NCBI GenBank assembly: GCA_965277805.1
Contig: OZ255842.1
Span: forward strand, 1,632,001-1,696,000
Reading direction: 5' to 3'
DNA: 64,000 nt
Source: Candidatus Lustribacter sp.
Lineage (GTDB): Bacteria > Vulcanimicrobiota > Vulcanimicrobiia > Vulcanimicrobiales > Vulcanimicrobiaceae
Shown here: in pieces, positions 1 through 64,000 of the stretch
How positions within the stretch are numbered: position 1 is the stretch's first letter
How the letters are laid out: each line of letters starts with the position of its first letter
Position numbers and translations under genes: made by a program
Notes under the pieces: model-generated
Seen by the model: only the letters and a program-made list of their open reading frames with translations
Databases searched by the model: none
Told to the model about the DNA's origin: nothing

Positions 1-934
1 CCGCGGTCGGAAAGGTCAACAGCAAATCGACCGGGTTCCAGAGCGCTTTGCCGTAGAGCGCCACGGTCACCGACGTGACAGCGATGCCCGTGAACGCGAA
101 CAGCGCCATCACGACCGGCATCACGAGTTGTCCGCGCATCTGCCCGGCCTGTGTTTGCGCGTAGCGCGAGTAGTCCGGAATGTTGAGCGCGAGCGTGGCC
201 CAGAATGAGACGACGCCGATCACCGAGGGAAAGAACGCGGCCCAAAATGCGCCGCCGCTCAGCGTGCCCGGGCTCGCGAGCATGTTGCCGACACCGTGCA
301 CCGCGTCGGCGCCCCACACGAAGAGCGCGATCGCAGCCACCGCCAGCGTCGGCGCGGCCAGCGCGGCAAGACGTCCGATCGCCTGCGGTCCGCGCATCGC
401 GATCCCAACGTTGAGGATCCAGAACAAACCGAACGCCACCCAAAGATGAAGGCTGAACCCGAGCCACGCCGGCACCAAACGGCCCACGATCGCATCGAGC
501 GCCAAACCGCCGAACCACGAATTGATCCCGAACCAGCCCGCCGCGATCACCGCGCGCGCGAGCGCCGGTAAGTGCGCGCCGCGCGTGCCGAACCACAGCC
601 GTGCGAAGACGGGATACGGGATGCCGTAGCGCGTGCCGGCATGCGCGACGAGCAGAATCGGGATCAGCACGACCACGCTGCCGGTGAACACCGTCAGCAC
701 GGCTTGCCACCAGTTCATGCCGAGCGAAATCATGCCGCTCGCCAGCGAGTAGGTCGGTATGCACAAGCACATCCCGATCCAGAGCGAAGCGAAACGGTTC
801 GAGCCCCAGTCGTGCTCCGCGCGCGTGCACGGCCGCAGATCGTCGTTCCAGAACTCGGTGTTCTGCGCCACCGCAGCGACGCCGGCGGCATTGAGCGTGA
901 CGATGCCGTTCTCGAGAACCTGCGTCTTGGGCAC
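1..934 (-). CDS. NCS1-family nucleobase:cation symporter (uracil/dihydropyrimidine permease); runs off the left edge of the window
   Basis: Not in the ORF track. Hand translation from GTG at 934, which overlaps the upstream TAG (TAGTG): MPKTQVLENG...WNDDLRP...FASLWIGMCLCIPTYSLASGMISLGMNWWQA...HAGTRYGIPYPVFARLWFG...WATLALNIPDYSRYA, all typical NCS1 motifs. Confidence 0.9.
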   Translation of the reverse strand, partial: MPKTQVLENGIVTLNAAGVAAVAQNTEFWNDDLRPCTRAEHDWGSNRFASLWIGMCLCIPTYSLASGMISLGMNWWQAVLTVFTGSVVVLIPILLVAHAGTRYGIPYPVFARLWFGTRGAHLPALARAVIAAGWFGINSWFGGLALDAIVGRLVPAWLGFSLHLWVAFGLFWILNVGIAMRGPQAIGRLAALAAPTLAVAAIALFVWGADAVHGVGNMLASPGTLSGGAFWAAFFPSVIGVVSFWATLALNIPDYSRYAQTQAGQMRGQLVMPVVMALFAFTGIAVTSVTVALYGKALWNPVDLLLTFPTA

Positions 935-1818
935 TAGATCTCGACCATCTCACCGTACGTTTCGGGCCGGCGGTCGCGATAGAACTGCCACGTGTTGCGC
1001 ACTTCTTCGATCAGGCGGCGGTCCATATCGCCGATCACGACCTCATCTTTGTCGCGGCTCCCGATCGCCACGAACTGACCGCGCGGGTCGACCAGATAGG
1101 ACTGGCCGTAGAACTCGCCCATGTTCCAGGGCGCTTCGAAACCGACACGATTGATCGCGCCGACGTAGTAGCCGTTGGCCACCGCGTGCGCGGGCTGCTC
1201 GAGCTTCCACAGGTATTCGGAGAGTCCGGCGACGGTGGCCGAGGGGTTGAACACGATCTCGGCGCCGTTGAGGCCGAGCAGCCGCGCGCCTTCGGGGAAG
1301 TGGCGGTCGTAGCAAATGTAGGCGCCGATGCGCGCAAACTTCGTCTGGAACGTCGGAAAACCGGCGTTACCGGGTTTGAAGTAATACTTCTCCCAGAACC
1401 CGCAGCCGGCCGGCCCCGCCGCCACTTGCGGAATGTGGTGCTTGCGATAGATGCCGAGCACCGAACCATCGGCGTCGATGATCACCGCGGTGTTGTAGTA
1501 CACGCCGCTGATCGTGCGTTCGTACAGCGGCACGACGAGCGCGATGCCGAGTTCGCGCGCGAGATCCTGCATCAGGCGCGTCGTCGGACCGTCGGGCACG
1601 ACCTCGGTCGCTTCGTACCATTTCGGATCTTGCTCGGTGCAGAAATAGGGACCGTAGAAGAGCTCTTGCAAGCACACGATCTGCGCGCCCTTTTGGGCCG
1701 CCTCGCGGATCATCTTCACGTGCTTGTCGATCGCGACGCGTTTGTGCACCTCGACCGGCTCTCCGCCCGGTGTGTCATGGTGCGCTTGGACGAGTCCGAT
1801 TTTTACGATGTCGCTCAC
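934..1818 (-). CDS. Beta-ureidopropionase / N-carbamoyl-beta-alanine amidohydrolase (nitrilase superfamily)
   Basis: Glu-Lys-Cys triad motifs CLQELF, YRKHHIP, ICYDRHFPE; FWEKYYFKPG; lies downstream of dihydropyrimidinase. Confidence 0.88.
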   Translation of the reverse strand: MSDIVKIGLVQAHHDTPGGEPVEVHKRVAIDKHVKMIREAAQKGAQIVCLQELFYGPYFCTEQDPKWYEATEVVPDGPTTRLMQDLARELGIALVVPLYERTISGVYYNTAVIIDADGSVLGIYRKHHIPQVAAGPAGCGFWEKYYFKPGNAGFPTFQTKFARIGAYICYDRHFPEGARLLGLNGAEIVFNPSATVAGLSEYLWKLEQPAHAVANGYYVGAINRVGFEAPWNMGEFYGQSYLVDPRGQFVAIGSRDKDEVVIGDMDRRLIEEVRNTWQFYRDRRPETYGEMVEI

Positions 1819-1834
1819 GTTCTTGGGTGTCCTA

Positions 1835-3241
1835 TTACAGTGCGATGGGGCGGAAGGGAGCGGATTTTTGACGGATGCCTTTGCCCGTCTCGCCGACGTA
1901 GCTGCCGTTTTCAGCCACCAATCGTCCGCGCGAGAGCACGTAGCGCGGACCGCCGCGGATCGACATGCCCTCGAAGATGCTGTTGTCGGCTTTCATGTGA
2001 TGCGACGACGCCGAGATCGTCCGCTCGCTCGACGGATCCCAGACGACGAGGTCGCCGTCGGTTCCGACCGCAATCGTGCCCTTACGCGGGAAAAGCCCGA
2101 ACAGCTTGGCCGGATTCGTCGACACCATCGCGACGAACTGGTTGAGCCCCACGAAGCCGCTATTGACGATGCGCTCGTAGATCACGGCCACACGATCTTC
2201 GATCGTCGCGGCACCGTTCGGGATCTTCGAGAAATCGTTTTCGCCGAGCTTCTTCTGCTCGCACAAAAACGAACAGTGGTCGGAGCCGATCGTCTGCAGT
2301 TCGCCGTTCTTCAGCTTGCCGATCAGAACGTCTTGGTTCCACTTATCGCGCAGCGGCGGCGACATCACGTAGTTCGCGCCGGCAAAATCCGGGCGGTCGT
2401 AGTCGGTGGTGTCGCACACGAGATACTGCGGACACGTTTCGCCGTAGATCGGCAAACCGCGCTTGCGGCCGTCGCTGATCTGGTCGGCGGCCCCGCCGCT
2501 CGAAACGTGCACCACGTAGAGCGGCGAACCCGACACCTCGGCGAGATAGATCGCGCGCGCGGTGGCTTCCATCTCGAGCTGCACCGGGCGCGTGAGCGCA
2601 TGATATTTCGGCGCCCGCTGCCCGGCTTCGAGGGCTTCCTTGACGGTGACTTCGATGACGTCGCCGTTCTCGGCGTGCACTTGCACGAGGCCGCCGAATT
2701 TGGCGCAGGCTTGCATCGTGCGAAAGATCGTCTCGTCATCGACCTGCAAGATGTGCTTGTAGGCCATGAAGCACTTGAACGAATTCACGCCTTCTTGCTC
2801 GATCATGACGGGGATCTCTTCGAGCGTTTCCGGCCGCCCATCGGCGATCGTCAGATGGAAGGCGTAGTCGATCGAGGCGTTGCCGGCCGCCTTCTTGTTC
2901 CACGTCTTGAGCGCGTTCGCGAGCGAATCGCCCTTCGTGTGCAACGCGAAATCGACGATCGTCGTGGTGCCGCCGATCGCGGCCGCAGCCGTACCGCTGG
3001 CGAAGTCGTCGGCCGTGACGGTGCCGCCGAACGGCATGTCGAGGTGCGTGTGGGGATCGATGAAGCCTGGAAACACGAGGCAGCCCGACGCATCGATGAC
3101 CTTCGACCCCTCCGCAGTGGGGATCGCGTTTGCGATCGAGGAGATGACCCCGTCCTCAACGAGGATGTCGGCGTCGAACCGGTCGGTTGCCGTGACGATG
3201 GTGCCGCCTTTTACGATGGTACGGATAGCCGTTCTCTCCAC
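1835..3241 (-). CDS. hydA: Dihydropyrimidinase
   Basis: PGFIDPHTHLDMPFGG, GGTTTIVDF, SFKCFMAY, VHAENG, YVMSPPLR, GSDHCSF. Confidence 0.95.
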   Translation of the reverse strand: MERTAIRTIVKGGTIVTATDRFDADILVEDGVISSIANAIPTAEGSKVIDASGCLVFPGFIDPHTHLDMPFGGTVTADDFASGTAAAAIGGTTTIVDFALHTKGDSLANALKTWNKKAAGNASIDYAFHLTIADGRPETLEEIPVMIEQEGVNSFKCFMAYKHILQVDDETIFRTMQACAKFGGLVQVHAENGDVIEVTVKEALEAGQRAPKYHALTRPVQLEMEATARAIYLAEVSGSPLYVVHVSSGGAADQISDGRKRGLPIYGETCPQYLVCDTTDYDRPDFAGANYVMSPPLRDKWNQDVLIGKLKNGELQTIGSDHCSFLCEQKKLGENDFSKIPNGAATIEDRVAVIYERIVNSGFVGLNQFVAMVSTNPAKLFGLFPRKGTIAVGTDGDLVVWDPSSERTISASSHHMKADNSIFEGMSIRGGPRYVLSRGRLVAENGSYVGETGKGIRQKSAPFRPIAL

Positions 3242-4464
3242 GTGTGCGCGCTCTCGCCGCTGTCGACCCGCACCATCGTGATGCAGTTGTCGACCGGGCA
3301 GACCATGCTACACAGATTGCAGCCGACGCAGTGTTCTTCGTCGACCTTCAGGGTGGTTTCGCCGCGCTCGTCGACGAGCCGGTCGATGCACTGGTGGGCC
3401 GCGTCTTCGCACGCGATCCAGCAACGGTTGCAGCTGATGCAGGTGTCGAGGTCGATATTGGCCACGATCTTGTAATCGAGGTTGAGGTCGTTCCAATCGA
3501 CGAAGCGCGGAACGGTCTTGCCCACGATCTCGGCGACCGAAGCGATGCCGCGGTCGTCGAGGTAGTTGTTGAGTCCCTCGATCATGTCGCCGACGATGCG
3601 GAACCCGTCGCGCATTACGGCCGTACACACTTGCACGTTGGTCGAGCCCATCAGCATGAACTCGACGGCGTCGCGCCAGGTCGCGATTCCGCCGATCCCG
3701 GAGATCGGGACCGTCACCTGCGGATCGCGTGCGCAATCGCCGACCATGTTGAGCGCAATCGGCTTGATTGCGGGCCCGCAGAAACCGCCGTGCGACGATT
3801 TCCCGTCGACGTGCGGAATCGGGTTCCAGGTCTCGAGGTCGACTCCCATGAGGCTGTTGATCGTGTTGATCAGGGAGATCGCATCGGCGCCGCCGTGTGC
3901 GGCCGCGCGCGCGGTGTAGCGCACGTCGGTGATGTTCGGCGTGAGCTTCACGATCACCGGAACCTTCGCGGCCTCTTTCGTCCAGCGCGTGATCTGCTCG
4001 ACCAGCTCCGGATCCTGTCCGACGGCCGACCCCATGCCCCGCTCCGACATGCCGTGCGGACAGCCGAAATTCAGCTCGAAGCCGTCGACCGGAACGGTCT
4101 GCACGGCGTTGACGAGATCGTGCCAGGCCTTTTGATTGCAGTCGGTCATCAGCGACGCGACGATCGCGCGATCGGGATATGCGGCTTTGCACTCCGCGAT
4201 CTCGCGCAGGTTGTCGGCCAGCGGACGATCGGTGATCAGCTCGATGTTGTTCATGCCGAGCATTTTGGCCGCGCCTATGTTGAGACCGGCGAAGCGCGAG
4301 GTCACGTTGACGATCGGATCGCCGAGCGTCTTCCACACCACGCCGCCCCAGCCGGCGGCGAACGCGCGCATCACTTGATAACCGGAGTTCGTCGGCGGCG
4401 CCGACGCGAGCCAGAACGGATTCGGACTGCGGATGCCCGCGAGGTTACTCGAGAGGTCGGCCAT
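3211..4464 (-). CDS. preA: NAD-dependent dihydropyrimidine dehydrogenase subunit PreA
   Basis: Starts MADLSSNLAGIRSPNPFWLASAPPT (ATG at 4464 overlaps the preT stop); NNIELITDR, ELNFGCPHGMSERGMG, two C-terminal 4Fe-4S motifs. Confidence 0.95.
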   Translation of the reverse strand: MADLSSNLAGIRSPNPFWLASAPPTNSGYQVMRAFAAGWGGVVWKTLGDPIVNVTSRFAGLNIGAAKMLGMNNIELITDRPLADNLREIAECKAAYPDRAIVASLMTDCNQKAWHDLVNAVQTVPVDGFELNFGCPHGMSERGMGSAVGQDPELVEQITRWTKEAAKVPVIVKLTPNITDVRYTARAAAHGGADAISLINTINSLMGVDLETWNPIPHVDGKSSHGGFCGPAIKPIALNMVGDCARDPQVTVPISGIGGIATWRDAVEFMLMGSTNVQVCTAVMRDGFRIVGDMIEGLNNYLDDRGIASVAEIVGKTVPRFVDWNDLNLDYKIVANIDLDTCISCNRCWIACEDAAHQCIDRLVDERGETTLKVDEEHCVGCNLCSMVCPVDNCITMVRVDSGESAHTWRERLSVPS

Positions 4465-5768
4465 TAACGCGCTCCTTTCCGTAGAAAACCGTCGACGGTT
4501 CGGGCCGCCGTCTTGCCGCGCTCGGCCGCTTCGACGACCATCGCATCGCTTGCGCCCGCGCGGAACATGCAATCGCCGGCCGCAAACACGGCCGGTTTGT
4601 TCGTGCGCATGTCCGAGTCGACCACGACCACGCCGTGTTCGTGCACCACCCCGAACGCATCGAGCAGGGCGGCGAACTTCGACTGACCGATCGCCGGGAT
4701 CACGTTGTCGACCGGGATCACGTACTCGCTGCCCGCGATCGGCCGCGCGGTGCCGGCCGGGTCGGTGCGAATCAGCTCGAGTCCCGTCACGCGGCCGGCC
4801 ATCGTGATGATGCGGTGCGGCAGCACGTTGAAGCGAAACTCCACGCCTTCGCTCTTCGCGAACTCGATCTCGAATTCGTAGGCGGTCATGCGCTCGGGGC
4901 CGCGACGGTAGAACATCGTCACCGAGCTCGCGCCCAAACGCTTCGAGGCGGTCGCCGCATCGATCGCGGTGTTACCGCCGCCGATCACCGCGACTGTGTC
5001 GCCGAGACCCGGAACGACGCCGTCGAGCTTCGCGGTACGAATGAAGTCGAGGGCGTCATAAACGCCGGCGGCATCTTCGCCCGGAATGTTCAGCTTCGGC
5101 ACCTTGCCCATGCCGAAGGCGATCACGACCGCGTCGTAATCGGCCAGCAGTTTCTCCGCCGCCAGATCCGTGCCGACGTTCACGCCGGTTTGGATGTCGA
5201 CGCCCAAACGCCGCACTTGCTCGGCTTCCCACACCGCCACGTCGACCGGCAGGCGGAACGGCACGATGCCGTAGGTGTTGAGTCCGCCGGCGAGATCATC
5301 GCGCTCGAAGATCGTCACCGCGTGACCCATGATCGCGAGATCGCGAGCGGCTGAAAGACCGGCCGGGCCGCCGCCGACGATGGCGACGCGCTTGCCGGTT
5401 GCCGGTCCCGGCTTGAAGAGCAGCCGCCCGTCGGCGATCAGCCAGTCGGTCGCGTGCTGCTGCAATTGGCCGATGCGGATCGGCGAGTTGTCGGGCGCAT
5501 AGACGCACGCGCCCTCGCACAACTCGTCGGTCGGACATACGCGGGCGCAGCTGGCGCCCATCGGGTTCGCTTCCATGATCGTCCGCGCGCTGCCGGCCAG
5601 ATCGCCGGCGGCGATGCGCCGGATGAAGCGCGGGATGTCGATTGAGGTCGGGCACGCGGCCATACACGGCGCGTCGTAGCAGTTGAGACACCGGTTCGCC
5701 TCGACTTTAACGTCGAGCGGCGTCATGGGTTCGGCCATCGGCGGGCCGAGTACACGGGACGAGTCCAT
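4464..5768 (-). CDS. preT: Dihydropyrimidine dehydrogenase subunit PreT (GltD-like flavoprotein)
   Basis: EANRCLNCYDAPCMAACPT, CARVCPTDELCEGAC, GGGPAG, GGGNTAIDAA. Start is ATG 5768 or ATG 5738. Confidence 0.92.
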   Translation of the reverse strand: MDSSRVLGPPMAEPMTPLDVKVEANRCLNCYDAPCMAACPTSIDIPRFIRRIAAGDLAGSARTIMEANPMGASCARVCPTDELCEGACVYAPDNSPIRIGQLQQHATDWLIADGRLLFKPGPATGKRVAIVGGGPAGLSAARDLAIMGHAVTIFERDDLAGGLNTYGIVPFRLPVDVAVWEAEQVRRLGVDIQTGVNVGTDLAAEKLLADYDAVVIAFGMGKVPKLNIPGEDAAGVYDALDFIRTAKLDGVVPGLGDTVAVIGGGNTAIDAATASKRLGASSVTMFYRRGPERMTAYEFEIEFAKSEGVEFRFNVLPHRIITMAGRVTGLELIRTDPAGTARPIAGSEYVIPVDNVIPAIGQSKFAALLDAFGVVHEHGVVVVDSDMRTNKPAVFAAGDCMFRAGASDAMVVEAAERGKTAARTVDGFLRKGAR

Positions 5769-5841
5769 CCGGGAAGGAACGAGACGCAGCCGCCGTAATC
5801 CTCTATGTTTCTGGCCAACGCATCCCATTGGAGAGACGCGC

Positions 5842-7197
5842 GTGATCGTCACCGAAGACCTCAAGACCCTGCACCGTGACTACGTCCTGACGCCCTGGAT
5901 CGCCCAAGGCAACGTCGACGTTCCGGTGATCGTGCGCGGCGAGGGGTTCTATCTTTACGACGCCGACGGGAAGCGTTACGCCGACCTCTCCTCGGGGCTC
6001 GTCGCGGTCAATCTCGGGCACGGCAACCGTACGGTGCTCGACGCAATGCACGCGCAAATCGACAAGCTCTGCTTCAGCCCGCCGAGCTGGTTCCAAGACT
6101 CCCGGGCCAAGCTCGCCCAGGCGATCGTTGCCATTTCACCCTGGGGCGGCAAGGAGGGCGCGCGCGTTTTCTTCACCTCCAGCGGCGCGCAAGCGAATGA
6201 AGACGCGGTCAAGTTCGCCCGCATGCTGACGGGGCGAAACAAGGTCCTGACCGCATACCGCTCGTTCCACGGCGCAGCCGCCGGCGCGGCCGCACTCACC
6301 GGCGAGAACCGCCGCTGGAGCAACGAGCCCGACACGATGCCGGGTGTGGTGCACTTCTGGGCCAACTACCCCTATCGCAGCCCCTTCTACAGCGAGGATC
6401 CCAAGGTGCAGGTCGAGCGCGGACTCGCCCACCTGCGCGACGTGATCTCGGCCGAAAACCCCGATTCGATCGCGGCCATTTTGCTCGAACCGGTGGTCGG
6501 TTCGAACGGCGTCATCGTGCCGGCCGACGGCTATCTGGCCGGCATCCGCGCGCTGTGCGACGAGTTCGGCATCCTGCTGATCCTCGACGAAGTAATGACC
6601 GGCTTCGGCCGCACCGGCGCCGCATTCGGCGCAACCCGTTTCGATATCGTGCCGGATATGATCACCTTCGCGAAGGGTGTCACCTCGGCGTACTCACCGT
6701 TGGGCGGCGTGCTGGTGCGCGAATCCCTCGCGCAGGCCTTCGATACACGGCCGCTCGGCGCGGGCCACACCTACAGCGGTCACCCGCTCAACATGGCGGC
6801 CGGCATCGGCGCGATCGCGGCCTATCAGGCCGGCGGATACTTCGAACGCGGGAAGACGACGATCGAAGGCTGGATGCGCCAGAAACTCGGCAAGATCCAG
6901 GATAAGCACGAGATCGTCGGCGACGTGCGCGGCATCGGCGCGTTCTTCGCACTCGAGTTCGTCTCGGATCGCAAGAAGCGCACGCCGCTGATCCCGTGGC
7001 AGGGGAAGAGCATGGGCGTCATGCCGACCCTCTTCGGCGCGCTGCGCAAAGGTGGCGTCTACGCGTTCGGCCGTTACAACCTCATCCACATCGCCCCGCC
7101 GCTCACGGTCGAGGAAGCCGAACTCGACGAAGCCTTCGCGACGCTGGACAGCGCCATCGGTGAACTCGAAACCGCCTACGCCGCTTCGCAAAAATAA
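5842..7197 (+). CDS. Class-III PLP aminotransferase, probably beta-alanine:pyruvate/2-oxoglutarate aminotransferase
   Basis: GKRYADLSSGLVAVNLGHG, SFHG, ILDEVMTGFGRTG, DMITFAKG (PLP lysine); GGAGAG upstream of GTG 5842. Substrate inferred from context. Confidence 0.85.
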   Translation: MIVTEDLKTLHRDYVLTPWIAQGNVDVPVIVRGEGFYLYDADGKRYADLSSGLVAVNLGHGNRTVLDAMHAQIDKLCFSPPSWFQDSRAKLAQAIVAISPWGGKEGARVFFTSSGAQANEDAVKFARMLTGRNKVLTAYRSFHGAAAGAAALTGENRRWSNEPDTMPGVVHFWANYPYRSPFYSEDPKVQVERGLAHLRDVISAENPDSIAAILLEPVVGSNGVIVPADGYLAGIRALCDEFGILLILDEVMTGFGRTGAAFGATRFDIVPDMITFAKGVTSAYSPLGGVLVRESLAQAFDTRPLGAGHTYSGHPLNMAAGIGAIAAYQAGGYFERGKTTIEGWMRQKLGKIQDKHEIVGDVRGIGAFFALEFVSDRKKRTPLIPWQGKSMGVMPTLFGALRKGGVYAFGRYNLIHIAPPLTVEEAELDEAFATLDSAIGELETAYAASQK

Positions 7198-7200
7198 TAT

Positions 7201-7971
7201 CTGAAGATCGCCACCTACAATATCAACGGCATCGAGCGGCGTTTGCAGAACCTGCTCGATTGGCTGCGCGCCGCTGCGCCCGACGTCGTTTGTTTGCAAG
7301 AGATCAAGTGCACGAACGCCGCCTTTCCACAGGCGGACTTAGAACGAGCGGGTTACGGTGCGATTTGGCGCGGCCAAGGGCCGCACCACGGCGTTGCGAT
7401 TCTCGCGCGCGATACCGAGCCGATCGAAACGCGTCGCGAACTTCCCGGTGATCCGAGCGACCGGGAAGCGCGCTACATCGAGGCAGCGGTCAACGGCGTG
7501 TTGGTGGGCAGCATCTACATGCCCAACGGCAACCCGCAGCCCGGTCCGAAATTCGACTACAAGCTCGCCTGGTTCGCGCGCTTTCTCACCTATGCGGCCG
7601 AGTTGCAAGCAGCGAACGTTCCGGCCGTGCTCGCCGGCGATTACAACGTCGTGCCGACCGACGCCGACATCTACGACGTGCGTTCATGGAAAGATAACGC
7701 GCTCGTCCAGCCCGAACCGCGCGCCTTGTTCGCGCTGATGAACGATCGTGGCTGGACCGACGCCGTGCGTTCACTCCATCCCGACGAACCGATGTACACG
7801 TTCTGGAGCTACCTGCGCAAGCGCTGGGAGCGCGACGCCGGCATGCGCCTCGACCATCTGATGCTCGGCCGCGCAATCACCGCACGCCTAGCCGCGGCCG
7901 GCGTCGATCGCGAGGTGCGCGGCGAGCCGAACGCGAGCGATCACGCGCCCGCATGGATCACCTTGTCGTAG
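7201..7971 (+). CDS. xth: Exodeoxyribonuclease III / AP endonuclease
   Basis: The conserved N-terminus (L)KIATYNING begins at CTG 7201, upstream of the ORF-track start; also CLQEIK, YMPNG, GDYNV, RLDH, SDHAP. Confidence 0.92.
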
Positions 7972-9472
7972 GAAAGACGTACTCGGCGCCCGATGCGGCC
8001 TTGGGCCAGCGCGTCGTCGTGGTTTTCAGACGCGTGTAGAAGCGGATGCCTTCCATGCCGTGCATCGCGTGGTCGCCGAAAATCGAACGCTTCCAGCCGC
8101 CGAAACTATGGAAGGCCATCGGCACCGGGATCGGCACGTTGATGCCGACCATGCCGGCTTGCACCGCGCGATCGAACGTGCGCGCCGTGCCGCCGTCGCG
8201 CGTGAAAATCGAGGTCCCGTTGCCGAACTCGTGCGCGTTGATCAGCTTCAACGCTTCGTCGAGCGACTTCACGCGTACGATGCCGAGCACCGGGCCGAAA
8301 ATTTCCTCGCGATACACCCGCATCTCCGGCTTCACGCCGTCGAAAAGCGTGCCGCCGACGAAGAACCCGTCGCCCGACCGTTTGAACGTACGGCCGTCGA
8401 GGACCGCCTTCGCACCCTCGTTGATGCCGGTCTCGATATACGACGTCACCTTATCGCGGTGCACGCCGGTCACGAGCGGTCCCATTTCGACGCCGTCCTC
8501 GAGGCCGCCGCCGATTTTCAGCGCCGTGATCTTGGGACGGAGCCGTTCGATTAGCGCATCCGCAACCTCGTCGCCGACGGCGACGGCGATCGAGATCGCC
8601 ATGCAGCGCTCGCCGGCCGAACCGAAGGCGGAACCCATCAGTGCATCCACCGCCGAATCCAAATCCGCGTCGGGCATCACCACCAGATGGTTCTTCGCGC
8701 CGCCCAGGGCTTGCACGCGTTTGCCGGCCACGGTGCCGGTCTTGTACACGTATTCGGCGATCGGCGTCGAGCCGACGAAACTGACCGAGTTGATGCCGGG
8801 ATGCGCGAGAATCGCATCGACCGCGACCTTGTCGCCGTTGACGACGTTGAACACACCGGCCGGCAAACCGGCTTCGGTGAGCAACGCCGCGAGCTCGAGC
8901 GCGAGCGACGGATCTTTCTCGCTCGGCTTCATGATGAACGTGTTGCCGCAGGCGATCGAAACCGGAAACATCCACATCGGCACCATTGCCGGAAAATTGA
9001 ACGGTGAGATTCCGGCGCATACGCCGAGCGGCTGACGCCGCGCGTGGCTGTCGACGCCGGTGCTGACTTGTTCGGTCAGCTCGCCCTTCAACAAATGCGG
9101 AATGCCGCACACGAACTCCACCACCTCGAGCCCGCGCGCGAGTTCACCCTGCGAATCGCTGAACGTCTTGCCGTGCTCGGCCGTAATCAACGCGGCCAGA
9201 CGGTCGGCATCGCGCAACAGCAGCTCGCGAAAACGGAACATCACGGTCGCGCGCCGCGCCGGCGGCAGATCCGACCAGGCGGGGAACGCGGCGGCCGCTG
9301 CCGCTACCGCCGCATCGACCTCGGCAACGCTTGCAAAGGCGACCCGGCCGGTCTTCAGACCGGTTGCCGGGTCGAACACCTCACCCGCGCGGCCGGACGT
9401 GCCGGCAACGCGCTTGCCCCCGATGTAGTGACCGATGTCGGTGACGGCGTTTGGGGACTGGATGGTTTGCAT
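7958..9472 (-). CDS. mmsA: CoA-acylating (methyl)malonate-semialdehyde dehydrogenase
   Basis: [56 protein letters not shown]. Confidence 0.95.
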
Positions 9473-9493
9473 GGCGTGCCTCGTGTGGTGAAG

Positions 9494-10552
9494 CTAGCTC
9501 TTGAAGCGCGGGAACAGACGCTGGGCATTCTTCTCAAAGATACCCTTCTTCTGCTCGTCGGTCAGCCAGCTGATGCTCTCGATCGTCGGTTTGAGATCGT
9601 CGTACGGCTTGCCGGTCACCGGATCTTTGCCCGAGCCGCTGCCGGGACGCTCGGTACCGAAAACGCACCGGTCGGGTCCGACGACGTCGAAGAGCAAGTC
9701 CAGCGATTTTTGGTTGTGCAGACAGGTGTCGAACCAGAAGCGTTTGAGCGTCGTGTCGAACGTCTCGGTCTTAACGGCCGACTTGCCGACGAACTTCGCC
9801 GTTTTGGCGTCGGTGGCGCCGCGGAACTCGAAGCCCGATTCGGACTTGCCTTTGTGCATCTCGCGATTCGAGCGCCAGCGCCCGATCTGGTAGGGAATCG
9901 ATCCGCCACCGTGGCTGATCAGCAGATTGAGTTCCGGATAGCGATCGAACACGTCGGAGCGTGCGATCGACGTGATCGCCAGGCTCTCTTCGGTGACGAA
10001 GTGTTCGTCGTAGGTCTCGCGTCCGCAGCAGCCGCCGCTATGAACGTGCAGCGGGATCTTCATCGAGATAGCCTTCTCGTAGAGCGGATACCAATACGGG
10101 TCGGCGAGCGTCGGCGTTTGATCGAGGCCTTCACCCGGGTCGGGGTTGAGCAGCATGCCGATGAAGCCAAGCTCGTTGATCGCGTAGTCGATTTCGTCGA
10201 ACGTGGTTTCGATCGGCAGCCCCGAGCATTGCGGAATACCGGCGATCCCGCGAAAGCGCGTCGGGTGAAATTTCACCGTCTTGGCGATCAGCTCGTTGTT
10301 CGAGCGCGCCCAAAGTTGCGAATCGGTGAAGCGGCCGCGGTGGATCTGCTGGAACGGGCGCGGCGAGATGAATTGAATGTCGGTCCCGACCTCATCCATC
10401 AGCTTGACGTTGCTGTCGGCCGATTTCCGGAGTTCGTCGTCCGAGACCGCGGCTAGGGCGGCGCCGTGCTGGCCGCCCGAAACGATGAGGGTGCTCCGGT
10501 ACGCATAGAGCGTCGGCGGAGCAACCAAGTGCGCGTGCGCGTCGATAATCAT
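9494..10552 (-). CDS. Amidohydrolase_2 family protein, LigJ (4-oxalomesaconate hydratase)-like
   Basis: MIIDAHAH, QFISPRP, LLNPDP, HGGGSIPYQIGRWR, FDT, FGTERPGSG. Confidence 0.75.
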   Translation of the reverse strand: MIIDAHAHLVAPPTLYAYRSTLIVSGGQHGAALAAVSDDELRKSADSNVKLMDEVGTDIQFISPRPFQQIHRGRFTDSQLWARSNNELIAKTVKFHPTRFRGIAGIPQCSGLPIETTFDEIDYAINELGFIGMLLNPDPGEGLDQTPTLADPYWYPLYEKAISMKIPLHVHSGGCCGRETYDEHFVTEESLAITSIARSDVFDRYPELNLLISHGGGSIPYQIGRWRSNREMHKGKSESGFEFRGATDAKTAKFVGKSAVKTETFDTTLKRFWFDTCLHNQKSLDLLFDVVGPDRCVFGTERPGSGSGKDPVTGKPYDDLKPTIESISWLTDEQKKGIFEKNAQRLFPRFKS

Positions 10553-10637
10553 GGGGCGGGCTTCGCTGCCCGAGGGCGCCTTCTTCCTGGATACGCCCCG
10601 GAAGGGGCTCGTCCAGGTTATGGGAGTATGCACGGGC

Positions 10638-11573
10638 ATGAGCGTACTGATCACCGGAGGAACGGGCTTCATCGGCCTCCATACGTCGCGCGCGTTCCTC
10701 GATCACGGCTACGACGTCGTTTCCACGCAGTTCCGGGTGCGGCGCGAACTGGCCGAGGTCGAAGCGCACCGCGCGAGCCGCTTTCACCGCGAAGTCCTCG
10801 ACGTAACCAGTGCCTACGCCCTCGATGCGGTCTTCGAACGGCACGACATCGATCAGGTGCTGCACCTCGCAACCACCGCCGTCGGCGGGCCGCCCGCAGC
10901 CGAAGATTTCCGCGTGAACATGGACGGCATGATGGTGATTCTCGAGGCCGCGCGCCGCAACCGCGTCAAGCGCGTGGTCGTCGCGAGCTCGATCACCGCG
11001 TATCACGGGCTCGATGGACCGTTTCTCGAAAGCATGCCGATGCCGATCGCATCGAACGGGCCGACCGGCGCGTTCAAGAAAGCGGGCGAAATCACCGGGC
11101 TGCACTTCGCCGACCGCACCGGCCTCGACGTGGTGTTCGCGCGCATTGCGTTCGTCTACGGCCCGCTCTACCACTCGTTCACTAACGCACCGAGTCGCAT
11201 CGCCCACACCGCCGTCCGCGGTTGGGTGGATACGGGCAAAACCAAACCGCTGGCGGGCGATAATTTCGACTATCTTTACGTCACCGACTGTGCCGATGCG
11301 CTCTACCGCATGCAAACCGCAACGACGTTGAAAGAACGCATCTATAACGTCGGCGGCGGAACCGCTGTCCCGTTACCGCACGTGCTCGAAGCCGCGCGCG
11401 CCGTAAAACCCGGCATCGAGTTCACCTTCGCCGACGGCCAAGACCCGTTCCACAAACCAACGTCATACATGGACATCAGCAGCTTCACCCGCGACAGCGG
11501 CTGGAAACCCGCGCACGACATCAATGCCGGCATGGCCGCCTACATGGAGTGGCTTAAAAACTTCGAAGTGTAA
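10638..11573 (+). CDS. NAD-dependent epimerase/dehydratase (extended SDR)
   Basis: VLITGGTGFIG Rossmann motif, VASS, VYGP. The YxxxK motif appears as TGAFKK, so the catalytic Tyr is missing. Confidence 0.8.
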   Translation: MSVLITGGTGFIGLHTSRAFLDHGYDVVSTQFRVRRELAEVEAHRASRFHREVLDVTSAYALDAVFERHDIDQVLHLATTAVGGPPAAEDFRVNMDGMMVILEAARRNRVKRVVVASSITAYHGLDGPFLESMPMPIASNGPTGAFKKAGEITGLHFADRTGLDVVFARIAFVYGPLYHSFTNAPSRIAHTAVRGWVDTGKTKPLAGDNFDYLYVTDCADALYRMQTATTLKERIYNVGGGTAVPLPHVLEAARAVKPGIEFTFADGQDPFHKPTSYMDISSFTRDSGWKPAHDINAGMAAYMEWLKNFEV

Positions 11574-11578
11574 ATCGC

Positions 11579-11668
11579 TGGAGGAGAGAGAGGGATTCGA
11601 ACCCTCGACACTCTTGCGAGTGTGCCGCCTTTCCAAGGCGGTGCATTCGACCACTCTGCCATCTCTCC
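11579..11668 (-). tRNA. tRNA-Ser(GGA), long variable arm, CCA encoded
   Basis: GGAGAGATGGCAGAGTGGTCGAATGCACCGCCTT-GGA-AAGGCGGCACACTCGCAAGAGTGTCGAGGGTTCGAATCCCTCTCTCTCCTCCA folds into a cloverleaf. Confidence 0.97.
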
Positions 11669-11757
11669 GTAGTCGACTCGCCCCGTTCTTCCAACTGTGA
11701 GCACACCCCTCGAACGTTTTCCCGGACGCCGACGTTTGTAGGATAGGTAGGCTCAAA

Positions 11758-13251
11758 ATGATCGCTCGCGTCGCTGCCGCACTCATGGCAGCACTGTTTT
11801 TCTGCGTGTCCAGCCGGTGGGTTCCGGTCGAGGCCGCCCCGCGCGCCGATGTGCTCGTGGTCGGCGGAACGCCGGCCGGCGTCGCGGCGGCGCTGGCAGC
11901 TGCCCGCCTCGGCGAAGATGTCACGCTCGTCGCGCAGCGGCCGGTCTTCGGCGGCGTGCTGACCGATGCGACCATGGACCAATGGGATCTCAATCTCGCC
12001 CCCGACGGCACGCCGATCGAAGGCGGCATCTTCAGCGAGATCCATGACGCCCTCGGCGACGCGTTCACACCGGCTGACGCCGCCCGCGTCTTCGGCGATC
12101 TGGTTGCTAGCGAGCCGCGCATCCATGCGATCGTGAACGCCCGGCCGGTGTCGGTCCGTGTCAGCGGCATCGCGGGCGGTTTGCAGGTCAACGACGTCAC
12201 GTTCGCGCGCAACGGCAAAACCGATTTCACCATCGCCGCGCCGGTCGTCATCGATGCCACCGACAACTGCGACCTCGCCGCGTTAGCCGGTGCGCGATAC
12301 GACGTCGGCCGCCAAGATACCGGCATCGATGAAAAGATGCAAGCAGTGACGCTGATGTTCACGTTCGAGGGCGTCGATTGGCCGGCGCTCGCCGCGGCCT
12401 ACGATCCGCGGGTCGACGGCGCCGGCGGCGTGTTGGGGCGCCGGGCGTGGGGCTACGCCAAGCTCATGGCGGACTATCGACCGCTCTCGAACGACGTGCT
12501 CGTGCGCGACCTCAACCTCGCCCATGAAACCGACGGGTCCGTGAGCGTCAACGCGATCGACGTGCTCGGCGTCGACGGCCGGTCGGCAAGCGACCTGTTG
12601 CACGCGCGGGAACTCACCGAGAACGAAGCACCGCATCTGCTGGCCTATCTGCGCGCACGCTTGGCAGGCTTCGACGATGCGCACATCGGGCATTTTGCCG
12701 GCGCCGTGTACGTACGTGAAACGCGCCACGTGCTCGGCGACGAATGGCTGACCGCGGACGACGTGTGGAACGGCATGATCCCGGCCGACAGCATCGGGCT
12801 CAGCTCGTATCCGCTCGATCTCCACGCGGTCACTGCTACGAGCACGCTCGCGTACGCGCCGGTGCGCCACGTCTACGGCGTTCCGTTCGGCACGCTCGTG
12901 CCGCGCGGGTTCACCAACCTGATGATGGCGGGCCCGTCGATTTCCGCCTCACACGAAGCCGCGGGCAGCGCGCGCGTGATCCCGACGACGATCGAGGAGG
13001 GCCAAGCCGCCGGCACCGCCGCGGCCCTCGTCAACGCTCGCCACATCACCGTTGCCGAACTTGCCCGAACTCCCACGGATATCGCTGCATTACAGACGAG
13101 TCTGCACGCGGCCGGTGCAATTCTAGCGGTCGTTGATGTTCAGCGTGCGCGGCCGCGTCAGCACGCGCTCGTACACGTACGGAACCTCACCGGTGTCACC
13201 ATCGCCGGTTTGCGTCGAGCGGCCGTCCGCATAGGCCGACGCGCCGCCTAA
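11758..13251 (+). CDS. Secreted FAD-dependent oxidoreductase (FAD_oxidored-type)
   Basis: Signal-peptide-like N-terminus, DVLVVGGTPAGVAAA, VIDATDNCDLA, YVRETRH, YGVPFGTLVP. Confidence 0.8.
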   Translation: MIARVAAALMAALFFCVSSRWVPVEAAPRADVLVVGGTPAGVAAALAAARLGEDVTLVAQRPVFGGVLTDATMDQWDLNLAPDGTPIEGGIFSEIHDALGDAFTPADAARVFGDLVASEPRIHAIVNARPVSVRVSGIAGGLQVNDVTFARNGKTDFTIAAPVVIDATDNCDLAALAGARYDVGRQDTGIDEKMQAVTLMFTFEGVDWPALAAAYDPRVDGAGGVLGRRAWGYAKLMADYRPLSNDVLVRDLNLAHETDGSVSVNAIDVLGVDGRSASDLLHARELTENEAPHLLAYLRARLAGFDDAHIGHFAGAVYVRETRHVLGDEWLTADDVWNGMIPADSIGLSSYPLDLHAVTATSTLAYAPVRHVYGVPFGTLVPRGFTNLMMAGPSISASHEAAGSARVIPTTIEEGQAAGTAAALVNARHITVAELARTPTDIAALQTSLHAAGAILAVVDVQRARPRQHALVHVRNLTGVTIAGLRRAAVRIGRRAA

Positions 13252-13326
13252 CGCGCCCTTCACGACTTCGCCCAGACCGAACATCTCGGCGACGCCGCCG
13301 ACCAAGTCCATGAAGTCGCCGTCCAT
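13123..13326 (-). CDS. Small hypothetical protein (67 aa), probable last gene of the dmpA-ybjQ operon
   Basis: ATG 2 nt after the YbjQ gene stop, with G/C-ending codons. Overlaps the 3' end of the opposite-strand oxidoreductase. Confidence 0.5.
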   Translation of the reverse strand: MDGDFMDLVGGVAEMFGLGEVVKGALGGASAYADGRSTQTGDGDTGEVPYVYERVLTRPRTLNINDR

Positions 13327-13328
13327 GA

Positions 13329-14183
13329 CTAGTCGTTGAGGCCGATCTGGAACATCGGCGAGACCTTCGTCTTCTCACCGCGTTTCACGATCGAGGTTCC
13401 GATCGCGAGAAACTCGATTACGTGCGGCTCCCAGACGTGATTCTTCTCGACGATGTTCATGCCGACGATTCCGGTCGCGCCGTGCGCTTCAGCCTCGGCC
13501 TGCATGCGGCTCATCGCGAGTTCGCGCGCATCGTAGAGCGCCTCGGTGTAGTTTTGCAGCTCGATGTTGTTGCCGAGCGTGCGGATCGACTGCATGAACC
13601 CTTGGTGCGCGATGTGGTAGACGCAACTTCCGAGAACGAGTTCCGCCGGCACGTACCCGGCTTGGTGCAATTTGTAGAAGTCTTGCACGGAGAGATCGCA
13701 CGTGAACGGCTTGTCGTGCACCGTGCGATACGATGCGCCGGGCGGCGCTTTGACCGCGGTGCCGATCGCCGTGAACTCGAGCGCATTCGGCGCCCAAATG
13801 TAGCCGCCGACTTCGAGCCGCACGCCGACGATGCCGTCGGCGCCGAGCACCGCGGCTTCTTCTTCCATCCGGCTCATCGCGAGTTCGCGCGCCTGGTACA
13901 TCGCTTGCGAGAGATAGCCGAGTTCCTGGTTTTGAAAGTAATTGCCGATCTGGAAGCCGACGTGAAAGATCGAACTGCCGAGCACGAGGCCCAGCGGCTG
14001 CATCTGCAGTTCGTCCAGCAGCACGAACTCGCTCACCGAGAGATCGCTCGTGAACATCGGCGCACCGCCGACGCCGCTCATCCGCCGCAGACGGGAAATC
14101 GCATCCTGCGGTACGCCGCCGGGCGTCACCTCGACGTTGCGCGCCTGGTTCTGCTGGCCGGGACCGAAACCGAAGAAGCTCAT
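13329..14183 (-). CDS. YbjQ-family (putative heavy-metal-binding) protein with two tandem domains
   Basis: Internal duplication: FTSDLS..LVLGSS..ARELAMSRM..GADGIVG..EFTAIGT versus FTCDLS..LVLGSC..ARELAMSRM..GATGIVG..EFLAIGT. Confidence 0.85.
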   Translation of the reverse strand: MSFFGFGPGQQNQARNVEVTPGGVPQDAISRLRRMSGVGGAPMFTSDLSVSEFVLLDELQMQPLGLVLGSSIFHVGFQIGNYFQNQELGYLSQAMYQARELAMSRMEEEAAVLGADGIVGVRLEVGGYIWAPNALEFTAIGTAVKAPPGASYRTVHDKPFTCDLSVQDFYKLHQAGYVPAELVLGSCVYHIAHQGFMQSIRTLGNNIELQNYTEALYDARELAMSRMQAEAEAHGATGIVGMNIVEKNHVWEPHVIEFLAIGTSIVKRGEKTKVSPMFQIGLND

Positions 14184-14960
14184 CTATCTCTCCAAAAACC
14201 GGGTGAGGGTTTCGCGCGTGCGGCGGTCGCGTTCGACGAACGCGCCCAAGTCTTCGTAGAGCCCGCGCAGCCACGCATCGAGGTCGACCGTTTCGGTGCG
14301 CAGCGCGACGCCTCGAACCACCTTCGTCGCGCTGGCCTCGATACCGCTGCGGTGCGCGGCGAGGTTGTAACGCAGCGCCGAGTCGCCCGAGGGAATCGTC
14401 AACTGCAGCGCTTCGACGGCGCCGAACCCCATCCGGCCGCGCTGCACGGTGAGCAGTTGCGGCACCAGCTGCGCGAATCGCTCGGCAGCGACGGCGACCA
14501 GCGCCGCCGGCTGCGGCCCGGCGTCGCGTTCGATCCCGTCGAGAAACGTGCGCACGAGCGCGAGCGGGGCCGACGTCGCCGGTTCGGCCGGAACGGCTTG
14601 CGGCAACTCCGCGAGCGGGCCAAAGCGTTCGGCCAAAAACGCGCCGTTCGCGGCGATGCCCTCGGTGCTGCGCGCCGCAACCTCGCGCAAGCGCTGCGCC
14701 GTCGCGCGTTCGAGGTGATCGAGCTGCGCGACGAGCAGTTCGTCGGGCGTGCGACCGGTCGCGTCGCGCTCGCCGCGTAAGCTCGGCGGGATGTCGAAAT
14801 ACGCGCGCAGCGTGTCGGGCAGATAGCGCGCGCGCGTTTCGCGCAGCGAGAACGTCGCTTCGTCGGTCACCCCCGATTGGGCGAGTACGCGCTCGGCCTC
14901 GTCGAGCAGGGCTTCGATGCGGCTCACGCGCTGCGCGGCCTCATCGGGGACGTGCATCAT
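14184..14960 (-). CDS. Hypothetical two-domain protein
   Basis: Abuts or overlaps both neighbours; contains YLPDTLRAYFDIP..NGAFLAERFG and KVVRGVALRTETVDLDAW segments. Confidence 0.7.
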   Translation of the reverse strand: MMHVPDEAAQRVSRIEALLDEAERVLAQSGVTDEATFSLRETRARYLPDTLRAYFDIPPSLRGERDATGRTPDELLVAQLDHLERATAQRLREVAARSTEGIAANGAFLAERFGPLAELPQAVPAEPATSAPLALVRTFLDGIERDAGPQPAALVAVAAERFAQLVPQLLTVQRGRMGFGAVEALQLTIPSGDSALRYNLAAHRSGIEASATKVVRGVALRTETVDLDAWLRGLYEDLGAFVERDRRTRETLTRFLER

Positions 14961-16138
14961 TTCCGCAGCAGCGGAGCCACCCGGTCGTAGGGCAGCCCGT
15001 ACAGCGTGATGCCGTTGGCTCCGGTCATCGTGCGCGCGCTGAAAATCGCATCGTCGATCGCTTCTTCGGTTGCATCGACCGTCGCGGTGAAGAGTGCATC
15101 GACACGGTCTTCGTCCGTTTCGAGCGGTGGTCCGGTAATGCCGCCGCCGCGCGGATAGATATGCGTGGTCGAAAACGCGAAGAACAAATCGCCGCTCGAG
15201 GTGTGCGAGGTCGCGCCGGTGCGCGCGAGTCCCATCGTGGCGCGCTTCGCGATGTCGCGCAAACGCAGCGCATCGAGCGGCGCGTCGGTCGCAACGACGA
15301 TGATGATGCTGCCGTCGGCGGCGCGGCCGGTCGTAGGCGCGAGGCCCGCAGCGCGCGGAAAGACGGGCAGCAAGTCGTGGGCGAAGGCACGTCCCACCGG
15401 TACTCCGCCGATCAGCAATTCGTTCCGCGAACCCGTGTTCACGTTCACCAGCACGCCGACGGTGTAGCCGCCCAGTTCCTTCGGCAGCACCCGCGATGCC
15501 GAACCGATCCCGCCCTTGAAGCCAAAGGCGTGCATCCCGGTCCCGGCGCCCACATTGCCGCGCGGAAAATCACCGGGCGCGGCCGCATCGAGCAGCCCAA
15601 CGACGTCGGCCGGCGACACGTGGCGGCCCTGAATGTCGTTCATGCCCTGGTCGTCGCACTCGGCCACGACCGGCAGCGGCACGTCGGCCCGGATCCCGAT
15701 ATCCGAATGTTTCTTGATCAGCCACGAGACCACGCCGTCATCGACGCGCCCGACATTGAGGGTATTGGTCAGCACGATCGGCGTCTCGAGAAAGCCCGCC
15801 TGGTCGACCCAGTGCGCGCCGGTCATTTCACCGTTCCCGTTGAGATCGAACGTTGCCGCGGCGACGCGTTGAATCCACGGGTCGGCGTTGGGCAGAATCC
15901 CGGTCGCCCCCGTTCGTACCGGGCCCACGCCGGGCACGAGGGGACCATTGCCCTCAATCTTCGTGACTTGTCCAACTCGCACGCCGGGAACGTCGGTGAT
16001 ACCATCGAGCGGCCCAGCGGGCAGCGTGCCCACGGTTACCGGCGAGCGGGCTCCCGCCAGTCCCGATCCCGCTACCGCGATGCACGCTGCAAACGCCGCA
16101 ACGAAACGCCCGACCCGTGTTCCGCCGCGAAATGCCAC
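14957..16138 (-). CDS. DmpA-like (P1/S58 family) self-processing aminopeptidase, probably exported
   Basis: ITDVPGVRVG, NGNGEMTG, PVVAECDD, GNVGAGTGM, autocleavage site DG|SIIIVVATDAPL, SGDLFFAFST; hydrophobic N-terminus. Start (GTG 16138) uncertain. Confidence 0.88.
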   Translation of the reverse strand: MAFRGGTRVGRFVAAFAACIAVAGSGLAGARSPVTVGTLPAGPLDGITDVPGVRVGQVTKIEGNGPLVPGVGPVRTGATGILPNADPWIQRVAAATFDLNGNGEMTGAHWVDQAGFLETPIVLTNTLNVGRVDDGVVSWLIKKHSDIGIRADVPLPVVAECDDQGMNDIQGRHVSPADVVGLLDAAAPGDFPRGNVGAGTGMHAFGFKGGIGSASRVLPKELGGYTVGVLVNVNTGSRNELLIGGVPVGRAFAHDLLPVFPRAAGLAPTTGRAADGSIIIVVATDAPLDALRLRDIAKRATMGLARTGATSHTSSGDLFFAFSTTHIYPRGGGITGPPLETDEDRVDALFTATVDATEEAIDDAIFSARTMTGANGITLYGLPYDRVAPLLRK

Positions 16139-16248
16139 AGCCGGGCTTTCCGCGGGCAGGGGTAGGCACACCCTCCTGCCCGCGCGAAACCGGCCCCACT
16201 TGCCCGCCCCGCGCGGTCCATCCGAAGCCGAGGAGCAGTCACACGCCG

Positions 16249-17856
16249 ATGATTACCCTACCGAACCCCTCGCAGAGCTTGTCCGACGATCTCAAGGCGA
16301 TCGGCCTCGATCGTGTCGCCACGGTCCATCGCAACCTGACGATGGTCGACTTAATGGAACATGCCGTGCGCAACGGCGAGGGCCGTCTCGGACCCGACGG
16401 ACAGATGATCGTTGAAACGGGCCGTCATACCGGCCGTTCGCCAAAAGATAAGTTTTTCGTCAAAGAGCCCGGCAGCGAAACGCACATCGACTGGGGCGCG
16501 GTCAACAAGCCCATCGCGCCGGAAAAGTTCGATGCCCTGCTGGTGCGCGTCGGCGACTACCTCGCCGGTAAGGAAATCTACTCGCTCGATTGCTACGTCG
16601 GCGCCGATCCGCGCTATCGCATGCCGGTGCGCGTACTGACGACCAGCGCCTGGCAGTGCCTCTTCTCACAAGATCTGTTCATCCGCAAGACGACCGACGA
16701 CGATAACTTCAAGCCCGAGTTCACCGTGCTCGACGCTGCGCTTTTCGAAGCCGTGCCGGAACGCGACGGCACGCGCACCAGCACGTTTTGCCTGGTGAAC
16801 TTCGCACGCAAGATGGTGCTGATCGGCGGCACGCAGTATGCCGGCGAAATCAAGAAGTCCGTCTTCACGCTGATGAATTACCTGATGCCGCTCCGCGGCG
16901 TGCTGCCGATGCACGCGTCGGCCAACGTCGGCCCCAAGGGCGACGTCGCGATCTTCTTCGGCCTCTCCGGCACGGGAAAAACCACCCTGTCTTCGGATCC
17001 GACGCGCCCGCTGATCGGCGACGACGAACACGGCTGGTCGGCCGACGGCGTCTTCAATTTCGAAGGCGGCTGCTACGCGAAGACGATCGCGCTCTCGCAG
17101 ACGGCCGAACCCGAGATCTGGGCCGCCGTGCACCGTTTCGGAACCGTGCTCGAAAACGTCGTGATCGATCCGGTTACGCGCGCGCTCGATCTCGATTCAG
17201 AAAAGCTCACCGAGAACACGCGCGCCGCCTACCCGATCGAATTCATTCCCAACATCGTGCCCGGCTCGATGGGCGGGAACGCCAACACGATCATCATGCT
17301 GACGGCTGATGCCTTCGGCGTGCTTCCCGCGATCGCGAAGATGACGCCGGCCCAGGCGATGTATCACTTCCTCTCCGGCTATACGGCCGTGGTTGCCGGC
17401 ACGGAACTCGGTGTGACCGAACCGACCGCGACCTTCTCGACGTGTTTCGGCGCGCCGTTCATGGTGCATCATCCGACGGTCTACGCGAAGCTGCTGGGCG
17501 AACGCATCGCCAAGCACGACGTGCAATGCTGGCTCGTCAACACGGGCTGGGTCGGCGGCGCGCCGCCCGAAGCCAAGCGCATGAAGATCGCCTACACGCG
17601 CGCGATGGTCAACGCCGCGATCGAAGGCCGCCTCGACGGAATCCCGACCAAGGTCGAGCCGTTCTTCGGTTTGGCGGTACCGCAAAGCGTGCCCGACGTC
17701 CCGCAGGAAGTGCTGGATCCGCGTTTAGCGTGGAGCGATAAGGCCGCCTACGACGTCCAAGCCAACAAACTCGCCGCCGCATTCGCCGAGAACTTCAAAC
17801 AGTTCGAAGCGGCTTCGACACCCGACGTGCTCGCGGCGGCGATCAAACCTAAATGA
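16249..17856 (+). CDS. pckA: Phosphoenolpyruvate carboxykinase (ATP)
   Basis: TGRSPKDK, YAGEIKK, FFGLSGTGKTTLS, LIGDDEHGW, FNFEGGCYAK, CFGAPF; GAGGAG ribosome-binding site. Confidence 0.97.
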   Translation: MITLPNPSQSLSDDLKAIGLDRVATVHRNLTMVDLMEHAVRNGEGRLGPDGQMIVETGRHTGRSPKDKFFVKEPGSETHIDWGAVNKPIAPEKFDALLVRVGDYLAGKEIYSLDCYVGADPRYRMPVRVLTTSAWQCLFSQDLFIRKTTDDDNFKPEFTVLDAALFEAVPERDGTRTSTFCLVNFARKMVLIGGTQYAGEIKKSVFTLMNYLMPLRGVLPMHASANVGPKGDVAIFFGLSGTGKTTLSSDPTRPLIGDDEHGWSADGVFNFEGGCYAKTIALSQTAEPEIWAAVHRFGTVLENVVIDPVTRALDLDSEKLTENTRAAYPIEFIPNIVPGSMGGNANTIIMLTADAFGVLPAIAKMTPAQAMYHFLSGYTAVVAGTELGVTEPTATFSTCFGAPFMVHHPTVYAKLLGERIAKHDVQCWLVNTGWVGGAPPEAKRMKIAYTRAMVNAAIEGRLDGIPTKVEPFFGLAVPQSVPDVPQEVLDPRLAWSDKAAYDVQANKLAAAFAENFKQFEAASTPDVLAAAIKPK

Positions 17857-18791
17857 AGCGTTCCGTATTCACGGGTCTGATCGCGGGCGCGGCCGCAGCG
17901 CCGCGCATCGCCTCGGCGCAAGGCGCACCGACCGTCATTCGCCTCGGCACCGCGCCGGTGGAAAGCTATGCGCTTGCGTATTACGGCGTCGAGCGCGGTT
18001 TCTTCAAAGCCGCCAACCTCGACGTGCAGATCCAAACGTTTAGCGGCGGTGGCGGCGTCATGACGGCCGCGGCGGGCGGCGCGCTCGACATGGGTTGTGC
18101 CAATGTCGGGGCGCAGGCGAACGCGTACATAAAGAACTTGCCGTTTGCGATGATCGCAGGCGGCGGCAACTATTCGAGTGCGTCGCCGACAACCGTTCTC
18201 GCCGTCGCAAAGAACGCTCCGTTCAAGACCGGCAAAGACCTCAACGGCAAGACGATCGGCTGCTCGACGCTCAAAGATCTGCAGCAAGTCTCGGTGATGA
18301 AGTGGGTCGACGCCAACGGCGGTGATTCATCGACCCTCAAGTTCCTCGAGATCCCCGTTCCCGAGATGGCGCCGGCCCTTGTTGCCGGCCGTATCGACGG
18401 CGCTTGCGAACTCGAGCCGTCGCTAACGTTCGCGATGAACGACATCCGCATCTTCGGCAAGTGTTATGACGCGATTTCGAAGACGCTGACGATCACGACG
18501 CACTTTGCCAACAAAGAGTGGCTCGACAAGAACCCCGCCGCGGCCAAGGCGTTTATCGGAGCGATGAAAGCGGCCGCGCAGTGGGCCAACAAAAACCAGG
18601 CCGCTGCCGCACCGATCCTCGAGAAGGTATCCCAGATCCCGGCCTCCACCGTCGGCGTCATGCACCGCGTCGTCTTCGCCGAGACGCTCGATCCGTCGTC
18701 GATTCAGCCGGTCATCGATGCCACCGCGCAATACAAATTCATTCCCAAGACCTTCAACGTCTCCGAGATGTTCTGGTCCGGAACCAGGTAG
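17853..18791 (+). CDS. NitT/TauT (NMT1-like) ABC substrate-binding protein
   Basis: Signal peptide MKRSVFTGLIAGAAAAP; GFFKAANLDV, KDLNGKTIG, GRIDG. Confidence 0.85.
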   Translation: MKRSVFTGLIAGAAAAPRIASAQGAPTVIRLGTAPVESYALAYYGVERGFFKAANLDVQIQTFSGGGGVMTAAAGGALDMGCANVGAQANAYIKNLPFAMIAGGGNYSSASPTTVLAVAKNAPFKTGKDLNGKTIGCSTLKDLQQVSVMKWVDANGGDSSTLKFLEIPVPEMAPALVAGRIDGACELEPSLTFAMNDIRIFGKCYDAISKTLTITTHFANKEWLDKNPAAAKAFIGAMKAAAQWANKNQAAAAPILEKVSQIPASTVGVMHRVVFAETLDPSSIQPVIDATAQYKFIPKTFNVSEMFWSGTR

Positions 18792-20147
18792 CTACTTAAC
18801 TTCGAGGTGCTCGGCGCCGTCCCACGGGCCGGCGCGTTCTCGCACCACCGAGAGCGTGCAGCGGTCGCGGAAGTAGGCCGCGACCGTGTCCTCGGGACAG
18901 ATCTCGGCGATGCGCGAGAAAATGCGGCCCGCTGTCAGCAGCATGCCCTTGCGGTATTCCGCCATGCCGGCCGCAAACTGCGTCTGCGTTTTGTCTTTGT
19001 GTTCGGCGAGTTCGTGCGCGTCGTTATCGTAGCACTCGTAGATCTCGACCGCTTCGGATTTGCCCTTGGCGCGCACGGCGCCGAGCGCGCGCAAGCGGAA
19101 CTTGTGATCCGACGGTAAGTTCTCGATGACCGAACCGCTCAGCAGCAGGTTGACTCCGAACGTTTTCGTCATGCCTTCGATGCGCGAGGCAAGGTTCACG
19201 GCATCCGCGATGACGGTCGTTTGCATTTGGTCTTCGGCACCGATCGTGCCCAGCATCAACGTTCCGCGATGCAAGCCGGTACCGATCTTGATCGGCGCGT
19301 AGCCGGCCAGCCGGCGGCCGTGGTTGTAGCGCGCGATCTGTTGACCCAGGTCGACCGCAGCTTGCACGGCATCGATCGCAGCACCCGGAAAGAGCGCCAT
19401 CACGCCATCGCCGAGATACTTATCGACGAAGCCGCCGCGCGCGCGGATGATAGGCGTGACGTTGCGCAAGTACGAGGTAAGAAAGCTGAAGTTCTCTTGC
19501 GGGGTCAGCCGTTCCGAGAGCTGCGTGAAATCGCGAATGTCGGAGAAAAACACCGTCATCTCGCGCTGCATGTGGTCGCCGAGCTTCACGTCGGCCAGCG
19601 ACTTGCGCTCGAGCATGTCGAGGAATTCGCGCGGGATGAAGCGGTGAACGGTTTGCGCATTTTCCCATGCCGCGTCGATGACCATCGGCGACTTGCCCGG
19701 CACGCGGAGCGGCAGCACCGCCGTTTCCGCCGCCGGCGGCTTCGGTGCAGGGTGAGAAGCGGCATAGACGCGCAGTGCGGCGGAGATGCGCTTGTGAATC
19801 AGCAGCGGGTTGCTCGCATCGTGCGGCAGCAGAATATAATCGTCGGCGCCGCGGTGCAAGCACGCTTGGACGCGGCTCGTCGCATCGATGCCGGCCACGA
19901 CGATCACCGGTATGCGGCCGGCCGGACCGTGTTCGGTCTTCGCCGTCTTCAAGAGCGCCAGCACGTCGTGGCTGTGCTGCATCACGTCGATCATCAAGAG
20001 GTCCGTCGTGCGCGCGATGAGCGTGGCGATCGCTTCGGCAGGCAGCAAGAACCGGACGACGGTGGTACCGTCGTCTTTCACGATCGATTCGAACGCCTGG
20101 TGCTCCTCGTCGGTGCCCCCGACGTACGCGATACGGACCTGGGACAA
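18792..20147 (-). CDS. Class III adenylate cyclase with N-terminal receiver-like domain
   Basis: FSDIRDFT, VDKYLGDGVMALF, TVIADAVNLASRIE; N-terminal DLLMID...GADDYI. Likely TTG start at 20147. Confidence 0.88.
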   Translation of the reverse strand: MSQVRIAYVGGTDEEHQAFESIVKDDGTTVVRFLLPAEAIATLIARTTDLLMIDVMQHSHDVLALLKTAKTEHGPAGRIPVIVVAGIDATSRVQACLHRGADDYILLPHDASNPLLIHKRISAALRVYAASHPAPKPPAAETAVLPLRVPGKSPMVIDAAWENAQTVHRFIPREFLDMLERKSLADVKLGDHMQREMTVFFSDIRDFTQLSERLTPQENFSFLTSYLRNVTPIIRARGGFVDKYLGDGVMALFPGAAIDAVQAAVDLGQQIARYNHGRRLAGYAPIKIGTGLHRGTLMLGTIGAEDQMQTTVIADAVNLASRIEGMTKTFGVNLLLSGSVIENLPSDHKFRLRALGAVRAKGKSEAVEIYECYDNDAHELAEHKDKTQTQFAAGMAEYRKGMLLTAGRIFSRIAEICPEDTVAAYFRDRCTLSVVRERAGPWDGAEHLEVK

Positions 20148-20234
20148 ACTAAAACCCCCGTCGGCGCGTTGGGCAAGCAAGCGCCTCGTCCCCGCTATCC
20201 TGGCCGTAACGCGCCCGAACCTGTGATCGGCGAC

Positions 20235-20267
20235 AAAAAAAGGCGGCCACATCCGTGACCGCCTTTT
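20235..20267 (-). terminator. Rho-independent terminator after the glutamine synthetase gene
   Basis: Minus strand reads AAAAGGCGGTCAC-GGAT-GTGGCCGCC-TTTTTTT, a hairpin plus U-tract. Confidence 0.85.
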
Positions 20268-20305
20268 CGCGGGAGCAATTGGATTAAATTTCGGCTAGAC
20301 CGGCT

Positions 20306-21739
20306 CTAGAACAGGTTCCAGAGGTACTGGTTGTAGATCTCGTGATGGTACTGAACCTCTTCCGGTTTAACGAACGTCCCTAGGAGGCGCGGGCAGCGGT
20401 CTGCGCTGGCCTGCTTGAGGTCGGCGTAGCGGCCCTTCACGTCCTCACCCAGGATCGTGCTGATCCAACTCGAGTTGTTGAAATCGGTGAGGGCGTCGTA
20501 GATATTGTCGGGCAGGTAGCGATCGGCCGTGCGCAGGTTCTTCTCGGTCGAGATCGTTCCGTCGAGGCCGGTCTTGAACACCGTGTAGAGCACCGCGTAC
20601 GGGTTGGCGTCCGGGCCGACCGACCGGACCTCGACGCGCGAGCTGCGCTCGTTGCCGATCGGAACCCGGACCATCGAACCGCGGTCAACGGCTGAGGCCT
20701 TGATTTGGTTCGGCGCCTCGAAGTGCGGGTCGAGGCGGCGATACGCGTTGACGCTGGCGTTATAGATGAGGCACGTGTCGCGGCCGACCGTCAGGATGCG
20801 GTCGATGAACTTCCAGCCGAAGTCGCTGAGCTTTTCATCGCCTTTGGCGTCCCACATCAGGTTCTTGCCGCCCTTGCCGTTCACCGAGACGTTGGTGTGC
20901 ATGCCGCTGCCGTTGACGCCGACGACGGGCTTGGGCAGGAAGCTGGCGCTCAAACCGAGGTTCGTCGCCACTTGACGGCAGATCAGCTTGTAGAGCTGGA
21001 TCGTGTCGGCCGCAGCGGTCACTTCGCCGTAGCTGTAGTTGATCTCGAACTGTGAGGGCGCAACTTCCGGATGGTCTTTTTCATTTTCGAAGCCCATCGC
21101 GCGCTGCACTTCGGCGACCGTATCGATGAACTGGCGCAGCGGATCGCCCGGCAGCGAATGGTAGTAGCCGCCGGTGTTGACGTACTTGAACTCGCGCGTC
21201 TCGTGGTACTTGCGCTCGGCGTCGAGTCCGTCGAAGACGAAGCCTTCGATTTCGTTGGCCGCGTTGAGCGTGTAGCCGTCTTTCTCGAACTTGTCGTTAG
21301 AGTATTTTTTGAGAATGCCGCGCATGTCGGCGCCGAACGGCGTGCCGTCCTTGTCGATCACTTCGCCGAAGACGAGTACTTTGCCCGAACCGAAGATGTC
21401 GCCGGGCACCCAATAGAAGGCGCTCCAGTCTACGAACAGCCGCAAGTCGCTTTCTTTTTGCGCCGTGAAGCCGCGAATCGACGAACCGTCGAAGGTGAGG
21501 TTGTCGGCCGACTTGATCAAGAATTTCTTGTCGTAGTCGAGCATGTGCAGCCGGCCTTCGAGATCGCTGAAGCACAGCGTGACGGCCTTGATGCGCTTCT
21601 CACCCGAGAGATATTTCAGGCGCTCTTCCTGCAGCTTGTGCATCGCGACGCGGTCCTTGCGCTGCTGCTTGGCCGCGAGGTTCAGCTCTTCGAGCTCCCC
21701 GTACGGCAACATGAGGTAATCGCGTAGGTCGGCACTCAT
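20306..21739 (-). CDS. glnA: Glutamine synthetase, type I-like
   Basis: FDGSSIRGF, EIEGF, HPEVAPSQFEI, PKPVVGVNGSGMHTN, NAYRRL, RVEVRSVGPDANPY. Confidence 0.88.
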   Translation of the reverse strand: MSADLRDYLMLPYGELEELNLAAKQQRKDRVAMHKLQEERLKYLSGEKRIKAVTLCFSDLEGRLHMLDYDKKFLIKSADNLTFDGSSIRGFTAQKESDLRLFVDWSAFYWVPGDIFGSGKVLVFGEVIDKDGTPFGADMRGILKKYSNDKFEKDGYTLNAANEIEGFVFDGLDAERKYHETREFKYVNTGGYYHSLPGDPLRQFIDTVAEVQRAMGFENEKDHPEVAPSQFEINYSYGEVTAAADTIQLYKLICRQVATNLGLSASFLPKPVVGVNGSGMHTNVSVNGKGGKNLMWDAKGDEKLSDFGWKFIDRILTVGRDTCLIYNASVNAYRRLDPHFEAPNQIKASAVDRGSMVRVPIGNERSSRVEVRSVGPDANPYAVLYTVFKTGLDGTISTEKNLRTADRYLPDNIYDALTDFNNSSWISTILGEDVKGRYADLKQASADRCPRLLGTFVKPEEVQYHHEIYNQYLWNLF

Positions 21740-21906
21740 CGTAGACTCTTGCACTCCTTGGCGTGGATCAATAGGCCGTGGTAACTAGGGCCAAAGTCGA
21801 CACAATTGCCAGCCGGGCGCCCGAACCCTCGGGCCATTTGGCGCACCGGTATGGCGGCCCGTGCCCTTTGTGGTGAAATCGGCCAGTCCGCCCTAGGGCG
21901 AGCCGG

Positions 21907-22347
21907 CTACTCTTCGACGAATTGCGGTCCGAGGCCGAATGTTTTCCAGTCGAAGCCCTGATCGCGGAAGCCGGTATCGACCTCGACGTTCCATTCTTGC
22001 GGGGGCTGGTCGACGACGACGACGGCACCGCCGGCGAGGCTCTCGAGCACGCGCCATAAATAGCGCACGACGAGGCAGCGCGTGAATTCGTTCATGCGGC
22101 CCCATTGATCGGTGGCAGTGAGTTCGAGCCGCGTCTCTTGCTCCGACTTCCACACGCTGTAGTCGGTGAAGATGTCACCGTACTTTTGTTTGGGACCCGC
22201 CAGCACGGTCTTGATGCGGGCTTCCAGGTCGGGAGCGCGCTTGCGTTGGGTCCGGATACGGGCCTGCGCTTCAGCGCGCCAACGCATCCACGCCAACACC
22301 GCCAAAATCGCGACAACGATGACGCCGACGATCGCGATCACGAGCAT
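21907..22347 (-). CDS. Hypothetical protein with N-terminal transmembrane anchor
   Basis: Hydrophobic MLVIAIVGVIVVAILAVLAW followed by a soluble domain; fills the gap between glnA and msrB. Confidence 0.7.
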   Translation of the reverse strand: MLVIAIVGVIVVAILAVLAWMRWRAEAQARIRTQRKRAPDLEARIKTVLAGPKQKYGDIFTDYSVWKSEQETRLELTATDQWGRMNEFTRCLVVRYLWRVLESLAGGAVVVVDQPPQEWNVEVDTGFRDQGFDWKTFGLGPQFVEE

Positions 22348-22505
22348 GGTCAACGTTTTTCGCCCATTACTCCGCACTTCTCCATTGGACGCGCCCTACG
22401 GCACGTAGCCTTCCGCTCCCTTGGCGCCTAAGCATTTTGTGGCAGAATTGTTCGGGTCATACCGAGTCGCAACTCCGATGAAAAGATTCTGGGTCTAAGC
22501 AGCCG

Positions 22506-22904
22506 ATGAAAGACGTCGCAAAAACCGATGCCGAGTGGCGCGCCGCGCTGCCGCCCGACCGCTACGCCGTGTTGCGCGAGGCCGCGACGGAGCCGCCCTT
22601 CAGCGGAGCCCTCTACCACAATAAAGAGCAGGGCACGTACACCTGCGGCGCCTGCGGCGCACCGCTGTTTTCATCCGACACGAAGTATGAAAGCGGTAGC
22701 GGGTGGCCGAGTTTCTTCGACCCGCTCACGAGCGACGCGGTGAAGGTCGTCGAAGACCGTTCGCACGGCATGGTGCGTCGCGAAGTGCGTTGCGCGCGCT
22801 GCGATTCGCATCTCGGGCACGTGTTTGAAGACGGCCCGCAACCCACCGGTGAACGCTACTGCATGAACTCGCTAGCGCTGGAATTCACACCGCCGGGGAA
22901 ATAG
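22506..22904 (+). CDS. msrB: Peptide-methionine (R)-S-oxide reductase
   Basis: [41 protein letters not shown]. Confidence 0.97.
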
Positions 22905-24231
22905 CGTCCTCGAGGCCCGCAGCAATGCGCAGCAGGCCGCCATCCTCGCCGCGCCGTCCCACCAGCATCAAGCCGACCGGCGCTCCGCCGGCGACGGTGA
23001 GCGGTAGCGAGACGGCGCAGCCGTCGAGGACGTTCACCGCGCTCGTATTGCGCAGCACAAGCGCATTGATCCGTGCGTACAGTTCGGGATCGGCGATGAG
23101 ATCGGCGATCGGCGGCGGCACGATCGCGACCGTCGGCCAAAGCAACGCATCGTAATTCGCCGTTTCCGTTTCGAACGCGGCGATGTACGCGTCGCGACCG
23201 CGCAGCAGATCGATGTAATCGGCCGCGCTGATCCCCTCGCCGCCCCGGATGCGCTTAGCGATCTCTGGGTCGTAGCGCGCTTCGTCTTTGGCAATCAGAT
23301 CACGGTGCCACCAGTACGCCTCGGCCGCCGAAATATTCACTTTCCCTTGAAGTGCGGGTAGCCGCTCGAACGCCTTTAGGGGCAACTCATCGATCGCTGC
23401 CCCGGCCGCGCGCAATCGCACGAGCGCGGCCTCGAAGGCGCTGCTCACGGCGTCGTCGAGCGCGACGCGCACGTGATTCACCGGCGCGAGAAACCGCAAG
23501 CCGGAAACCGGCCGCCGAACGAGCGCTGCCGGCGTCTCGCCGGCGAGGATCGCGTCGACCGTCGCGCAGTCCGCCACGTTGCGCGCGAGCGGTCCGATCG
23601 AATCGAGCGTGAACGAAAGCGGATAGGCTCCGGTGAGTGAAACGCGCCGCGCGGTCGGCTTGAAGCCGGTCAGGCCGCAGAGCGCTGACGGAATGCGCAC
23701 GGAACCGCCGGTATCGGTGCCGATCGCCACCACGGCCATGTCGTCGGTGACCGACACCGCCGCGCCGGATGACGATCCGCCCGGAATGCGGCCCACCGCG
23801 CGCTCGTAGGGTGCGCGCGGCGTGCCGTAGTGCGGGTTGATCCCCAGCCCCGAGTAGGCGAACTCCGTCATGTTGGTCTTGCCGACCATCACCGCGCCCG
23901 CGCGGCGCAAACGCGTCACGATCACCGCGTCGGCAGTTGCCGCCGGCGCACCGTCGAGCACGATCGAACCGGCGCGCGTCTGGCGGCCGGCGACGTCGAA
24001 GAGGTCCTTTACCGAAACCGGCAGTCCCGCCAGCGGCGAAGGAACGGCACCCGCGCGGCGCTGCGCATCGGCAACGTCCGCGGCCGTGCGCGCTTCGTGG
24101 TGAAACACCATCGTGAACGTGCGCGCGCCCTCGCCGGCCGGGTCGTCGATGCGCGCAAGCGCGGCTTCGCATAGCTCGCGGCTGGAGACCTCACCGCGGT
24201 CGAGTTGCTCGCGAAGCTGCCGGATCGTCAT
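22885..24231 (-). CDS. Amidase (amidase-signature family)
   Basis: [36 protein letters not shown]. Confidence 0.92.
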
Positions 24232-24312
24232 GCCGCGGCCTTCGCGCGCGAGCTTCCGCATCCCAGCCCGCAGCCGAAGAGGGATGCGGGGCGCGGATTC
24301 CAAGATGCCGGA

Positions 24313-25905
24313 GTGCAGGATACGCAAGTTCTCATCGTCGGCGCCGGTCCCGTTGGTCTCACGCTTGCGCTCGACCTCGCGCGGCGCGGCGTGCGCGCGA
24401 CGCTGGTCGAGAAAAATCCGACCTCGATTCAGTTGCCGAAGATGGAACGCTGCAACATGCGGACGATGGAGATCTTCCGCCGTTTAGGCATCGCCGAAAC
24501 CGTGCGCAACGCCGGCCTGCCGCGCGAATCGCCGATGGACGTGTTCCTCGCCGACTCGATGGGCGCCGCGCAGCCGATCGTGCACCTGCCCTACCCCTCC
24601 GTCGCCGACGCGAAGGCGACGATCGCCGCCAACAACGACGGCCGGCCGCTCGAACCCTACCAGCTGATCTCGCAGTACACGCTCGAACCGCTGCTTCGAT
24701 CGATCGCCGAAACGCGCCCCGAGCTGACGATCCGTTTCAGCTGCGAGATGACGTCGTTCGCCGAAGACGAGACCGGCGTCACCGCTACGCTCGATACCGA
24801 CTCCGGCCCCGACACGATCCGCGCGGCGTACATCGTCGGCTGCGACGGCGGCGCCAGCACCGTGCGCAAACAGCTCGGCATCGCACTGAACGGCCAAGGG
24901 CGCATCCGCAAACTGCGTCAGGCGCTCTTTCACGCGCCCGATCTCTACGAGCGAATTCCGATGGGCAAAGGCCGGCACTACCACATCGCAACGCGGCCGT
25001 TCTTTCCGTTCATCATCATTCAAGACTCGACCAAGCACTGGACGCTGCACGCGGCCGCCGAGACCGATGCCGAGATGACCGAGATTTTCCGCGGGGCGCT
25101 CGGCATGGACGTGCCGTTCGAAACGCTCTCGGTCAACGAGTGGACGCAACATCTGCTGTGCGCGGACAGTTACCGCACCGGCCGGGCATTCATCGCGGGC
25201 GATGCCGCGCATCTCGTGATTCCGACCGGCGGCCTCGGCATGAACACCGGCGTCGGCGATGCGACCGACTTGAGCTGGAAACTCGCCGCCACGCTCGCCG
25301 GCTGGGGCGGCCCGGGCTTGCTCGATTCGTACGAAACGGAACGGCGTCAGATCGGCTTGCGCAACGTGCGGGCCTCGGGCGCCGCGATGGACGGACGCAC
25401 GACCTGGCGCGCCGCCGAGACGCGCGAAGACATGGCCAAAGCGTTCGACGCGGAGCAGCGCAAAGTCACCGAGATCGCCGGCATCGAGGCCGGTTACCGG
25501 TACGTGGATTCGCCGGTCGTGTGGGCGGAGGCCGGAGAGGGCCCCGATCCGGACAATCGCGCCTACGTGCCCACCACGTGGCCGGGCTTCCGTCTGCCGC
25601 ACGTATGGCTCGAAGACGGCAGCGCACTGCACGACCGCCTCGGCTTCGGCTACACGCTGCTGCAACTCGGCAACGCGCCGGCCGCGACCGATGCCTTCGA
25701 ACGTGAGCTGCGCGCGGCCGGCGCACCGCTCGACGTGCTGCGCGTCCCCGATGCGCGCGCGCGAGAGATCTACGACCGCGATCTGGTGCTGGTGCGCCCC
25801 GACCTGCACGTTGCATGGCGCGGCAATGCGCTGCCCGCCGACCCGCAGGCCGTCGCCGCAACGGTCACGGGACGCTTGGGGTCAGGCCGTCCCGTCGGGG
25901 TGTAA
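24313..25905 (+). CDS. FAD-dependent monooxygenase (PheA/TfdB-like aromatic hydroxylase)
   Basis: VLIVGAGPVG, VGCDGGAS, AGDAAH..PTGGLGMNTG, C-terminal LVRPDLHVAWR; GTG 24313. Confidence 0.9.
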   Translation: MQDTQVLIVGAGPVGLTLALDLARRGVRATLVEKNPTSIQLPKMERCNMRTMEIFRRLGIAETVRNAGLPRESPMDVFLADSMGAAQPIVHLPYPSVADAKATIAANNDGRPLEPYQLISQYTLEPLLRSIAETRPELTIRFSCEMTSFAEDETGVTATLDTDSGPDTIRAAYIVGCDGGASTVRKQLGIALNGQGRIRKLRQALFHAPDLYERIPMGKGRHYHIATRPFFPFIIIQDSTKHWTLHAAAETDAEMTEIFRGALGMDVPFETLSVNEWTQHLLCADSYRTGRAFIAGDAAHLVIPTGGLGMNTGVGDATDLSWKLAATLAGWGGPGLLDSYETERRQIGLRNVRASGAAMDGRTTWRAAETREDMAKAFDAEQRKVTEIAGIEAGYRYVDSPVVWAEAGEGPDPDNRAYVPTTWPGFRLPHVWLEDGSALHDRLGFGYTLLQLGNAPAATDAFERELRAAGAPLDVLRVPDARAREIYDRDLVLVRPDLHVAWRGNALPADPQAVAATVTGRLGSGRPVGV

Positions 25906-25916
25906 CGCCGCGTAGG

Positions 25917-26972
25917 TCAACCGCGCGGGCCTTTGTAGGGGCCGAGCTCCTTGAGCACGTCGTTGAGGATCGACTCGTCGACGACGTCTTCGACCTTCAC
26001 GTTGCCGTCGATCAACCCTTGATCTTTGAAGTATTGGAGATCTTTGCGCATGCTCGCGACGTTGAGCTTGCCGTCCGGGTCGATCGAACCGGGCGTCATG
26101 TTCTTGTACGCTACCGGGTCTTTGACGTTGGTTGCCGCGCTCAGGATCGAGATCACGTCGGCGGCATTCGGGCCGGCGAAGTGGCCGCCGTGCAGCGCAC
26201 CCACGTAGTACCGCGCGGCGCGCAAATACGCGCGCATGAACTTCCGGGCGAGATCGCGGTGTTCGCGAATGAAGGCGCCGCCGAAGATCAGCACCGAGAT
26301 TTCCTGGTTCGGATACCATGCGTCATCGCCCATGATGCGCGTCGCGCTGCCCGAGAGGACGGCTTGCGAGGCTTGCGGTTCGGTCGTGATGCTGGCGTCG
26401 ACGCGGCCGTTCTCGAGCGCCGCGACGTGATCGGGATAATCGAGGTTCACGCGCTTGACGTCGCTGAACGTCAGGCCGTACTTCTTCAGCAGCTCGAAGA
26501 GCGCCACGGTCGAGACGCTGCCGGGCTGGTTGCCTGCGATCGTCATGCCCTTGAGATCTTTGGGCGATTTATAGCGGCCGCTCTTGACCAAATCGGTGCG
26601 CACGAGTAGCGGATCGAAACCGTAGCCGGCCGTGTCCGAGGCGCGGTCGGCTACGACCTTGACGTCGATCCCATGCGCGGCCGCGTTGTAGATGCCGACC
26701 GCCGGCGCACCGCCGCCCGCGTCGAGTTGACCGCTGCTGAGCGGAACCACCATATCGCCGGCCGAGGCGAACGTCGTGAAGGTGATGTTGAGCCCTTCGT
26801 CCTTGAAGTACCCCTTCTTGTCGGCGATCAGAAACGGCGCGTCGCTGCCGACGTTGAGCACGCCGACGCGAACCGTGACGGCATCGGCACCGCGCACCGA
26901 ACCCGACGGCGCGAGCGCCGCCAAGAGACCGGCCGCGAGCGCTGCCGCCACGATTCGCCGCACCCGGATCAC
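25917..26972 (-). CDS. NitT/TauT-type ABC substrate-binding protein
   Basis: Signal peptide; IADKKGYFKDEGL, KDLKGMTIA, GRVDA..EP. Confidence 0.85.
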   Translation of the reverse strand: MIRVRRIVAAALAAGLLAALAPSGSVRGADAVTVRVGVLNVGSDAPFLIADKKGYFKDEGLNITFTTFASAGDMVVPLSSGQLDAGGGAPAVGIYNAAAHGIDVKVVADRASDTAGYGFDPLLVRTDLVKSGRYKSPKDLKGMTIAGNQPGSVSTVALFELLKKYGLTFSDVKRVNLDYPDHVAALENGRVDASITTEPQASQAVLSGSATRIMGDDAWYPNQEISVLIFGGAFIREHRDLARKFMRAYLRAARYYVGALHGGHFAGPNAADVISILSAATNVKDPVAYKNMTPGSIDPDGKLNVASMRKDLQYFKDQGLIDGNVKVEDVVDESILNDVLKELGPYKGPRG

Positions 26973-28609
26973 AGGTCGCGGATCTCGGTATTCATCGCCA
27001 CGTCGCTGCGGCGGCGCGCGATCAGGGTCTCGCCGTATTTGAAGTAGTCGCCGTTGACCGCATCCTGCGCGGCTTGATCGAACTCATCCGACCACTCGCC
27101 GAGCGAATAGCCATACCACGGGGTCTGCGGGCGCAGCGCGGGCAGGCCGAGTTCTTCCCAGATCTTCTTCGCGTTCTCCATGTACTCGCGCTTGGGCAGC
27201 GAGATCGGGGGAAATTTCTCCTTGAGCATCGCGTTGACGAGCATCGCGGAATCTTGGCCGTTGTTGCGCTTGCTGCGCGGGCCGTGACCTTGGTCCTTGT
27301 GGTCGATGATCTGGATATCGAGCACGGGGTTCGCGCGATAGGCCATCGCCCACAGAAGCATGTCGGAGTTTTTGGGGTCGATGTCTTCGTTGACGGCGAT
27401 AACGTATTTGCCGGCCGCCGCGTGCAGCGACATCGCGCCGGTCAACGCGCGCCAGACTTCGGGTTCCGACGCCGTGTCCTTCATCGTGACGATGATGAAC
27501 TTGCGCAGGTTGGTCAACGGCTCATGCATCGATACCTTGATGACGCTGCGGCAGCCGAGCACGTTTTTCAGGTGGTCGAGCAGCATCGGCTCCATCGCCA
27601 CGCGCTTCATCAGGCTCGATTCGCTCGGCGTGACTTGCGAAATGATCGAGGTCAGGATCGCCTTCCGCTTGCGCGTGATTGCGGTCACCTCCATGTACGC
27701 GTTGTATTCCTGAAGGTTGACGTGGCCGTGCGATTCTCCGAACGGCGCCTCCGGTTCGAGATCCTTCGTCGAGATGTAGCCTTCGATGACGATCTCGGCT
27801 TCGGCCGGCACGAGCAAGTCGACGGTCTTCGCGCGCACCACGTTGATCGGACCGCCGACGAGGCCGCCCGCAACTTCGAATTCATCGAGCGTTTCGGGGA
27901 CCTTCTGCGCCGAGGTGAACGCGACCGACGGCGGACAGCCCAGCACGACCGCAGCGGCCATTTTCTCGCCGCGCGCGCGATATTTTTCCCAGTGCACGTA
28001 GATGCCGGGACGCAGCTCGAGCGACGGATTCATGCCCAGCCGCGTCGGCGACTTCACTTGACCCCGGTAGTTGCCCATGTTTTGGATGCCGGTGTCGGGG
28101 TCTTTGGTGATGTACTGCGAGAGCGTCGTGTAGGGACCGTTGTCCCAGCCGGGGGTCGAGATCGGCACGGGAATGCCGTCGAGGCCTTGGCCCGGCTTGA
28201 GCAAGTCGTCGCCCATGTAGACGATCTCTTGGCACGGCGCATCTTCGACGATCTTCGGCTTGATGGGTGAGGCCATCGCGTGCTGCCAGGTTTCCTCGAT
28301 CTTCTCGACCGGCACGCCCATGCCGATGCGATAGATCTCCTCGTTGGCGGCGATCGCACCGACGACGACCGGGATGTCGTACGTGCGGCCTTTGCTATCG
28401 GTGACGTTGGTGAAGAGAAACGCCTTACGGTCTTTCTCCTCGATGCCGCCCCGGAATTGCCACCGCACCAGCGGATGCATCTCGGTGTCCTTGTTGATCG
28501 GACGGTCGACGGTGATCAGCAGACCGGCAGCATCGAGCGCCTTGATGTGCTCGTGAAGATCGGGGTAGTTGCGCGGCGGCGCAGCCACCGGTTTTTGCGG
28601 TGCTAGCAT
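26969..28609 (-). CDS. UbiD-family prFMN-dependent (de)carboxylase
   Basis: KDPDTGIQNMGNYR, VPAEAEIVIEG, EAPFGESHG, VNEDID..WAMAYR. Confidence 0.92.
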   Translation of the reverse strand: MLAPQKPVAAPPRNYPDLHEHIKALDAAGLLITVDRPINKDTEMHPLVRWQFRGGIEEKDRKAFLFTNVTDSKGRTYDIPVVVGAIAANEEIYRIGMGVPVEKIEETWQHAMASPIKPKIVEDAPCQEIVYMGDDLLKPGQGLDGIPVPISTPGWDNGPYTTLSQYITKDPDTGIQNMGNYRGQVKSPTRLGMNPSLELRPGIYVHWEKYRARGEKMAAAVVLGCPPSVAFTSAQKVPETLDEFEVAGGLVGGPINVVRAKTVDLLVPAEAEIVIEGYISTKDLEPEAPFGESHGHVNLQEYNAYMEVTAITRKRKAILTSIISQVTPSESSLMKRVAMEPMLLDHLKNVLGCRSVIKVSMHEPLTNLRKFIIVTMKDTASEPEVWRALTGAMSLHAAAGKYVIAVNEDIDPKNSDMLLWAMAYRANPVLDIQIIDHKDQGHGPRSKRNNGQDSAMLVNAMLKEKFPPISLPKREYMENAKKIWEELGLPALRPQTPWYGYSLGEWSDEFDQAAQDAVNGDYFKYGETLIARRRSDVAMNTEIRDL

Positions 28610-29728
28610 CTAGCGGTAGTTCTGCAGTTCGCGGTTTTCGCTTGCTTCCCACAGCCAACCGCCTTCATGGCCCGGCCACGATTCCTTCGCCATTGCGATG
28701 ATGTCGGGATCGTCCAGGGCCGTGAGGTGGCCGTCATCGACGATCGTCGTGCCGTTGACCGTTACGGTCGCGCGGAACAAGCAGCCGTCCATGTGCTCGC
28801 CGGTCGTGCCGCTGGTCGCGATGTGCAGCGATCCGCTGCGGCTCGAACCGGCGAGGCCGGTCGAACGGCCGCCGTAGCTGGCGACCTTCGGGTTGAAGCC
28901 CAGGCCGATCTCGGCGAGATAGCCGCCTTGCGCCGTGACTTCCGCGAGCACGCGACCTTCCCAGCCGCCCTCAACGTTGGTGACCTCACCGTTTTTCAAG
29001 TGCACCGTAACGGGCTTCGCGAAATTCGAGTCGCCGTAACTGCCGCTGTAGACGCCGCCGAAACCGGTGATCGAGTCGTAACACACGACCCCGTTGATCG
29101 TGACGTTCTTCGATTCGGAGGGCGTCATGATGTTCGGACCATGCGGCAGCGGCAGATGGGCGCGTTTGCCCGGCGCGTCGCAAATCAAGTTGCCGTGCCA
29201 GCGGTCGTCTTTGCGCTGGTAGTCCATGTGCGCCACCGAAAGCTCGAGCGAAAGATCGGTGCCCTTCTTGTCGGTGATGTGCACTTTCTTCACCGGATCG
29301 CCGGTGTCGATCTGCGACCACGTCTTCTTTACGATGCGCGAGAGCAAGGCCGGCGGAATGCGCATCCCTTCGCTGCAGAACAGCTCGATCGTGCGGAGAT
29401 CGCCGTACGAGAGCCAGCGCGCGCCCGTGCGGCGCATCTTCGCGCCGAATTGGCCCGCCGCTGCGGGCCAGGCATGAAACACGACGTTGGCGTTGAGCAC
29501 GGCGGGCGCGATCGTGTCCGGAACGTGCCATTCTTCGAATTCATCGACCAAACAAACGTAGGGGTCGCAGCCGAACATCTTGGCGGTCGCGATCAAGGCG
29601 TAGATGACTTCTGCTTCGATGCGGCGGTCGCCCATGATGCAAACCTTTTCGCCGGGTTTCAGGCAACCGATCTCGCCGATGGTTTTGCACGACTCGATAA
29701 AGTCCGGATACATGTCGGGTTTCAACAA
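28610..29728 (-). CDS. Peptidase M29 / NicX-fold metalloprotein of unknown specificity
   Basis: LKPGEKVCI, INGVVCYD, PVTVHLKNGEVTNVEGG, LAEIGLGFNP, LHIA, HMDG..ATVTVNG..IVDDG. Confidence 0.65.
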   Translation of the reverse strand: MLKPDMYPDFIESCKTIGEIGCLKPGEKVCIMGDRRIEAEVIYALIATAKMFGCDPYVCLVDEFEEWHVPDTIAPAVLNANVVFHAWPAAAGQFGAKMRRTGARWLSYGDLRTIELFCSEGMRIPPALLSRIVKKTWSQIDTGDPVKKVHITDKKGTDLSLELSVAHMDYQRKDDRWHGNLICDAPGKRAHLPLPHGPNIMTPSESKNVTINGVVCYDSITGFGGVYSGSYGDSNFAKPVTVHLKNGEVTNVEGGWEGRVLAEVTAQGGYLAEIGLGFNPKVASYGGRSTGLAGSSRSGSLHIATSGTTGEHMDGCLFRATVTVNGTTIVDDGHLTALDDPDIIAMAKESWPGHEGGWLWEASENRELQNYR

Positions 29729-29738
29729 TTCACATTCC

Positions 29739-30785
29739 TCACTTGCGTTTTTTGCTCGCGGCGGCGATCAGGGTATTGTCGATCATCGTTGCCGTGGCGA
29801 CCTTGTTCTTCAGCAGGCCTTGCGACAACCAGAAATCCTCGGGAACTTGGATCGATTCGGGGCGTACGGCGCCGATTTCGAAATACGGCGGCTGGAGCTT
29901 TGCCATTTCCGCGAGTGGCCTTTGCTGCCAGGCGGCCAGAGTCTTTTGCACGTCCGGGGAGAACGCGTTCGATCCGCTCTTACGAATCTCGTCCTGCGCC
30001 CGAATCGAGGCGCGCAGAAAGGCCGTCACGGCCGGCGCGTTGCTTGCCAGATATTTCGCGGACGCTAGCACGAACCCGGTTTGTGTATTAGGCATGATGT
30101 CTTGCGTCGAAGCGAAGCGCGCCGCGAAACCGCCGTCGACCATATACGTCGCCGTCGGTTCGATCGTTGTGCCCAAGTCGATTGCCTGATTGCGCAGCGC
30201 CGTAATCATGTCGGCGGGGGTCCGCAAGCGCTCGGTATAAACGACGTCGGCGCGCGTCAACCCGGCTTTGACGAGCATCTGGTTGACCAGCAGATTGATC
30301 GGCGCGCCCGGAGTCGCGGCATCGATCTTGCGCCCGCGCAAATCGGAGAGCTTGCGCACCGCGCCCGAATCCCACAAGTCCTTGCGCACCATGACCCACA
30401 GTTCGTCGTGCCAGCCGGTACGCGCAACGGTCAGCGATGCGATCGCTTTGATGTCCCAGCCTTCGCTCACCTGATTGAAGAGCGCCGGCCCCGGCACGCC
30501 TTGGCCGATATCGAGTTGCCCGTTCACCAGCATCGGCAACTGCGTCAGCGACGACGACGAGAACTTGTTGGGAACGACGTTGAGCCCTTCGTCGGCATAG
30601 TAGCCTTTGTCGAGCGCGTACATGAAGGGCAGGTAGCCGTAGATATCCGGATTGACCGGAATCCGGATCGTGTACTTCGCATCGGCCGCGAAGAGCCGCC
30701 GCGGGCGCCCGAGCGCCGCTAGACCGAAAGCAACTGCAGAACCCGCAAACGCGCGCCGTGTGCCCACGCCCAGGGGTACGACCAT
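29739..30785 (-). CDS. NitT/TauT-type ABC substrate-binding protein with Tat-like signal
   Basis: TRRAFAGSAVAFGLAA; ALDKGYYADEGL; DLRGRKI. The longer ORF-track start is antisense to the ferredoxin. Confidence 0.82.
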   Translation of the reverse strand: MVVPLGVGTRRAFAGSAVAFGLAALGRPRRLFAADAKYTIRIPVNPDIYGYLPFMYALDKGYYADEGLNVVPNKFSSSSLTQLPMLVNGQLDIGQGVPGPALFNQVSEGWDIKAIASLTVARTGWHDELWVMVRKDLWDSGAVRKLSDLRGRKIDAATPGAPINLLVNQMLVKAGLTRADVVYTERLRTPADMITALRNQAIDLGTTIEPTATYMVDGGFAARFASTQDIMPNTQTGFVLASAKYLASNAPAVTAFLRASIRAQDEIRKSGSNAFSPDVQKTLAAWQQRPLAEMAKLQPPYFEIGAVRPESIQVPEDFWLSQGLLKNKVATATMIDNTLIAAASKKRK

Positions 30786-30806
30786 AGGGTTCGAAATCCA
30801 TCGCCC

Positions 30807-31133
30807 ATGGACGAACCGGCATTCGCACGCGTGGGCGCACTCTCCGGTCTGCCGCCCGGAGCAGCGCTGATGGCGCCGGTCGGCGATTATGACATCGCGC
30901 TGTTCAACGTCGATGGTGAAATCTTCGCGATTGACGACGTGTGTCCGCATTTCGCCGGCTCGCTGCACGAAGGTGCGGTAATCGACGGCACGGTGTCGTG
31001 TCCGCTGCACGGCTGGTGCTTCGATCTGCGGAGCGGTGCGCAAACGAACGGCCGCCGTTTCGTCGACACGTTCGACGTGCGCGTCGAAGATCAGAACGTG
31101 CTCGTGAGCGCGACGCCGCGCGAGCGAGTGTAG
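30807..31133 (+). CDS. Rieske [2Fe-2S] ferredoxin
   Basis: CPH...CPLHGWCFDLRSG. Confidence 0.92.
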   Translation: MDEPAFARVGALSGLPPGAALMAPVGDYDIALFNVDGEIFAIDDVCPHFAGSLHEGAVIDGTVSCPLHGWCFDLRSGAQTNGRRFVDTFDVRVEDQNVLVSATPRERV

Positions 31134-31136
31134 CGC

Positions 31137-32066
31137 GTGCCCTTGAAACTTGCCGTTCCCGATCTGATCTCGAACTCGTACTTTCCGGCGGCGGCCGCGG
31201 TCGAGTTGGGCTTCTTCGAGCAGGCCGGACTCGACGTCGAACTCGAGCTGATCTTCCCGGTCGATAAGTGCTATGCGGCGCTGCGCGACGGCCGCATCGA
31301 TTTCGTCGGGGGCTCGGCGCACTCGGCGCTCGCCGCGTTCCCGGGGTGGGACGGCGTCAAGCTGCTGTGCGCGCAGGCCCAGGGCATGTACTGGTTTCTG
31401 ATCATGCGCTCCGACCTCAACGTCAAACGCGGCGACATCGAGGCCGTCAAAGGCAAGCGTATCGGCGCCGCACCGTGGGTCGAAATGGGTTTGCGCCGGC
31501 TCTTGATTGCGGCCGGCATCGATCTCAAGCGCGACGAGGTGACGATCCAGCCCGTGCCCGGCGCGATCGGCGAGAAAGCAAACTTTGGGCTGATGGCGGC
31601 GCAGGCGCTCGCCGACGGCAAGATCGACGGTTTCTGGGCCAACGGCATGGGCGCGGAAGTCGCGCAGCGCAGCGGCGCGGGCACGCTGGTGCTCGACATC
31701 CGCCGCGGCGACGGCCCACCCGAGTGCTTCAATTACACGATGGCCTCGGTGGCCGCAAGCGATGCGCTAATCGAGCGTTCGCCCGAAACCGCGCGCGCTG
31801 CCGTTCGCGCGATCGTTGCGACCCAGCGCGCGCTGATCGGCGACGTTTCGCTTGCGACGAAGGCCGGCCGCGCGCTCTTCCCAGCGACCGAAGCGGAACT
31901 GATCGCCGGCATCGTGCAACGCGACTTGCCGTATTACGATGCCGCGATTTCGCCCGAGTTCGTGGCCGGCATGAACGCCTTCGCGCGCGACATCGGCATC
32001 CTCGACCGCGAGGTCTCTTATGACGCCGTCGTTGCAAGCGGCGTCCGCGAACTCTGGAAGGGCTAG
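31137..32066 (+). CDS. NMT1/THI5-like binding-protein-fold protein with no signal peptide
   Basis: AVELGFFEQAGLDVEL, GKRIGA, GKIDGFW; begins directly with the domain (MPLKLAVPD). Confidence 0.8.
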   Translation: MPLKLAVPDLISNSYFPAAAAVELGFFEQAGLDVELELIFPVDKCYAALRDGRIDFVGGSAHSALAAFPGWDGVKLLCAQAQGMYWFLIMRSDLNVKRGDIEAVKGKRIGAAPWVEMGLRRLLIAAGIDLKRDEVTIQPVPGAIGEKANFGLMAAQALADGKIDGFWANGMGAEVAQRSGAGTLVLDIRRGDGPPECFNYTMASVAASDALIERSPETARAAVRAIVATQRALIGDVSLATKAGRALFPATEAELIAGIVQRDLPYYDAAISPEFVAGMNAFARDIGILDREVSYDAVVASGVRELWKG

Positions 32067-32070
32067 CCGG

Positions 32071-33363
32071 CTACCACGTGCTGCTGACGGCCGTGAGCGC
32101 GGTGCGCGCCAGCGGCAGCGCGAACGACCCGCTCCAGTCGCGGTCGAAAAACTGTACCGTGGCGGTAACGGAGTCACCGCTCAAGTCGGCATCGAGGCTG
32201 GCGTCGCTCGGAAAACGGTCGCTGTTATCGGGATCGCCCGCATAGACGAAGCGCATCGTGACGTGGTGGCCGTCGAACGACATCGCCGTGGGTTCGTATG
32301 CGCCGTCGGTCGGTTCAGCATCGGCGACGTTCGCGCACGCATCGGTCGCCGCCGCGCGCTGCTGCAACGTAATCCCGAGCAGCTCACCCTTATGGTGCGG
32401 CTGCACGAGGGCGGCGTGCGCCACAACGAACTGCAGCGAGTTGACGTCGATCGTCACGGCGATGCGGCAGCCCGCGCGCACGAAGACGAAGCGTTTGGGC
32501 TGCGTCTCACCCGCTTGCCATGAGACGACGGCACCGGCCGAATCGCGGGGCGGCGCCACGGCGAGCACGGCTTGCAGCGTCGGAACCGGCCGCGGCAGCA
32601 CTGACGGGGGAGCGATCGCGACGGCGTGCGGTAACGGCTGCTGCGGTAAGGGCAACGGCGCCGGCGGCGCCGGTGCTGCGTGAACGGATGCGACGTTGTT
32701 CGCTTGCAGAAACGGCACGACGACGAGCGAGCCCGAGTCGGCGAAGCCGCCGCGCTGATCGCTCGTGCGCGCGGTGACGATGCCGAGAATCTCACCGGTG
32801 CCCGGATCGAACACCGCACCGCCGCTGAGGCCCTCTTCGATGTGCACGTTTTCGAGTTCGAGGTAGAGCCCGTTCTCCGGCCGCGAGGCGATCGTGCCGG
32901 GGAAGAGCACGCGCGGTTCTTGACCGACGATCCCGATCAGTTCGTCCTTCTTCACGTAGCCGGCGACCGCGACGAGGTTGCCCTCGATCACCGGATGCGT
33001 GCGCGGTGCGAAGCGGGCGGCGCGCAATCCGCCGCGATCGATCGAGAGCAGCGTAAGATCGCGCGGTCCGGTGCGTTCGACGTGCGCCGCGATATCGTGG
33101 AGATCGCGGCTGAGATCGACGCGAATGCTCGCCGCGCGGGAAATGACGTGCGATGCCGTCAGCACGAGAGAATGTTGCGCATCGGAGTCGACGATGATGC
33201 CGCTACCGCTCTCGATCGGACGGCCCGTACGATCGAACGCCCATACCTTGACCAGCGACGGACGCACCGCGCTGTAGCCGGCGGACGCATCGTCCGACGC
33301 GCGCGCCACGTGTGCGGCGAGGACGAGCGCGATCAAGAGCGTGCCCGCGAAGAACTTATGCAC
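32071..33363 (-). CDS. Secreted trypsin-like (S1) serine protease with Pro-rich linker and C-terminal domain
   Basis: Signal peptide; GSGII, LTASHV (His), DLTLL (Asp), EGLSGGAV (Ser). Confidence 0.82.
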   Translation of the reverse strand: MHKFFAGTLLIALVLAAHVARASDDASAGYSAVRPSLVKVWAFDRTGRPIESGSGIIVDSDAQHSLVLTASHVISRAASIRVDLSRDLHDIAAHVERTGPRDLTLLSIDRGGLRAARFAPRTHPVIEGNLVAVAGYVKKDELIGIVGQEPRVLFPGTIASRPENGLYLELENVHIEEGLSGGAVFDPGTGEILGIVTARTSDQRGGFADSGSLVVVPFLQANNVASVHAAPAPPAPLPLPQQPLPHAVAIAPPSVLPRPVPTLQAVLAVAPPRDSAGAVVSWQAGETQPKRFVFVRAGCRIAVTIDVNSLQFVVAHAALVQPHHKGELLGITLQQRAAATDACANVADAEPTDGAYEPTAMSFDGHHVTMRFVYAGDPDNSDRFPSDASLDADLSGDSVTATVQFFDRDWSGSFALPLARTALTAVSSTW

Positions 33364-34708
33364 GCAAGTAGATTCCGGCGGCGTCGCAGGCACCGATGCT
33401 GCCGTGGAACACGCCGAGCGGCGGCCAGTCGGTATACACGCCGGGAACCGGCGAGGTCCAGGTCTGCGCGCCGGTCCACTGTTTGTACTGCGGCTTGATC
33501 GACGGCGGCGACACGTGCCCGATTTCGCAGTCGTGCCAGACGATGCGCGGCGTGAGATCGCGCGGTCCGTCGACGCCGAAGTAGCTGCCGCTCACGAAGC
33601 GGTCGGAACGGCCGACGCCGGAGCGCTTGTGCCACGTATACGGCTGCGCGATCGAAACGATCCGCTTGAGGATGATGCCGTCGTCGCGCGAGCCGCCGTC
33701 GGGAATCCAGCCGTCGTCGGGCTTCGTGTGCTGCACCGCGGTGAACGTGTGGCGCTGGCCGTCGGTGGCGACGCCGGTCGCCGAGAAGACCAGCAGCGAA
33801 TCGGACACCGGATAGAGTTCGAGCACGACGTCGGGCCCGCCGCACGGGAAGCGATCTTCCGACGTGATCGGTTTGTTCGATGCGAACTTCCAGTAGAACG
33901 CGTAGTCGTCGTGTTCGCTCTGCGCGGAACTCTTCTGCAGCCCGGCATCGACCGAGACGCCGTGCGGTCCCGCACCCCAGCCGCCGATGTAGATGTAACC
34001 GGTCTCCTGATCGACGATGCCCGGCGCGCCCGTCACTTCGTCGTAGCCGGGACCGGTGACGAAATGCCGCGCGCCGCACGGGATCGAGACGGACGCGCGC
34101 ACCGCGCTGTATCCGTTGACGGCGCGTACGCCGTGAAATGCGCCGGAGTCGATGTCGAAGGGCGATCCGACTTGCGAGCGCACAGGAATCCCCGGCGTGC
34201 GGCGATCGTCGTGCGAGGTATCGAAGCGGTGCGCGTAAAGCCAGGCAAGGTCGAGGCCCGCGGCGCGCGCCTTGGCGGGCGGCGCGGGCTTCGGCCCAGG
34301 TTGCGTGGGGACGAACCACGGCGTGGCGTTCAATGCAAACAATTTCGGCGGCGCAGTGAGGCGCGGCGGCGCCAGCGCGATGCGCACCGGCGGCGCATGA
34401 TGCTGCGCACGGACGGCGACCTGCCGCGGACGAACGTGCGCCGGCGGAATCGGCGCGGGGCGGCCGGACGATGCGATCGTGTAGCCGCGCTCGGGCGGCA
34501 GGGCAGCGATCTGCGGATCTTGCACGACCGCATCGTAGGAGACGATGCGGATGGAGCCGTCGCGTTGCACGACGACGAGGTTCTCACGTTGCGCGGGGCG
34601 CAGGTCGCGGAGGATGTGCAGATCGTCATCAGCCGGCACCGGACCGGTACCCGCGAGAACGACGCAACCGAGCAGTGCTGTCAACACTCGCTCCGCCAGT
34701 CTGCGCAA
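33356..34708 (-). CDS. Secreted Pro-rich hypothetical protein with a beta-rich C-terminal domain (YrpD-like)
   Basis: Signal peptide, GGAGG ribosome-binding site, Pro-rich linker; GYSAVRASVSIP..YIYIGGWG..VDAGLQ resembles Bacillus YrpD-type domains (recognised from memory). Confidence 0.65.
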   Translation of the reverse strand: MRRLAERVLTALLGCVVLAGTGPVPADDDLHILRDLRPAQRENLVVVQRDGSIRIVSYDAVVQDPQIAALPPERGYTIASSGRPAPIPPAHVRPRQVAVRAQHHAPPVRIALAPPRLTAPPKLFALNATPWFVPTQPGPKPAPPAKARAAGLDLAWLYAHRFDTSHDDRRTPGIPVRSQVGSPFDIDSGAFHGVRAVNGYSAVRASVSIPCGARHFVTGPGYDEVTGAPGIVDQETGYIYIGGWGAGPHGVSVDAGLQKSSAQSEHDDYAFYWKFASNKPITSEDRFPCGGPDVVLELYPVSDSLLVFSATGVATDGQRHTFTAVQHTKPDDGWIPDGGSRDDGIILKRIVSIAQPYTWHKRSGVGRSDRFVSGSYFGVDGPRDLTPRIVWHDCEIGHVSPPSIKPQYKQWTGAQTWTSPVPGVYTDWPPLGVFHGSIGACDAAGIYLRA

Positions 34709-34779
34709 CGTCTACCTCCTTGCTTAATGAATGTCGGCAAATCGGCGGACGATCTTGCGCCCCGGAGCATGAGAGTTCG

Positions 34780-36351
34780 GTGAGGAGCCCCAAGCACGAC
34801 GCCGTGATCACAGTCCGGCGCGGCGCGCTCGCTATCGCCGTCGTCTTCGCCCTCTTAGCAAGCGCGGGCCGCAGCGTTGCGCAGACGCAGCAGCCCGCGA
34901 TTGCCGTCGATCGCGCACGGGCCGGCATCCCGCTCGGGACCAGTCTGACCATCAACGTCGCGGCAACGGTTGTTGGGCCGCTCACCGTGCAAGTACCCTG
35001 GGACGGGCTCGAGGCGAGCTACGATCCACGCACGCGCCGCCTGCTCCTGACCGGCCGCACAGCCGGCAGCGGGAACGTCGTCCTGACCGATCGCCAGGGG
35101 AATACGGCGTCGATCGCCGTTCTGGTTGCACCACCGGCCGGCACGCTGCCCACGGACGTCGACGTTGCGGTGGCCGGAACGGTGTCGGCCCCGTTCGTCA
35201 CCGCCCGGATCCGCGACGCGCTCGAACGAGCGCTCATCCGGCAACCCGGCACGCTGCTCGACGTGCACGGTCTGACGATCCCGAACACCCTCGCGCCGGG
35301 CGACAAGCTCGACGCGCAAGCCGGCGTGACGATCGAAGGACGCGGCACGTATGTCGACGTGGCCGGGCGCACGAACCTGCACGTGCACGATGACGTCGTG
35401 CCCGCGCTCACTCCCACGACGCTCTTCTACAGCGACGACCCGGAGTACGTCGGCGCGCTACTCGCGGGCGTGCTCTTTCGCGGCACGATCGACACGCAAA
35501 CGCCGGCGCGGCTCTTTGCGTATCATGTTGCCGACGGTGCGCCGCGCCAACTGACGCTCGCGCTGCGCGCCGCCGGCCTGACGCGGGTCCGCGTCTTGGG
35601 CACGATCAGCGGCGCGAGCCCGGCCTATGCGTACATCGGCCAGCAATCCAGCGCGCGTTATCTCGCCGAACACGCGAGCGGCGAGAGTTCGATCGTCACC
35701 GTGCAGCCCAACACGCCATACCTGATACCGTTCGGCACGATGCAGCCACGCGATCTCATCGAAGCGATTCTGGATCTGCACGTGATCGACGGCGGCCCGC
35801 TCGAAGTCGACCTGGTGACGAACCCGGTGGGCGCAGCGCTGCCGCCGCTCGATGGTGAGGAACTTCCCGGCGATACGCATGGCCGCCGTGGCGTGTTCAC
35901 TCTGGCCGGCGTCGCACCGCTGACGCTCGCTTTTACGAGCGGCTCACCGGAACCAACGCCGATTTCCGTCGGCGATGGAACGCTGCCGAATCAACGCACC
36001 GATGGCCGTTCGCTGGGCGGTGACTACGGCGTGCTCCGTCCGTTCACGCTGCACCTCGCGAACACCACCGCCGCGCCGCTCCCCGTCTATCTCTACGAAC
36101 TCACCAGCGGTGCCGGCGGCACGACCACCACGTTCTGGTTCGACGGCGATGCCGCGGCAACGCTCGTGCCGTGCATCGACGATCCCGCACAACCGCATCT
36201 GATCAAAGCGTTCGCACTGACCGCGGGCGAGACGCGCACCGTCAGCGGCACGTTCATGACCGACGGGTCCGGCTCGTATCCGATCCATTTCGGGTTGAGC
36301 ACCACCGCACCGTTGCCGGTTCCGGCCAAAGCCTGCGCACCGGTAGGCTAG
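34780..36351 (+). CDS. Secreted beta-rich hypothetical protein
   Basis: Signal-like RRGALAIAVVFALLASA; LFYSDDPE and GDYGV motifs. Start is 34780 or 34804. Confidence 0.7.
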   Translation: MRSPKHDAVITVRRGALAIAVVFALLASAGRSVAQTQQPAIAVDRARAGIPLGTSLTINVAATVVGPLTVQVPWDGLEASYDPRTRRLLLTGRTAGSGNVVLTDRQGNTASIAVLVAPPAGTLPTDVDVAVAGTVSAPFVTARIRDALERALIRQPGTLLDVHGLTIPNTLAPGDKLDAQAGVTIEGRGTYVDVAGRTNLHVHDDVVPALTPTTLFYSDDPEYVGALLAGVLFRGTIDTQTPARLFAYHVADGAPRQLTLALRAAGLTRVRVLGTISGASPAYAYIGQQSSARYLAEHASGESSIVTVQPNTPYLIPFGTMQPRDLIEAILDLHVIDGGPLEVDLVTNPVGAALPPLDGEELPGDTHGRRGVFTLAGVAPLTLAFTSGSPEPTPISVGDGTLPNQRTDGRSLGGDYGVLRPFTLHLANTTAAPLPVYLYELTSGAGGTTTTFWFDGDAAATLVPCIDDPAQPHLIKAFALTAGETRTVSGTFMTDGSGSYPIHFGLSTTAPLPVPAKACAPVG

Positions 36352-36365
36352 TCTTTCAGCGCCCC

Positions 36366-36393
36366 TAAGTCGGCTCTGCGGTCCGGCCGATAC
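36366..36393 (+). promoter_or_regulatory. Sigma-28 (FliA/SigD)-like promoter
   Basis: TAAG-N16-GCCGATAC ends 9 nt before the DegT ATG; consensus is TAAA-N15/16-GCCGATAA. Confidence 0.5.
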
Positions 36394-36402
36394 TTCTCGT
36401 AT

Positions 36403-37521
36403 ATGCCCGGCCTCGAAAAGATTCCGCTGATGCGGCCGCAACTGCCGACGGCGGATGACTTGATGCCGTATCTGCGCGAGATCGACGAGACGCGCTGGTA
36501 CAGCAACTTCGGCCCGCTCGTGACCCGGCTCGAAGAGCGTTTGGCAAGACATTACGGGCTACCGAAGACCGGGGCAGCAATCGTCGCCAACGGCACCACC
36601 GCGCTTAGCGCCGCATTGCTGGCAGTGGGTGCGAAGCCGGGCAGCAAATGTCTCGTTCCCTCCTGGACGTTCGTCGCTTCGGCATCCGCCATTTGCGCCG
36701 CCAATCTTCAGCCGCACTTCGTCGACATTTCACCCGAAACGTGGCAGCCGGATCCGGTCGCGTTGCGCCGGCGTTCGGACTTGGCCGGCGTCGGCGCCGT
36801 CATGATCGTCTCGCCGTTCGGCTCGCCGGTCGAAACGGCGGCTTGGGATGCGTTTACGGCCGACACCGGGATCCCGGTGATCATCGACGGTGCGGCCGCG
36901 TTCGATACCGTCGCGTCGGTGTCCGCCGCGCAACCTCGCAAGTCGCCGATCATGATCAGCTTGCACGCGACGAAGTGCCTGGGCATCGGTGAAGCCGGCC
37001 TCATCCTCTCGTCTGCCGGCGCGGTCATGCATCGGGCGCGGCAAGTCTGCAATTTCGGCATTTGGGGCTCGCCCGAAGGCCAAGTCATCGGCTATAACGG
37101 CAAGGTCAGCGAATATCACGGCGCGGTCGGCCTCGCCGCCCTCGACGCATGGCCCGCGCGACGGGCGGCGTTACAATCGCGCACCGCGCGCTACATCGCA
37201 GAACTGAGCCGCATCGACGGAGTGCGGTTGCTGCCGGAGTACGGCGGGAGCTGGGTTTCGGCATATTGCACCGCCTATTTCCCCGGGAACATTCATGCGA
37301 TCGCCGATCGCATGACCTACATGGGCGTCGAGACGCGCCGCTGGTGGCTCGACGGGGTTCATACCCTTGCAGCCTATCGCGGATTCACCCACGACGAGCT
37401 CCCGGTAACCGCCGACATCACCTCGCATGTGCTTTCGCTGCCGTTCTTTCACGATATGACGGACGATCAGATCGTGCGGGTCGTCGAGTGCCTCGACAGC
37501 GCAATCCACGCGCCGATTTGA
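36403..37521 (+). CDS. DegT/DnrJ/EryC1/StrS sugar aminotransferase
   Basis: WYSNFGP, ANGTTAL, VPSWTFVAS, IIDGAAAF, SLHATK (PLP lysine), LSLP. Confidence 0.9.
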   Translation: MPGLEKIPLMRPQLPTADDLMPYLREIDETRWYSNFGPLVTRLEERLARHYGLPKTGAAIVANGTTALSAALLAVGAKPGSKCLVPSWTFVASASAICAANLQPHFVDISPETWQPDPVALRRRSDLAGVGAVMIVSPFGSPVETAAWDAFTADTGIPVIIDGAAAFDTVASVSAAQPRKSPIMISLHATKCLGIGEAGLILSSAGAVMHRARQVCNFGIWGSPEGQVIGYNGKVSEYHGAVGLAALDAWPARRAALQSRTARYIAELSRIDGVRLLPEYGGSWVSAYCTAYFPGNIHAIADRMTYMGVETRRWWLDGVHTLAAYRGFTHDELPVTADITSHVLSLPFFHDMTDDQIVRVVECLDSAIHAPI

Positions 37522-37552
37522 TCGAATAATGCCCGCGCGCAGCGGTTTGAGG

Positions 37553-38317
37553 CTACACCCCCGTCGCGCGCGCCTTGACGAACAAGACGATCGCGACCAG
37601 CACGATGAACCCGATGAACAGCGAGCGCAGTATCTTCTCCGGCAAGCGTTGCGCGACGCCGGCGCCGTACGACACCGTCGTGACACCGCCGACCGCCAGC
37701 GGAATCGCGATCGCCCAGTCGACGTCGGAAGCCATCGCATAGGTCGCGGTCGTCAGGATCGTGGCCGGCACCGCAAACGCCAGCGCCATGCCCTGCGCGC
37801 CCAATTGCGTGAAACCGAAGAACATCGTCATCGCGGGCACGGTCATGATCGCGCCGCCGATGCCGAAGAATCCCGAGCATACGCCGCTGATGGCGCCCGA
37901 GATCATTGCATACGGCCACGGTAACGCCGCCATGGCCGGCGGTTGTGAAAGAAACGTACGGCGAGCGATATCGAGCGCGATCAGAATCAAAAAGACCGAG
38001 AACGCCGAGCGCAGCAGCGCGCTCGGCACCGCCGTCGCGATGCGCGCGGCGCCGTACGTGAATGGAATTCCGGTCAGCGCGATGGTTCCGGCGATGCGCC
38101 AATCGAGCTGCGCTCTGCGCGAGTAGCTCCACAAGCCGACGATCACGTTCGGCAGCGCCATCGCGATAGCGGTTCCTTGCGCGAGCTGCTCGGTGAGCCC
38201 GGCAAAGATCCCCAGCGTCGGAATGGCCAAAAACGCGCCGCCGATGCCGAAGAGGCCGCCCGCAAAACCGAAAATCGCGCCGAGAACGACGAACACGAGG
38301 AAATGGACGATAACCAC
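37553..38317 (-). CDS. TauE/SafE (TSUP) membrane transporter
   Basis: Duplicated GLFGIGGA / GFFGIGGA motif, AQGT, multiple TM helices. Confidence 0.88.
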   Translation of the reverse strand: MVIVHFLVFVVLGAIFGFAGGLFGIGGAFLAIPTLGIFAGLTEQLAQGTAIAMALPNVIVGLWSYSRRAQLDWRIAGTIALTGIPFTYGAARIATAVPSALLRSAFSVFLILIALDIARRTFLSQPPAMAALPWPYAMISGAISGVCSGFFGIGGAIMTVPAMTMFFGFTQLGAQGMALAFAVPATILTTATYAMASDVDWAIAIPLAVGGVTTVSYGAGVAQRLPEKILRSLFIGFIVLVAIVLFVKARATGV

Positions 38318-39639
38318 TAATTCAGGCCCGTTCTCCCGCCGATCAGACGCGATTTAGAGTAGCGATCGTGCAGTTGCATGCGCCGCACGAGACCGAACAA
38401 GAGCGGCACCACGAGAAAGACGCAGCAGAGCGCGAGGAAGTAGCGCCAAATGCTTTGCGCGATCCCGACCCGGCCATGATCGAGCCGAACGACACGCAGA
38501 TCGAGCACCATCATGCCGACCGTCCGGCCGGCGATCGCGACGAGGGCAGCCGCATACGGAAAATACCCGAGCCACGCATTGTCCTGGATGTAGTTTTTCA
38601 AGTCGGGCCAGTTGAGAATGTGCCAGTTGAAGAGCACGAACTTTGTGTGAACGCCGGGAGCGATCGAATCGCCCGGACTCGCGTTACCAACCGAAACGTT
38701 TACCGCGTGAAAGATCACCGAGAGAATCGTCACATCGATGGCAAATGCAAGGAAGCGCCGCAACCCTGAAGCCAGCTCCCGACGATCAACCGGTCCGTCG
38801 CTGGGTCCGAGCGCGGCGCGCACCGGCAACGGATCGCGCTCGAAGCGATCCATCCAATAGCGATAGGTGTCGGACGCGACGAACGTTTCAAGCGCGCGCA
38901 CGCGGTTGACCGCGTAGGGCATCATGCCGGTCAGCTCGCCCAGCCGGAGCGTGAGGTCCGATTCGATGTCGCGACGCTGATCCGCCAACACGGCGGCCTC
39001 AACGTGCCGCCCGCTGGCATGAAAGGTCGAGATCGCGATCGCTTTGACCGCCGCCTCGATCGGCGCGCATAAGAGGCCCGCGCGATCGGCCGAATATTCC
39101 GTCTGCCGTATCCACGCACCGAAGAGCGATGCGATGATCGGGTTGCTGCGGCCCGTCGCATTGATCAGCGAGAGCAACCGCGTGTTGCCGCCCGCGATGT
39201 GTCCGAGTTCGCGGCCGATCATGAACGCGAGTTCATCGGGTCCGAACAGCTGCAAGTATTGACTCGAGATCACGAGCGCGTAGGGTTCGCCGAGTCCGAC
39301 GCTATTCACCGGCACGAAGTAATCGTTGCTGATGAACACCAGGGGCGGCGCGATCCCGAGCCGGCGCGCGAGGCGTTCGACCGTGTCGGCAACGAGCGGA
39401 AACTCCTCGCGCCGCGCGCGGATGCTGCTCCCCAGCAGCCGGCCGCGGGTGAGCGAGACGAACACCATTCCAAAGACGAATAGCAGCGCGACTTGAGTCG
39501 GCGTGATGCCGTGGAAAACGAAGCCGATCACGACCAGCGTGATCGGGACGGTCAGCAAGAGCGAGAGTGCGACCTTGCGTTCGCGAGGGACCCGAATGGA
39601 CGTCCAACCCGAGAACAGCCCATCGACGCGAGCGGCCAT
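38317..39639 (-). CDS. M48 peptidase-like domain (degenerate zinc site) fused to a C-terminal RDD domain
   Basis: DELAFMIGRELGHI and EYSADRAG; RRFLAFAID...GRTVGMMVLDLRVV..HDRYS (RDD). Confidence 0.8.
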   Translation of the reverse strand: MAARVDGLFSGWTSIRVPRERKVALSLLLTVPITLVVIGFVFHGITPTQVALLFVFGMVFVSLTRGRLLGSSIRARREEFPLVADTVERLARRLGIAPPLVFISNDYFVPVNSVGLGEPYALVISSQYLQLFGPDELAFMIGRELGHIAGGNTRLLSLINATGRSNPIIASLFGAWIRQTEYSADRAGLLCAPIEAAVKAIAISTFHASGRHVEAAVLADQRRDIESDLTLRLGELTGMMPYAVNRVRALETFVASDTYRYWMDRFERDPLPVRAALGPSDGPVDRRELASGLRRFLAFAIDVTILSVIFHAVNVSVGNASPGDSIAPGVHTKFVLFNWHILNWPDLKNYIQDNAWLGYFPYAAALVAIAGRTVGMMVLDLRVVRLDHGRVGIAQSIWRYFLALCCVFLVVPLLFGLVRRMQLHDRYSKSRLIGGRTGLN

Positions 39640-39700
39640 GAGCGATCCTTCACGCCGTGCCTGGAGGGCCCTTGCACGGGCGTGGAGGATTCGTACGAGG

Positions 39701-40621
39701 ATGAAACATGTGTTCTTTGCTCTCATCCTTGCCTTCGGCGTGCCGGGCGCTGCGCTCGCGCAAACGCTGCCGACGGTGAAAGTCGCCACCACGCCGATCG
39801 ACGTGGGCGCCGAGGTCCTCTACGCGAAGGACATGGGCTTCTTCCAAAAGCACGGGCTCAATGTCGACGTGCAGTTCATCGACAACGGCGCGGCAATCGC
39901 ATCCGCCGTGGCCTCGGGTGCGATCGACATCGCCCAAGGCAACGTCGTCACGCTCGCCACGGCGCACGACAAGGGCTTACCGTTCGTCGTCGTAGTGCCC
40001 GCCGCGCTCTACTCGAGCACTGCGCCGACGAGCGCGCTGATCGTCGCCGCGAATGGCCCGATCAAATCGGCCAAAGATCTCAACGGCAAAACCGTCGGAA
40101 TCACCGGCGTCAAGAACATCACCCAGATCGCCGCGATGGCGTGGATCGATCAGAACGGAGGCGACTCGAGCACCGTCAAGTTCATCGAGCTGAAGTTCTC
40201 CGAAATGGGACCGGCAGTATTGGCCGGACGCATCGACGCGGGCGTTACCGCCGAACCCGACTTGAGCGAAGCTGTCGCTGCCGGCACGGTGCGCATCCTC
40301 GCACCGGTCTACAATGCCGTCGCTCCGACGTTCATCATCGGTGCGTGGTTTGCAACCAGCGATTGGGTGAAGGCGCACGCCGACATCGTGTCGCGCTACG
40401 TCGCCGCCATCAACGAAGCCGGCGCCTGGGCCAACAAGAATCAGCCCGCATCGGCGAAGATCCTCGAGAAATATACCAAAGTCGAAGCGAAGCCGGGCAT
40501 GAAGCGCGTGCTCTTCCCGGAAAAAAGCGATCTCGCCCTGATGCAACCCGCAATCGACGCCACCGCCAAATATAAAGTCATCAAAGCGAGCTTCCCGGCA
40601 AGCGACCTAGCCGCCAAGTAG
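39701..40621 (+). CDS. NitT/TauT-type ABC substrate-binding protein
   Basis: Signal peptide MKHVFFALILAFGVPGAALA; YAKDMGFFQKHGL, KDLNGKTVG, GRIDA; paralogous to 17853 and 59087. Confidence 0.87.
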   Translation: MKHVFFALILAFGVPGAALAQTLPTVKVATTPIDVGAEVLYAKDMGFFQKHGLNVDVQFIDNGAAIASAVASGAIDIAQGNVVTLATAHDKGLPFVVVVPAALYSSTAPTSALIVAANGPIKSAKDLNGKTVGITGVKNITQIAAMAWIDQNGGDSSTVKFIELKFSEMGPAVLAGRIDAGVTAEPDLSEAVAAGTVRILAPVYNAVAPTFIIGAWFATSDWVKAHADIVSRYVAAINEAGAWANKNQPASAKILEKYTKVEAKPGMKRVLFPEKSDLALMQPAIDATAKYKVIKASFPASDLAAK

Positions 40622-40634
40622 CCCGTATCTAAAG

Positions 40635-41504
40635 CTAGTCGAGGCTGGCGTTGATGAGTTCGCGGATTGAGGGGAGACGTTCGATGCGGGCGATGAGCGC
40701 GCGCAACGCTTCTGCCGGCGGCGCAGACGGCACCTTGGCAGCGACGTTCGTGTAGACGAACGTTTCGCCCAAGCCGTCGAGGAGCGCGTTCGTATCGAGC
40801 GATGTGCTCATGAGCGCAGCCAGACCGCGGCGGCCTTCGAGCGCTAATGGGGCGCCGGTGAACTCGGCCCGCGCAAGGAGTGCTGCCTCGATCCCGTCGG
40901 CCGCAGCGGCACCAACGATGTAGGCGGCGGTCATCGTGCCGCGCGCTGCGCTCAAGCCGCTCGCGGCGGTAGCGGCGATGCCGAACGCATCGCGCGTCGC
41001 TTCGCGCTGTAAGCCGAGCACCCGGGCAGCGGCGACGGCGGCACCCAAACGGCCGCACGTGCCGCGCGTATCCCATCCGCGTTCGATGTGCGCAACGCCC
41101 AGCGCGCGTTCGACGCGCACGGCAATCTCCGTTCCGGCAACGACCGCATCGAGCACGGTCGCGCCGGCTGCATCGACGCTCTCGCCGGCCGCGAGCGCAG
41201 CGGCAACGACCGGGGTCGCGATCGTCGCATCGTCGCCGGCGGCGATGCCGGTGAGGAATGCCGCATAAAGCGGCGTCGTAGCAGCGTTGCGGCCGATCGC
41301 GTGCGCACGCATACGCGCGGGCGCCGGCGCATCGGCCGCGGCGATCGTGACTGCCGCTGACTGCGCGTTGCTCAGCGCGCGCAATACCGTCGCCAGCACG
41401 AGTTCGCGCGCCGGCGCGCGAACGGGTTCGCGAAACGCCCAGCCGTTGCCGGCGAACGCCATCAACTCCGCGGTGGGCTGAACCGCCGGCCCTGCGGCGC
41501 TCAT
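40635..41504 (-). CDS. MmgE/PrpD-family protein, N-terminal domain only
   Basis: GWDTRGTCG, ATAASGL, FTGAPLALEGRRG; lacks the C-terminal domain. Confidence 0.7.
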   Translation of the reverse strand: MSAAGPAVQPTAELMAFAGNGWAFREPVRAPARELVLATVLRALSNAQSAAVTIAAADAPAPARMRAHAIGRNAATTPLYAAFLTGIAAGDDATIATPVVAAALAAGESVDAAGATVLDAVVAGTEIAVRVERALGVAHIERGWDTRGTCGRLGAAVAAARVLGLQREATRDAFGIAATAASGLSAARGTMTAAYIVGAAAADGIEAALLARAEFTGAPLALEGRRGLAALMSTSLDTNALLDGLGETFVYTNVAAKVPSAPPAEALRALIARIERLPSIRELINASLD

Positions 41505-42862
41505 GCCGTCACCGCCGCGATCAGCGCCGCGAGATCCGCCGCTTTCGGCAGATCCGATACGGCCTTGCGCAGAGCGCCGGTTCGTCCGGCCAGCACCGGT
41601 TCCACCAGCGCTTCGGCCTTGGCGTTGAGCTCCGCATCGGTCAACGGCCGCTCGAGACTGCCGCGCGCATGCGTCGTAATCTCTTCGATCGTCGTGCCGT
41701 CGGCGAGGCCCACGCTCACGCGCGCCGAGGCACGCGGCATCGCCTCATCCGGCTCGAGCCGCACGCGTGCGCGCAACGCCGCCACGTCCGGCGTGATCAC
41801 GAGCGCATCGTCGTATTGCGCGAGCCCGACCTTGCCGTCGCGCAGCCCCATCGTCACGCCGTGCACGGCGCTGAAGCGGGCCTGCAATCCGTCGCCGGGC
41901 GTCAGGTTCCCCATCAGCTCCGGCACCAGCGGATTGCACTGCACGACGACGCTTTCGATGGCGGACGCATTACCGATCCGCGACGCGATCGCGACCGCGG
42001 CGTCGATCGCCGGATGCGCGACGATGCCGCACGGATAGGGCTTGTAGGTGTTTTTCGCGAGCTCGAAGTTCGCGTGCAGGTCCAGGTCCAGCGCTCCGAT
42101 GCGGTGCGTGGTCGCGAGCGCGTCGGCAAATCCGCCCGGCGCTTCGAGCGCGTCTTCGGGCGAGGTGAAGCCGCGCGCCGCTAACGTTGCGGCGAGCAAT
42201 CCGTTGGCGGCGGCCTTGCCCGCATGATACGCCTTCGTCATGCGGCCGAACGCCTCGCGCTGGCCGACCGTACTGGATACGGCGATGCCGATCGTGCGAG
42301 CCGTTGCGCGGGCGTCGAGTCCCAACAGCGCCGCGGCGGCGACGGCCGCGCCGATCGTGCCGCACGTTCCGGTAATGTGCCAGCCGTCGTCGTAGTGTTC
42401 GGGGGAAATCGCGACGCCCAGCCGCAGTTGAATCTCGCAGCCAAGCACGAACGCACGCATCGCTGCCGCACCATCGGGTGCCGTCGACGGCGCGAGCGCC
42501 AGCAACGTTGCGGCGATGGCGGCGGCCGGATGGATCACCGTGGCCAGATGCGTGTCGTCGTAGTCGTCAACGTGCGCGGCGAACCCGTTACCGAGCGCGG
42601 CGAAGTGCGCGTCCGCGCGCACCGAGCGGCCCACCACCGGCGCAACCGCAGCGCCGCCGGTTTCGCGCGCTACGCGCAAGATCGCATCGAGTCCGGGATG
42701 GCGGCTCGCGCCGATCGCCACTGCCAGCACGTTGAAGAGCGAACGCTTCGCTTCGTGCAAGACGCTATCGGGCAAATCGGCGAGCGCAAACGCAACGATC
42801 GCAGCACTGAGATCACGCGTTACCGGCGGGTGGGCAACGGCTGTCGTACCGGGAGTACTCAT
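41501..42862 (-). CDS. MmgE/PrpD-family protein
   Basis: HVDDYDDTH..HP, GWHITGTCG, KAYHAG, KPYPCG..HP, ARFS. Confidence 0.9.
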   Translation of the reverse strand: MSTPGTTAVAHPPVTRDLSAAIVAFALADLPDSVLHEAKRSLFNVLAVAIGASRHPGLDAILRVARETGGAAVAPVVGRSVRADAHFAALGNGFAAHVDDYDDTHLATVIHPAAAIAATLLALAPSTAPDGAAAMRAFVLGCEIQLRLGVAISPEHYDDGWHITGTCGTIGAAVAAAALLGLDARATARTIGIAVSSTVGQREAFGRMTKAYHAGKAAANGLLAATLAARGFTSPEDALEAPGGFADALATTHRIGALDLDLHANFELAKNTYKPYPCGIVAHPAIDAAVAIASRIGNASAIESVVVQCNPLVPELMGNLTPGDGLQARFSAVHGVTMGLRDGKVGLAQYDDALVITPDVAALRARVRLEPDEAMPRASARVSVGLADGTTIEEITTHARGSLERPLTDAELNAKAEALVEPVLAGRTGALRKAVSDLPKAADLAALIAAVTA

Positions 42863-42889
42863 CGCGATTGCGCTTCGCGGCAGCGCCCG

Positions 42890-43867
42890 CTACGACCCCG
42901 TCGCGTGCTGGAGGAACAGCGAGACCAGCGCGACCGCCGCCCACAGCACGAACCCCAGCGCCAGCGGCCGCGGTCCGCTGCGCGCCAGCCGGGCGATGTC
43001 GGTCTGGACGCCGATCGCGGCGAGCGCCGAGGCGATCAAGAACGTCGAGAGCTGCGTGATGCGGGAATGCCACGCGGCGGGAACGGCACCGCTGGTATTG
43101 ATGCAAGCGGCCACGACGAACCAGCCGATGAACCAGGGCACGACCTTGCGCCACGGCACCCGAACGCCTTTGTCGCGTTGCGTGCGCGCGTGCGTGATCG
43201 CGACCAGCGCCACGACCGGCAAGATGAACGCCGCGCGTGCGAGCTTGACGATCGTCGCGTGTTCGCCCGCTTGCGTGCCGTACGCGTAGCCGGCCGCGAC
43301 GACCGATGACGTGTCGTTGATCGCGGTCCCCGCCCAGACGCCGAACTGACTCTGCGTGAGATGCATCAGGTTGCCGAGCGCCGGGAACGTCAGCACGGCT
43401 ACGATATTGTAGAAAAAAATAACGGCGATGCCGAGCGCGACGTCCGTTTCTTCCGGCTCGATCACCGAAGCCACAGCCGCAATCGCCGATGCACCGCATA
43501 TCGCCGTACCGACGCCGATCAAGTGCTGCAAGACGGCATCGATGTTCAGCATGCGGCCCACGATCGGCGCCAGCACCAGCGCCACGGCGATCGTGCCGAT
43601 CGTGACCGGGAGCGTCTCCCACCCCGTTTGCACCACGACCGCGAGCGAGAGCCCGAATCCCGACACCACGATTGCCGACTGCAGCACGTACTTTCCGGCA
43701 AACGCGAAGCCGCGGTTCAGCGCGCCGGGGAGCGGCAAGGTCTGACGCAGCACGATGCCGAGCACGATGGCGAGCACGGGTGCCCCGATCAACGGCAGAC
43801 CGCGCGCGGCTAGAGTCGCCAGCAGCGCGAGGGCGCCGGCGACGAGGAAGCCGGGCAGAATCGGCAC
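42890..43867 (-). CDS. YeiH-family (putative sulfate exporter) membrane protein
   Basis: GTAICGASAIAA, GTAINDTSSVVA, ATIVKLAR, VPWF. TATACT 6 nt before GTG 43867 suggests a leaderless start. Confidence 0.9.
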   Translation of the reverse strand: MPILPGFLVAGALALLATLAARGLPLIGAPVLAIVLGIVLRQTLPLPGALNRGFAFAGKYVLQSAIVVSGFGLSLAVVVQTGWETLPVTIGTIAVALVLAPIVGRMLNIDAVLQHLIGVGTAICGASAIAAVASVIEPEETDVALGIAVIFFYNIVAVLTFPALGNLMHLTQSQFGVWAGTAINDTSSVVAAGYAYGTQAGEHATIVKLARAAFILPVVALVAITHARTQRDKGVRVPWRKVVPWFIGWFVVAACINTSGAVPAAWHSRITQLSTFLIASALAAIGVQTDIARLARSGPRPLALGFVLWAAVALVSLFLQHATGS

Positions 43868-43947
43868 CGTCCGAGTATAGAGAGCGGTTGGCGAGAATAC
43901 CCGCCGCACCGCGGGCCAAGGGCTCAAAAACCGGGAAGACCATCGCT

Positions 43948-44193
43948 ATGAACGACCAGCAGCGCCCGAAGCCGGCAAGCCTCGACTACGAAAAGATCGA
44001 GGCCGATCTCGATCCCGCCCAGCGCGCCGAACTGGCCGCCCTACGGGCGCAGGTCGAGCACGAGTTCCCCAACGGCGAGCAGGTCCGCGGCCACGTCAAC
44101 GCCCTGCGCACGACGGAGGCGCGCATCGCCAACTGGTTCGATAATCCGGAGACGCAGCGCTGGCTGATGGCCATCACGGACGCGGGACTCTAG
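43948..44193 (+). CDS. Small helical hypothetical protein (81 aa)
   Basis: ATG 43948; typical codon usage; ends ...WLMAITDAGL. Confidence 0.65.
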   Translation: MNDQQRPKPASLDYEKIEADLDPAQRAELAALRAQVEHEFPNGEQVRGHVNALRTTEARIANWFDNPETQRWLMAITDAGL

Positions 44194-44723
44194 TTCCCCG
44201 GACCGCGTGAGGGGATGGCCGGGATTGCCGTGCGGCGCGGTAAGGGGCTGCCGGTATCGGCCGGCCGCGGCGCCGGCGTCGCGGGCGCCGGTGACGGCGT
44301 GAAGATGACGGTCGGCGTTGCCGACGGAGCACTTGGGTCGAAGGGCGCCGGCGTCTTCAGGTCGACCGCCGGCGGGACGTCGAGCGCGACGATGCGCGTG
44401 TGCGGATCGTATTCCGCTGCGCCACCGAACGCGCGGGCGACATCCGCCAACGGTAAATACGCGACGCCGTCGCGCCCGAACGGCGCCACCGGCAACGTGC
44501 CGCTCACGCCGTCGCACTCGAAGGCATCCGACCCGATGCGAAACGTGCACGTCCGGCCCTCGCGCACGAGCGTGATCGTATCGCCGTCGACGGCTGCGCG
44601 CTGGGTGAAGTGCGTGACGACGGGCGCCACCGGCGCCATCACGTGCCCGAACAGGAGCTGCGCCGGCGGAGCGCTAGCGAGGATCGTGCCGTTCAGGATG
44701 ACGATCACCGCCGCCGGGTTCAT
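44190..44723 (-). CDS. Copper-amine-oxidase N-terminal (stalk)-domain protein with Pro-rich tail
   Basis: VMAPV...FRIGS..LPVAPF.RDGVAYLPLADVARAFGGAAEYD. Confidence 0.7.
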   Translation of the reverse strand: MNPAAVIVILNGTILASAPPAQLLFGHVMAPVAPVVTHFTQRAAVDGDTITLVREGRTCTFRIGSDAFECDGVSGTLPVAPFGRDGVAYLPLADVARAFGGAAEYDPHTRIVALDVPPAVDLKTPAPFDPSAPSATPTVIFTPSPAPATPAPRPADTGSPLPRRTAIPAIPSRGPGN

Positions 44724-44725
44724 GC

Positions 44726-45565
44726 GTGCCTAACTCCCTTCGGATGCTGGTGGATGTCTTCCGCACGGCCGCCGTGCAGTTTTCCGCCGCCGGAGCAGCG
44801 TTTCTGGCACAGGCGATCGCGTTCAACGTCTTCTTTGCCGCTATACCGCTCTCGCTCGTGATCGTTGCGATGTTCGGCTACATCTTCGGTAGCGACGCCG
44901 GCGACTTGCGGGCGCTGGACACCATCGATCAGATCGCACCCCAATTCTACGACTTGGTGTCTGAGAATATCCAGTCGGTCGTCCGCTATCGGGGCGTTTC
45001 AGGGATCGTGGGCTTGCTCGGTTTGATCTGGTCGGCAAAAAACGTGTTCGGGGCCGTGTCCTACGGCCTCGATCGCTCGCTCGGACTGCGCAGCCGGCAC
45101 TTCATCTACGAGATCCTCATCGCGGTCGTGCTCGTGCCGATCCTAGGCCTGGTCCTGATCGTGGCAACCGCGGGCCCGCTCGCCATCACGTACATCGAAC
45201 GCTTCACCGGCCTCGAGTACCTGCGCTACGGTCCGCAGATCGGTTCGTACTCGTTTTCGCTCGCGTTCGTCTTCGTGCTTGCGCTGCTGGTGTACACCTA
45301 CTTGCCCAACCGTCCCGCGCACCCGGTATCGTCGATTCCCGGCGCGCTCGTTACGGCGATCGGCTACTCGCTCGCTCAAGTTGCATTCGGCATTTACACC
45401 GCGCACGCCAACGTCTTCCAGATCTACGGCACGCTCTCGGCCATCTTCGCGTTGATGCTGTGGGTGTATTACATGTGCTTGATCTTTCTCTATGGCGCTC
45501 ACGTGAGCGCGGCCTGGGAGACGCGTCACCTCGATCCTGGCGGTCCCGCGTCGAGCTCGGGATGA
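44726..45565 (+). CDS. YihY/BrkB-family membrane protein
   Basis: AQAIAFNVFFAAIPL, LIWSA, YTYLP, IYGTL..LMLWVY..IFLYGA. Confidence 0.88.
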   Translation: MPNSLRMLVDVFRTAAVQFSAAGAAFLAQAIAFNVFFAAIPLSLVIVAMFGYIFGSDAGDLRALDTIDQIAPQFYDLVSENIQSVVRYRGVSGIVGLLGLIWSAKNVFGAVSYGLDRSLGLRSRHFIYEILIAVVLVPILGLVLIVATAGPLAITYIERFTGLEYLRYGPQIGSYSFSLAFVFVLALLVYTYLPNRPAHPVSSIPGALVTAIGYSLAQVAFGIYTAHANVFQIYGTLSAIFALMLWVYYMCLIFLYGAHVSAAWETRHLDPGGPASSSG

Positions 45566-45595
45566 CACGCCGAGGGCATCGTGGAATCTGCTAAG

Positions 45596-46522
45596 GTGCG
45601 CCTATCCTTGCTCGCCGTTTTTGCATGTCTCTCCGTGTTCCTGACGGCGGCGACACCCGCGTTCACCATCGTCCCATCGGTGATCGTCTATCCGCTGGCG
45701 AGCTCGCCGGAACTTGACCGCGAGGCAAGCGCGCGCATCGTGACGACCCTGGCGACTCAGATCGCGCAAGGGGGTGGGATCAAGATCATCCCATCGACCG
45801 TGGGCATCGACCGCAACAAGTACCTCTCCGATGCGCGGTCTCAGGGCGCGAACTACTACGTGACCGGATTCATGACGCCGCTCGGCAACGGCGCGTCGGT
45901 CGTGGAACAAGTGGTGAGCACCACCTCCGGAACGCTGGTTTTCAGCGTGACGAATTACATCACCAACCTGGCCGACATCGCGAATCAGGGCGATCAGCTG
46001 CGCGCGGGAATTCTCGAGCGCGCCCAGCGCGGCATCCAGGCCTTCGCCGCGCCGCCGCCCGCCGAAGACACGCCCGCGCCGCAAGCCAGCGGAGCCGATG
46101 TCAACGTGAACAAGCTCTTCCAACGCAAGAAGGGCAGCCCGGCAGCGACCATTGCGCTGGCGCCGCCCGCCGACACGACGCTCGCCATTCTGACCGTCGG
46201 CGGATCGTCCGACTTCGATCAGCGCAGTGCGGCCGCGAAGGCGCTGGCCGCTGCGTTCGAACATGCCGGCCGGCACGCCGTGATCTCCGACGCCGGCACG
46301 CCCGCTCCCGCCGTGTGCACGATATCGAAAGCAGCCGTGATCGTCGGCGCCTGGCTCGACACGCCGCCGCCGAACGCGGCCGCCGCAGACTCGACGCTCC
46401 GCTTGATCGCCTACGATTGTAACGGCAACGTGGCGTTCGATCGCACGTTCAAAGAGCCGCTGGCGGCGATAACGGATGCCGCCGTAGGCGCCTACCTCAA
46501 TCCGCCGAAGCGGCGCGCCTAA
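45596..46522 (+). CDS. Secreted hypothetical protein (two alpha/beta domains)
   Basis: Signal-peptide-like RLSLLAVFACLSVFLTAA; fills the gap; start 45581 or 45596. Confidence 0.65.
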   Translation: MRLSLLAVFACLSVFLTAATPAFTIVPSVIVYPLASSPELDREASARIVTTLATQIAQGGGIKIIPSTVGIDRNKYLSDARSQGANYYVTGFMTPLGNGASVVEQVVSTTSGTLVFSVTNYITNLADIANQGDQLRAGILERAQRGIQAFAAPPPAEDTPAPQASGADVNVNKLFQRKKGSPAATIALAPPADTTLAILTVGGSSDFDQRSAAAKALAAAFEHAGRHAVISDAGTPAPAVCTISKAAVIVGAWLDTPPPNAAAADSTLRLIAYDCNGNVAFDRTFKEPLAAITDAAVGAYLNPPKRRA

Positions 46523-47028
46523 GCTTCGTCGGCCGCCGAGGGGTCGAGCAAGCCCGCGGGTACGGTCACGCGGATCTCTTTGCGTGTAACGTCGACGCTC
46601 GCGATGAACGCCGCGATGAGCGGCAGCAGCGCGCGTGCGGCGCCGATCACGAGAAGATCCTGGTTTGGATAGTGCAAGACGTCGACGACGACGCCGCGCT
46701 CGATCCCCGCTTCATCGAGTAGGCGGCAACCGACCAAGTCTTCATCGAAGTACTCGCCCGCATTGAGCGGCGCATCTTCGCGCGCGATGATGAGCTGCGC
46801 GCCGACGAGCGCTTCCGCGGCGTTCGCATCGTCGATCCCGGCGATGCGGATCAGCGGCCGGTCTTTTTGGCGGCGCACGGCCGCAATCGTTACCGCGCGC
46901 GTCGTGCCGTCGGGCAAGCGCAACGAGGCCTCGAGTCCGGGCCGCACGGCATCATCGCCGATGCGTGAGGCATCGAGCTTTAACTCGCCGCGCAATCCGA
47001 AAACGCCGGCAATACGGCCGGCGTTCAG
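46519..47028 (-). CDS. rimM: 16S rRNA processing protein RimM
   Basis: GRIAGVFGLRGELK, GEYFDEDLVG, LLP..FIASVD..I.V; position after rpsP-khpA. Start uncertain (CTG 47028 or ATG 47121). Confidence 0.9.
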   Translation of the reverse strand: MNAGRIAGVFGLRGELKLDASRIGDDAVRPGLEASLRLPDGTTRAVTIAAVRRQKDRPLIRIAGIDDANAAEALVGAQLIIAREDAPLNAGEYFDEDLVGCRLLDEAGIERGVVVDVLHYPNQDLLVIGAARALLPLIAAFIASVDVTRKEIRVTVPAGLLDPSAADEA

Positions 47029-47029
47029 A

Positions 47030-47731
47030 TCACTTCTTTTTGGCAGTCTTCTTCTTCGCGGCCGGCGTCTTCTTCGCGGCCGTCTTTTTCTTCGCTGGCG
47101 TTTTCTTTTTCGGCGCGGCATCGGGCGCTTCCGCAACCGCATCCACGTCCTCGCCGGCTTCGGCTTCGGCTTCGGTTTCGGTTTCGGCGGCCGACGTGTC
47201 GCCGGCGTGTTCTAGATCGGCCTCGTGTTGGTCGTCGTCTTCGACGTCGACGATATCGATCGTCACCTTGCCTTCGGCGCTGGCGCGAACGATGGTGCGC
47301 AGCGCTTGCGCGACGCGGCCGCCCTTGCCGATGACCTTTCCGAAATCTTCGGGGTGCACTTCGAGTTCGATGATCGGTCCGCGCGCGCCGTCGACGACGG
47401 CGACGATGACGTCATCGGGTTGCGAGACGAGGCGTTTCGCGAGGAACGTCAGCAGTTCGACGGCGCGTGCTTGCGCGACGGCGGGATCGCCGGCCGGACG
47501 CGGTCCGTGATCGCGGTCGCGATACGGCCGGCGCTCGCCGCCGCCCGTCCGGGAATCGCTGCCGGCACTACCGGCACGGCGCCGGGCGGGACGCTCGTCC
47601 TCGGGTTCGATGTCGTCGCTGAACGATTCGTTCGTGGCGATCTGACGCGCTCCGAGGGTCGATTTCCGTTCTTCTTCCGGCGTCGCTTCGTCGTCGCCGA
47701 ACAACCCGAATTCGTCGTCGAACGCGGACAC
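47030..47731 (-). CDS. khpA: KH-domain RNA-binding protein KhpA (YlqC) with long acidic and Lys-rich extensions
   Basis: Core LAKRLVSQPDDV..ELEVHPEDFGKVIGKGGRVAQALRTIV; conserved rpsP-khpA-rimM order. Confidence 0.88.
   Translation of the reverse strand: MSAFDDEFGLFGDDEATPEEERKSTLGARQIATNESFSDDIEPEDERPARRRAGSAGSDSRTGGGERRPYRDRDHGPRPAGDPAVAQARAVELLTFLAKRLVSQPDDVIVAVVDGARGPIIELEVHPEDFGKVIGKGGRVAQALRTIVRASAEGKVTIDIVDVEDDDQHEADLEHAGDTSAAETETEAEAEAGEDVDAVAEAPDAAPKKKTPAKKKTAAKKTPAAKKKTAKKK
47033..47185. repeat. Low-complexity coding repeats: (TTCGGC/TTCGGT)n and near-tandem TCTTCTTCGCGGCCG units
   Basis: Encode the ETETEAEAEA and KKTPAA/KKTAA repeats of the KhpA tail. Confidence 0.7.
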
Positions 47732-47734
47732 CGG

Positions 47735-48034
47735 CTACTCGGCCGCCGCTGCGGGAGCGGCCGGTGCGGCCTTCTTCGGATAGATCGGGGCCTTTTCACA
47801 CAGGCCGAGTTCGGCCAGGAGACGGCGGACGGGATCGGAGGGCTGGGCGCCCTTGGCGAGCCACGCTTTGGCCTTCTCTTCGTTGATCACGACGGTCTTC
47901 GGTTCCGTGCGCGGGTTGTAGTGACCGAGGATCTCGATGAACGCTCCGTCGCGCGGCGACTTCGAATCGCAAACGACGAATCGATACGTCGGCTGCTTCT
48001 TTGCGCCCATACGGCGCAGGCGGATTTTGACCAT
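47735..48034 (-). CDS. rpsP: 30S ribosomal protein S16
   Basis: [37 protein letters not shown]. Confidence 0.98.
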
Positions 48035-48054
48035 GATGCTTTCTGTCTGTCTTT

Positions 48055-49377
48055 CTAACGTGGAAGTGCCGGCATACGAAACCGGCCCCGCTTCCCGCCG
48101 CCCATCTGTTTCATGAGCGTACGCGAAGCTTCGAATTGCTTCACCAAACGGTTGACGTCGGCAACTTGCATGCCGCTGCCCGCGGCGATGCGTTTGCGAC
48201 GCGAACCGTTGAGGATATCGGGACGCGCGCGCTCGCGCCGGGTCATCGAGCAGATGATCGCTTCGACGCGCTTGACGTCGCCCTCGTCGATATCGACGTT
48301 GGGCATCGCCTTGGAGAGTCCGGGAATCATCTTCATGATGTCGTTCATCGAGCCCATTTTGCGCACTTGTCGCAACTGGTCGAGGAAGTCGTCGAGGGTG
48401 AAGTCGTTCTTGCGCAGTTTTTGCGCGAGATCTTTGGCCTGCTCTTCCGAATAGACGCTTTGCGTTTTCTCGATGAGCGTGAGCACGTCGCCCATCCCGA
48501 GGATGCGCGAGGCCAGACGGTCGGGATAAAACGGTTCGAGCGCCGCCAGCTTTTCGCCGACGCCGACGAACTTTATCGGCGCGCCCGTGATCTTGTGGAT
48601 TGAGAGCGCCGCACCGCCGCGCGCATCGCCGTCCATCTTGGTGAGAATCACGCCCGTGATCCCGAGGCGGTCGTTGAAGCCCTTGGCGACGCTGGTCGCT
48701 TCTTGACCGGTCATCGCATCGGCGACGAAGAGGATCTCGATCGGCTTCACCGCGGCCTTGATCGCGGCGAGCTCGTCCATGAGCTTCTCGTCGATCTGCA
48801 GCCGGCCGGCCGTGTCGATGATGACGGTCGGAATGCCGAGCCGGCGCGCTTCCGCAACGCCGTCGCGCGCGATCTTGACCGGATCGCCCGTGCCTTGATC
48901 GTAGACCGGCAGATCGATTTGCTTGCCGAGCGTCTTGAGCTGATCGATCGCGGCCGGACGGTAGACGTCGGCAGCGACGAGCAGCGTGCGGCGGCCTTGT
49001 TCTTTCAAGCGCAGCGCAAGCTTGCCGGTCTGCGTCGTCTTACCGGAACCTTGCAGACCGACCATCATGTAGACCGTCGGCGGTGCATCGGAAAACTGCA
49101 GCCGCGCTTCGGCACCGCCGAGCAGCGTGACGAGCTCGTCGTGCACGATCTTGATGACCGACTGGCCGGGCGTGAGCGAAGCCAGCACGTCGGCGCCGAC
49201 CGCGCGTTCCTTGATCGCGTTGACGAAGTCTTTCGCCACCGCGAGGTTGACGTCGGCTTCGAGCAGCGCGATGCGCACTTCGCGCAATACCTCAGCGACG
49301 TCCGTCTCGGAGAGACGGCCGCGATTCGACAACCGGTCGAAGATGGCGCCTAAGCGCTCGCTGAGGGCTTCAAGCAT
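48055..49377 (-). CDS. ffh: Signal recognition particle protein Ffh
   Basis: [32 protein letters not shown] domain. Confidence 0.98.
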
Positions 49378-49622
49378 TAGGCGCTGGCAGCACTCGCGTC
49401 GATTTTCGCAACGGCGTCGCCGACCGTCTTGATCTTCTCGGCTTCTTCGTCGGGAATGTCGATGCCGAACTCGGTCTCGAACGCCATGACCAGCTCGACC
49501 TGATCGAGCGAGTCCGCACCGAGATCTTCCGTGATCGACGCTTCGGGCGTGACTTCGTTATCTTCGACGCCGAGCTGCTCGACGATGATCTTCTTGACGC
49601 GGTCGAAAGTATCGCTTGCCAT
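49377..49622 (-). CDS. acpP: Acyl carrier protein
   Basis: [32 protein letters not shown]; its TAA overlaps the ffh ATG. Confidence 0.97.
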
Positions 49623-49651
49623 GTGACTCCTATGTGTTCCTTGAGATGAGA

Positions 49652-50398
49652 CTAATGCATCAGGTAGCCGCCGTCGACCACGATCGTTTGACCGGTGACG
49701 TAACGGGCAGCATCGGAAGCAAGAAAAGTGACGACACCGGCGACATCGTCGGGGTTCCCCGGCCGGCCGAGCGCGATGCCTTCGAGGAACCCCTTGCGCG
49801 CGGCTTCGGGGAGTTCGGCAGTCATCGCGGTTTCGATCAGGCCCGGGGCCACGGCGTTCACCCGAACGTTCCGCGACCCAAGTTCCTTCGCCAACGACCG
49901 GGTTAAACCAAGTAACCCGGCTTTGGTCGCAGCATAGATGCTCTGGCCGGGGTTCCCGCCGATCCCGACGATCGAAGAAACGACCACGATCACGCCCCCG
50001 CGCTGCTTCACCATCGGCTTGGCGACGGCGGCGCTCAGGTAGAACGCCGACTTCAGGTTGACATCGATCAGCCGGTCGAGGTCGCTTGCCTTGAGGCGCA
50101 GGATCAGTCCATCTTGCGACTGGCCGGCATTGGCGACCGCGACGTCGATCCGGCCGAGCTCGGCCAGGACCGCGGCTACACCAGCATCGACGGCCGCCTG
50201 ATCTGCGACGTCGACCGAATGGCAACTCACCCGCGTTTGCGGGCCGCCGGCCGCTTGCGCTTCGGCGGCCGTTTCCGCCAGCGCCGCCTGATCGCGGCCG
50301 AACAGCGCGACGTCGTGACCGTGCACCGCGAGGTCGACCGCGATCGCCCGGCCGATACCGCGCGAGGCGCCGGTAATGAGCGCGACCCGGTCGCTCAC
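49652..50398 (-). CDS. fabG: 3-oxoacyl-ACP reductase
   Basis: [32 protein letters not shown] start. Confidence 0.93.
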
Positions 50399-51345
50399 GG
50401 TGCGTTCCCGGCCGGCCCGAGTTGCGCGCGGAGTTTCTCGACGCCGGCAACGTCGCCGACGTGGATCGCCTTCGGTGCGCCTGCGACGCGCTTCATCATC
50501 GGAGCGAGCACCGGGCTCGCGCCGAACTCGACGATCAGGTCGATGCCGGTCGCGATCATCGCGACGGCCGCTTCGTGCCAGCGCACTTCGTCGGTGACCG
50601 AACGGATCAAGTTGGCTTTGATCTGCTCGATGCTGGTATACGGTTTGGCATCGACATTCGAAATGACGGTGAAGCGCGGCATGAGCAGCGTCGCGCCGGC
50701 GATGTGTTTGGCGAATTCCACTTGCGCGGGTTCCATCAGCGCCGAATGCCACGCTCCGCTGACGTTGAGCGGGATAACGCGCTTCGCACCCGCTTCGAGC
50801 GCGAGCTCCCCGGCTACGCGCACGGCACCCTCGTCACCGCTGATGACGACTTGACCCGGCTGATTGAAGTTCGCGAGTTGTACCCGTCCGGCACCGCGGT
50901 CGATGGTGGCCGCGACGGCCGTGCGCAACAGGCCATCGTCGAGCCCGAGCACGGCCGCCATCGCGCCGCGCGATTCCTGAGCCGCGCGATGCATGGCGAG
51001 CCCGCGCTGGTTGACGAGCGCGAGCGCCGCTTCGAAAGTCAGCGATCCGGCCAGCGTGAGGCTGCAATATTCGGCAAACGAGTGCGCGGCGCTCACGACC
51101 GGCGCCAGCACGTCGCCGACGGCTGCGGCGAGCGCGAGATTCGTAACGAAGATCGCCGGCTGGCTGTAGCGCGTCTCGCGCAGTTTGTCTTCGTCGCCCT
51201 CGGCGCAGAGCGCGAGGAGATCGTAGCCCAGCACGGACTTCGCGCTATTGTAGAGCGCCGCGGCCGCCGGATACGTTGCGGCGACGTCCGTGCCCATGCC
51301 CGGCGTTTGCGAACCCTGACCGGGAAAGACGACGGCGATGCGCAT
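50395..51345 (-). CDS. fabD: Malonyl-CoA:ACP transacylase
   Basis: FPGQGSQ, QPAI, AHSFAEY (variant of GHSxGE), ANFN..QVVISG, VSGAWHS. Confidence 0.95.
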
Positions 51346-52340
51346 CAGCGTTGCCACCAGCGCCACGCGACCGCGCCCCACGACAGGCCGCCGCCGAAGC
51401 CGACGAACACGATGAGATCGCCGTCCTTGAGTTTGCCGGCCCCGTACGTTTCGGACAGCGCGATCGGGATCGAGGCGGAACTCGTGTTGCCGTATTTATC
51501 GACGGTGATGATGACTTTGTCCCCGAGCATCTCGAGTTGTTTCGCGGCAGCATCGATGATCCGGCGATTCGCTTGATGCGGGATCGCGTAGGAAATGTCG
51601 TTGCGCGTGAGGCCCGCTTTCGCGAGCGCGGCGTCGGTGGCTTCGATCATCTTGGTGACGGCGAAGCGGAACACTTCGCGGCCCTTCATGACCATCTTGT
51701 TCTGTTTGTCGCCGATGCCTTCGGCCGTCAACGGGGCGACCGTGCCGCCCGCCGGTACGAGCAAGAGCGACGGATCGCTGCCGTCGCTGCCGAGTTCGGA
51801 GGAGAGAAAATCATTGCGTTCGGCCGCCTCGAGCACGACTGCACCGGCGCCGTCGCCGAAAAGCACCGCCGTACCGCGGTCCGAGTAGTTGGTGATCGAG
51901 GATAACTTCTCGCTGCCCACCAGCAGCACGCGTCTGTATACGCCGGACTGGATCAGGCTCGATGCCACGGTCAGACCGTAGATGAAACCGCTGCAGGCGA
52001 TTTCCATATCGAAGGCCGCCGTGCCGGCGATGCCGAGCTTCGCAGCGAGCACGCTCGCGGTCGCCGGAAACAGATAATCCGGCGTGACGGTGGCGACGAT
52101 GACGCAACCGATGTCGGCGGCCGTACAGCCGGCGCGTTCGATCGCCATCTTGGCGGCGGCGAGACCCATGTCGCTGGTCGTCTCGTCGTCGCGCGCGATG
52201 TGCCGTTCGTGCATTCCGGTTCGCGAGACGATCCACTCATCCGTCGTATCGAGAATCTTCTCGAAGTCGGCGTTCGTCATCACGCGTTCCGGAACGTAAT
52301 GCCCGACGCCCGCCATGCGGACGCCCTGGGTTAGCGGCAC
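51345..52340 (-). CDS. fabH: Beta-ketoacyl-ACP synthase III
   Basis: ACSGF, FGDGAGA, PHQANRRI, YGNTSSASIP, GFGGGLSWG. Confidence 0.97.
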   Translation of the reverse strand: MPLTQGVRMAGVGHYVPERVMTNADFEKILDTTDEWIVSRTGMHERHIARDDETTSDMGLAAAKMAIERAGCTAADIGCVIVATVTPDYLFPATASVLAAKLGIAGTAAFDMEIACSGFIYGLTVASSLIQSGVYRRVLLVGSEKLSSITNYSDRGTAVLFGDGAGAVVLEAAERNDFLSSELGSDGSDPSLLLVPAGGTVAPLTAEGIGDKQNKMVMKGREVFRFAVTKMIEATDAALAKAGLTRNDISYAIPHQANRRIIDAAAKQLEMLGDKVIITVDKYGNTSSASIPIALSETYGAGKLKDGDLIVFVGFGGGLSWGAVAWRWWQR

Positions 52341-52350
52341 ACGCGCCTAA

Positions 52351-52563
52351 CTACGAGTGATCGTGGCCGGCGTGGTCGCGTTCGTCGCGTGGCGCGATCA
52401 CCTGGCGGCCGTCGTACGTGCCGCAGAAATCGCACACGAAATGCGGCCGCTTCGGGGTGTGGCACTGCGGACACTCAACGGTCGTAACCGGATTGAGTTT
52501 CCAATTTGCCGCCCGGCGGCTACGCGTCTTCGAGCGCGGAGTTTTCCACTTGAGATTCGCCAT
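52351..52563 (-). CDS. rpmF: 50S ribosomal protein L32 (zinc-binding form)
   Basis: SKTRSRRA..CPQC...PHFVCDFCGTY. Confidence 0.93.
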   Translation of the reverse strand: MANLKWKTPRSKTRSRRAANWKLNPVTTVECPQCHTPKRPHFVCDFCGTYDGRQVIAPRDERDHAGHDHS

Positions 52564-53017
52564 GATCGCCTTCCATCGCCGGACAGTCGCAACCGCCGCC
52601 CGGATTTTTGCTCCGGCCGCAGGTCATGCATAACCCGCGGCATTCCTCATCGCACACCAGCCCGAAGGGTAATGCGCTCGTTACTACTTGCCGGACGAGA
52701 TCGCCGACATCGAAATTCGTACCGTTGAGGACGTTGTTCTCGCCGAAGGGGTCGCTCGCCCCGTCGGGCGGATCGAACCGTTCGTCGACGACGACCCGCA
52801 AGGGAATCGCCGCGTCCTCGAGACAGCGGATACATTCCCCCGCGACGCCCACCTCGATTTGCCCGTCGATCTGCAGTCCCCGGTCGACGCGCCGCAGATC
52901 CAGCTCGGCGTGGGCCGGCTCCGGAAAGCGGAACGAAGAAAATGGGGGCACAGCGACGTGCTCGTCGAGCGACATCGGGCGCCCCGTAACCAGTAACGAA
53001 CCGATGTCAACGACCAC
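52520..53017 (-). CDS. yceD: YceD/DUF177 protein
   Basis: CIRCL...LP..LVCDEECRGLCMTCG; position upstream of rpmF. Start approximate. Confidence 0.88.
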   Translation of the reverse strand: MVVDIGSLLVTGRPMSLDEHVAVPPFSSFRFPEPAHAELDLRRVDRGLQIDGQIEVGVAGECIRCLEDAAIPLRVVVDERFDPPDGASDPFGENNVLNGTNFDVGDLVRQVVTSALPFGLVCDEECRGLCMTCGRSKNPGGGCDCPAMEGDHGESQVENSALEDA

Positions 53018-53105
53018 GTGAGAACCCTGGGTACGGCGGCGTTCAGCCGACGTGCCCCTCATAGAACGAGGCTCCCCGCGAGGGAAGCCCCATGCCAACC
53101 ACGGT

Positions 53106-53134
53106 ATTGTAGACCCCCCTCCAACCCTTGTCAA
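53106..53134 (-). promoter_or_regulatory. Sigma-70 promoter of the yceD-rpmF-fab-ffh-rpsP operon
   Basis: Minus strand TTGACA-N17-TACAAT. Confidence 0.85.
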
Positions 53135-53206
53135 ACGCATTGGTCCGCGTGAGGCGCTCGCCTGACTTGCTCTTGCCGGCGGGCCGTCCCGGCGTGAAGG
53201 GCGGGC

Positions 53207-53818
53207 GTGACGAGCATCGCGTCGGTCGCCTTCGGCCCCCAAATCGTCGCCGCTGCCCAACGCAACGGCCTCGACCCCGCCCTACTGGCCGCAGTCGCCG
53301 CTCAAGAGACGGGCGGACCGGGCTCGAATTCGGGTGCCAACGTCGTCGGCGACGGCGGGCACGGCCACGGCATCTTCCAGATCGACGACCGCTACCACGC
53401 CTTCGCGTCCACCTCGGCCGCGATGGACCCGGCGAAAAACGCCAACTACGCGGCCGGCATGCTCTCGGGATTGCTCCAGAAGTACGGAGGTAATGTGCAC
53501 GCAGCGCTCTCGGCCTATAACGCCGGCTCGCCCTCAGCGACCGGCACGGCCACGAACTGGGGCGGCACCACCCTCGGGTACGCCGACTCGGTGCTGGCGC
53601 ACTACAGCCAACTCACAAGTACCGCCCGCGACGCCGCCATGCCCGAACTCTCGACAACGAGCGAGTCCGTCAACCAACTCGCGAGCCTGGCTTCGTCCAA
53701 TAGCGTCGCCGGCAGTGCCGTGGCGGCGCCCTCCTTGCCGGCAACGCAGCAGCATCAATCGGCCGCGCCGCCGGCCTTCAACGAAGATTTCTACGCCGAC
53801 GGCGACGACGCCGGTTAA
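53207..53818 (+). CDS. Lytic transglycosylase (SLT domain) with Ser/Ala-rich, acidic-ending tail and no obvious signal peptide
   Basis: AAQRNGLDPALLAAVAAQE (catalytic Glu), GIFQI, ALSAYNAG, YADSV. Confidence 0.88.
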   Translation: MTSIASVAFGPQIVAAAQRNGLDPALLAAVAAQETGGPGSNSGANVVGDGGHGHGIFQIDDRYHAFASTSAAMDPAKNANYAAGMLSGLLQKYGGNVHAALSAYNAGSPSATGTATNWGGTTLGYADSVLAHYSQLTSTARDAAMPELSTTSESVNQLASLASSNSVAGSAVAAPSLPATQQHQSAAPPAFNEDFYADGDDAG

Positions 53819-53830
53819 CGAGGAGCAGCA

Positions 53831-54202
53831 ATGGGATTTAATCCGCTAGGGATGATCGTCGGGGCCGCAACCGGCTTCCTGACCGGCGGCCCGGTCGGCG
53901 CAGCGATCGGCGGCGCGACCGGCGCCATCGGCGGCACCAACAACGCCACATCCGTCGTCGGCAACCTCGGCAATACCGCCGCCAGCGGCTGGCAAAGCAG
54001 CATCCTCGCCATGCAAAACCTCCAAAATGAGCAGAACGCGATCTATAGCTTACAGATCAACCAGCAAGCCTCGCAATTCAACAACATGATGGACGAAAAA
54101 TCCGAAATGATGCGCGAAAGCAATGCCCTCCGCGACGTCGCCCTCGAACAAAAGAAAGCCGACACCCAAGTGATGAAGAAATTCATCGAGTCAATCAATT
54201 GA
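53831..54202 (+). CDS. Hypothetical protein: glycine-zipper N-terminus plus helical C-terminus
   Basis: GAGGAG ribosome-binding site; GMIVGAATGFLTGGPVGAAIGGATGAIGG; Gln/Asn/Met-rich helix. Confidence 0.8.
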   Translation: MGFNPLGMIVGAATGFLTGGPVGAAIGGATGAIGGTNNATSVVGNLGNTAASGWQSSILAMQNLQNEQNAIYSLQINQQASQFNNMMDEKSEMMRESNALRDVALEQKKADTQVMKKFIESIN

Positions 54203-54513
54203 TCGCCCTAAACCCGGCACCCCTCATCACGCGCCCCGTGAAGCCTGTCACCCCGAGCAAAGTCGAGGGGCCGCCACAATCGCCATCACTCGAGGACCGC
54301 ATCGACGCATCCGTCGATGCCGCACTCGCCGAGGCCCTGGCAAAAGTAAAGACGCCCGCCGATGACGCCCTGGCAAAACAACAGCAAGCCTTCGATCAGA
54401 TGATGCAGCTGCGCACCGAGCAAGAACGCGAAGCCAACGCCATCCGCGAGTTCGGCCTAGCCCAGCAGAAAAAAGAGAACGACTTCCTGACCGAATACAT
54501 CCGCATGATCTAA
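54199..54513 (+). CDS. Hypothetical helical protein, C-terminal paralog of 53831..54202
   Basis: TTGA overlap with the upstream stop; 14 of 40 residues identical, ungapped, to the upstream protein's C-terminus (hand alignment). Confidence 0.78.
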   Translation: MIALNPAPLITRPVKPVTPSKVEGPPQSPSLEDRIDASVDAALAEALAKVKTPADDALAKQQQAFDQMMQLRTEQEREANAIREFGLAQQKKENDFLTEYIRMI

Positions 54514-54551
54514 ACCGGAACCAACGCGCAGCGGCTCGAACCATAGGTGCG

Positions 54552-54788
54552 ATGGCGAATCCACGCGGCGACACAACCGCAAAGATGAACAGCCTGGTGG
54601 TCTATTGGTGCGGCACCGTCTATTTTATCATTGAGGCAGCCTACCACTGGTTCGGACAGCATAACGCTATCAAGGCGCTCGGCGATCTCCTGGGCGCAGT
54701 CATCGGCCTATTTCTTGTCTGGTACGGCGGCTATATCTGGGGAAGCCTCAAACGCGCCTTCGACGGACGGCGTACCCCTAAAGCGTAA
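54552..54788 (+). CDS. Small membrane protein with two predicted TM helices
   Basis: AGGTG before ATG; hydrophobic SLVVYWCGTVYFIIEAAY and LLGAVIGLFLVWYGGYIW; basic C-terminus. Confidence 0.65.
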   Translation: MANPRGDTTAKMNSLVVYWCGTVYFIIEAAYHWFGQHNAIKALGDLLGAVIGLFLVWYGGYIWGSLKRAFDGRRTPKA

Positions 54789-56109
54789 ACCGGCTCGACG
54801 GGCGCTCGAGTCCGTAATGTTCGCGTAGCGTCGTACCCGAGTACTCACGGCGGAACACGCCGCGTTGCTGGAGGATCGGGACAACGTAGTCGACGACGTC
54901 GGTTAAGCCGCCGGGAAGTTCCGCGGGCATGATGTTGAAGCCGTCGGCGGCGCCGCGCTCGACCCAATCGATCATGTGGTCGGCGACTTGTTCGGGCGTT
55001 CCGGCCACCACGCGATGCCCGGCGGCGGCGGCGAAACGGCGCAACAGGTTGCGCAGCGTCAGGTCCGGTTCGCGTTCGAGCAGATCGAACGTGAGCTGCG
55101 CGCGGCTTTTCGCGCCTTCGATCTCCTTCGGACGCGGCAATGCGTGCACCGGCACCGGCTCGTCGAGTGGGAAAGCACTGAAATCCACGCCGTTGAACCG
55201 CTGCGAGAGCGTGATCAGTCCGAGTTCCGGAATGGTGAGCTCGTTGAGTTCTTGTTCCATCGCCTTCGCCTCGGCTTCCGTTGAGCCAATGATGGGGCAT
55301 AGGCCCGGCAAGATCGAGATCTTGCTCGCATCACGGCCCAAGGCCGTCGCCCGCGTCTTGATGTCGTTATAGAAGGCCTGTGCCTCGCCGAGGTCTTGTT
55401 GTGCGGTGAAGATTGCCTCGGCGTACGTTGCCGCGAACGCGCGCCCGTCATCCGACGATCCCGCTTGAACGAGCAGCGGCCGGCCTTGAGGCATCCGCGG
55501 GATGTTGAACGGCCCGTTCACATCGAACGCGGCGCCGTGATGATCGATCCGGTGGACCCGGCTCGTGTCGACATAAACGCCGCGCTCGCGATCGATGACG
55601 GTCGCGTCGTCTTCCCAGCTGTCCCAGAGTTTCATGACGACATCGAGGTACTCGGTCGCGCGCGCATAGCGCTCCGTATGCGAGGTCAGTTTCACCATCC
55701 CGAAATTGCCGGCCGCATTCGCATCCCACGAGGTGACGATGTTCCAGCCGGCGCGGCCTTTGCTGAGATGATCGAGCGATGCGAACTGGCGTGCCAGGTT
55801 GTAAGGCTCGGTATATGTCGTCGATTGCGTAGCGACCAGACCAATGCGCTCGGTACACGTCGTCAGCGCAGCCAGCAGCATCATCGGATCGAAACGGCCC
55901 TCGGCCCGGTAGCGCACGTTGCCGATCGCCAGCCTGTCGCCGAGGAAGAACGAATCGAACTTACCGCGTTCGGCCGCCTGCGCGATTTCCTGATAATAGG
56001 TCAGATCACCCAACCGCTCGGGCTGGGTACGGCGAAAACGCCACGCCGCTTCGTGGTGTCCGGCGTTGGCGGTGAAAATGTTGAGATGCAGGTTCGGTTT
56101 TTGCGCCAT
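54778..56109 (-). CDS. LLM-class flavin-dependent monooxygenase (NtaA/SnaA/DszA family)
   Basis: AERGKFDSFFLGD, STTYTEPYNLARQFASLDHLSKGRAGWNIVTS, QAGSS, LQQRGVFR. Confidence 0.93.
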   Translation of the reverse strand: MAQKPNLHLNIFTANAGHHEAAWRFRRTQPERLGDLTYYQEIAQAAERGKFDSFFLGDRLAIGNVRYRAEGRFDPMMLLAALTTCTERIGLVATQSTTYTEPYNLARQFASLDHLSKGRAGWNIVTSWDANAAGNFGMVKLTSHTERYARATEYLDVVMKLWDSWEDDATVIDRERGVYVDTSRVHRIDHHGAAFDVNGPFNIPRMPQGRPLLVQAGSSDDGRAFAATYAEAIFTAQQDLGEAQAFYNDIKTRATALGRDASKISILPGLCPIIGSTEAEAKAMEQELNELTIPELGLITLSQRFNGVDFSAFPLDEPVPVHALPRPKEIEGAKSRAQLTFDLLEREPDLTLRNLLRRFAAAAGHRVVAGTPEQVADHMIDWVERGAADGFNIMPAELPGGLTDVVDYVVPILQQRGVFRREYSGTTLREHYGLERPSSRFTL

Positions 56110-57182
56110 CAGTGCGGGGACGTGTAGGCCTTGGCGCGCCGCACGATCGATCCGGCGTCGAAGCGGTTGAAATCATCGACAAATTGGTTGGTGTAGAGCG
56201 TGTCGAGTTTTGGATCGACCGTAATCAAGCCGCCGGCTTTGAGCGCGGTGATCTCCGCCGTCCAATCTTTATCGCTGAAGATGCCCCACTTCTTCGGCTC
56301 GCCCGGCTGCCATTGCGTCATGTGCTGCAAGCGGACGAGCAAGATCGGCAGCATCTCCTTCATCCCGTCGGCGTCGCTCCCCGGCGGCTTCAACTCCGGA
56401 TAGTGCCGCCAAAGCGAGCGCAGACATTCCGGCGGATTGGCGTTGCACGCAACGGTACCCTCAGCCGCGATCCTTCCGAACTTGCCGACGAGATCCGGCC
56501 GCTCACGGATCATCTTGTTGGTCACCGGAAACGCGTGGCTCGAGACGCCGTCGAACTCGGGCGGATACTTTAACACCCGCACCGGCGTGCCGTCATTACG
56601 CAGCTTGGCATTGGTGATATCGAAGAGGTTGAGCGCGTCGATCTTGCCCGAACGCAATGCCTCGAACGCCGTCGCTCCGGTGCCGACCGCAACGAACTGG
56701 ACGCTATTCGGGTCAACGCCGACTTTCTTGAGCACCGCTTCGGTCATCGGCGTACCGCCGAACGTCAACGCACCGACGCCGATCGTCTTGCCGGCCAGAT
56801 CCTTGACCGACTTAATCGGGCTTTTGTCGAGCACGGAGATTTCCCAGATCGAATTGCGCGCCGAGTTGTAGACGAACCGAAAGTCGAAGTCCGGTTTGCC
56901 GGGCTGACGCGAGATGATCAACGGGTCGAGCGTGCTGAACGTCGTGAAGAGCGAACCCTTCATCAACTGCGGCAGAATCACGCCCGAGCCGTCGAGCGCA
57001 ACGGTGGAGATCGTGATGTTCTCTTGGCTGATCAGACCAAGATCTTCGGCAAATGTGAACGGCGCATACCCGACCGAGACCGGACCCGACCAGGCGAACG
57101 CGACCGTTTCGGGTCCGGCCGCTCGCGCCGGCATCAACCCCACCACGAGCAACGCGAAGATGAGGGCAAAGCGGCGATACAT
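56109..57182 (-). CDS. NitT/TauT-type ABC substrate-binding protein
   Basis: Signal peptide; SPIKSVKDLAGKTIGVG, GKIDA. Confidence 0.85.
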   Translation of the reverse strand: MYRRFALIFALLVVGLMPARAAGPETVAFAWSGPVSVGYAPFTFAEDLGLISQENITISTVALDGSGVILPQLMKGSLFTTFSTLDPLIISRQPGKPDFDFRFVYNSARNSIWEISVLDKSPIKSVKDLAGKTIGVGALTFGGTPMTEAVLKKVGVDPNSVQFVAVGTGATAFEALRSGKIDALNLFDITNAKLRNDGTPVRVLKYPPEFDGVSSHAFPVTNKMIRERPDLVGKFGRIAAEGTVACNANPPECLRSLWRHYPELKPPGSDADGMKEMLPILLVRLQHMTQWQPGEPKKWGIFSDKDWTAEITALKAGGLITVDPKLDTLYTNQFVDDFNRFDAGSIVRRAKAYTSPH

Positions 57183-57258
57183 GGCGCCTCTTTTCCGAAA
57201 ACCGGGGTCGGGCGCCTTTCAGCACGGGACCCGTTAGCGGGTCAGCGAAATAACGCGC

Positions 57259-58596
57259 ATGCTCGCTTCGCCGCCGCTCCCGTACGTCGATCTCGATGCG
57301 CTGATCGTTGATGATCCCGGGCGTGGTGCGTTCCACGTCCGCAAGGATGTCTTCACGGATCAGGCGGTTTTCGATCTCGAAATGATGCGGATCTTTGAGG
57401 GCACCTGGATCTTCATCGGGCTCGCGAGCCAGGCACCGGCACCAAATGACTTCTTCACCTTCACCATCGGCCGCCAACCGGTGCTCGTCAGCCGCGGCAC
57501 CGACGGTGTATTGCGGTGCTTCTTCAACAGCTGCCGTCACCGCGGGGCGCTGATCTGCTCGCTCGCGCAGGGCAGCGCGCCTTCGCACGTCTGCCGCTAC
57601 CACGGCTGGTCGTATGACGGCGCCGGCAAAAACATCGGCATCACGGCGCAACGCGACGGCTGCTACCCGGAATCGTTCGCTACCGCGAACCACGATTTGA
57701 TTCCGGTTCCGAAATTCGAAGAATACCGCGGCTTCCTGTTCGCTAGCCTCAATCCCGACGTTCCCTCGCTCGAAGAACACTTGGGAGGCGCACGGACATT
57801 CCTCGACACGATCGCCGATCAAAGCCCCGACGGCATCGAGTTCGTCCCCGGCGCCGTGCGCTACAGCGTCGACGCAAACTGGAAAGTCAGCGTTGAAAAC
57901 GCGCTCGATTCGTACCACTTCTCATCGACGCACCGGTCGTATTCGCAGATCATCGAAGAGCGCAAGAATCACGGACGCGAGGCGGCTACGAAGCTGTTGG
58001 AGGACGAGCCGCTTCATCGCGGGACGTTCCTTTTCGATCGCGGGCACGCGGTGCTTTGGCGCAACCGCAACAGCGGCACAGGAACGCGGCCGTTGCTGCT
58101 CGAGCCGGGGCGCCTCGAAGCCACTCGCGCTCGGATCGGGGAGCTGCGCACGAAGTGGATTATGATCAGCCGGAGCATCACCGTCTATCCGAATCTGCAA
58201 ATCGTCGATATCAGTTCGATCCAGTTCCGCATCGTCCAGCCGCTGGCACCCGGATTGACTGAGATCACCTCGTACTGTGCGATCCCGATCGGGGAGAGCG
58301 CCGCCGCGCGCCGGACGCGAATTCGGGAATATCAGGACTTCTTCAATCCCAGCGGGCTCGCGACGGCCGACGACAACCAGATGTTCGAACGCTCGCAGGC
58401 CGGCTACAGTGCGAATCCGACCGAGAAGAATTTTGGCTACTTACGAGGCATGGCTACCGACCATTCCGTCGCCAGCGCGCATGCCGCAGAAGTGGGCGTC
58501 TCGCCGGACCGCGCCGTAGAGGGTCCACTCGGTTTGGGCGACGAGACGGCGATTCAGAACACCTATCGCGAGTGGTACCGCTTGCTGCGCGGCTAG
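57259..58596 (+). CDS. Rieske aromatic ring-hydroxylating dioxygenase alpha subunit (benzoate/anthranilate-like)
   Basis: CRHRG...CRYHGW, ANWK..ENALDSYH..TH, GLATADD. Confidence 0.92.
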   Translation: MLASPPLPYVDLDALIVDDPGRGAFHVRKDVFTDQAVFDLEMMRIFEGTWIFIGLASQAPAPNDFFTFTIGRQPVLVSRGTDGVLRCFFNSCRHRGALICSLAQGSAPSHVCRYHGWSYDGAGKNIGITAQRDGCYPESFATANHDLIPVPKFEEYRGFLFASLNPDVPSLEEHLGGARTFLDTIADQSPDGIEFVPGAVRYSVDANWKVSVENALDSYHFSSTHRSYSQIIEERKNHGREAATKLLEDEPLHRGTFLFDRGHAVLWRNRNSGTGTRPLLLEPGRLEATRARIGELRTKWIMISRSITVYPNLQIVDISSIQFRIVQPLAPGLTEITSYCAIPIGESAAARRTRIREYQDFFNPSGLATADDNQMFERSQAGYSANPTEKNFGYLRGMATDHSVASAHAAEVGVSPDRAVEGPLGLGDETAIQNTYREWYRLLRG

Positions 58597-58597
58597 A

Positions 58598-59086
58598 TCA
58601 TAAGCAGAAGTATTCGAGCAATCCCGGAATCCGGTCGTTGATCAGAACGATCTTCTTGCTTGCGATACACCAGCGGTTGCCGGTTCGTCGCAACTCATGT
58701 TCGTAGCGGCCACAGGCCACCGAAAGTTTTCCGGATGACGGATGATAGACGTGCGTGATGAACGGCGAAGTCGCGAAAACGCCGGTCTCACTTTCGGCGC
58801 CGAAGACCGGCTGCCCAACCACGTGTGAGGTTCGCGGCATCGGCATGGTGATGACCGACTGATCCGTCCGCAAACGCGCGACCCGTTCTTCGAGCCCAGC
58901 ACGGGAGTCGTGGTAGAGAAAAGAGATCTCCCGGTCCGGGTCGGCGGTCAATTCGCGCTCGCTACGCCAGGCCGGAACCCAGAACACGCAGTCCTCTGCG
59001 AAATGTGCGAGCCAATCGTCCCAGCGACGTTCGTCGATTGCTAATGCTTCGCTGAATATGATATCGGCGGCTGCGGTACTCGGCAT
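58598..59086 (-). CDS. Ring-hydroxylating dioxygenase beta subunit
   Basis: EALAIDERRWDDWL..FWVPAW, LEERV.RL, PRTSH, KKIVLIND. Confidence 0.9.
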   Translation of the reverse strand: MPSTAAADIIFSEALAIDERRWDDWLAHFAEDCVFWVPAWRSERELTADPDREISFLYHDSRAGLEERVARLRTDQSVITMPMPRTSHVVGQPVFGAESETGVFATSPFITHVYHPSSGKLSVACGRYEHELRRTGNRWCIASKKIVLINDRIPGLLEYFCL

Positions 59087-60061
59087 CTAGCGCGGCGAGC
59101 GAAGCGCGGTCGGACTGATCAGATCGTTGGCTGAAAAGCCGGTTGGGATCAAGCCGTAGCGAACCGCCACGTCGATGAGCGGCTGCACGTCCCGTGGCGT
59201 GACGTACTCACCCGCGGTCGCACGGTTGCTGTTCGCGATGACGGAAGCCGGAATGCCCGAATAGGAAGCGACGAGGTCGACGGTCTCCGGCAGATGCGCG
59301 TTCGTATAGACGATCGACTCGTGCATCGCTCGTCCGAAGCGGGACATCGTGTCGCGATTCGCGTCGATGTATTCCTTGGTTGCGACGAAGACCGAGGCGT
59401 AGAAGTGCTTCGCGAGCGCGTCGTAGGATTTGGACAAAATACGGGCACTTCCGGACGCTACCGCTTGGTCGAGAAATGGTGGAGTGGTCGTCACGCCCTC
59501 GATGCGGCCTTCGGTCAATGCCGGGAGCAAGGCGGCCACCGGGAGTTCGATGACTTTCACCGTTTTTGAGTCACCGCCGTTCTGGTCGATCCAGGCCAAG
59601 GTCGCTAGGGCATTGAGGTCTTTGAGCGCGAGCGACGCGATGGTCTTGCCGTTGAAATCGGCCCCCGTTTTAATCGGAGAATCCTTGCGCACGAGCAGGC
59701 CCGCTGTCGGCGCGTCGGTCGTATACGCTTGCGCCGGCGCAACGATCTGGAAGTTGATGCCACGCGCGTGGGCCTCGATCACACCGAAGAGGCTGGTGAA
59801 CGCCACTTGGATCGACCCGCCGACGAGTGCGGACAGCGCTGCCGTGCCGCTGTTGATAATCGTCGGCGTTACGTCCAAGCCGTACTTGCGAAAAATGCCC
59901 GCTTGCCGCGCGTAATACACGGTCTTGTATGAATCGATCGGACTGCCGCCGACGGTTACCTGCGTGAGCGTTTGCCCCCGCGCCGAGAGCGGGACGGCTG
60001 CGCCTGCGGCGCTGAGTACGGCCGCCGCACCACGGCAAAATCCCAAACGTTTCACGTACAC
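59087..60061 (-). CDS. NitT/TauT-type ABC substrate-binding protein
   Basis: Signal peptide; YARQAGIFRKYGL, DFNGKTIA, WIDQNGGD. Confidence 0.85.
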   Translation of the reverse strand: MYVKRLGFCRGAAAVLSAAGAAVPLSARGQTLTQVTVGGSPIDSYKTVYYARQAGIFRKYGLDVTPTIINSGTAALSALVGGSIQVAFTSLFGVIEAHARGINFQIVAPAQAYTTDAPTAGLLVRKDSPIKTGADFNGKTIASLALKDLNALATLAWIDQNGGDSKTVKVIELPVAALLPALTEGRIEGVTTTPPFLDQAVASGSARILSKSYDALAKHFYASVFVATKEYIDANRDTMSRFGRAMHESIVYTNAHLPETVDLVASYSGIPASVIANSNRATAGEYVTPRDVQPLIDVAVRYGLIPTGFSANDLISPTALRSPR

Positions 60062-60099
60062 AGCAGCTTATTAGCGCGCAAAATCCAAGCGTTCCTTCG

Positions 60100-60471
60100 C
60101 TAACGCAGGTTGAGGATCGGGATATCCTTGACTGCTTTGTCGGGCTTGATCGATTGCAAATAGGCGATGATATCCGCCGCTTGTGCGTTGCTCAGCACGA
60201 CCGTCGTGTATGGCGGCATGTTCTGCGCCGGATGACGCAACTGCCGCATGATCAAATTGGCCGGGATCGGATGCGGCGCCAACTTCGGACCGGCCCGTCC
60301 GCCGCCTTGACCGAACGTGCCGTGACACAGGTAGCAGTTCTCCGCCATGAACGTAGCCTTGCCTCTGACCGGATCGCCGGCCGCGACGGTGCTTTGTGCG
60401 CCGGCGTCTGAGACGAACGAGAACGTCAGGAATGCGGTCAGCCAAAGACGCGCGATCGTTGAGTGCATCAT
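60100..60471 (-). CDS. Monoheme cytochrome c (exported)
   Basis: Signal peptide, CYLCH, distal MPPY; GGGAG ribosome-binding site. Confidence 0.9.
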   Translation of the reverse strand: MMHSTIARLWLTAFLTFSFVSDAGAQSTVAAGDPVRGKATFMAENCYLCHGTFGQGGGRAGPKLAPHPIPANLIMRQLRHPAQNMPPYTTVVLSNAQAADIIAYLQSIKPDKAVKDIPILNLR

Positions 60472-60479
60472 CTTCTCCC

Positions 60480-62438
60480 TCACCGGCCCTGCGCGACCAC
60501 GTCGACAAGGGCGGGTTCGCCGCGCTTCACCTGGGCGACCGCACGCGCTAAGGCGGGGCCGAGGTCGTTCGGATTCGTAATCGGCCCCTCGCTGTAGACG
60601 CCCATCGCATTTGCGAGCTTCGCGAAATTGATGTTCGGGTCGGTGAGCGTGGTCCCGATCAGCGTACGGCCCACGCCGCGCTGGCGCCGGTTCGCCACCT
60701 GCTGCAGCGCCATGATCTCCTGGTGATACGCGCGATTGTTGTGCATCACGTAAAGCAATGGGATTTTGTGGTGCGCCGCGGTCCACAGAACGCCGTTGGC
60801 GACCATGAGATCGCCGTCGGGCTGGATGCACACGCTCAAACGGCCGTACTTGCGATTGGCGAGGGCCGCACCGAGACTCGCGGGCGCGCAGTACCCAACG
60901 CCGAACGCACCGGCATCGCCGATGTACTGGTAGTGTTTGTCGGCGTTCCAGAGTTGCTGCGGCCAGCGATACTGAAAATCGACGCCCGACACGAGCGACC
61001 AATCGTCGTTGCGCACCGCGGCGTAGACTTCAGCACACAGCCGCGCGACGGTGATCGGGGAATCATCCCAGCCCACCGCGGCCGCCTGCCGCGAGGCGGC
61101 GAGCGCGGCAAGATGCGCATCCGCGAACGCTTTCGCACGCGCATCGAAAACGCGCCGCCGATCCGGCGTGATGAGGCTGCGACAAGCTTCGATCAGCGCC
61201 GGCAACGTGGCCTCGGCATCGCCGGCGATCGGCAGATCGACGTCGAGGTAGCGCTCGAAATCCTGGAAATTCGACTTCATGTAGAGCTGGTTGCTGCTGA
61301 TCGAGATCGTCTTTGCACCGGGCTGCAGCCGCGAGCGCGTTTCTTCCTCGCGCGGGCTGACGAAGCGCTGCGTCGTGCCCCAAAAGTCCGTCATCTCGAG
61401 ACCGACGACGAGATCGGCCGCGCCGACGATCGAGGTCTGCGAGGTGCTCTGGTTGAGCGGGTGACGCCACGGGACGTTCATCCGGCCGATGGCGTCGAGA
61501 ATCGGCGCGCCGAGCAGCTCGGCCAGCGCGACGAGGTTCGTCACTCCCGCCGGCGTGCGCGCACATCGATCGGCGATGAGCACGGGATGCTCCGCCGCCA
61601 CGAGCATTTTCGCCGCCGCGGCAACCGCGTTCGCATCGCCTTGCGGGGGCGCGTTCAGCACGAGCTTCGGAATGCGCGGGCGTTTGGAAGGCGGAAGCGG
61701 ATCTTCCTGAAGATCGCTGTCGAGCGTGAGCAGCACCGGCTCGTACGGCGGCGTCATCGCGAATTGATACGCGCGCACGGCCGACTCTGCGAAATGCTGC
61801 GGGCTCGCGGGGGCATCATCCCATTTGGTAAAGTCGCGCACCATCGCGGCAGCGTCTTGCGCCGTATGCTCCCACGGCACGGCCGAACGGCGCTTCGCCA
61901 CGTCGATCTGATTGGCGGTAATCATGAAAATCGCGGCGCGGTCGGCCCACGCGTTGTAGATCGCCATCGAACCATGTTGCAGCCCGACGGCGGTGTGCAT
62001 CATGCACGCCATCGGTTTGCCTTCGATCTTGAAGTAACCGTGCGACATCGCAACCGAGGCTTCTTCGTGCGTGCAGGTGATGAGCTCCATCGAGGGCGCG
62101 TTCACCATCGCGTAGTTGACGATCGACTCGTGCAGCCCGCGGAAGCTCGAGCCGGGCATCGCCGCCACGTACTCGATCCCGAGGTTCTTCATGACATCGA
62201 CCATGAAGTCGCTCACGCACGTCGACTGCGTCAAATCGTCATCCGTTGCCGGCGCGCTGCCGCGCTCACCGGTCGAGGGCGGAACAGCCGGCACGCTCGG
62301 CGGCCGCGCCGGCGGCGTCGCCGGAGGCGTCTGCGCTACGGCGGCCACAGGTGCCGCCACTGCTGCCGAACCGGCCAGCGCTACGCCTTTAAGGAAGCCG
62401 CCACGCCCGACCGATCCGTCGCCCGAACTCTTTGCCAC
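60480..62438 (-). CDS. Thiamine-diphosphate-dependent enzyme (acetolactate synthase/decarboxylase-like) with Tat-like leader
   Basis: PGSSFRGLHES, HEEASVAMSHGY, PDGDLM...HNN (ThDP motif); N-terminal GRGGFLKG plus Ala-rich helix; GGAG before GTG 62438. Confidence 0.88.
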   Translation of the reverse strand: MAKSSGDGSVGRGGFLKGVALAGSAAVAAPVAAVAQTPPATPPARPPSVPAVPPSTGERGSAPATDDDLTQSTCVSDFMVDVMKNLGIEYVAAMPGSSFRGLHESIVNYAMVNAPSMELITCTHEEASVAMSHGYFKIEGKPMACMMHTAVGLQHGSMAIYNAWADRAAIFMITANQIDVAKRRSAVPWEHTAQDAAAMVRDFTKWDDAPASPQHFAESAVRAYQFAMTPPYEPVLLTLDSDLQEDPLPPSKRPRIPKLVLNAPPQGDANAVAAAAKMLVAAEHPVLIADRCARTPAGVTNLVALAELLGAPILDAIGRMNVPWRHPLNQSTSQTSIVGAADLVVGLEMTDFWGTTQRFVSPREEETRSRLQPGAKTISISSNQLYMKSNFQDFERYLDVDLPIAGDAEATLPALIEACRSLITPDRRRVFDARAKAFADAHLAALAASRQAAAVGWDDSPITVARLCAEVYAAVRNDDWSLVSGVDFQYRWPQQLWNADKHYQYIGDAGAFGVGYCAPASLGAALANRKYGRLSVCIQPDGDLMVANGVLWTAAHHKIPLLYVMHNNRAYHQEIMALQQVANRRQRGVGRTLIGTTLTDPNINFAKLANAMGVYSEGPITNPNDLGPALARAVAQVKRGEPALVDVVAQGR

Positions 62439-62535
62439 GCCGATTTCTCCCGTGCTAAAGCGGATTTGGTGAAAACCAGTTCCGCCCAACGAGGCAACCC
62501 CCTGGCCTCTCCAAGTTCGCCTCAGCGGCATTCGA

Positions 62536-62564
62536 TTGACAAGGGGACGCCCGCGACCTACGAT
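62536..62564 (+). promoter_or_regulatory. Sigma-70 promoter for tRNA-Ile
   Basis: TTGACA-N17-TACGAT ending 40 nt upstream of the tRNA. Confidence 0.8.
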
Positions 62565-62604
62565 AACGTGCGTTCCTCGACGGGCTCGGCCCGGCAAAGC
62601 GCGT

Positions 62605-62681
62605 GGGCCATTAGCTCAGTTGGTTAGAGCGCATGCTTGATAAGCATGAGGTCCCTGGTTCGAACCCAGGATGGCCCACCA
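62605..62681 (+). tRNA. tRNA-Ile(GAT), CCA encoded
   Basis: GGGCCATTAGCTCAGTTGGTTAGAGCGCATGCTT-GAT-AAGCATGAGGTCCCTGGTTCGAACCCAGGATGGCCCACCA. Confidence 0.97.
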
Positions 62682-62685
62682 AGTC

Positions 62686-62711
62686 AAAAACCTTACCAAA
62701 AGGTTTTTTTT
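62686..62711 (+). terminator. Weak AU-rich terminator after tRNA-Ile
   Basis: AAAAACCTT-ACCAA-AAGGTTTTTTTT hairpin with U-tract. Confidence 0.6.
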
Positions 62712-62910
62712 GTCCGGCGCGGGACCCGCGCTCTTCGCTGCCGCATGACGGCGCAGCCGCCGGGTGTCGAAGCGGCCGCGCCGGTCGGCATCCCTAGCCA
62801 CCGACCAAAGGAGCGTGCCCGCATCGCGGGCTCATCCCACTCCCCCAAATGCGGGGGAAATGCCGACTTTCCAGATTTCGTAGACGAACGTTTACGGGAA
62901 TGTTAAAGCG

Positions 62911-63086
62911 ATGACGACGAAAAGGCTCCCGAAACCGCAGCTCAGCGTGTGATCGCGTACTACCGGGTCAGCACGAAAAAGCAGGGCGTCTGGGGTTTGG
63001 GTCTCGGAGCGCAAGAAGCTGCTGTCGCGGCCTACGTCATCAGGCGCGAACCTGTACCACGTCGGACAGGGCTCGACAGTCGCTAG
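62911..63086 (+). pseudogene. Truncated serine recombinase (resolvase) remnant
   Basis: Frame from 62949 reads VIAYYRVSTKKQGVWGLGLGAQEAAV, the resolvase catalytic YxRVS motif; it stops after about 45 codons, and the ATG at 62911 is out of frame. Confidence 0.75.
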
Positions 63087-63090
63087 GAGT

Positions 63091-63366
63091 TTACCGCCGC
63101 ATTGGCTTAGCGCCTTGAACTTTCTTTGGTGAGCTCTTCGCGCTTTTTATGTCCGTCTCGTTCAAGAGCAAGAAACCGATCTTGACGGTGACTTGAAACT
63201 CCGTAACCTCACCGTCTTGGATTTGGCCGCGGATGTCCGAGACCTCAAACCATCCGAGGCCCTTGAGGCTTTCGCTGGCCCGGGCGATAGCGTTCTTGAT
63301 TGCCTGAGCGACTGATTCTTCGGAAGTCCCAACGACATCGACCAGCTTATACGTCTTGTTGGTCAT
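63091..63366 (-). CDS. Dodecin (flavin-binding protein) with a basic C-terminal extension
   Basis: TYKLVDVVGTS..AIKNAIARA..L.WFEV..IRG....FQVTVKIGF; AGGAG ribosome-binding site. Confidence 0.92.
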   Translation of the reverse strand: MTNKTYKLVDVVGTSEESVAQAIKNAIARASESLKGLGWFEVSDIRGQIQDGEVTEFQVTVKIGFLLLNETDIKSAKSSPKKVQGAKPMRR

Positions 63367-63812
63367 TACTAGTTCTCCTGAAGCAGTAATCAGAGGAGTA
63401 GGTAATCGACGGCCGCTCCTCCGCCGCCTGTCCACTAATTTGCTACAACCGGCGCTCTTCAAAGGGGGCCGCGTACGGAACCCAAGTAGGGCAGACCTCA
63501 TGTTTAGCACTGTGACTAGCGGCTGTCCGTGCGCGGGCGACCGAAGCGAACGAATGCTAGTGAACAAATGCTTCGGTCGGCATCTGATCGTCGAGCGAGC
63601 CCCGCGATAGACTGGCGCATGAGCCGGCCCGGGCACTGGGTGCTAGCCAAAACCTCACTCATCGCGCACCTCGATCTGGGCGAACGCTCCGCCGAAAGTC
63701 TCCGAGTCGTTTCGAGCAAGACACAACGCCCCAGCCGTGCCCGATGCACTGGAAACACAGCCCGCGACGACTTGAGCTGGGCTTTTGGGCGCCTACCTCC
63801 AAGTAGGCGGCA

Positions 63813-64000
63813 ATGGCCGCTGATATCGAACTACATACCGCGCTCACCCGCAATGCGCGCACTCTGCCGCTCATCGAGCGCCGGGTCGAGCCACAGGGGT
63901 TCGACTGGAACATCACGGTGCTCACGCCACCCGAAATGTTCCTGCGGCAACTGAAGCACGCGGAGTTCGATGTCTCCGAGATGTCGCTCTCGTCGCTTAT
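63813..64000 (+). CDS. 4,5-dihydroxyphthalate-decarboxylase-like (binding-protein-fold) protein, 5' part only
   Basis: Hand translation: MAADIELHTALTRNARTLPLIERRVEPQGFDW...PEMFLRQLKHAEFDVSEMSLSS; runs off the right edge. Confidence 0.75.
   Translation, partial: MAADIELHTALTRNARTLPLIERRVEPQGFDWNITVLTPPEMFLRQLKHAEFDVSEMSLSSL

Follow-up and report, generated by a model that had tools for sequence, protein, structure and literature searches.

Three co-oriented genes, g1, g2 and g3, constitute a vertically inherited operon that is a phylum-specific signature of Eremiobacterota. They encode a predicted wall-cutting enzyme and two small paralogous proteins, and we tentatively favour a housekeeping function for the module over that of an injection needle. 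The operon was analysed within a 64-kb stretch of DNA (the window) and compared with 80 related loci, almost all from Eremiobacterota/Vulcanimicrobiota. Coordinates are collected in Table 1.

Table 1 Features of the g1-g2-g3 locus, in positions of the window.
Feature	Positions	Strand	Remark
Near-consensus sigma-70-type promoter of the divergent yceD-rpmF-fab operon	53106..53134	-	TTGACA-17-TACAAT
g1, signal-less GH23 enzyme, 203 aa, GTG start	53207..53818	+	Pfam SLT
g1 catalytic domain (predicted), about residues 8-133	53228-53605	+	
g1 C-terminal 'B' tail, residues 134-203	53606-53815	+	
g2, 123 aa, ATG start	53831..54202	+	predicted glycine-zipper hairpin, then one long helix
g2 uncharged glycine-zipper helical hairpin (predicted), residues 1-35	53831-53935	+	
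g2 C-terminal 'D' helix, residues 76-123	54056-54199	+	
g3, 104 aa, TTG start	54199..54513	+	overlaps g2 stop by 4 nt
g3 'D' helix, residues 58-104	54370-54510	+	paralogous to the g2 'D' helix
g4, 78 aa, with hydrophobic segments	54552..54788	+	first gene of the lineage-specific block
Lineage-specific 8.1-kb block	54514..62604	.	inserted between g3 and tRNA-Ile
tRNA-Ile (GAT)	62605..62681	+	usual downstream neighbour of g3

A three-gene operon beside the rpmF promoter

The sequence-only reading had described an operon of four genes, g1 to g4, divergent from the rpmF operon. Four co-oriented ORFs are indeed present at those positions, spaced by +12 nt (g1/g2), -4 nt (g2/g3) and +38 nt (g3/g4), and ORFs together with Pfam annotation of the window place them divergent from yceD-rpmF-fabH-fabD-fabG. 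However, g4 is not a member of the unit. Its tblastn relative was found in one of the 80 loci (L001, 49% identity), where the adjoining g2 is 99% identical. The conserved unit is three genes, not four.

Synteny of g1-g2-g3, without g4, holds across the phylum. In the related loci g2 and g3 stand in tandem and mostly overlap, with g1 upstream in 69 of the 80 loci, rpmF divergent from the module in 76 and fabH present in 73. In 66 of 77 sources the end of g2 and the beginning of g3 have 4 nt or 1 nt in common, and the two genes are translationally coupled. Vertical descent is seen from Spearman correlations of 0.52-0.69 with FabH distances, as none of 500 permutations reaches the observed value (55 loci). 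The g1 domain varies about as little as FabH, with mean pairwise distances of 0.296 and 0.30, respectively. All three genes are under purifying selection, with dN/dS of 0.16-0.32 for g1, 0.009-0.135 for g2 and 0.08-0.22 for g3 (0.009-0.32 overall).

The module lies back-to-back with the promoter of the rpmF (L32)/fatty-acid operon and usually runs into a tRNA gene. The minus-strand promoter has 11 of 12 hexamer matches, versus 0.2 expected in shuffles. Its -35 hexamer overlaps TTGTCA on the plus strand (53128-53133), which may serve as the -35 element of the g1 operon, and the same two hexamers occur upstream of g1 in most of about 70 loci. On the downstream side, 46 of the 70 loci that could be evaluated have a co-oriented tRNA-Ile (GAT) no more than 400 nt beyond g3, and the median spacing is 60 nt. 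Here it is displaced from g3 because the 8.1-kb block lies between them. According to Pfam, this block contains g4, a luciferase-like monooxygenase, two NMT1-type binding proteins, the alpha and beta subunits of a Rieske dioxygenase and a TPP enzyme. Its monooxygenase and binding protein recur in only two of the 80 loci (L001 and L008).

The module proteins are acidic and poor in cysteine (0.06-0.27%, versus 0.89% in other window proteins), a composition common among exported proteins. As previously read, no Sec signal is apparent on inspection in g1, g2 or g3. No description of the three proteins was found in the Eremiobacterota literature searched.

A goose-lysozyme-type enzyme with a conserved tail

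The assignment of g1 as an SLT protein was confirmed, as Pfam SLT (PF01464) matches residues 14-108 at E=4.7e-12 and 45.9 bits against a cut-off of 21.3. The domain begins at residue 8-14. When a profile of 49 orthologues was compared with PDB, six goose-type lysozyme sequences were matched (2.1e-7 to 1.4e-3) and no other chain at E<=0.01. In SLT/GH23 enzymes the catalytic Glu is followed downstream by the motifs G-L/F-x-Q and A-Y-N-x-G, and in goose-type lysozymes two aspartates after this Glu have a role in the enzyme. E34, D49, D60, G55/F57/Q58 and Y104-N105-x-G107 are invariant in all 49 g1 orthologues, and the catalytic Glu and a G-D-x-G-x-G-x-G-hydrophobic-x-Q-x-D-x-R-Y-H stretch align with goose-type lysozymes. 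Judged by its sequence, g1 is a goose-lysozyme-type GH23 protein with intact catalytic residues, predicted to be a muramidase or lytic transglycosylase. It shares with goose-type lysozymes and SLT enzymes the Pfam SLT match, the catalytic Glu and the aligned motif stretch; it differs from goose-type lysozymes in being bacterial and cytoplasmically synthesised, in its conserved 70-residue tail and in its two dedicated small partners. A homologue search with the g1 domain gave close orthologues only among the 120 matches listed.

Specialised transglycosylases serve known envelope machines: IagB/IpgF/EtgA in type III systems, VirB1 in type IV systems and HrpH/Hpa2 in plant pathogens. Like them, g1 is a small single-domain GH23 protein encoded beside small structural proteins. 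Its best NCBIfam row is IagB (NF011856), which aligns with g1 over nearly the whole length of the model. On the other hand, the score is 23.8 bits against an equivalog cut-off of 208, no machine genes lie nearby, and g1 has no Sec signal, whereas most specialised lytic transglycosylases of envelope machines carry one. Against PHROGs, g1 matches virion-associated and lytic transglycosylase families (1.6e-12 to 1e-7), and among phage records only four were matched (one cyanophage, 36% identity).

The tail of g1 combines a linker, a short VNxLxxLA segment of helix-like character, Pro-rich sequence and an acidic terminus, and is conserved among orthologues. It can be dissociated from the enzyme domain in several ways. 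First, in-frame g1-g2 fusions lack the tail (L030, L057 and P0125). Second, of 12 translated loci with a wide g1-g2 gap, 11 contain in that gap an extra gene with a glycine zipper and a tail-like end, as judged by eye; the tail HMM matches this gene weakly, in L034, L051 and L066. Third, a small tail-bearing ORF is kept in eight of ten SLT-less loci inspected by eye, and the enzyme domain has been lost from some lineages in which g2, g3 and a protein consisting of the tail alone persist. From this distribution the tail appears to have a role apart from the enzyme domain, as does the C-terminal part of VirB1, a piece of which is secreted. The recurrence of the tail on other carriers (the extra gene and the SLT-less loci) was counted for the docking reading described below.

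Two paralogous helical proteins

A likeness between the C-termini of g2 and g3, with dissimilar N-termini, had been noted by hand and was reproduced by BLASTP (15 of 47 residues identical, ungapped, E=1e-7). g2 and g3 are paralogues with a common long C-terminal helix of about 45 residues that extends to the end of each protein. A joint HMM built on it detects g2 and g3 and no other ORF in the window; it finds two ORFs in 76 of the 80 related loci and one in the other four, of which at least three end soon after g2. Of 231 matches, 150 were listed, and in almost every one of these the helix forms the very end of the protein; its polar residues are conserved as well.

The AF2 model of g2 (42 sequences, mean pLDDT 68) has helices at residues 5-19, 21-33 and 39-122. 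In the model of g3 (55 sequences), residues 1-30 are disordered, helices span 31-49 and 53-103, and pLDDT is at least 95 from residue 61. The N-terminus of g3 is rich in Pro and Ala and variable in length, and the helix at 31-49 is lineage-specific, missing in many orthologues and not kept outside a few genera.

For the shared helix, searches of Pfam, NCBIfam, PDB, phages and plasmids gave no match. Against PDB sequences, the profiles of g2 and of the shared helix reached a best E of 0.87, and Foldseek found no match at E<=0.001 for the g2 model in PDB and viral structures or for the g3 model in PDB. The Foldseek result is a weak test because the models are mostly single long helices. A search for longer fused relatives of g2 gave one weak match, and a blank in such a search is weak evidence. 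PHROGs gave weak rows only for g2, g3 and g4, and PADLOC gave no family for any of the four proteins.

The glycine-zipper N-terminus of g2 is present as had been claimed. It resembles the Gly-zipper_YMGG and Gly-zipper_Omp families in that the first 35 residues form a predicted GxxxG-rich two-helix hairpin, but two Gly-zipper models (PF13441 and PF13488) score 16.5 and 15 bits, below their cut-offs of 28.9 and 25 bits (E 0.007-0.024), and each is matched by one of 42 g2 members at E<=0.05. g2 also differs from these families in having a long conserved helix after the hairpin and in lacking a lipoprotein signal. Residues 1-35 carry 0-2 charges in the 20 orthologues inspected of 78. The best 19-residue hydropathy window of the hairpin is 1.22, and the usual threshold for transmembrane segments, 1.6, is reached in five of the 78 orthologues. 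Since the hydrophobicity is moderate and the helices are short (13-15 residues) without flanking positive charges, stable insertion into the inner membrane is doubtful.

The zipper had also suggested a toxin, with the fourth protein as immunity factor or holin. In this explanation g2 would be a glycine-zipper bacteriocin or contact-dependent toxin, and g3 or g4 its immunity factor. Apart from the zipper itself, Bacteriocin_IIc is matched weakly (0.039) by one of 42 g2 members. Yet g4 is absent from 79 of the 80 loci, g2 belongs to a vertically inherited core gene set at a housekeeping locus and is under strong purifying selection, there is no conserved leader peptide, transporter or membrane immunity protein, and PADLOC, phage and plasmid relatives were not found. 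The distribution across loci largely refutes a bacteriocin or toxin, which we regard as extremely improbable.

A signal-less muramidase adjoining small proteins with hydrophobic segments recalls holin-endolysin-spanin cassettes and holin-dependent ('type 10') export, a route for signal-less hydrolases. As in those systems, the small proteins encoded with the enzyme combine short hydrophobic helices with charged helical tails. Export of this type would explain how g1 reaches the wall. The module could then be a domesticated phage-type cassette for lysis or hydrolase export, with g1 as endolysin, g2 as a holin- or spanin-like protein, g3 as a regulator or spanin partner and, in this window, g4 as holin, used for autolysis or for release of vesicles or proteins. 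The PHROG matches of g1 are in line with it, and so are the weak matches of g2 to a tape-measure PHROG (1e-4) and of single g2 members to RTX and T7 gp14 in Pfam. The best 19-residue hydropathy window of g4 is 1.85. Moreover, g3 is Pro-rich like outer-membrane spanins.

However, outer-membrane spanins carry a lipoprotein signal with a lipobox cysteine, and g3 has neither; the window g3 is without cysteine, any Cys occurs in seven of 77 g3 sequences, and g3 proteins contain 0.13% Cys overall. The g2 hairpin is only weakly hydrophobic, and 73 of 78 orthologues stay under the level of transmembrane segments. Contrary to a phage origin, the window contains no other phage gene, tblastn with g2 and g3 gave no match in 50,697 phage records, nor in plasmids, and g1-g2-g3 is kept as a core operon at a fixed site and inherited vertically across the phylum, with g4 unconserved (one of 80 loci). 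The apparently constitutive place beside a ribosomal-protein promoter would fit poorly with a lethal holin. Such a cassette seems to us very unlikely.

Possible roles: filament, exported proteins or envelope module

The sequence-only reading had favoured an appendage related to type III secretion. Its description of a signal-less GH23 enzyme beside two paralogues whose N-termini vary and whose C-terminal helix is conserved stands, but direct tests did not support the type III-like part. According to this proposal, g2 and g3 would be subunits of a helical filament outside the cell or across the envelope, similar to Hrp pilins or needle/rod proteins, and polymerise via the C-terminal helix, g1 would open the wall, and a type III-like exporter encoded elsewhere would carry all three proteins out independently of Sec.

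The layout is indeed that of Hrp pilins, which are small, with a variable N-terminus, a conserved C-terminal helix and tandem paralogues: g2 and g3 are small tandem paralogues with variable N-termini and a conserved helix running to the last residue. Like HrpE/HrpA and SctF/SctI, they are also signal-less and nearly or wholly Cys-free. In ESM Atlas features, a stored homologue of g3 is close to an HrpE cluster at 0.91 (180 of 256 features shared) and an HrpA-pilin cluster at 0.89 (172 of 256), as well as to a cluster with 13% T3SS_needle_F at 0.83. A stored g2 homologue is related more weakly, to HrpA-pilin (0.82), needle-containing (0.79), HrpE-like (0.78) and SseC (0.75) clusters. Most of the 30 nearest clusters are unnamed, and matches below 0.9 are leads only by the tool's own text. 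We take this proximity to Hrp pilins as a lead, not a test. The type III pilins and needle proteins among the named neighbours favour a secreted polymer over a membrane scaffold. The acidic, nearly Cys-free composition, IagB as the best NCBIfam row of g1 (far below cut-off) and a tail role that recalls VirB1 also agree with a filament.

Sequence and fold comparisons go the other way. None of the 97 members (42 g2 and 55 g3) matches the needle, rod, HrpA or WXG100 models of Pfam at E<=0.05. Specifically, SctF (PF09392) and SctI are matched by 0 of 42 g2 and 0 of 55 g3 sequences, WXG100 gives no row, and HrpA_pilin (PF09589) is in no row listed; HrpE-like gives no Pfam row either, although PF28047 is perhaps absent from the Pfam copy. 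Comparison with needle and rod proteins by PDB profiles gave nothing at E<0.8, and no needle protein was found by Foldseek. The protomer of needles and rods is a helix-turn-helix hairpin of about 80 residues. g2 is instead predicted as a zipper hairpin followed by one 84-residue helix. The window g3 is predicted as helix 31-49, loop and helix 53-103, but the first of these is missing in many orthologues.

The setting is also unlike that of type III pilins. Pfam identified no sct, fli or flh gene among 81 ORFs scanned in the window, and no type III or flagellar family is among 22 representatives of the recurrent downstream families (12-kb loci, n=80). We know of no non-flagellar type III system in this phylum. 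The module lies at a housekeeping locus, with a ribosomal-protein promoter and a tRNA gene, and not in a regulated island. The only cultured species of the phylum is without flagella (PMC9758169), and its gene table gives a FliN homologue only (PMC9758169, Table S8); the methods text on TXSScan in PMC9259500 carries no type III result.

With these points on both sides, type III-like needle, rod or pilus subunits are unlikely. A broader version, in which g2 and g3 build a hitherto unseen, Hrp-pilus-like helical envelope filament that is universal in this diderm phylum and is accompanied by a goose-type muramidase and tail-bearing adaptors, is likewise doubtful. If a filament were nevertheless formed, it would imply a cryptic exporter of type III ancestry or a new way of assembling small helical proteins across the envelope independently of Sec.

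Some other identities were set aside. A type IV prepilin was dropped on the look of the sequence, which begins M-G-F without a charged leader and lacks Glu at +5. The flagellar rod C-terminal domain, FtsB/FtsL, Lpp-type tethers and encapsulation peptides were dismissed on consideration alone.

Another route across the envelope would be type I-like export by a C-terminal signal, with the D helix of g2 and g3 and the acidic tail of g1 and the extra gene acting as uncleaved signals, for example of a secreted bacteriolytic enzyme and its helpers. The four protein types have varied N-termini, yet each closes with one or other of two conserved C-terminal modules, and the D helix is at the extreme C-terminus as counted above (nearly all of 150 matches listed, of 231). 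The proteins are acidic, Gly-rich and Cys-poor, and on inspection have no N-terminal signal. But the window and the recurrent downstream families contain no ABC transporter or membrane-fusion protein, and type I signals are far less conserved than the D helix, polar residues included. In addition, g1-g2 fusions lose the tail without replacement, and genes for immunity or for a lysozyme inhibitor were not observed. A role in the biology of the cell itself accords better than a weapon with the vertical inheritance and the housekeeping setting. Type I-like export is quite unlikely in our estimate.

We tentatively prefer a housekeeping module of the envelope, with the muramidase docked on a pair of g2 and g3 helices at the membrane, an explanation that is possible rather than probable. 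As suggested by the gene arrangement, g2 and g3 would pair through their common helix into a coiled-coil assembly, which the g2 hairpin would hold at the membrane. g1 would dock on this assembly through its C-terminal tail; the tail, which we infer to be the docking part, is absent where g1 is fused to g2. The assembly would then bring the muramidase to the wall, or hold it there, and thereby restrict peptidoglycan cleavage in normal growth to a defined place. Such a device would work in the manner of the specialised transglycosylases of envelope machines, or of holin-type export of hydrolases that lack a signal. Synteny, vertical descent, purifying selection, the conserved promoter region, the downstream tRNA-Ile and the acidic, Cys-poor composition were taken as support for an envelope module, and the lack of phage, plasmid and defence-system relatives in the searches above was counted for the housekeeping role. 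The sole cultured species of the phylum is described as a diderm with thin peptidoglycan (PMC9758169).

Two observations constrain this housekeeping module. In g1-g2 fusions the enzyme and the long helix would be on the same side of the membrane, so the export problem stays. Also, because the enzyme domain is lost in some lineages that keep g2, g3 and a tail-only protein, the enzyme is not the core of the system.

Eremiobacterota are abundant in soils and peat, but with a single cultured species their cell biology is almost unexplored. Two of the three proteins form an undescribed family, without a match in Pfam, NCBIfam, PADLOC, PDB sequences or phage and plasmid records, and the operon poses the question of how a conserved wall-cutting enzyme without an export signal reaches the wall. 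If the small proteins are a carrier or scaffold, they would represent a new way to control peptidoglycan cleavage. If they are a secreted polymer, they would point to an appendage or a route of export that is new. Under either reading, the question can be put to the test in the cultured species.

Gene order, descent and surroundings

The four same-direction ORFs that the sequence-only reading had joined into one operon are present in the window: g1, a GH23/SLT enzyme; g2, a glycine-zipper hairpin with a long helix; g3, a helix with a Pro-rich start; and g4, a small hydrophobic protein. Upstream of g1 on the opposite strand lie yceD, rpmF, fabH, fabD and fabG. A g2 homologue search returned 63 clusters, nearly all unnamed, and the single organism-bearing name was Eremiobacterota. 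A scan limited to one genome for each species gave 110 loci; 80 were retained (L001-L080), nearly all from Vulcanimicrobiota/Eremiobacterota. Among the carriers of the module are complete or near-complete chromosomes such as OZ255707.1, OY970388.1 and OY969805.1.

In the retained loci, opposite-strand rpmF lies upstream in 76/80 and fabH in 73/80, and g1 is present in 69/80. The g2 stop and the g3 start share 4 or 1 nt in 66 of 77 sources. In 46 of the 70 loci that could be evaluated, a same-strand tRNA-Ile(GAT) follows g3 within 400 nt (median gap 60 nt); in most of the others it is found farther downstream. Given the position of this tRNA in the window, the 8.1 kb between it and g3 is a lineage-specific insertion. 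Because of these synteny counts, the insertion after g3, and the occurrence of g4 in just 1/80 loci, the conserved unit is g1-g2-g3. Synteny in relatives thus holds for these three genes, whereas the fourth gene of the proposed operon lies inside the insertion and drops out.

Coordinates of features in the window and lists of variant loci
Feature	Location	Strand	Remarks
g1	53207-53818	+	203 aa, GTG start
g2	53831-54202	+	123 aa, ATG start
g3	54199-54513	+	104 aa, TTG start; 4-nt overlap with g2 stop
g4	54552-54788	+	78 aa, ATG start
yceD-rpmF-fab operon promoter	53134..53106	-	near-consensus TTGACA, 17 nt, TACAAT
8.1-kb insertion between g3 and tRNA-Ile	54514-62604		g4, luciferase-like monooxygenase, two NMT1-type binding proteins, Rieske dioxygenase alpha and beta, TPP enzyme
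tRNA-Ile(GAT)	62605-62681	+	usual neighbour after g3
NMT1/THI5-like binding proteins	17853-18791, 25917-26972, 29739-31322, 31137-32066, 39503-40621, 56109-57182, 59087-60061		
Extra gene between g1 and g2	L026, L034, L049, L051, L056, L061, L063, L066, L068, L076, L079		by eye
Tail-only ORF upstream of g2	L002, L005, L018, L028, L029, L040, L045, L065		by eye

Seven retained contigs with other taxon labels show the same gene order. L013, L020, L061, L065, L075 and L078, together with protein P0326, are labelled Binatia, Limnocylindrales, Acidoferrum/Acidiferrales, Alphaproteobacteria or Verrucomicrobiae. All six of these contigs have the order rpmF-g1-g2 with FabH 57-69% identical to that of the window, and they are probably mis-binned Eremiobacterota.

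Among the 55 loci with all four proteins, pairwise distances correlate with those of FabH (Spearman 0.52 for g1, 0.69 for g2 and 0.60 for the g3 helix), the observed value being reached in 0/500 permutations. Divergence of the g1 domain is as slow as that of FabH (0.296 vs 0.30). In comparison with close relatives, dN/dS is 0.16-0.32 in g1, 0.009-0.135 in g2 and 0.08-0.22 in g3. g1, g2 and g3 are genuine core genes passed on vertically, rather than a mobile cassette. A bacteriocin with its immunity protein, which the sequence-only reading had offered as a glycine-zipper toxin alternative, was rejected, as the distribution of the genes and the selection on them speak against it.

Both hexamers of the yceD-rpmF promoter are seen 5′ of g1 in most related loci; the near-perfect element is conserved across the phylum, and between this element and the start of yceD there is a GC-rich inverted repeat. 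A plus-strand TTGTCA overlaps its -35 hexamer, and from its sequence we infer a putative -35 of the g1 operon. Because the -35 element can also be read, in weaker form, as a -35 on the opposite strand, the two promoters may form a back-to-back pair.

The genes of the insertion are catabolic and transport genes; no integrase was found among the ORFs scanned, and parts of the insertion are common to L001 and L008 only. In L001, the closest relative, g3 and the g4 homologue are separated by a 283-aa ORF (L001:6721-7572) whose N-terminus is twin-arginine-like; the window lacks this ORF, and Pfam gave no match for it. In 31 loci an unannotated family of ~340 aa, also without a Pfam match, is found downstream on the opposite strand (e.g. 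L079:9561-10586 (-), past tRNA-Ile). The seven NMT1/THI5-like substrate-binding proteins in the 64-kb window are an unusual density.

The muramidase and its variants

g1 matches the Pfam SLT model above cut-off (4.7e-12). When it was searched against all PDB chains, goose-type lysozymes were the only matches, both with the single sequence (5e-7) and with a profile of 49 orthologues (2e-7). The catalytic Glu E34, the aspartates D49 and D60 after it, and downstream motifs are invariant in 49/49 orthologues. These PDB matches and invariant residues place g1 nearer the goose-type muramidases than the classical soluble lytic transglycosylases. Against the NCBIfam IagB model it scores 23.8 bits (2.7e-5), far under the cut-off of 208. 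The enzyme had been claimed to be signal-less, and by inspection it is: the catalytic domain starts within the first 8-14 residues of an ORF without an upstream start, so that no signal peptide would fit, and its orthologues look alike in this. After the domain, 70 residues form the g1 tail: first a linker, then a short helix-like stretch that is conserved, and finally a Pro-rich part and an acidic end.

g1 and g2 form a single reading frame in L030 (4493-5353), L057 (5386-6240) and protein P0125, in which enzyme domain, short linker, glycine zipper and long helix follow in order, and the g1 tail is absent in all three. The junction runs through what seem once to have been the ribosome-binding site and the start of g2. 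Among 12 wide-gap loci translated, 11 have an extra gene of about 100 aa between g1 and g2 which, read by eye, starts like the glycine zipper of g2 and ends like the g1 tail; a tail HMM matches it only weakly, in L034, L051 and L066 (E 6e-6 to 2e-3). The same piece may be fused to the enzyme in L080. No g1 match was found in 11 loci, one of them truncated; by eye, 8 of the 10 inspected have a small upstream ORF with the tail but without the enzyme domain. Three Velthaea loci are among these, their tails looking alike by eye, and the ORF of L002 resembles an in-frame deletion of the enzyme domain.

The system is thus modular, with enzyme, tail, glycine zipper and shared C-terminal helix combined in several ways. 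The fusions speak for joint action of enzyme and g2, and the tail-only ORFs show that the tail also has a role apart from the enzyme.

The two helical proteins and the type III question

The ungapped C-terminal likeness first noticed between g2 and g3 is real, with 15 identities over the last 47 residues (E=1e-7). A joint HMM of this shared helix matches g2 and g3 and no other ORF in the window; it finds two ORFs in 76/80 loci and one in the remaining 4, at least 3 of which end shortly after g2. L061 carries a third fragment of 37 residues (7356-7466, E=7e-9) about 0.8 kb past g3. Across 95 sequences, E and R are invariant and F, E, N, Q, K, I and I nearly so, a conservation spanning polar and hydrophobic positions. 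The family defined by this helix has 231 representatives among 1.84 billion; all 150 listed are 36-274 residues long, nearly all with the helix at the very C-terminus. It is a family without a described relative.

With family alignments, AF2 predicts for g2 a glycine-zipper hairpin (5-19, 21-33) followed by a single helix 39-122 (mean pLDDT 68), and for g3 30 disordered residues, helix 31-49 and helix 53-103 (pLDDT >=95 from residue 61). Among the orthologues listed, the g2 hairpin has no more than 0-2 charges. It is only moderately hydrophobic: hydropathy in the best 19-residue window averages 1.22, with 1.6 reached in 5/78 orthologues. The N-terminal part of g3 is Pro/Ala-rich and highly variable in length, whole g3 being 47-139 residues across the family, and its helix 31-49 is limited to some genera.

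The two proteins had been proposed as a type III-like filament and rod. In an Atlas feature search using stored homologues, the named clusters among the best 30, most of which are unnamed, included HrpE (0.91, 180/256 features shared), HrpA-pilin (0.89) and a partly needle-annotated cluster (0.83) for g3, and HrpA-pilin (0.82), partly needle-annotated (0.79), HrpE-like (0.78) and an SseC-containing cluster for g2. These neighbours are leads by the tool's own rating, and not independent because the queries are homologous; we give them some weight in favour of a secreted filament, as we do the composition of the g1-g2-g3 proteins, acidic and nearly Cys-free (0.06-0.27% vs 0.89% in other window proteins). 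Against it, needle, rod, HrpA-pilin and WXG100 Pfam models match 0/42 g2 and 0/55 g3 members at E<=0.05, and PDB profile searches with the family and fold searches with both models gave no match. Type III or flagellar families are absent from the 81 window ORFs and from 22 representatives of the families that are repeatedly found downstream of the module. The one cultured species of the phylum is a diderm that has type IV and Tad pili but lacks flagella, and a FliN homologue is the sole flagellar entry in its gene table (Table S8; PMC9758169). A type III-like or otherwise secreted filament is the main rival reading, with a low probability.

A possible envelope module

The most likely reading, which we hold tentatively, is a housekeeping envelope module, in which the muramidase g1 would dock on a membrane-associated pair of g2/g3 helices. 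The remaining probability is spread over the other readings and the chance that none of them applies.

Superficially the window fits a phage lysis cassette, with an enzyme, an anchor-plus-coiled-coil protein, a Pro-rich protein and a two-segment hydrophobic protein. It was rejected, since g4, once suggested as a holin, is not conserved, g3 has no lipobox, and neither phage context in the window nor phage homologues of g2 and g3 were found. Export of the type I kind, guided by C-terminal signals, would account for the two conserved modules, one or the other of which closes every protein, but no transporter is nearby, and such signals are generally less conserved than the shared helix.

Beside rpmF, g1-g2-g3 is a real, previously undescribed signature of the phylum.
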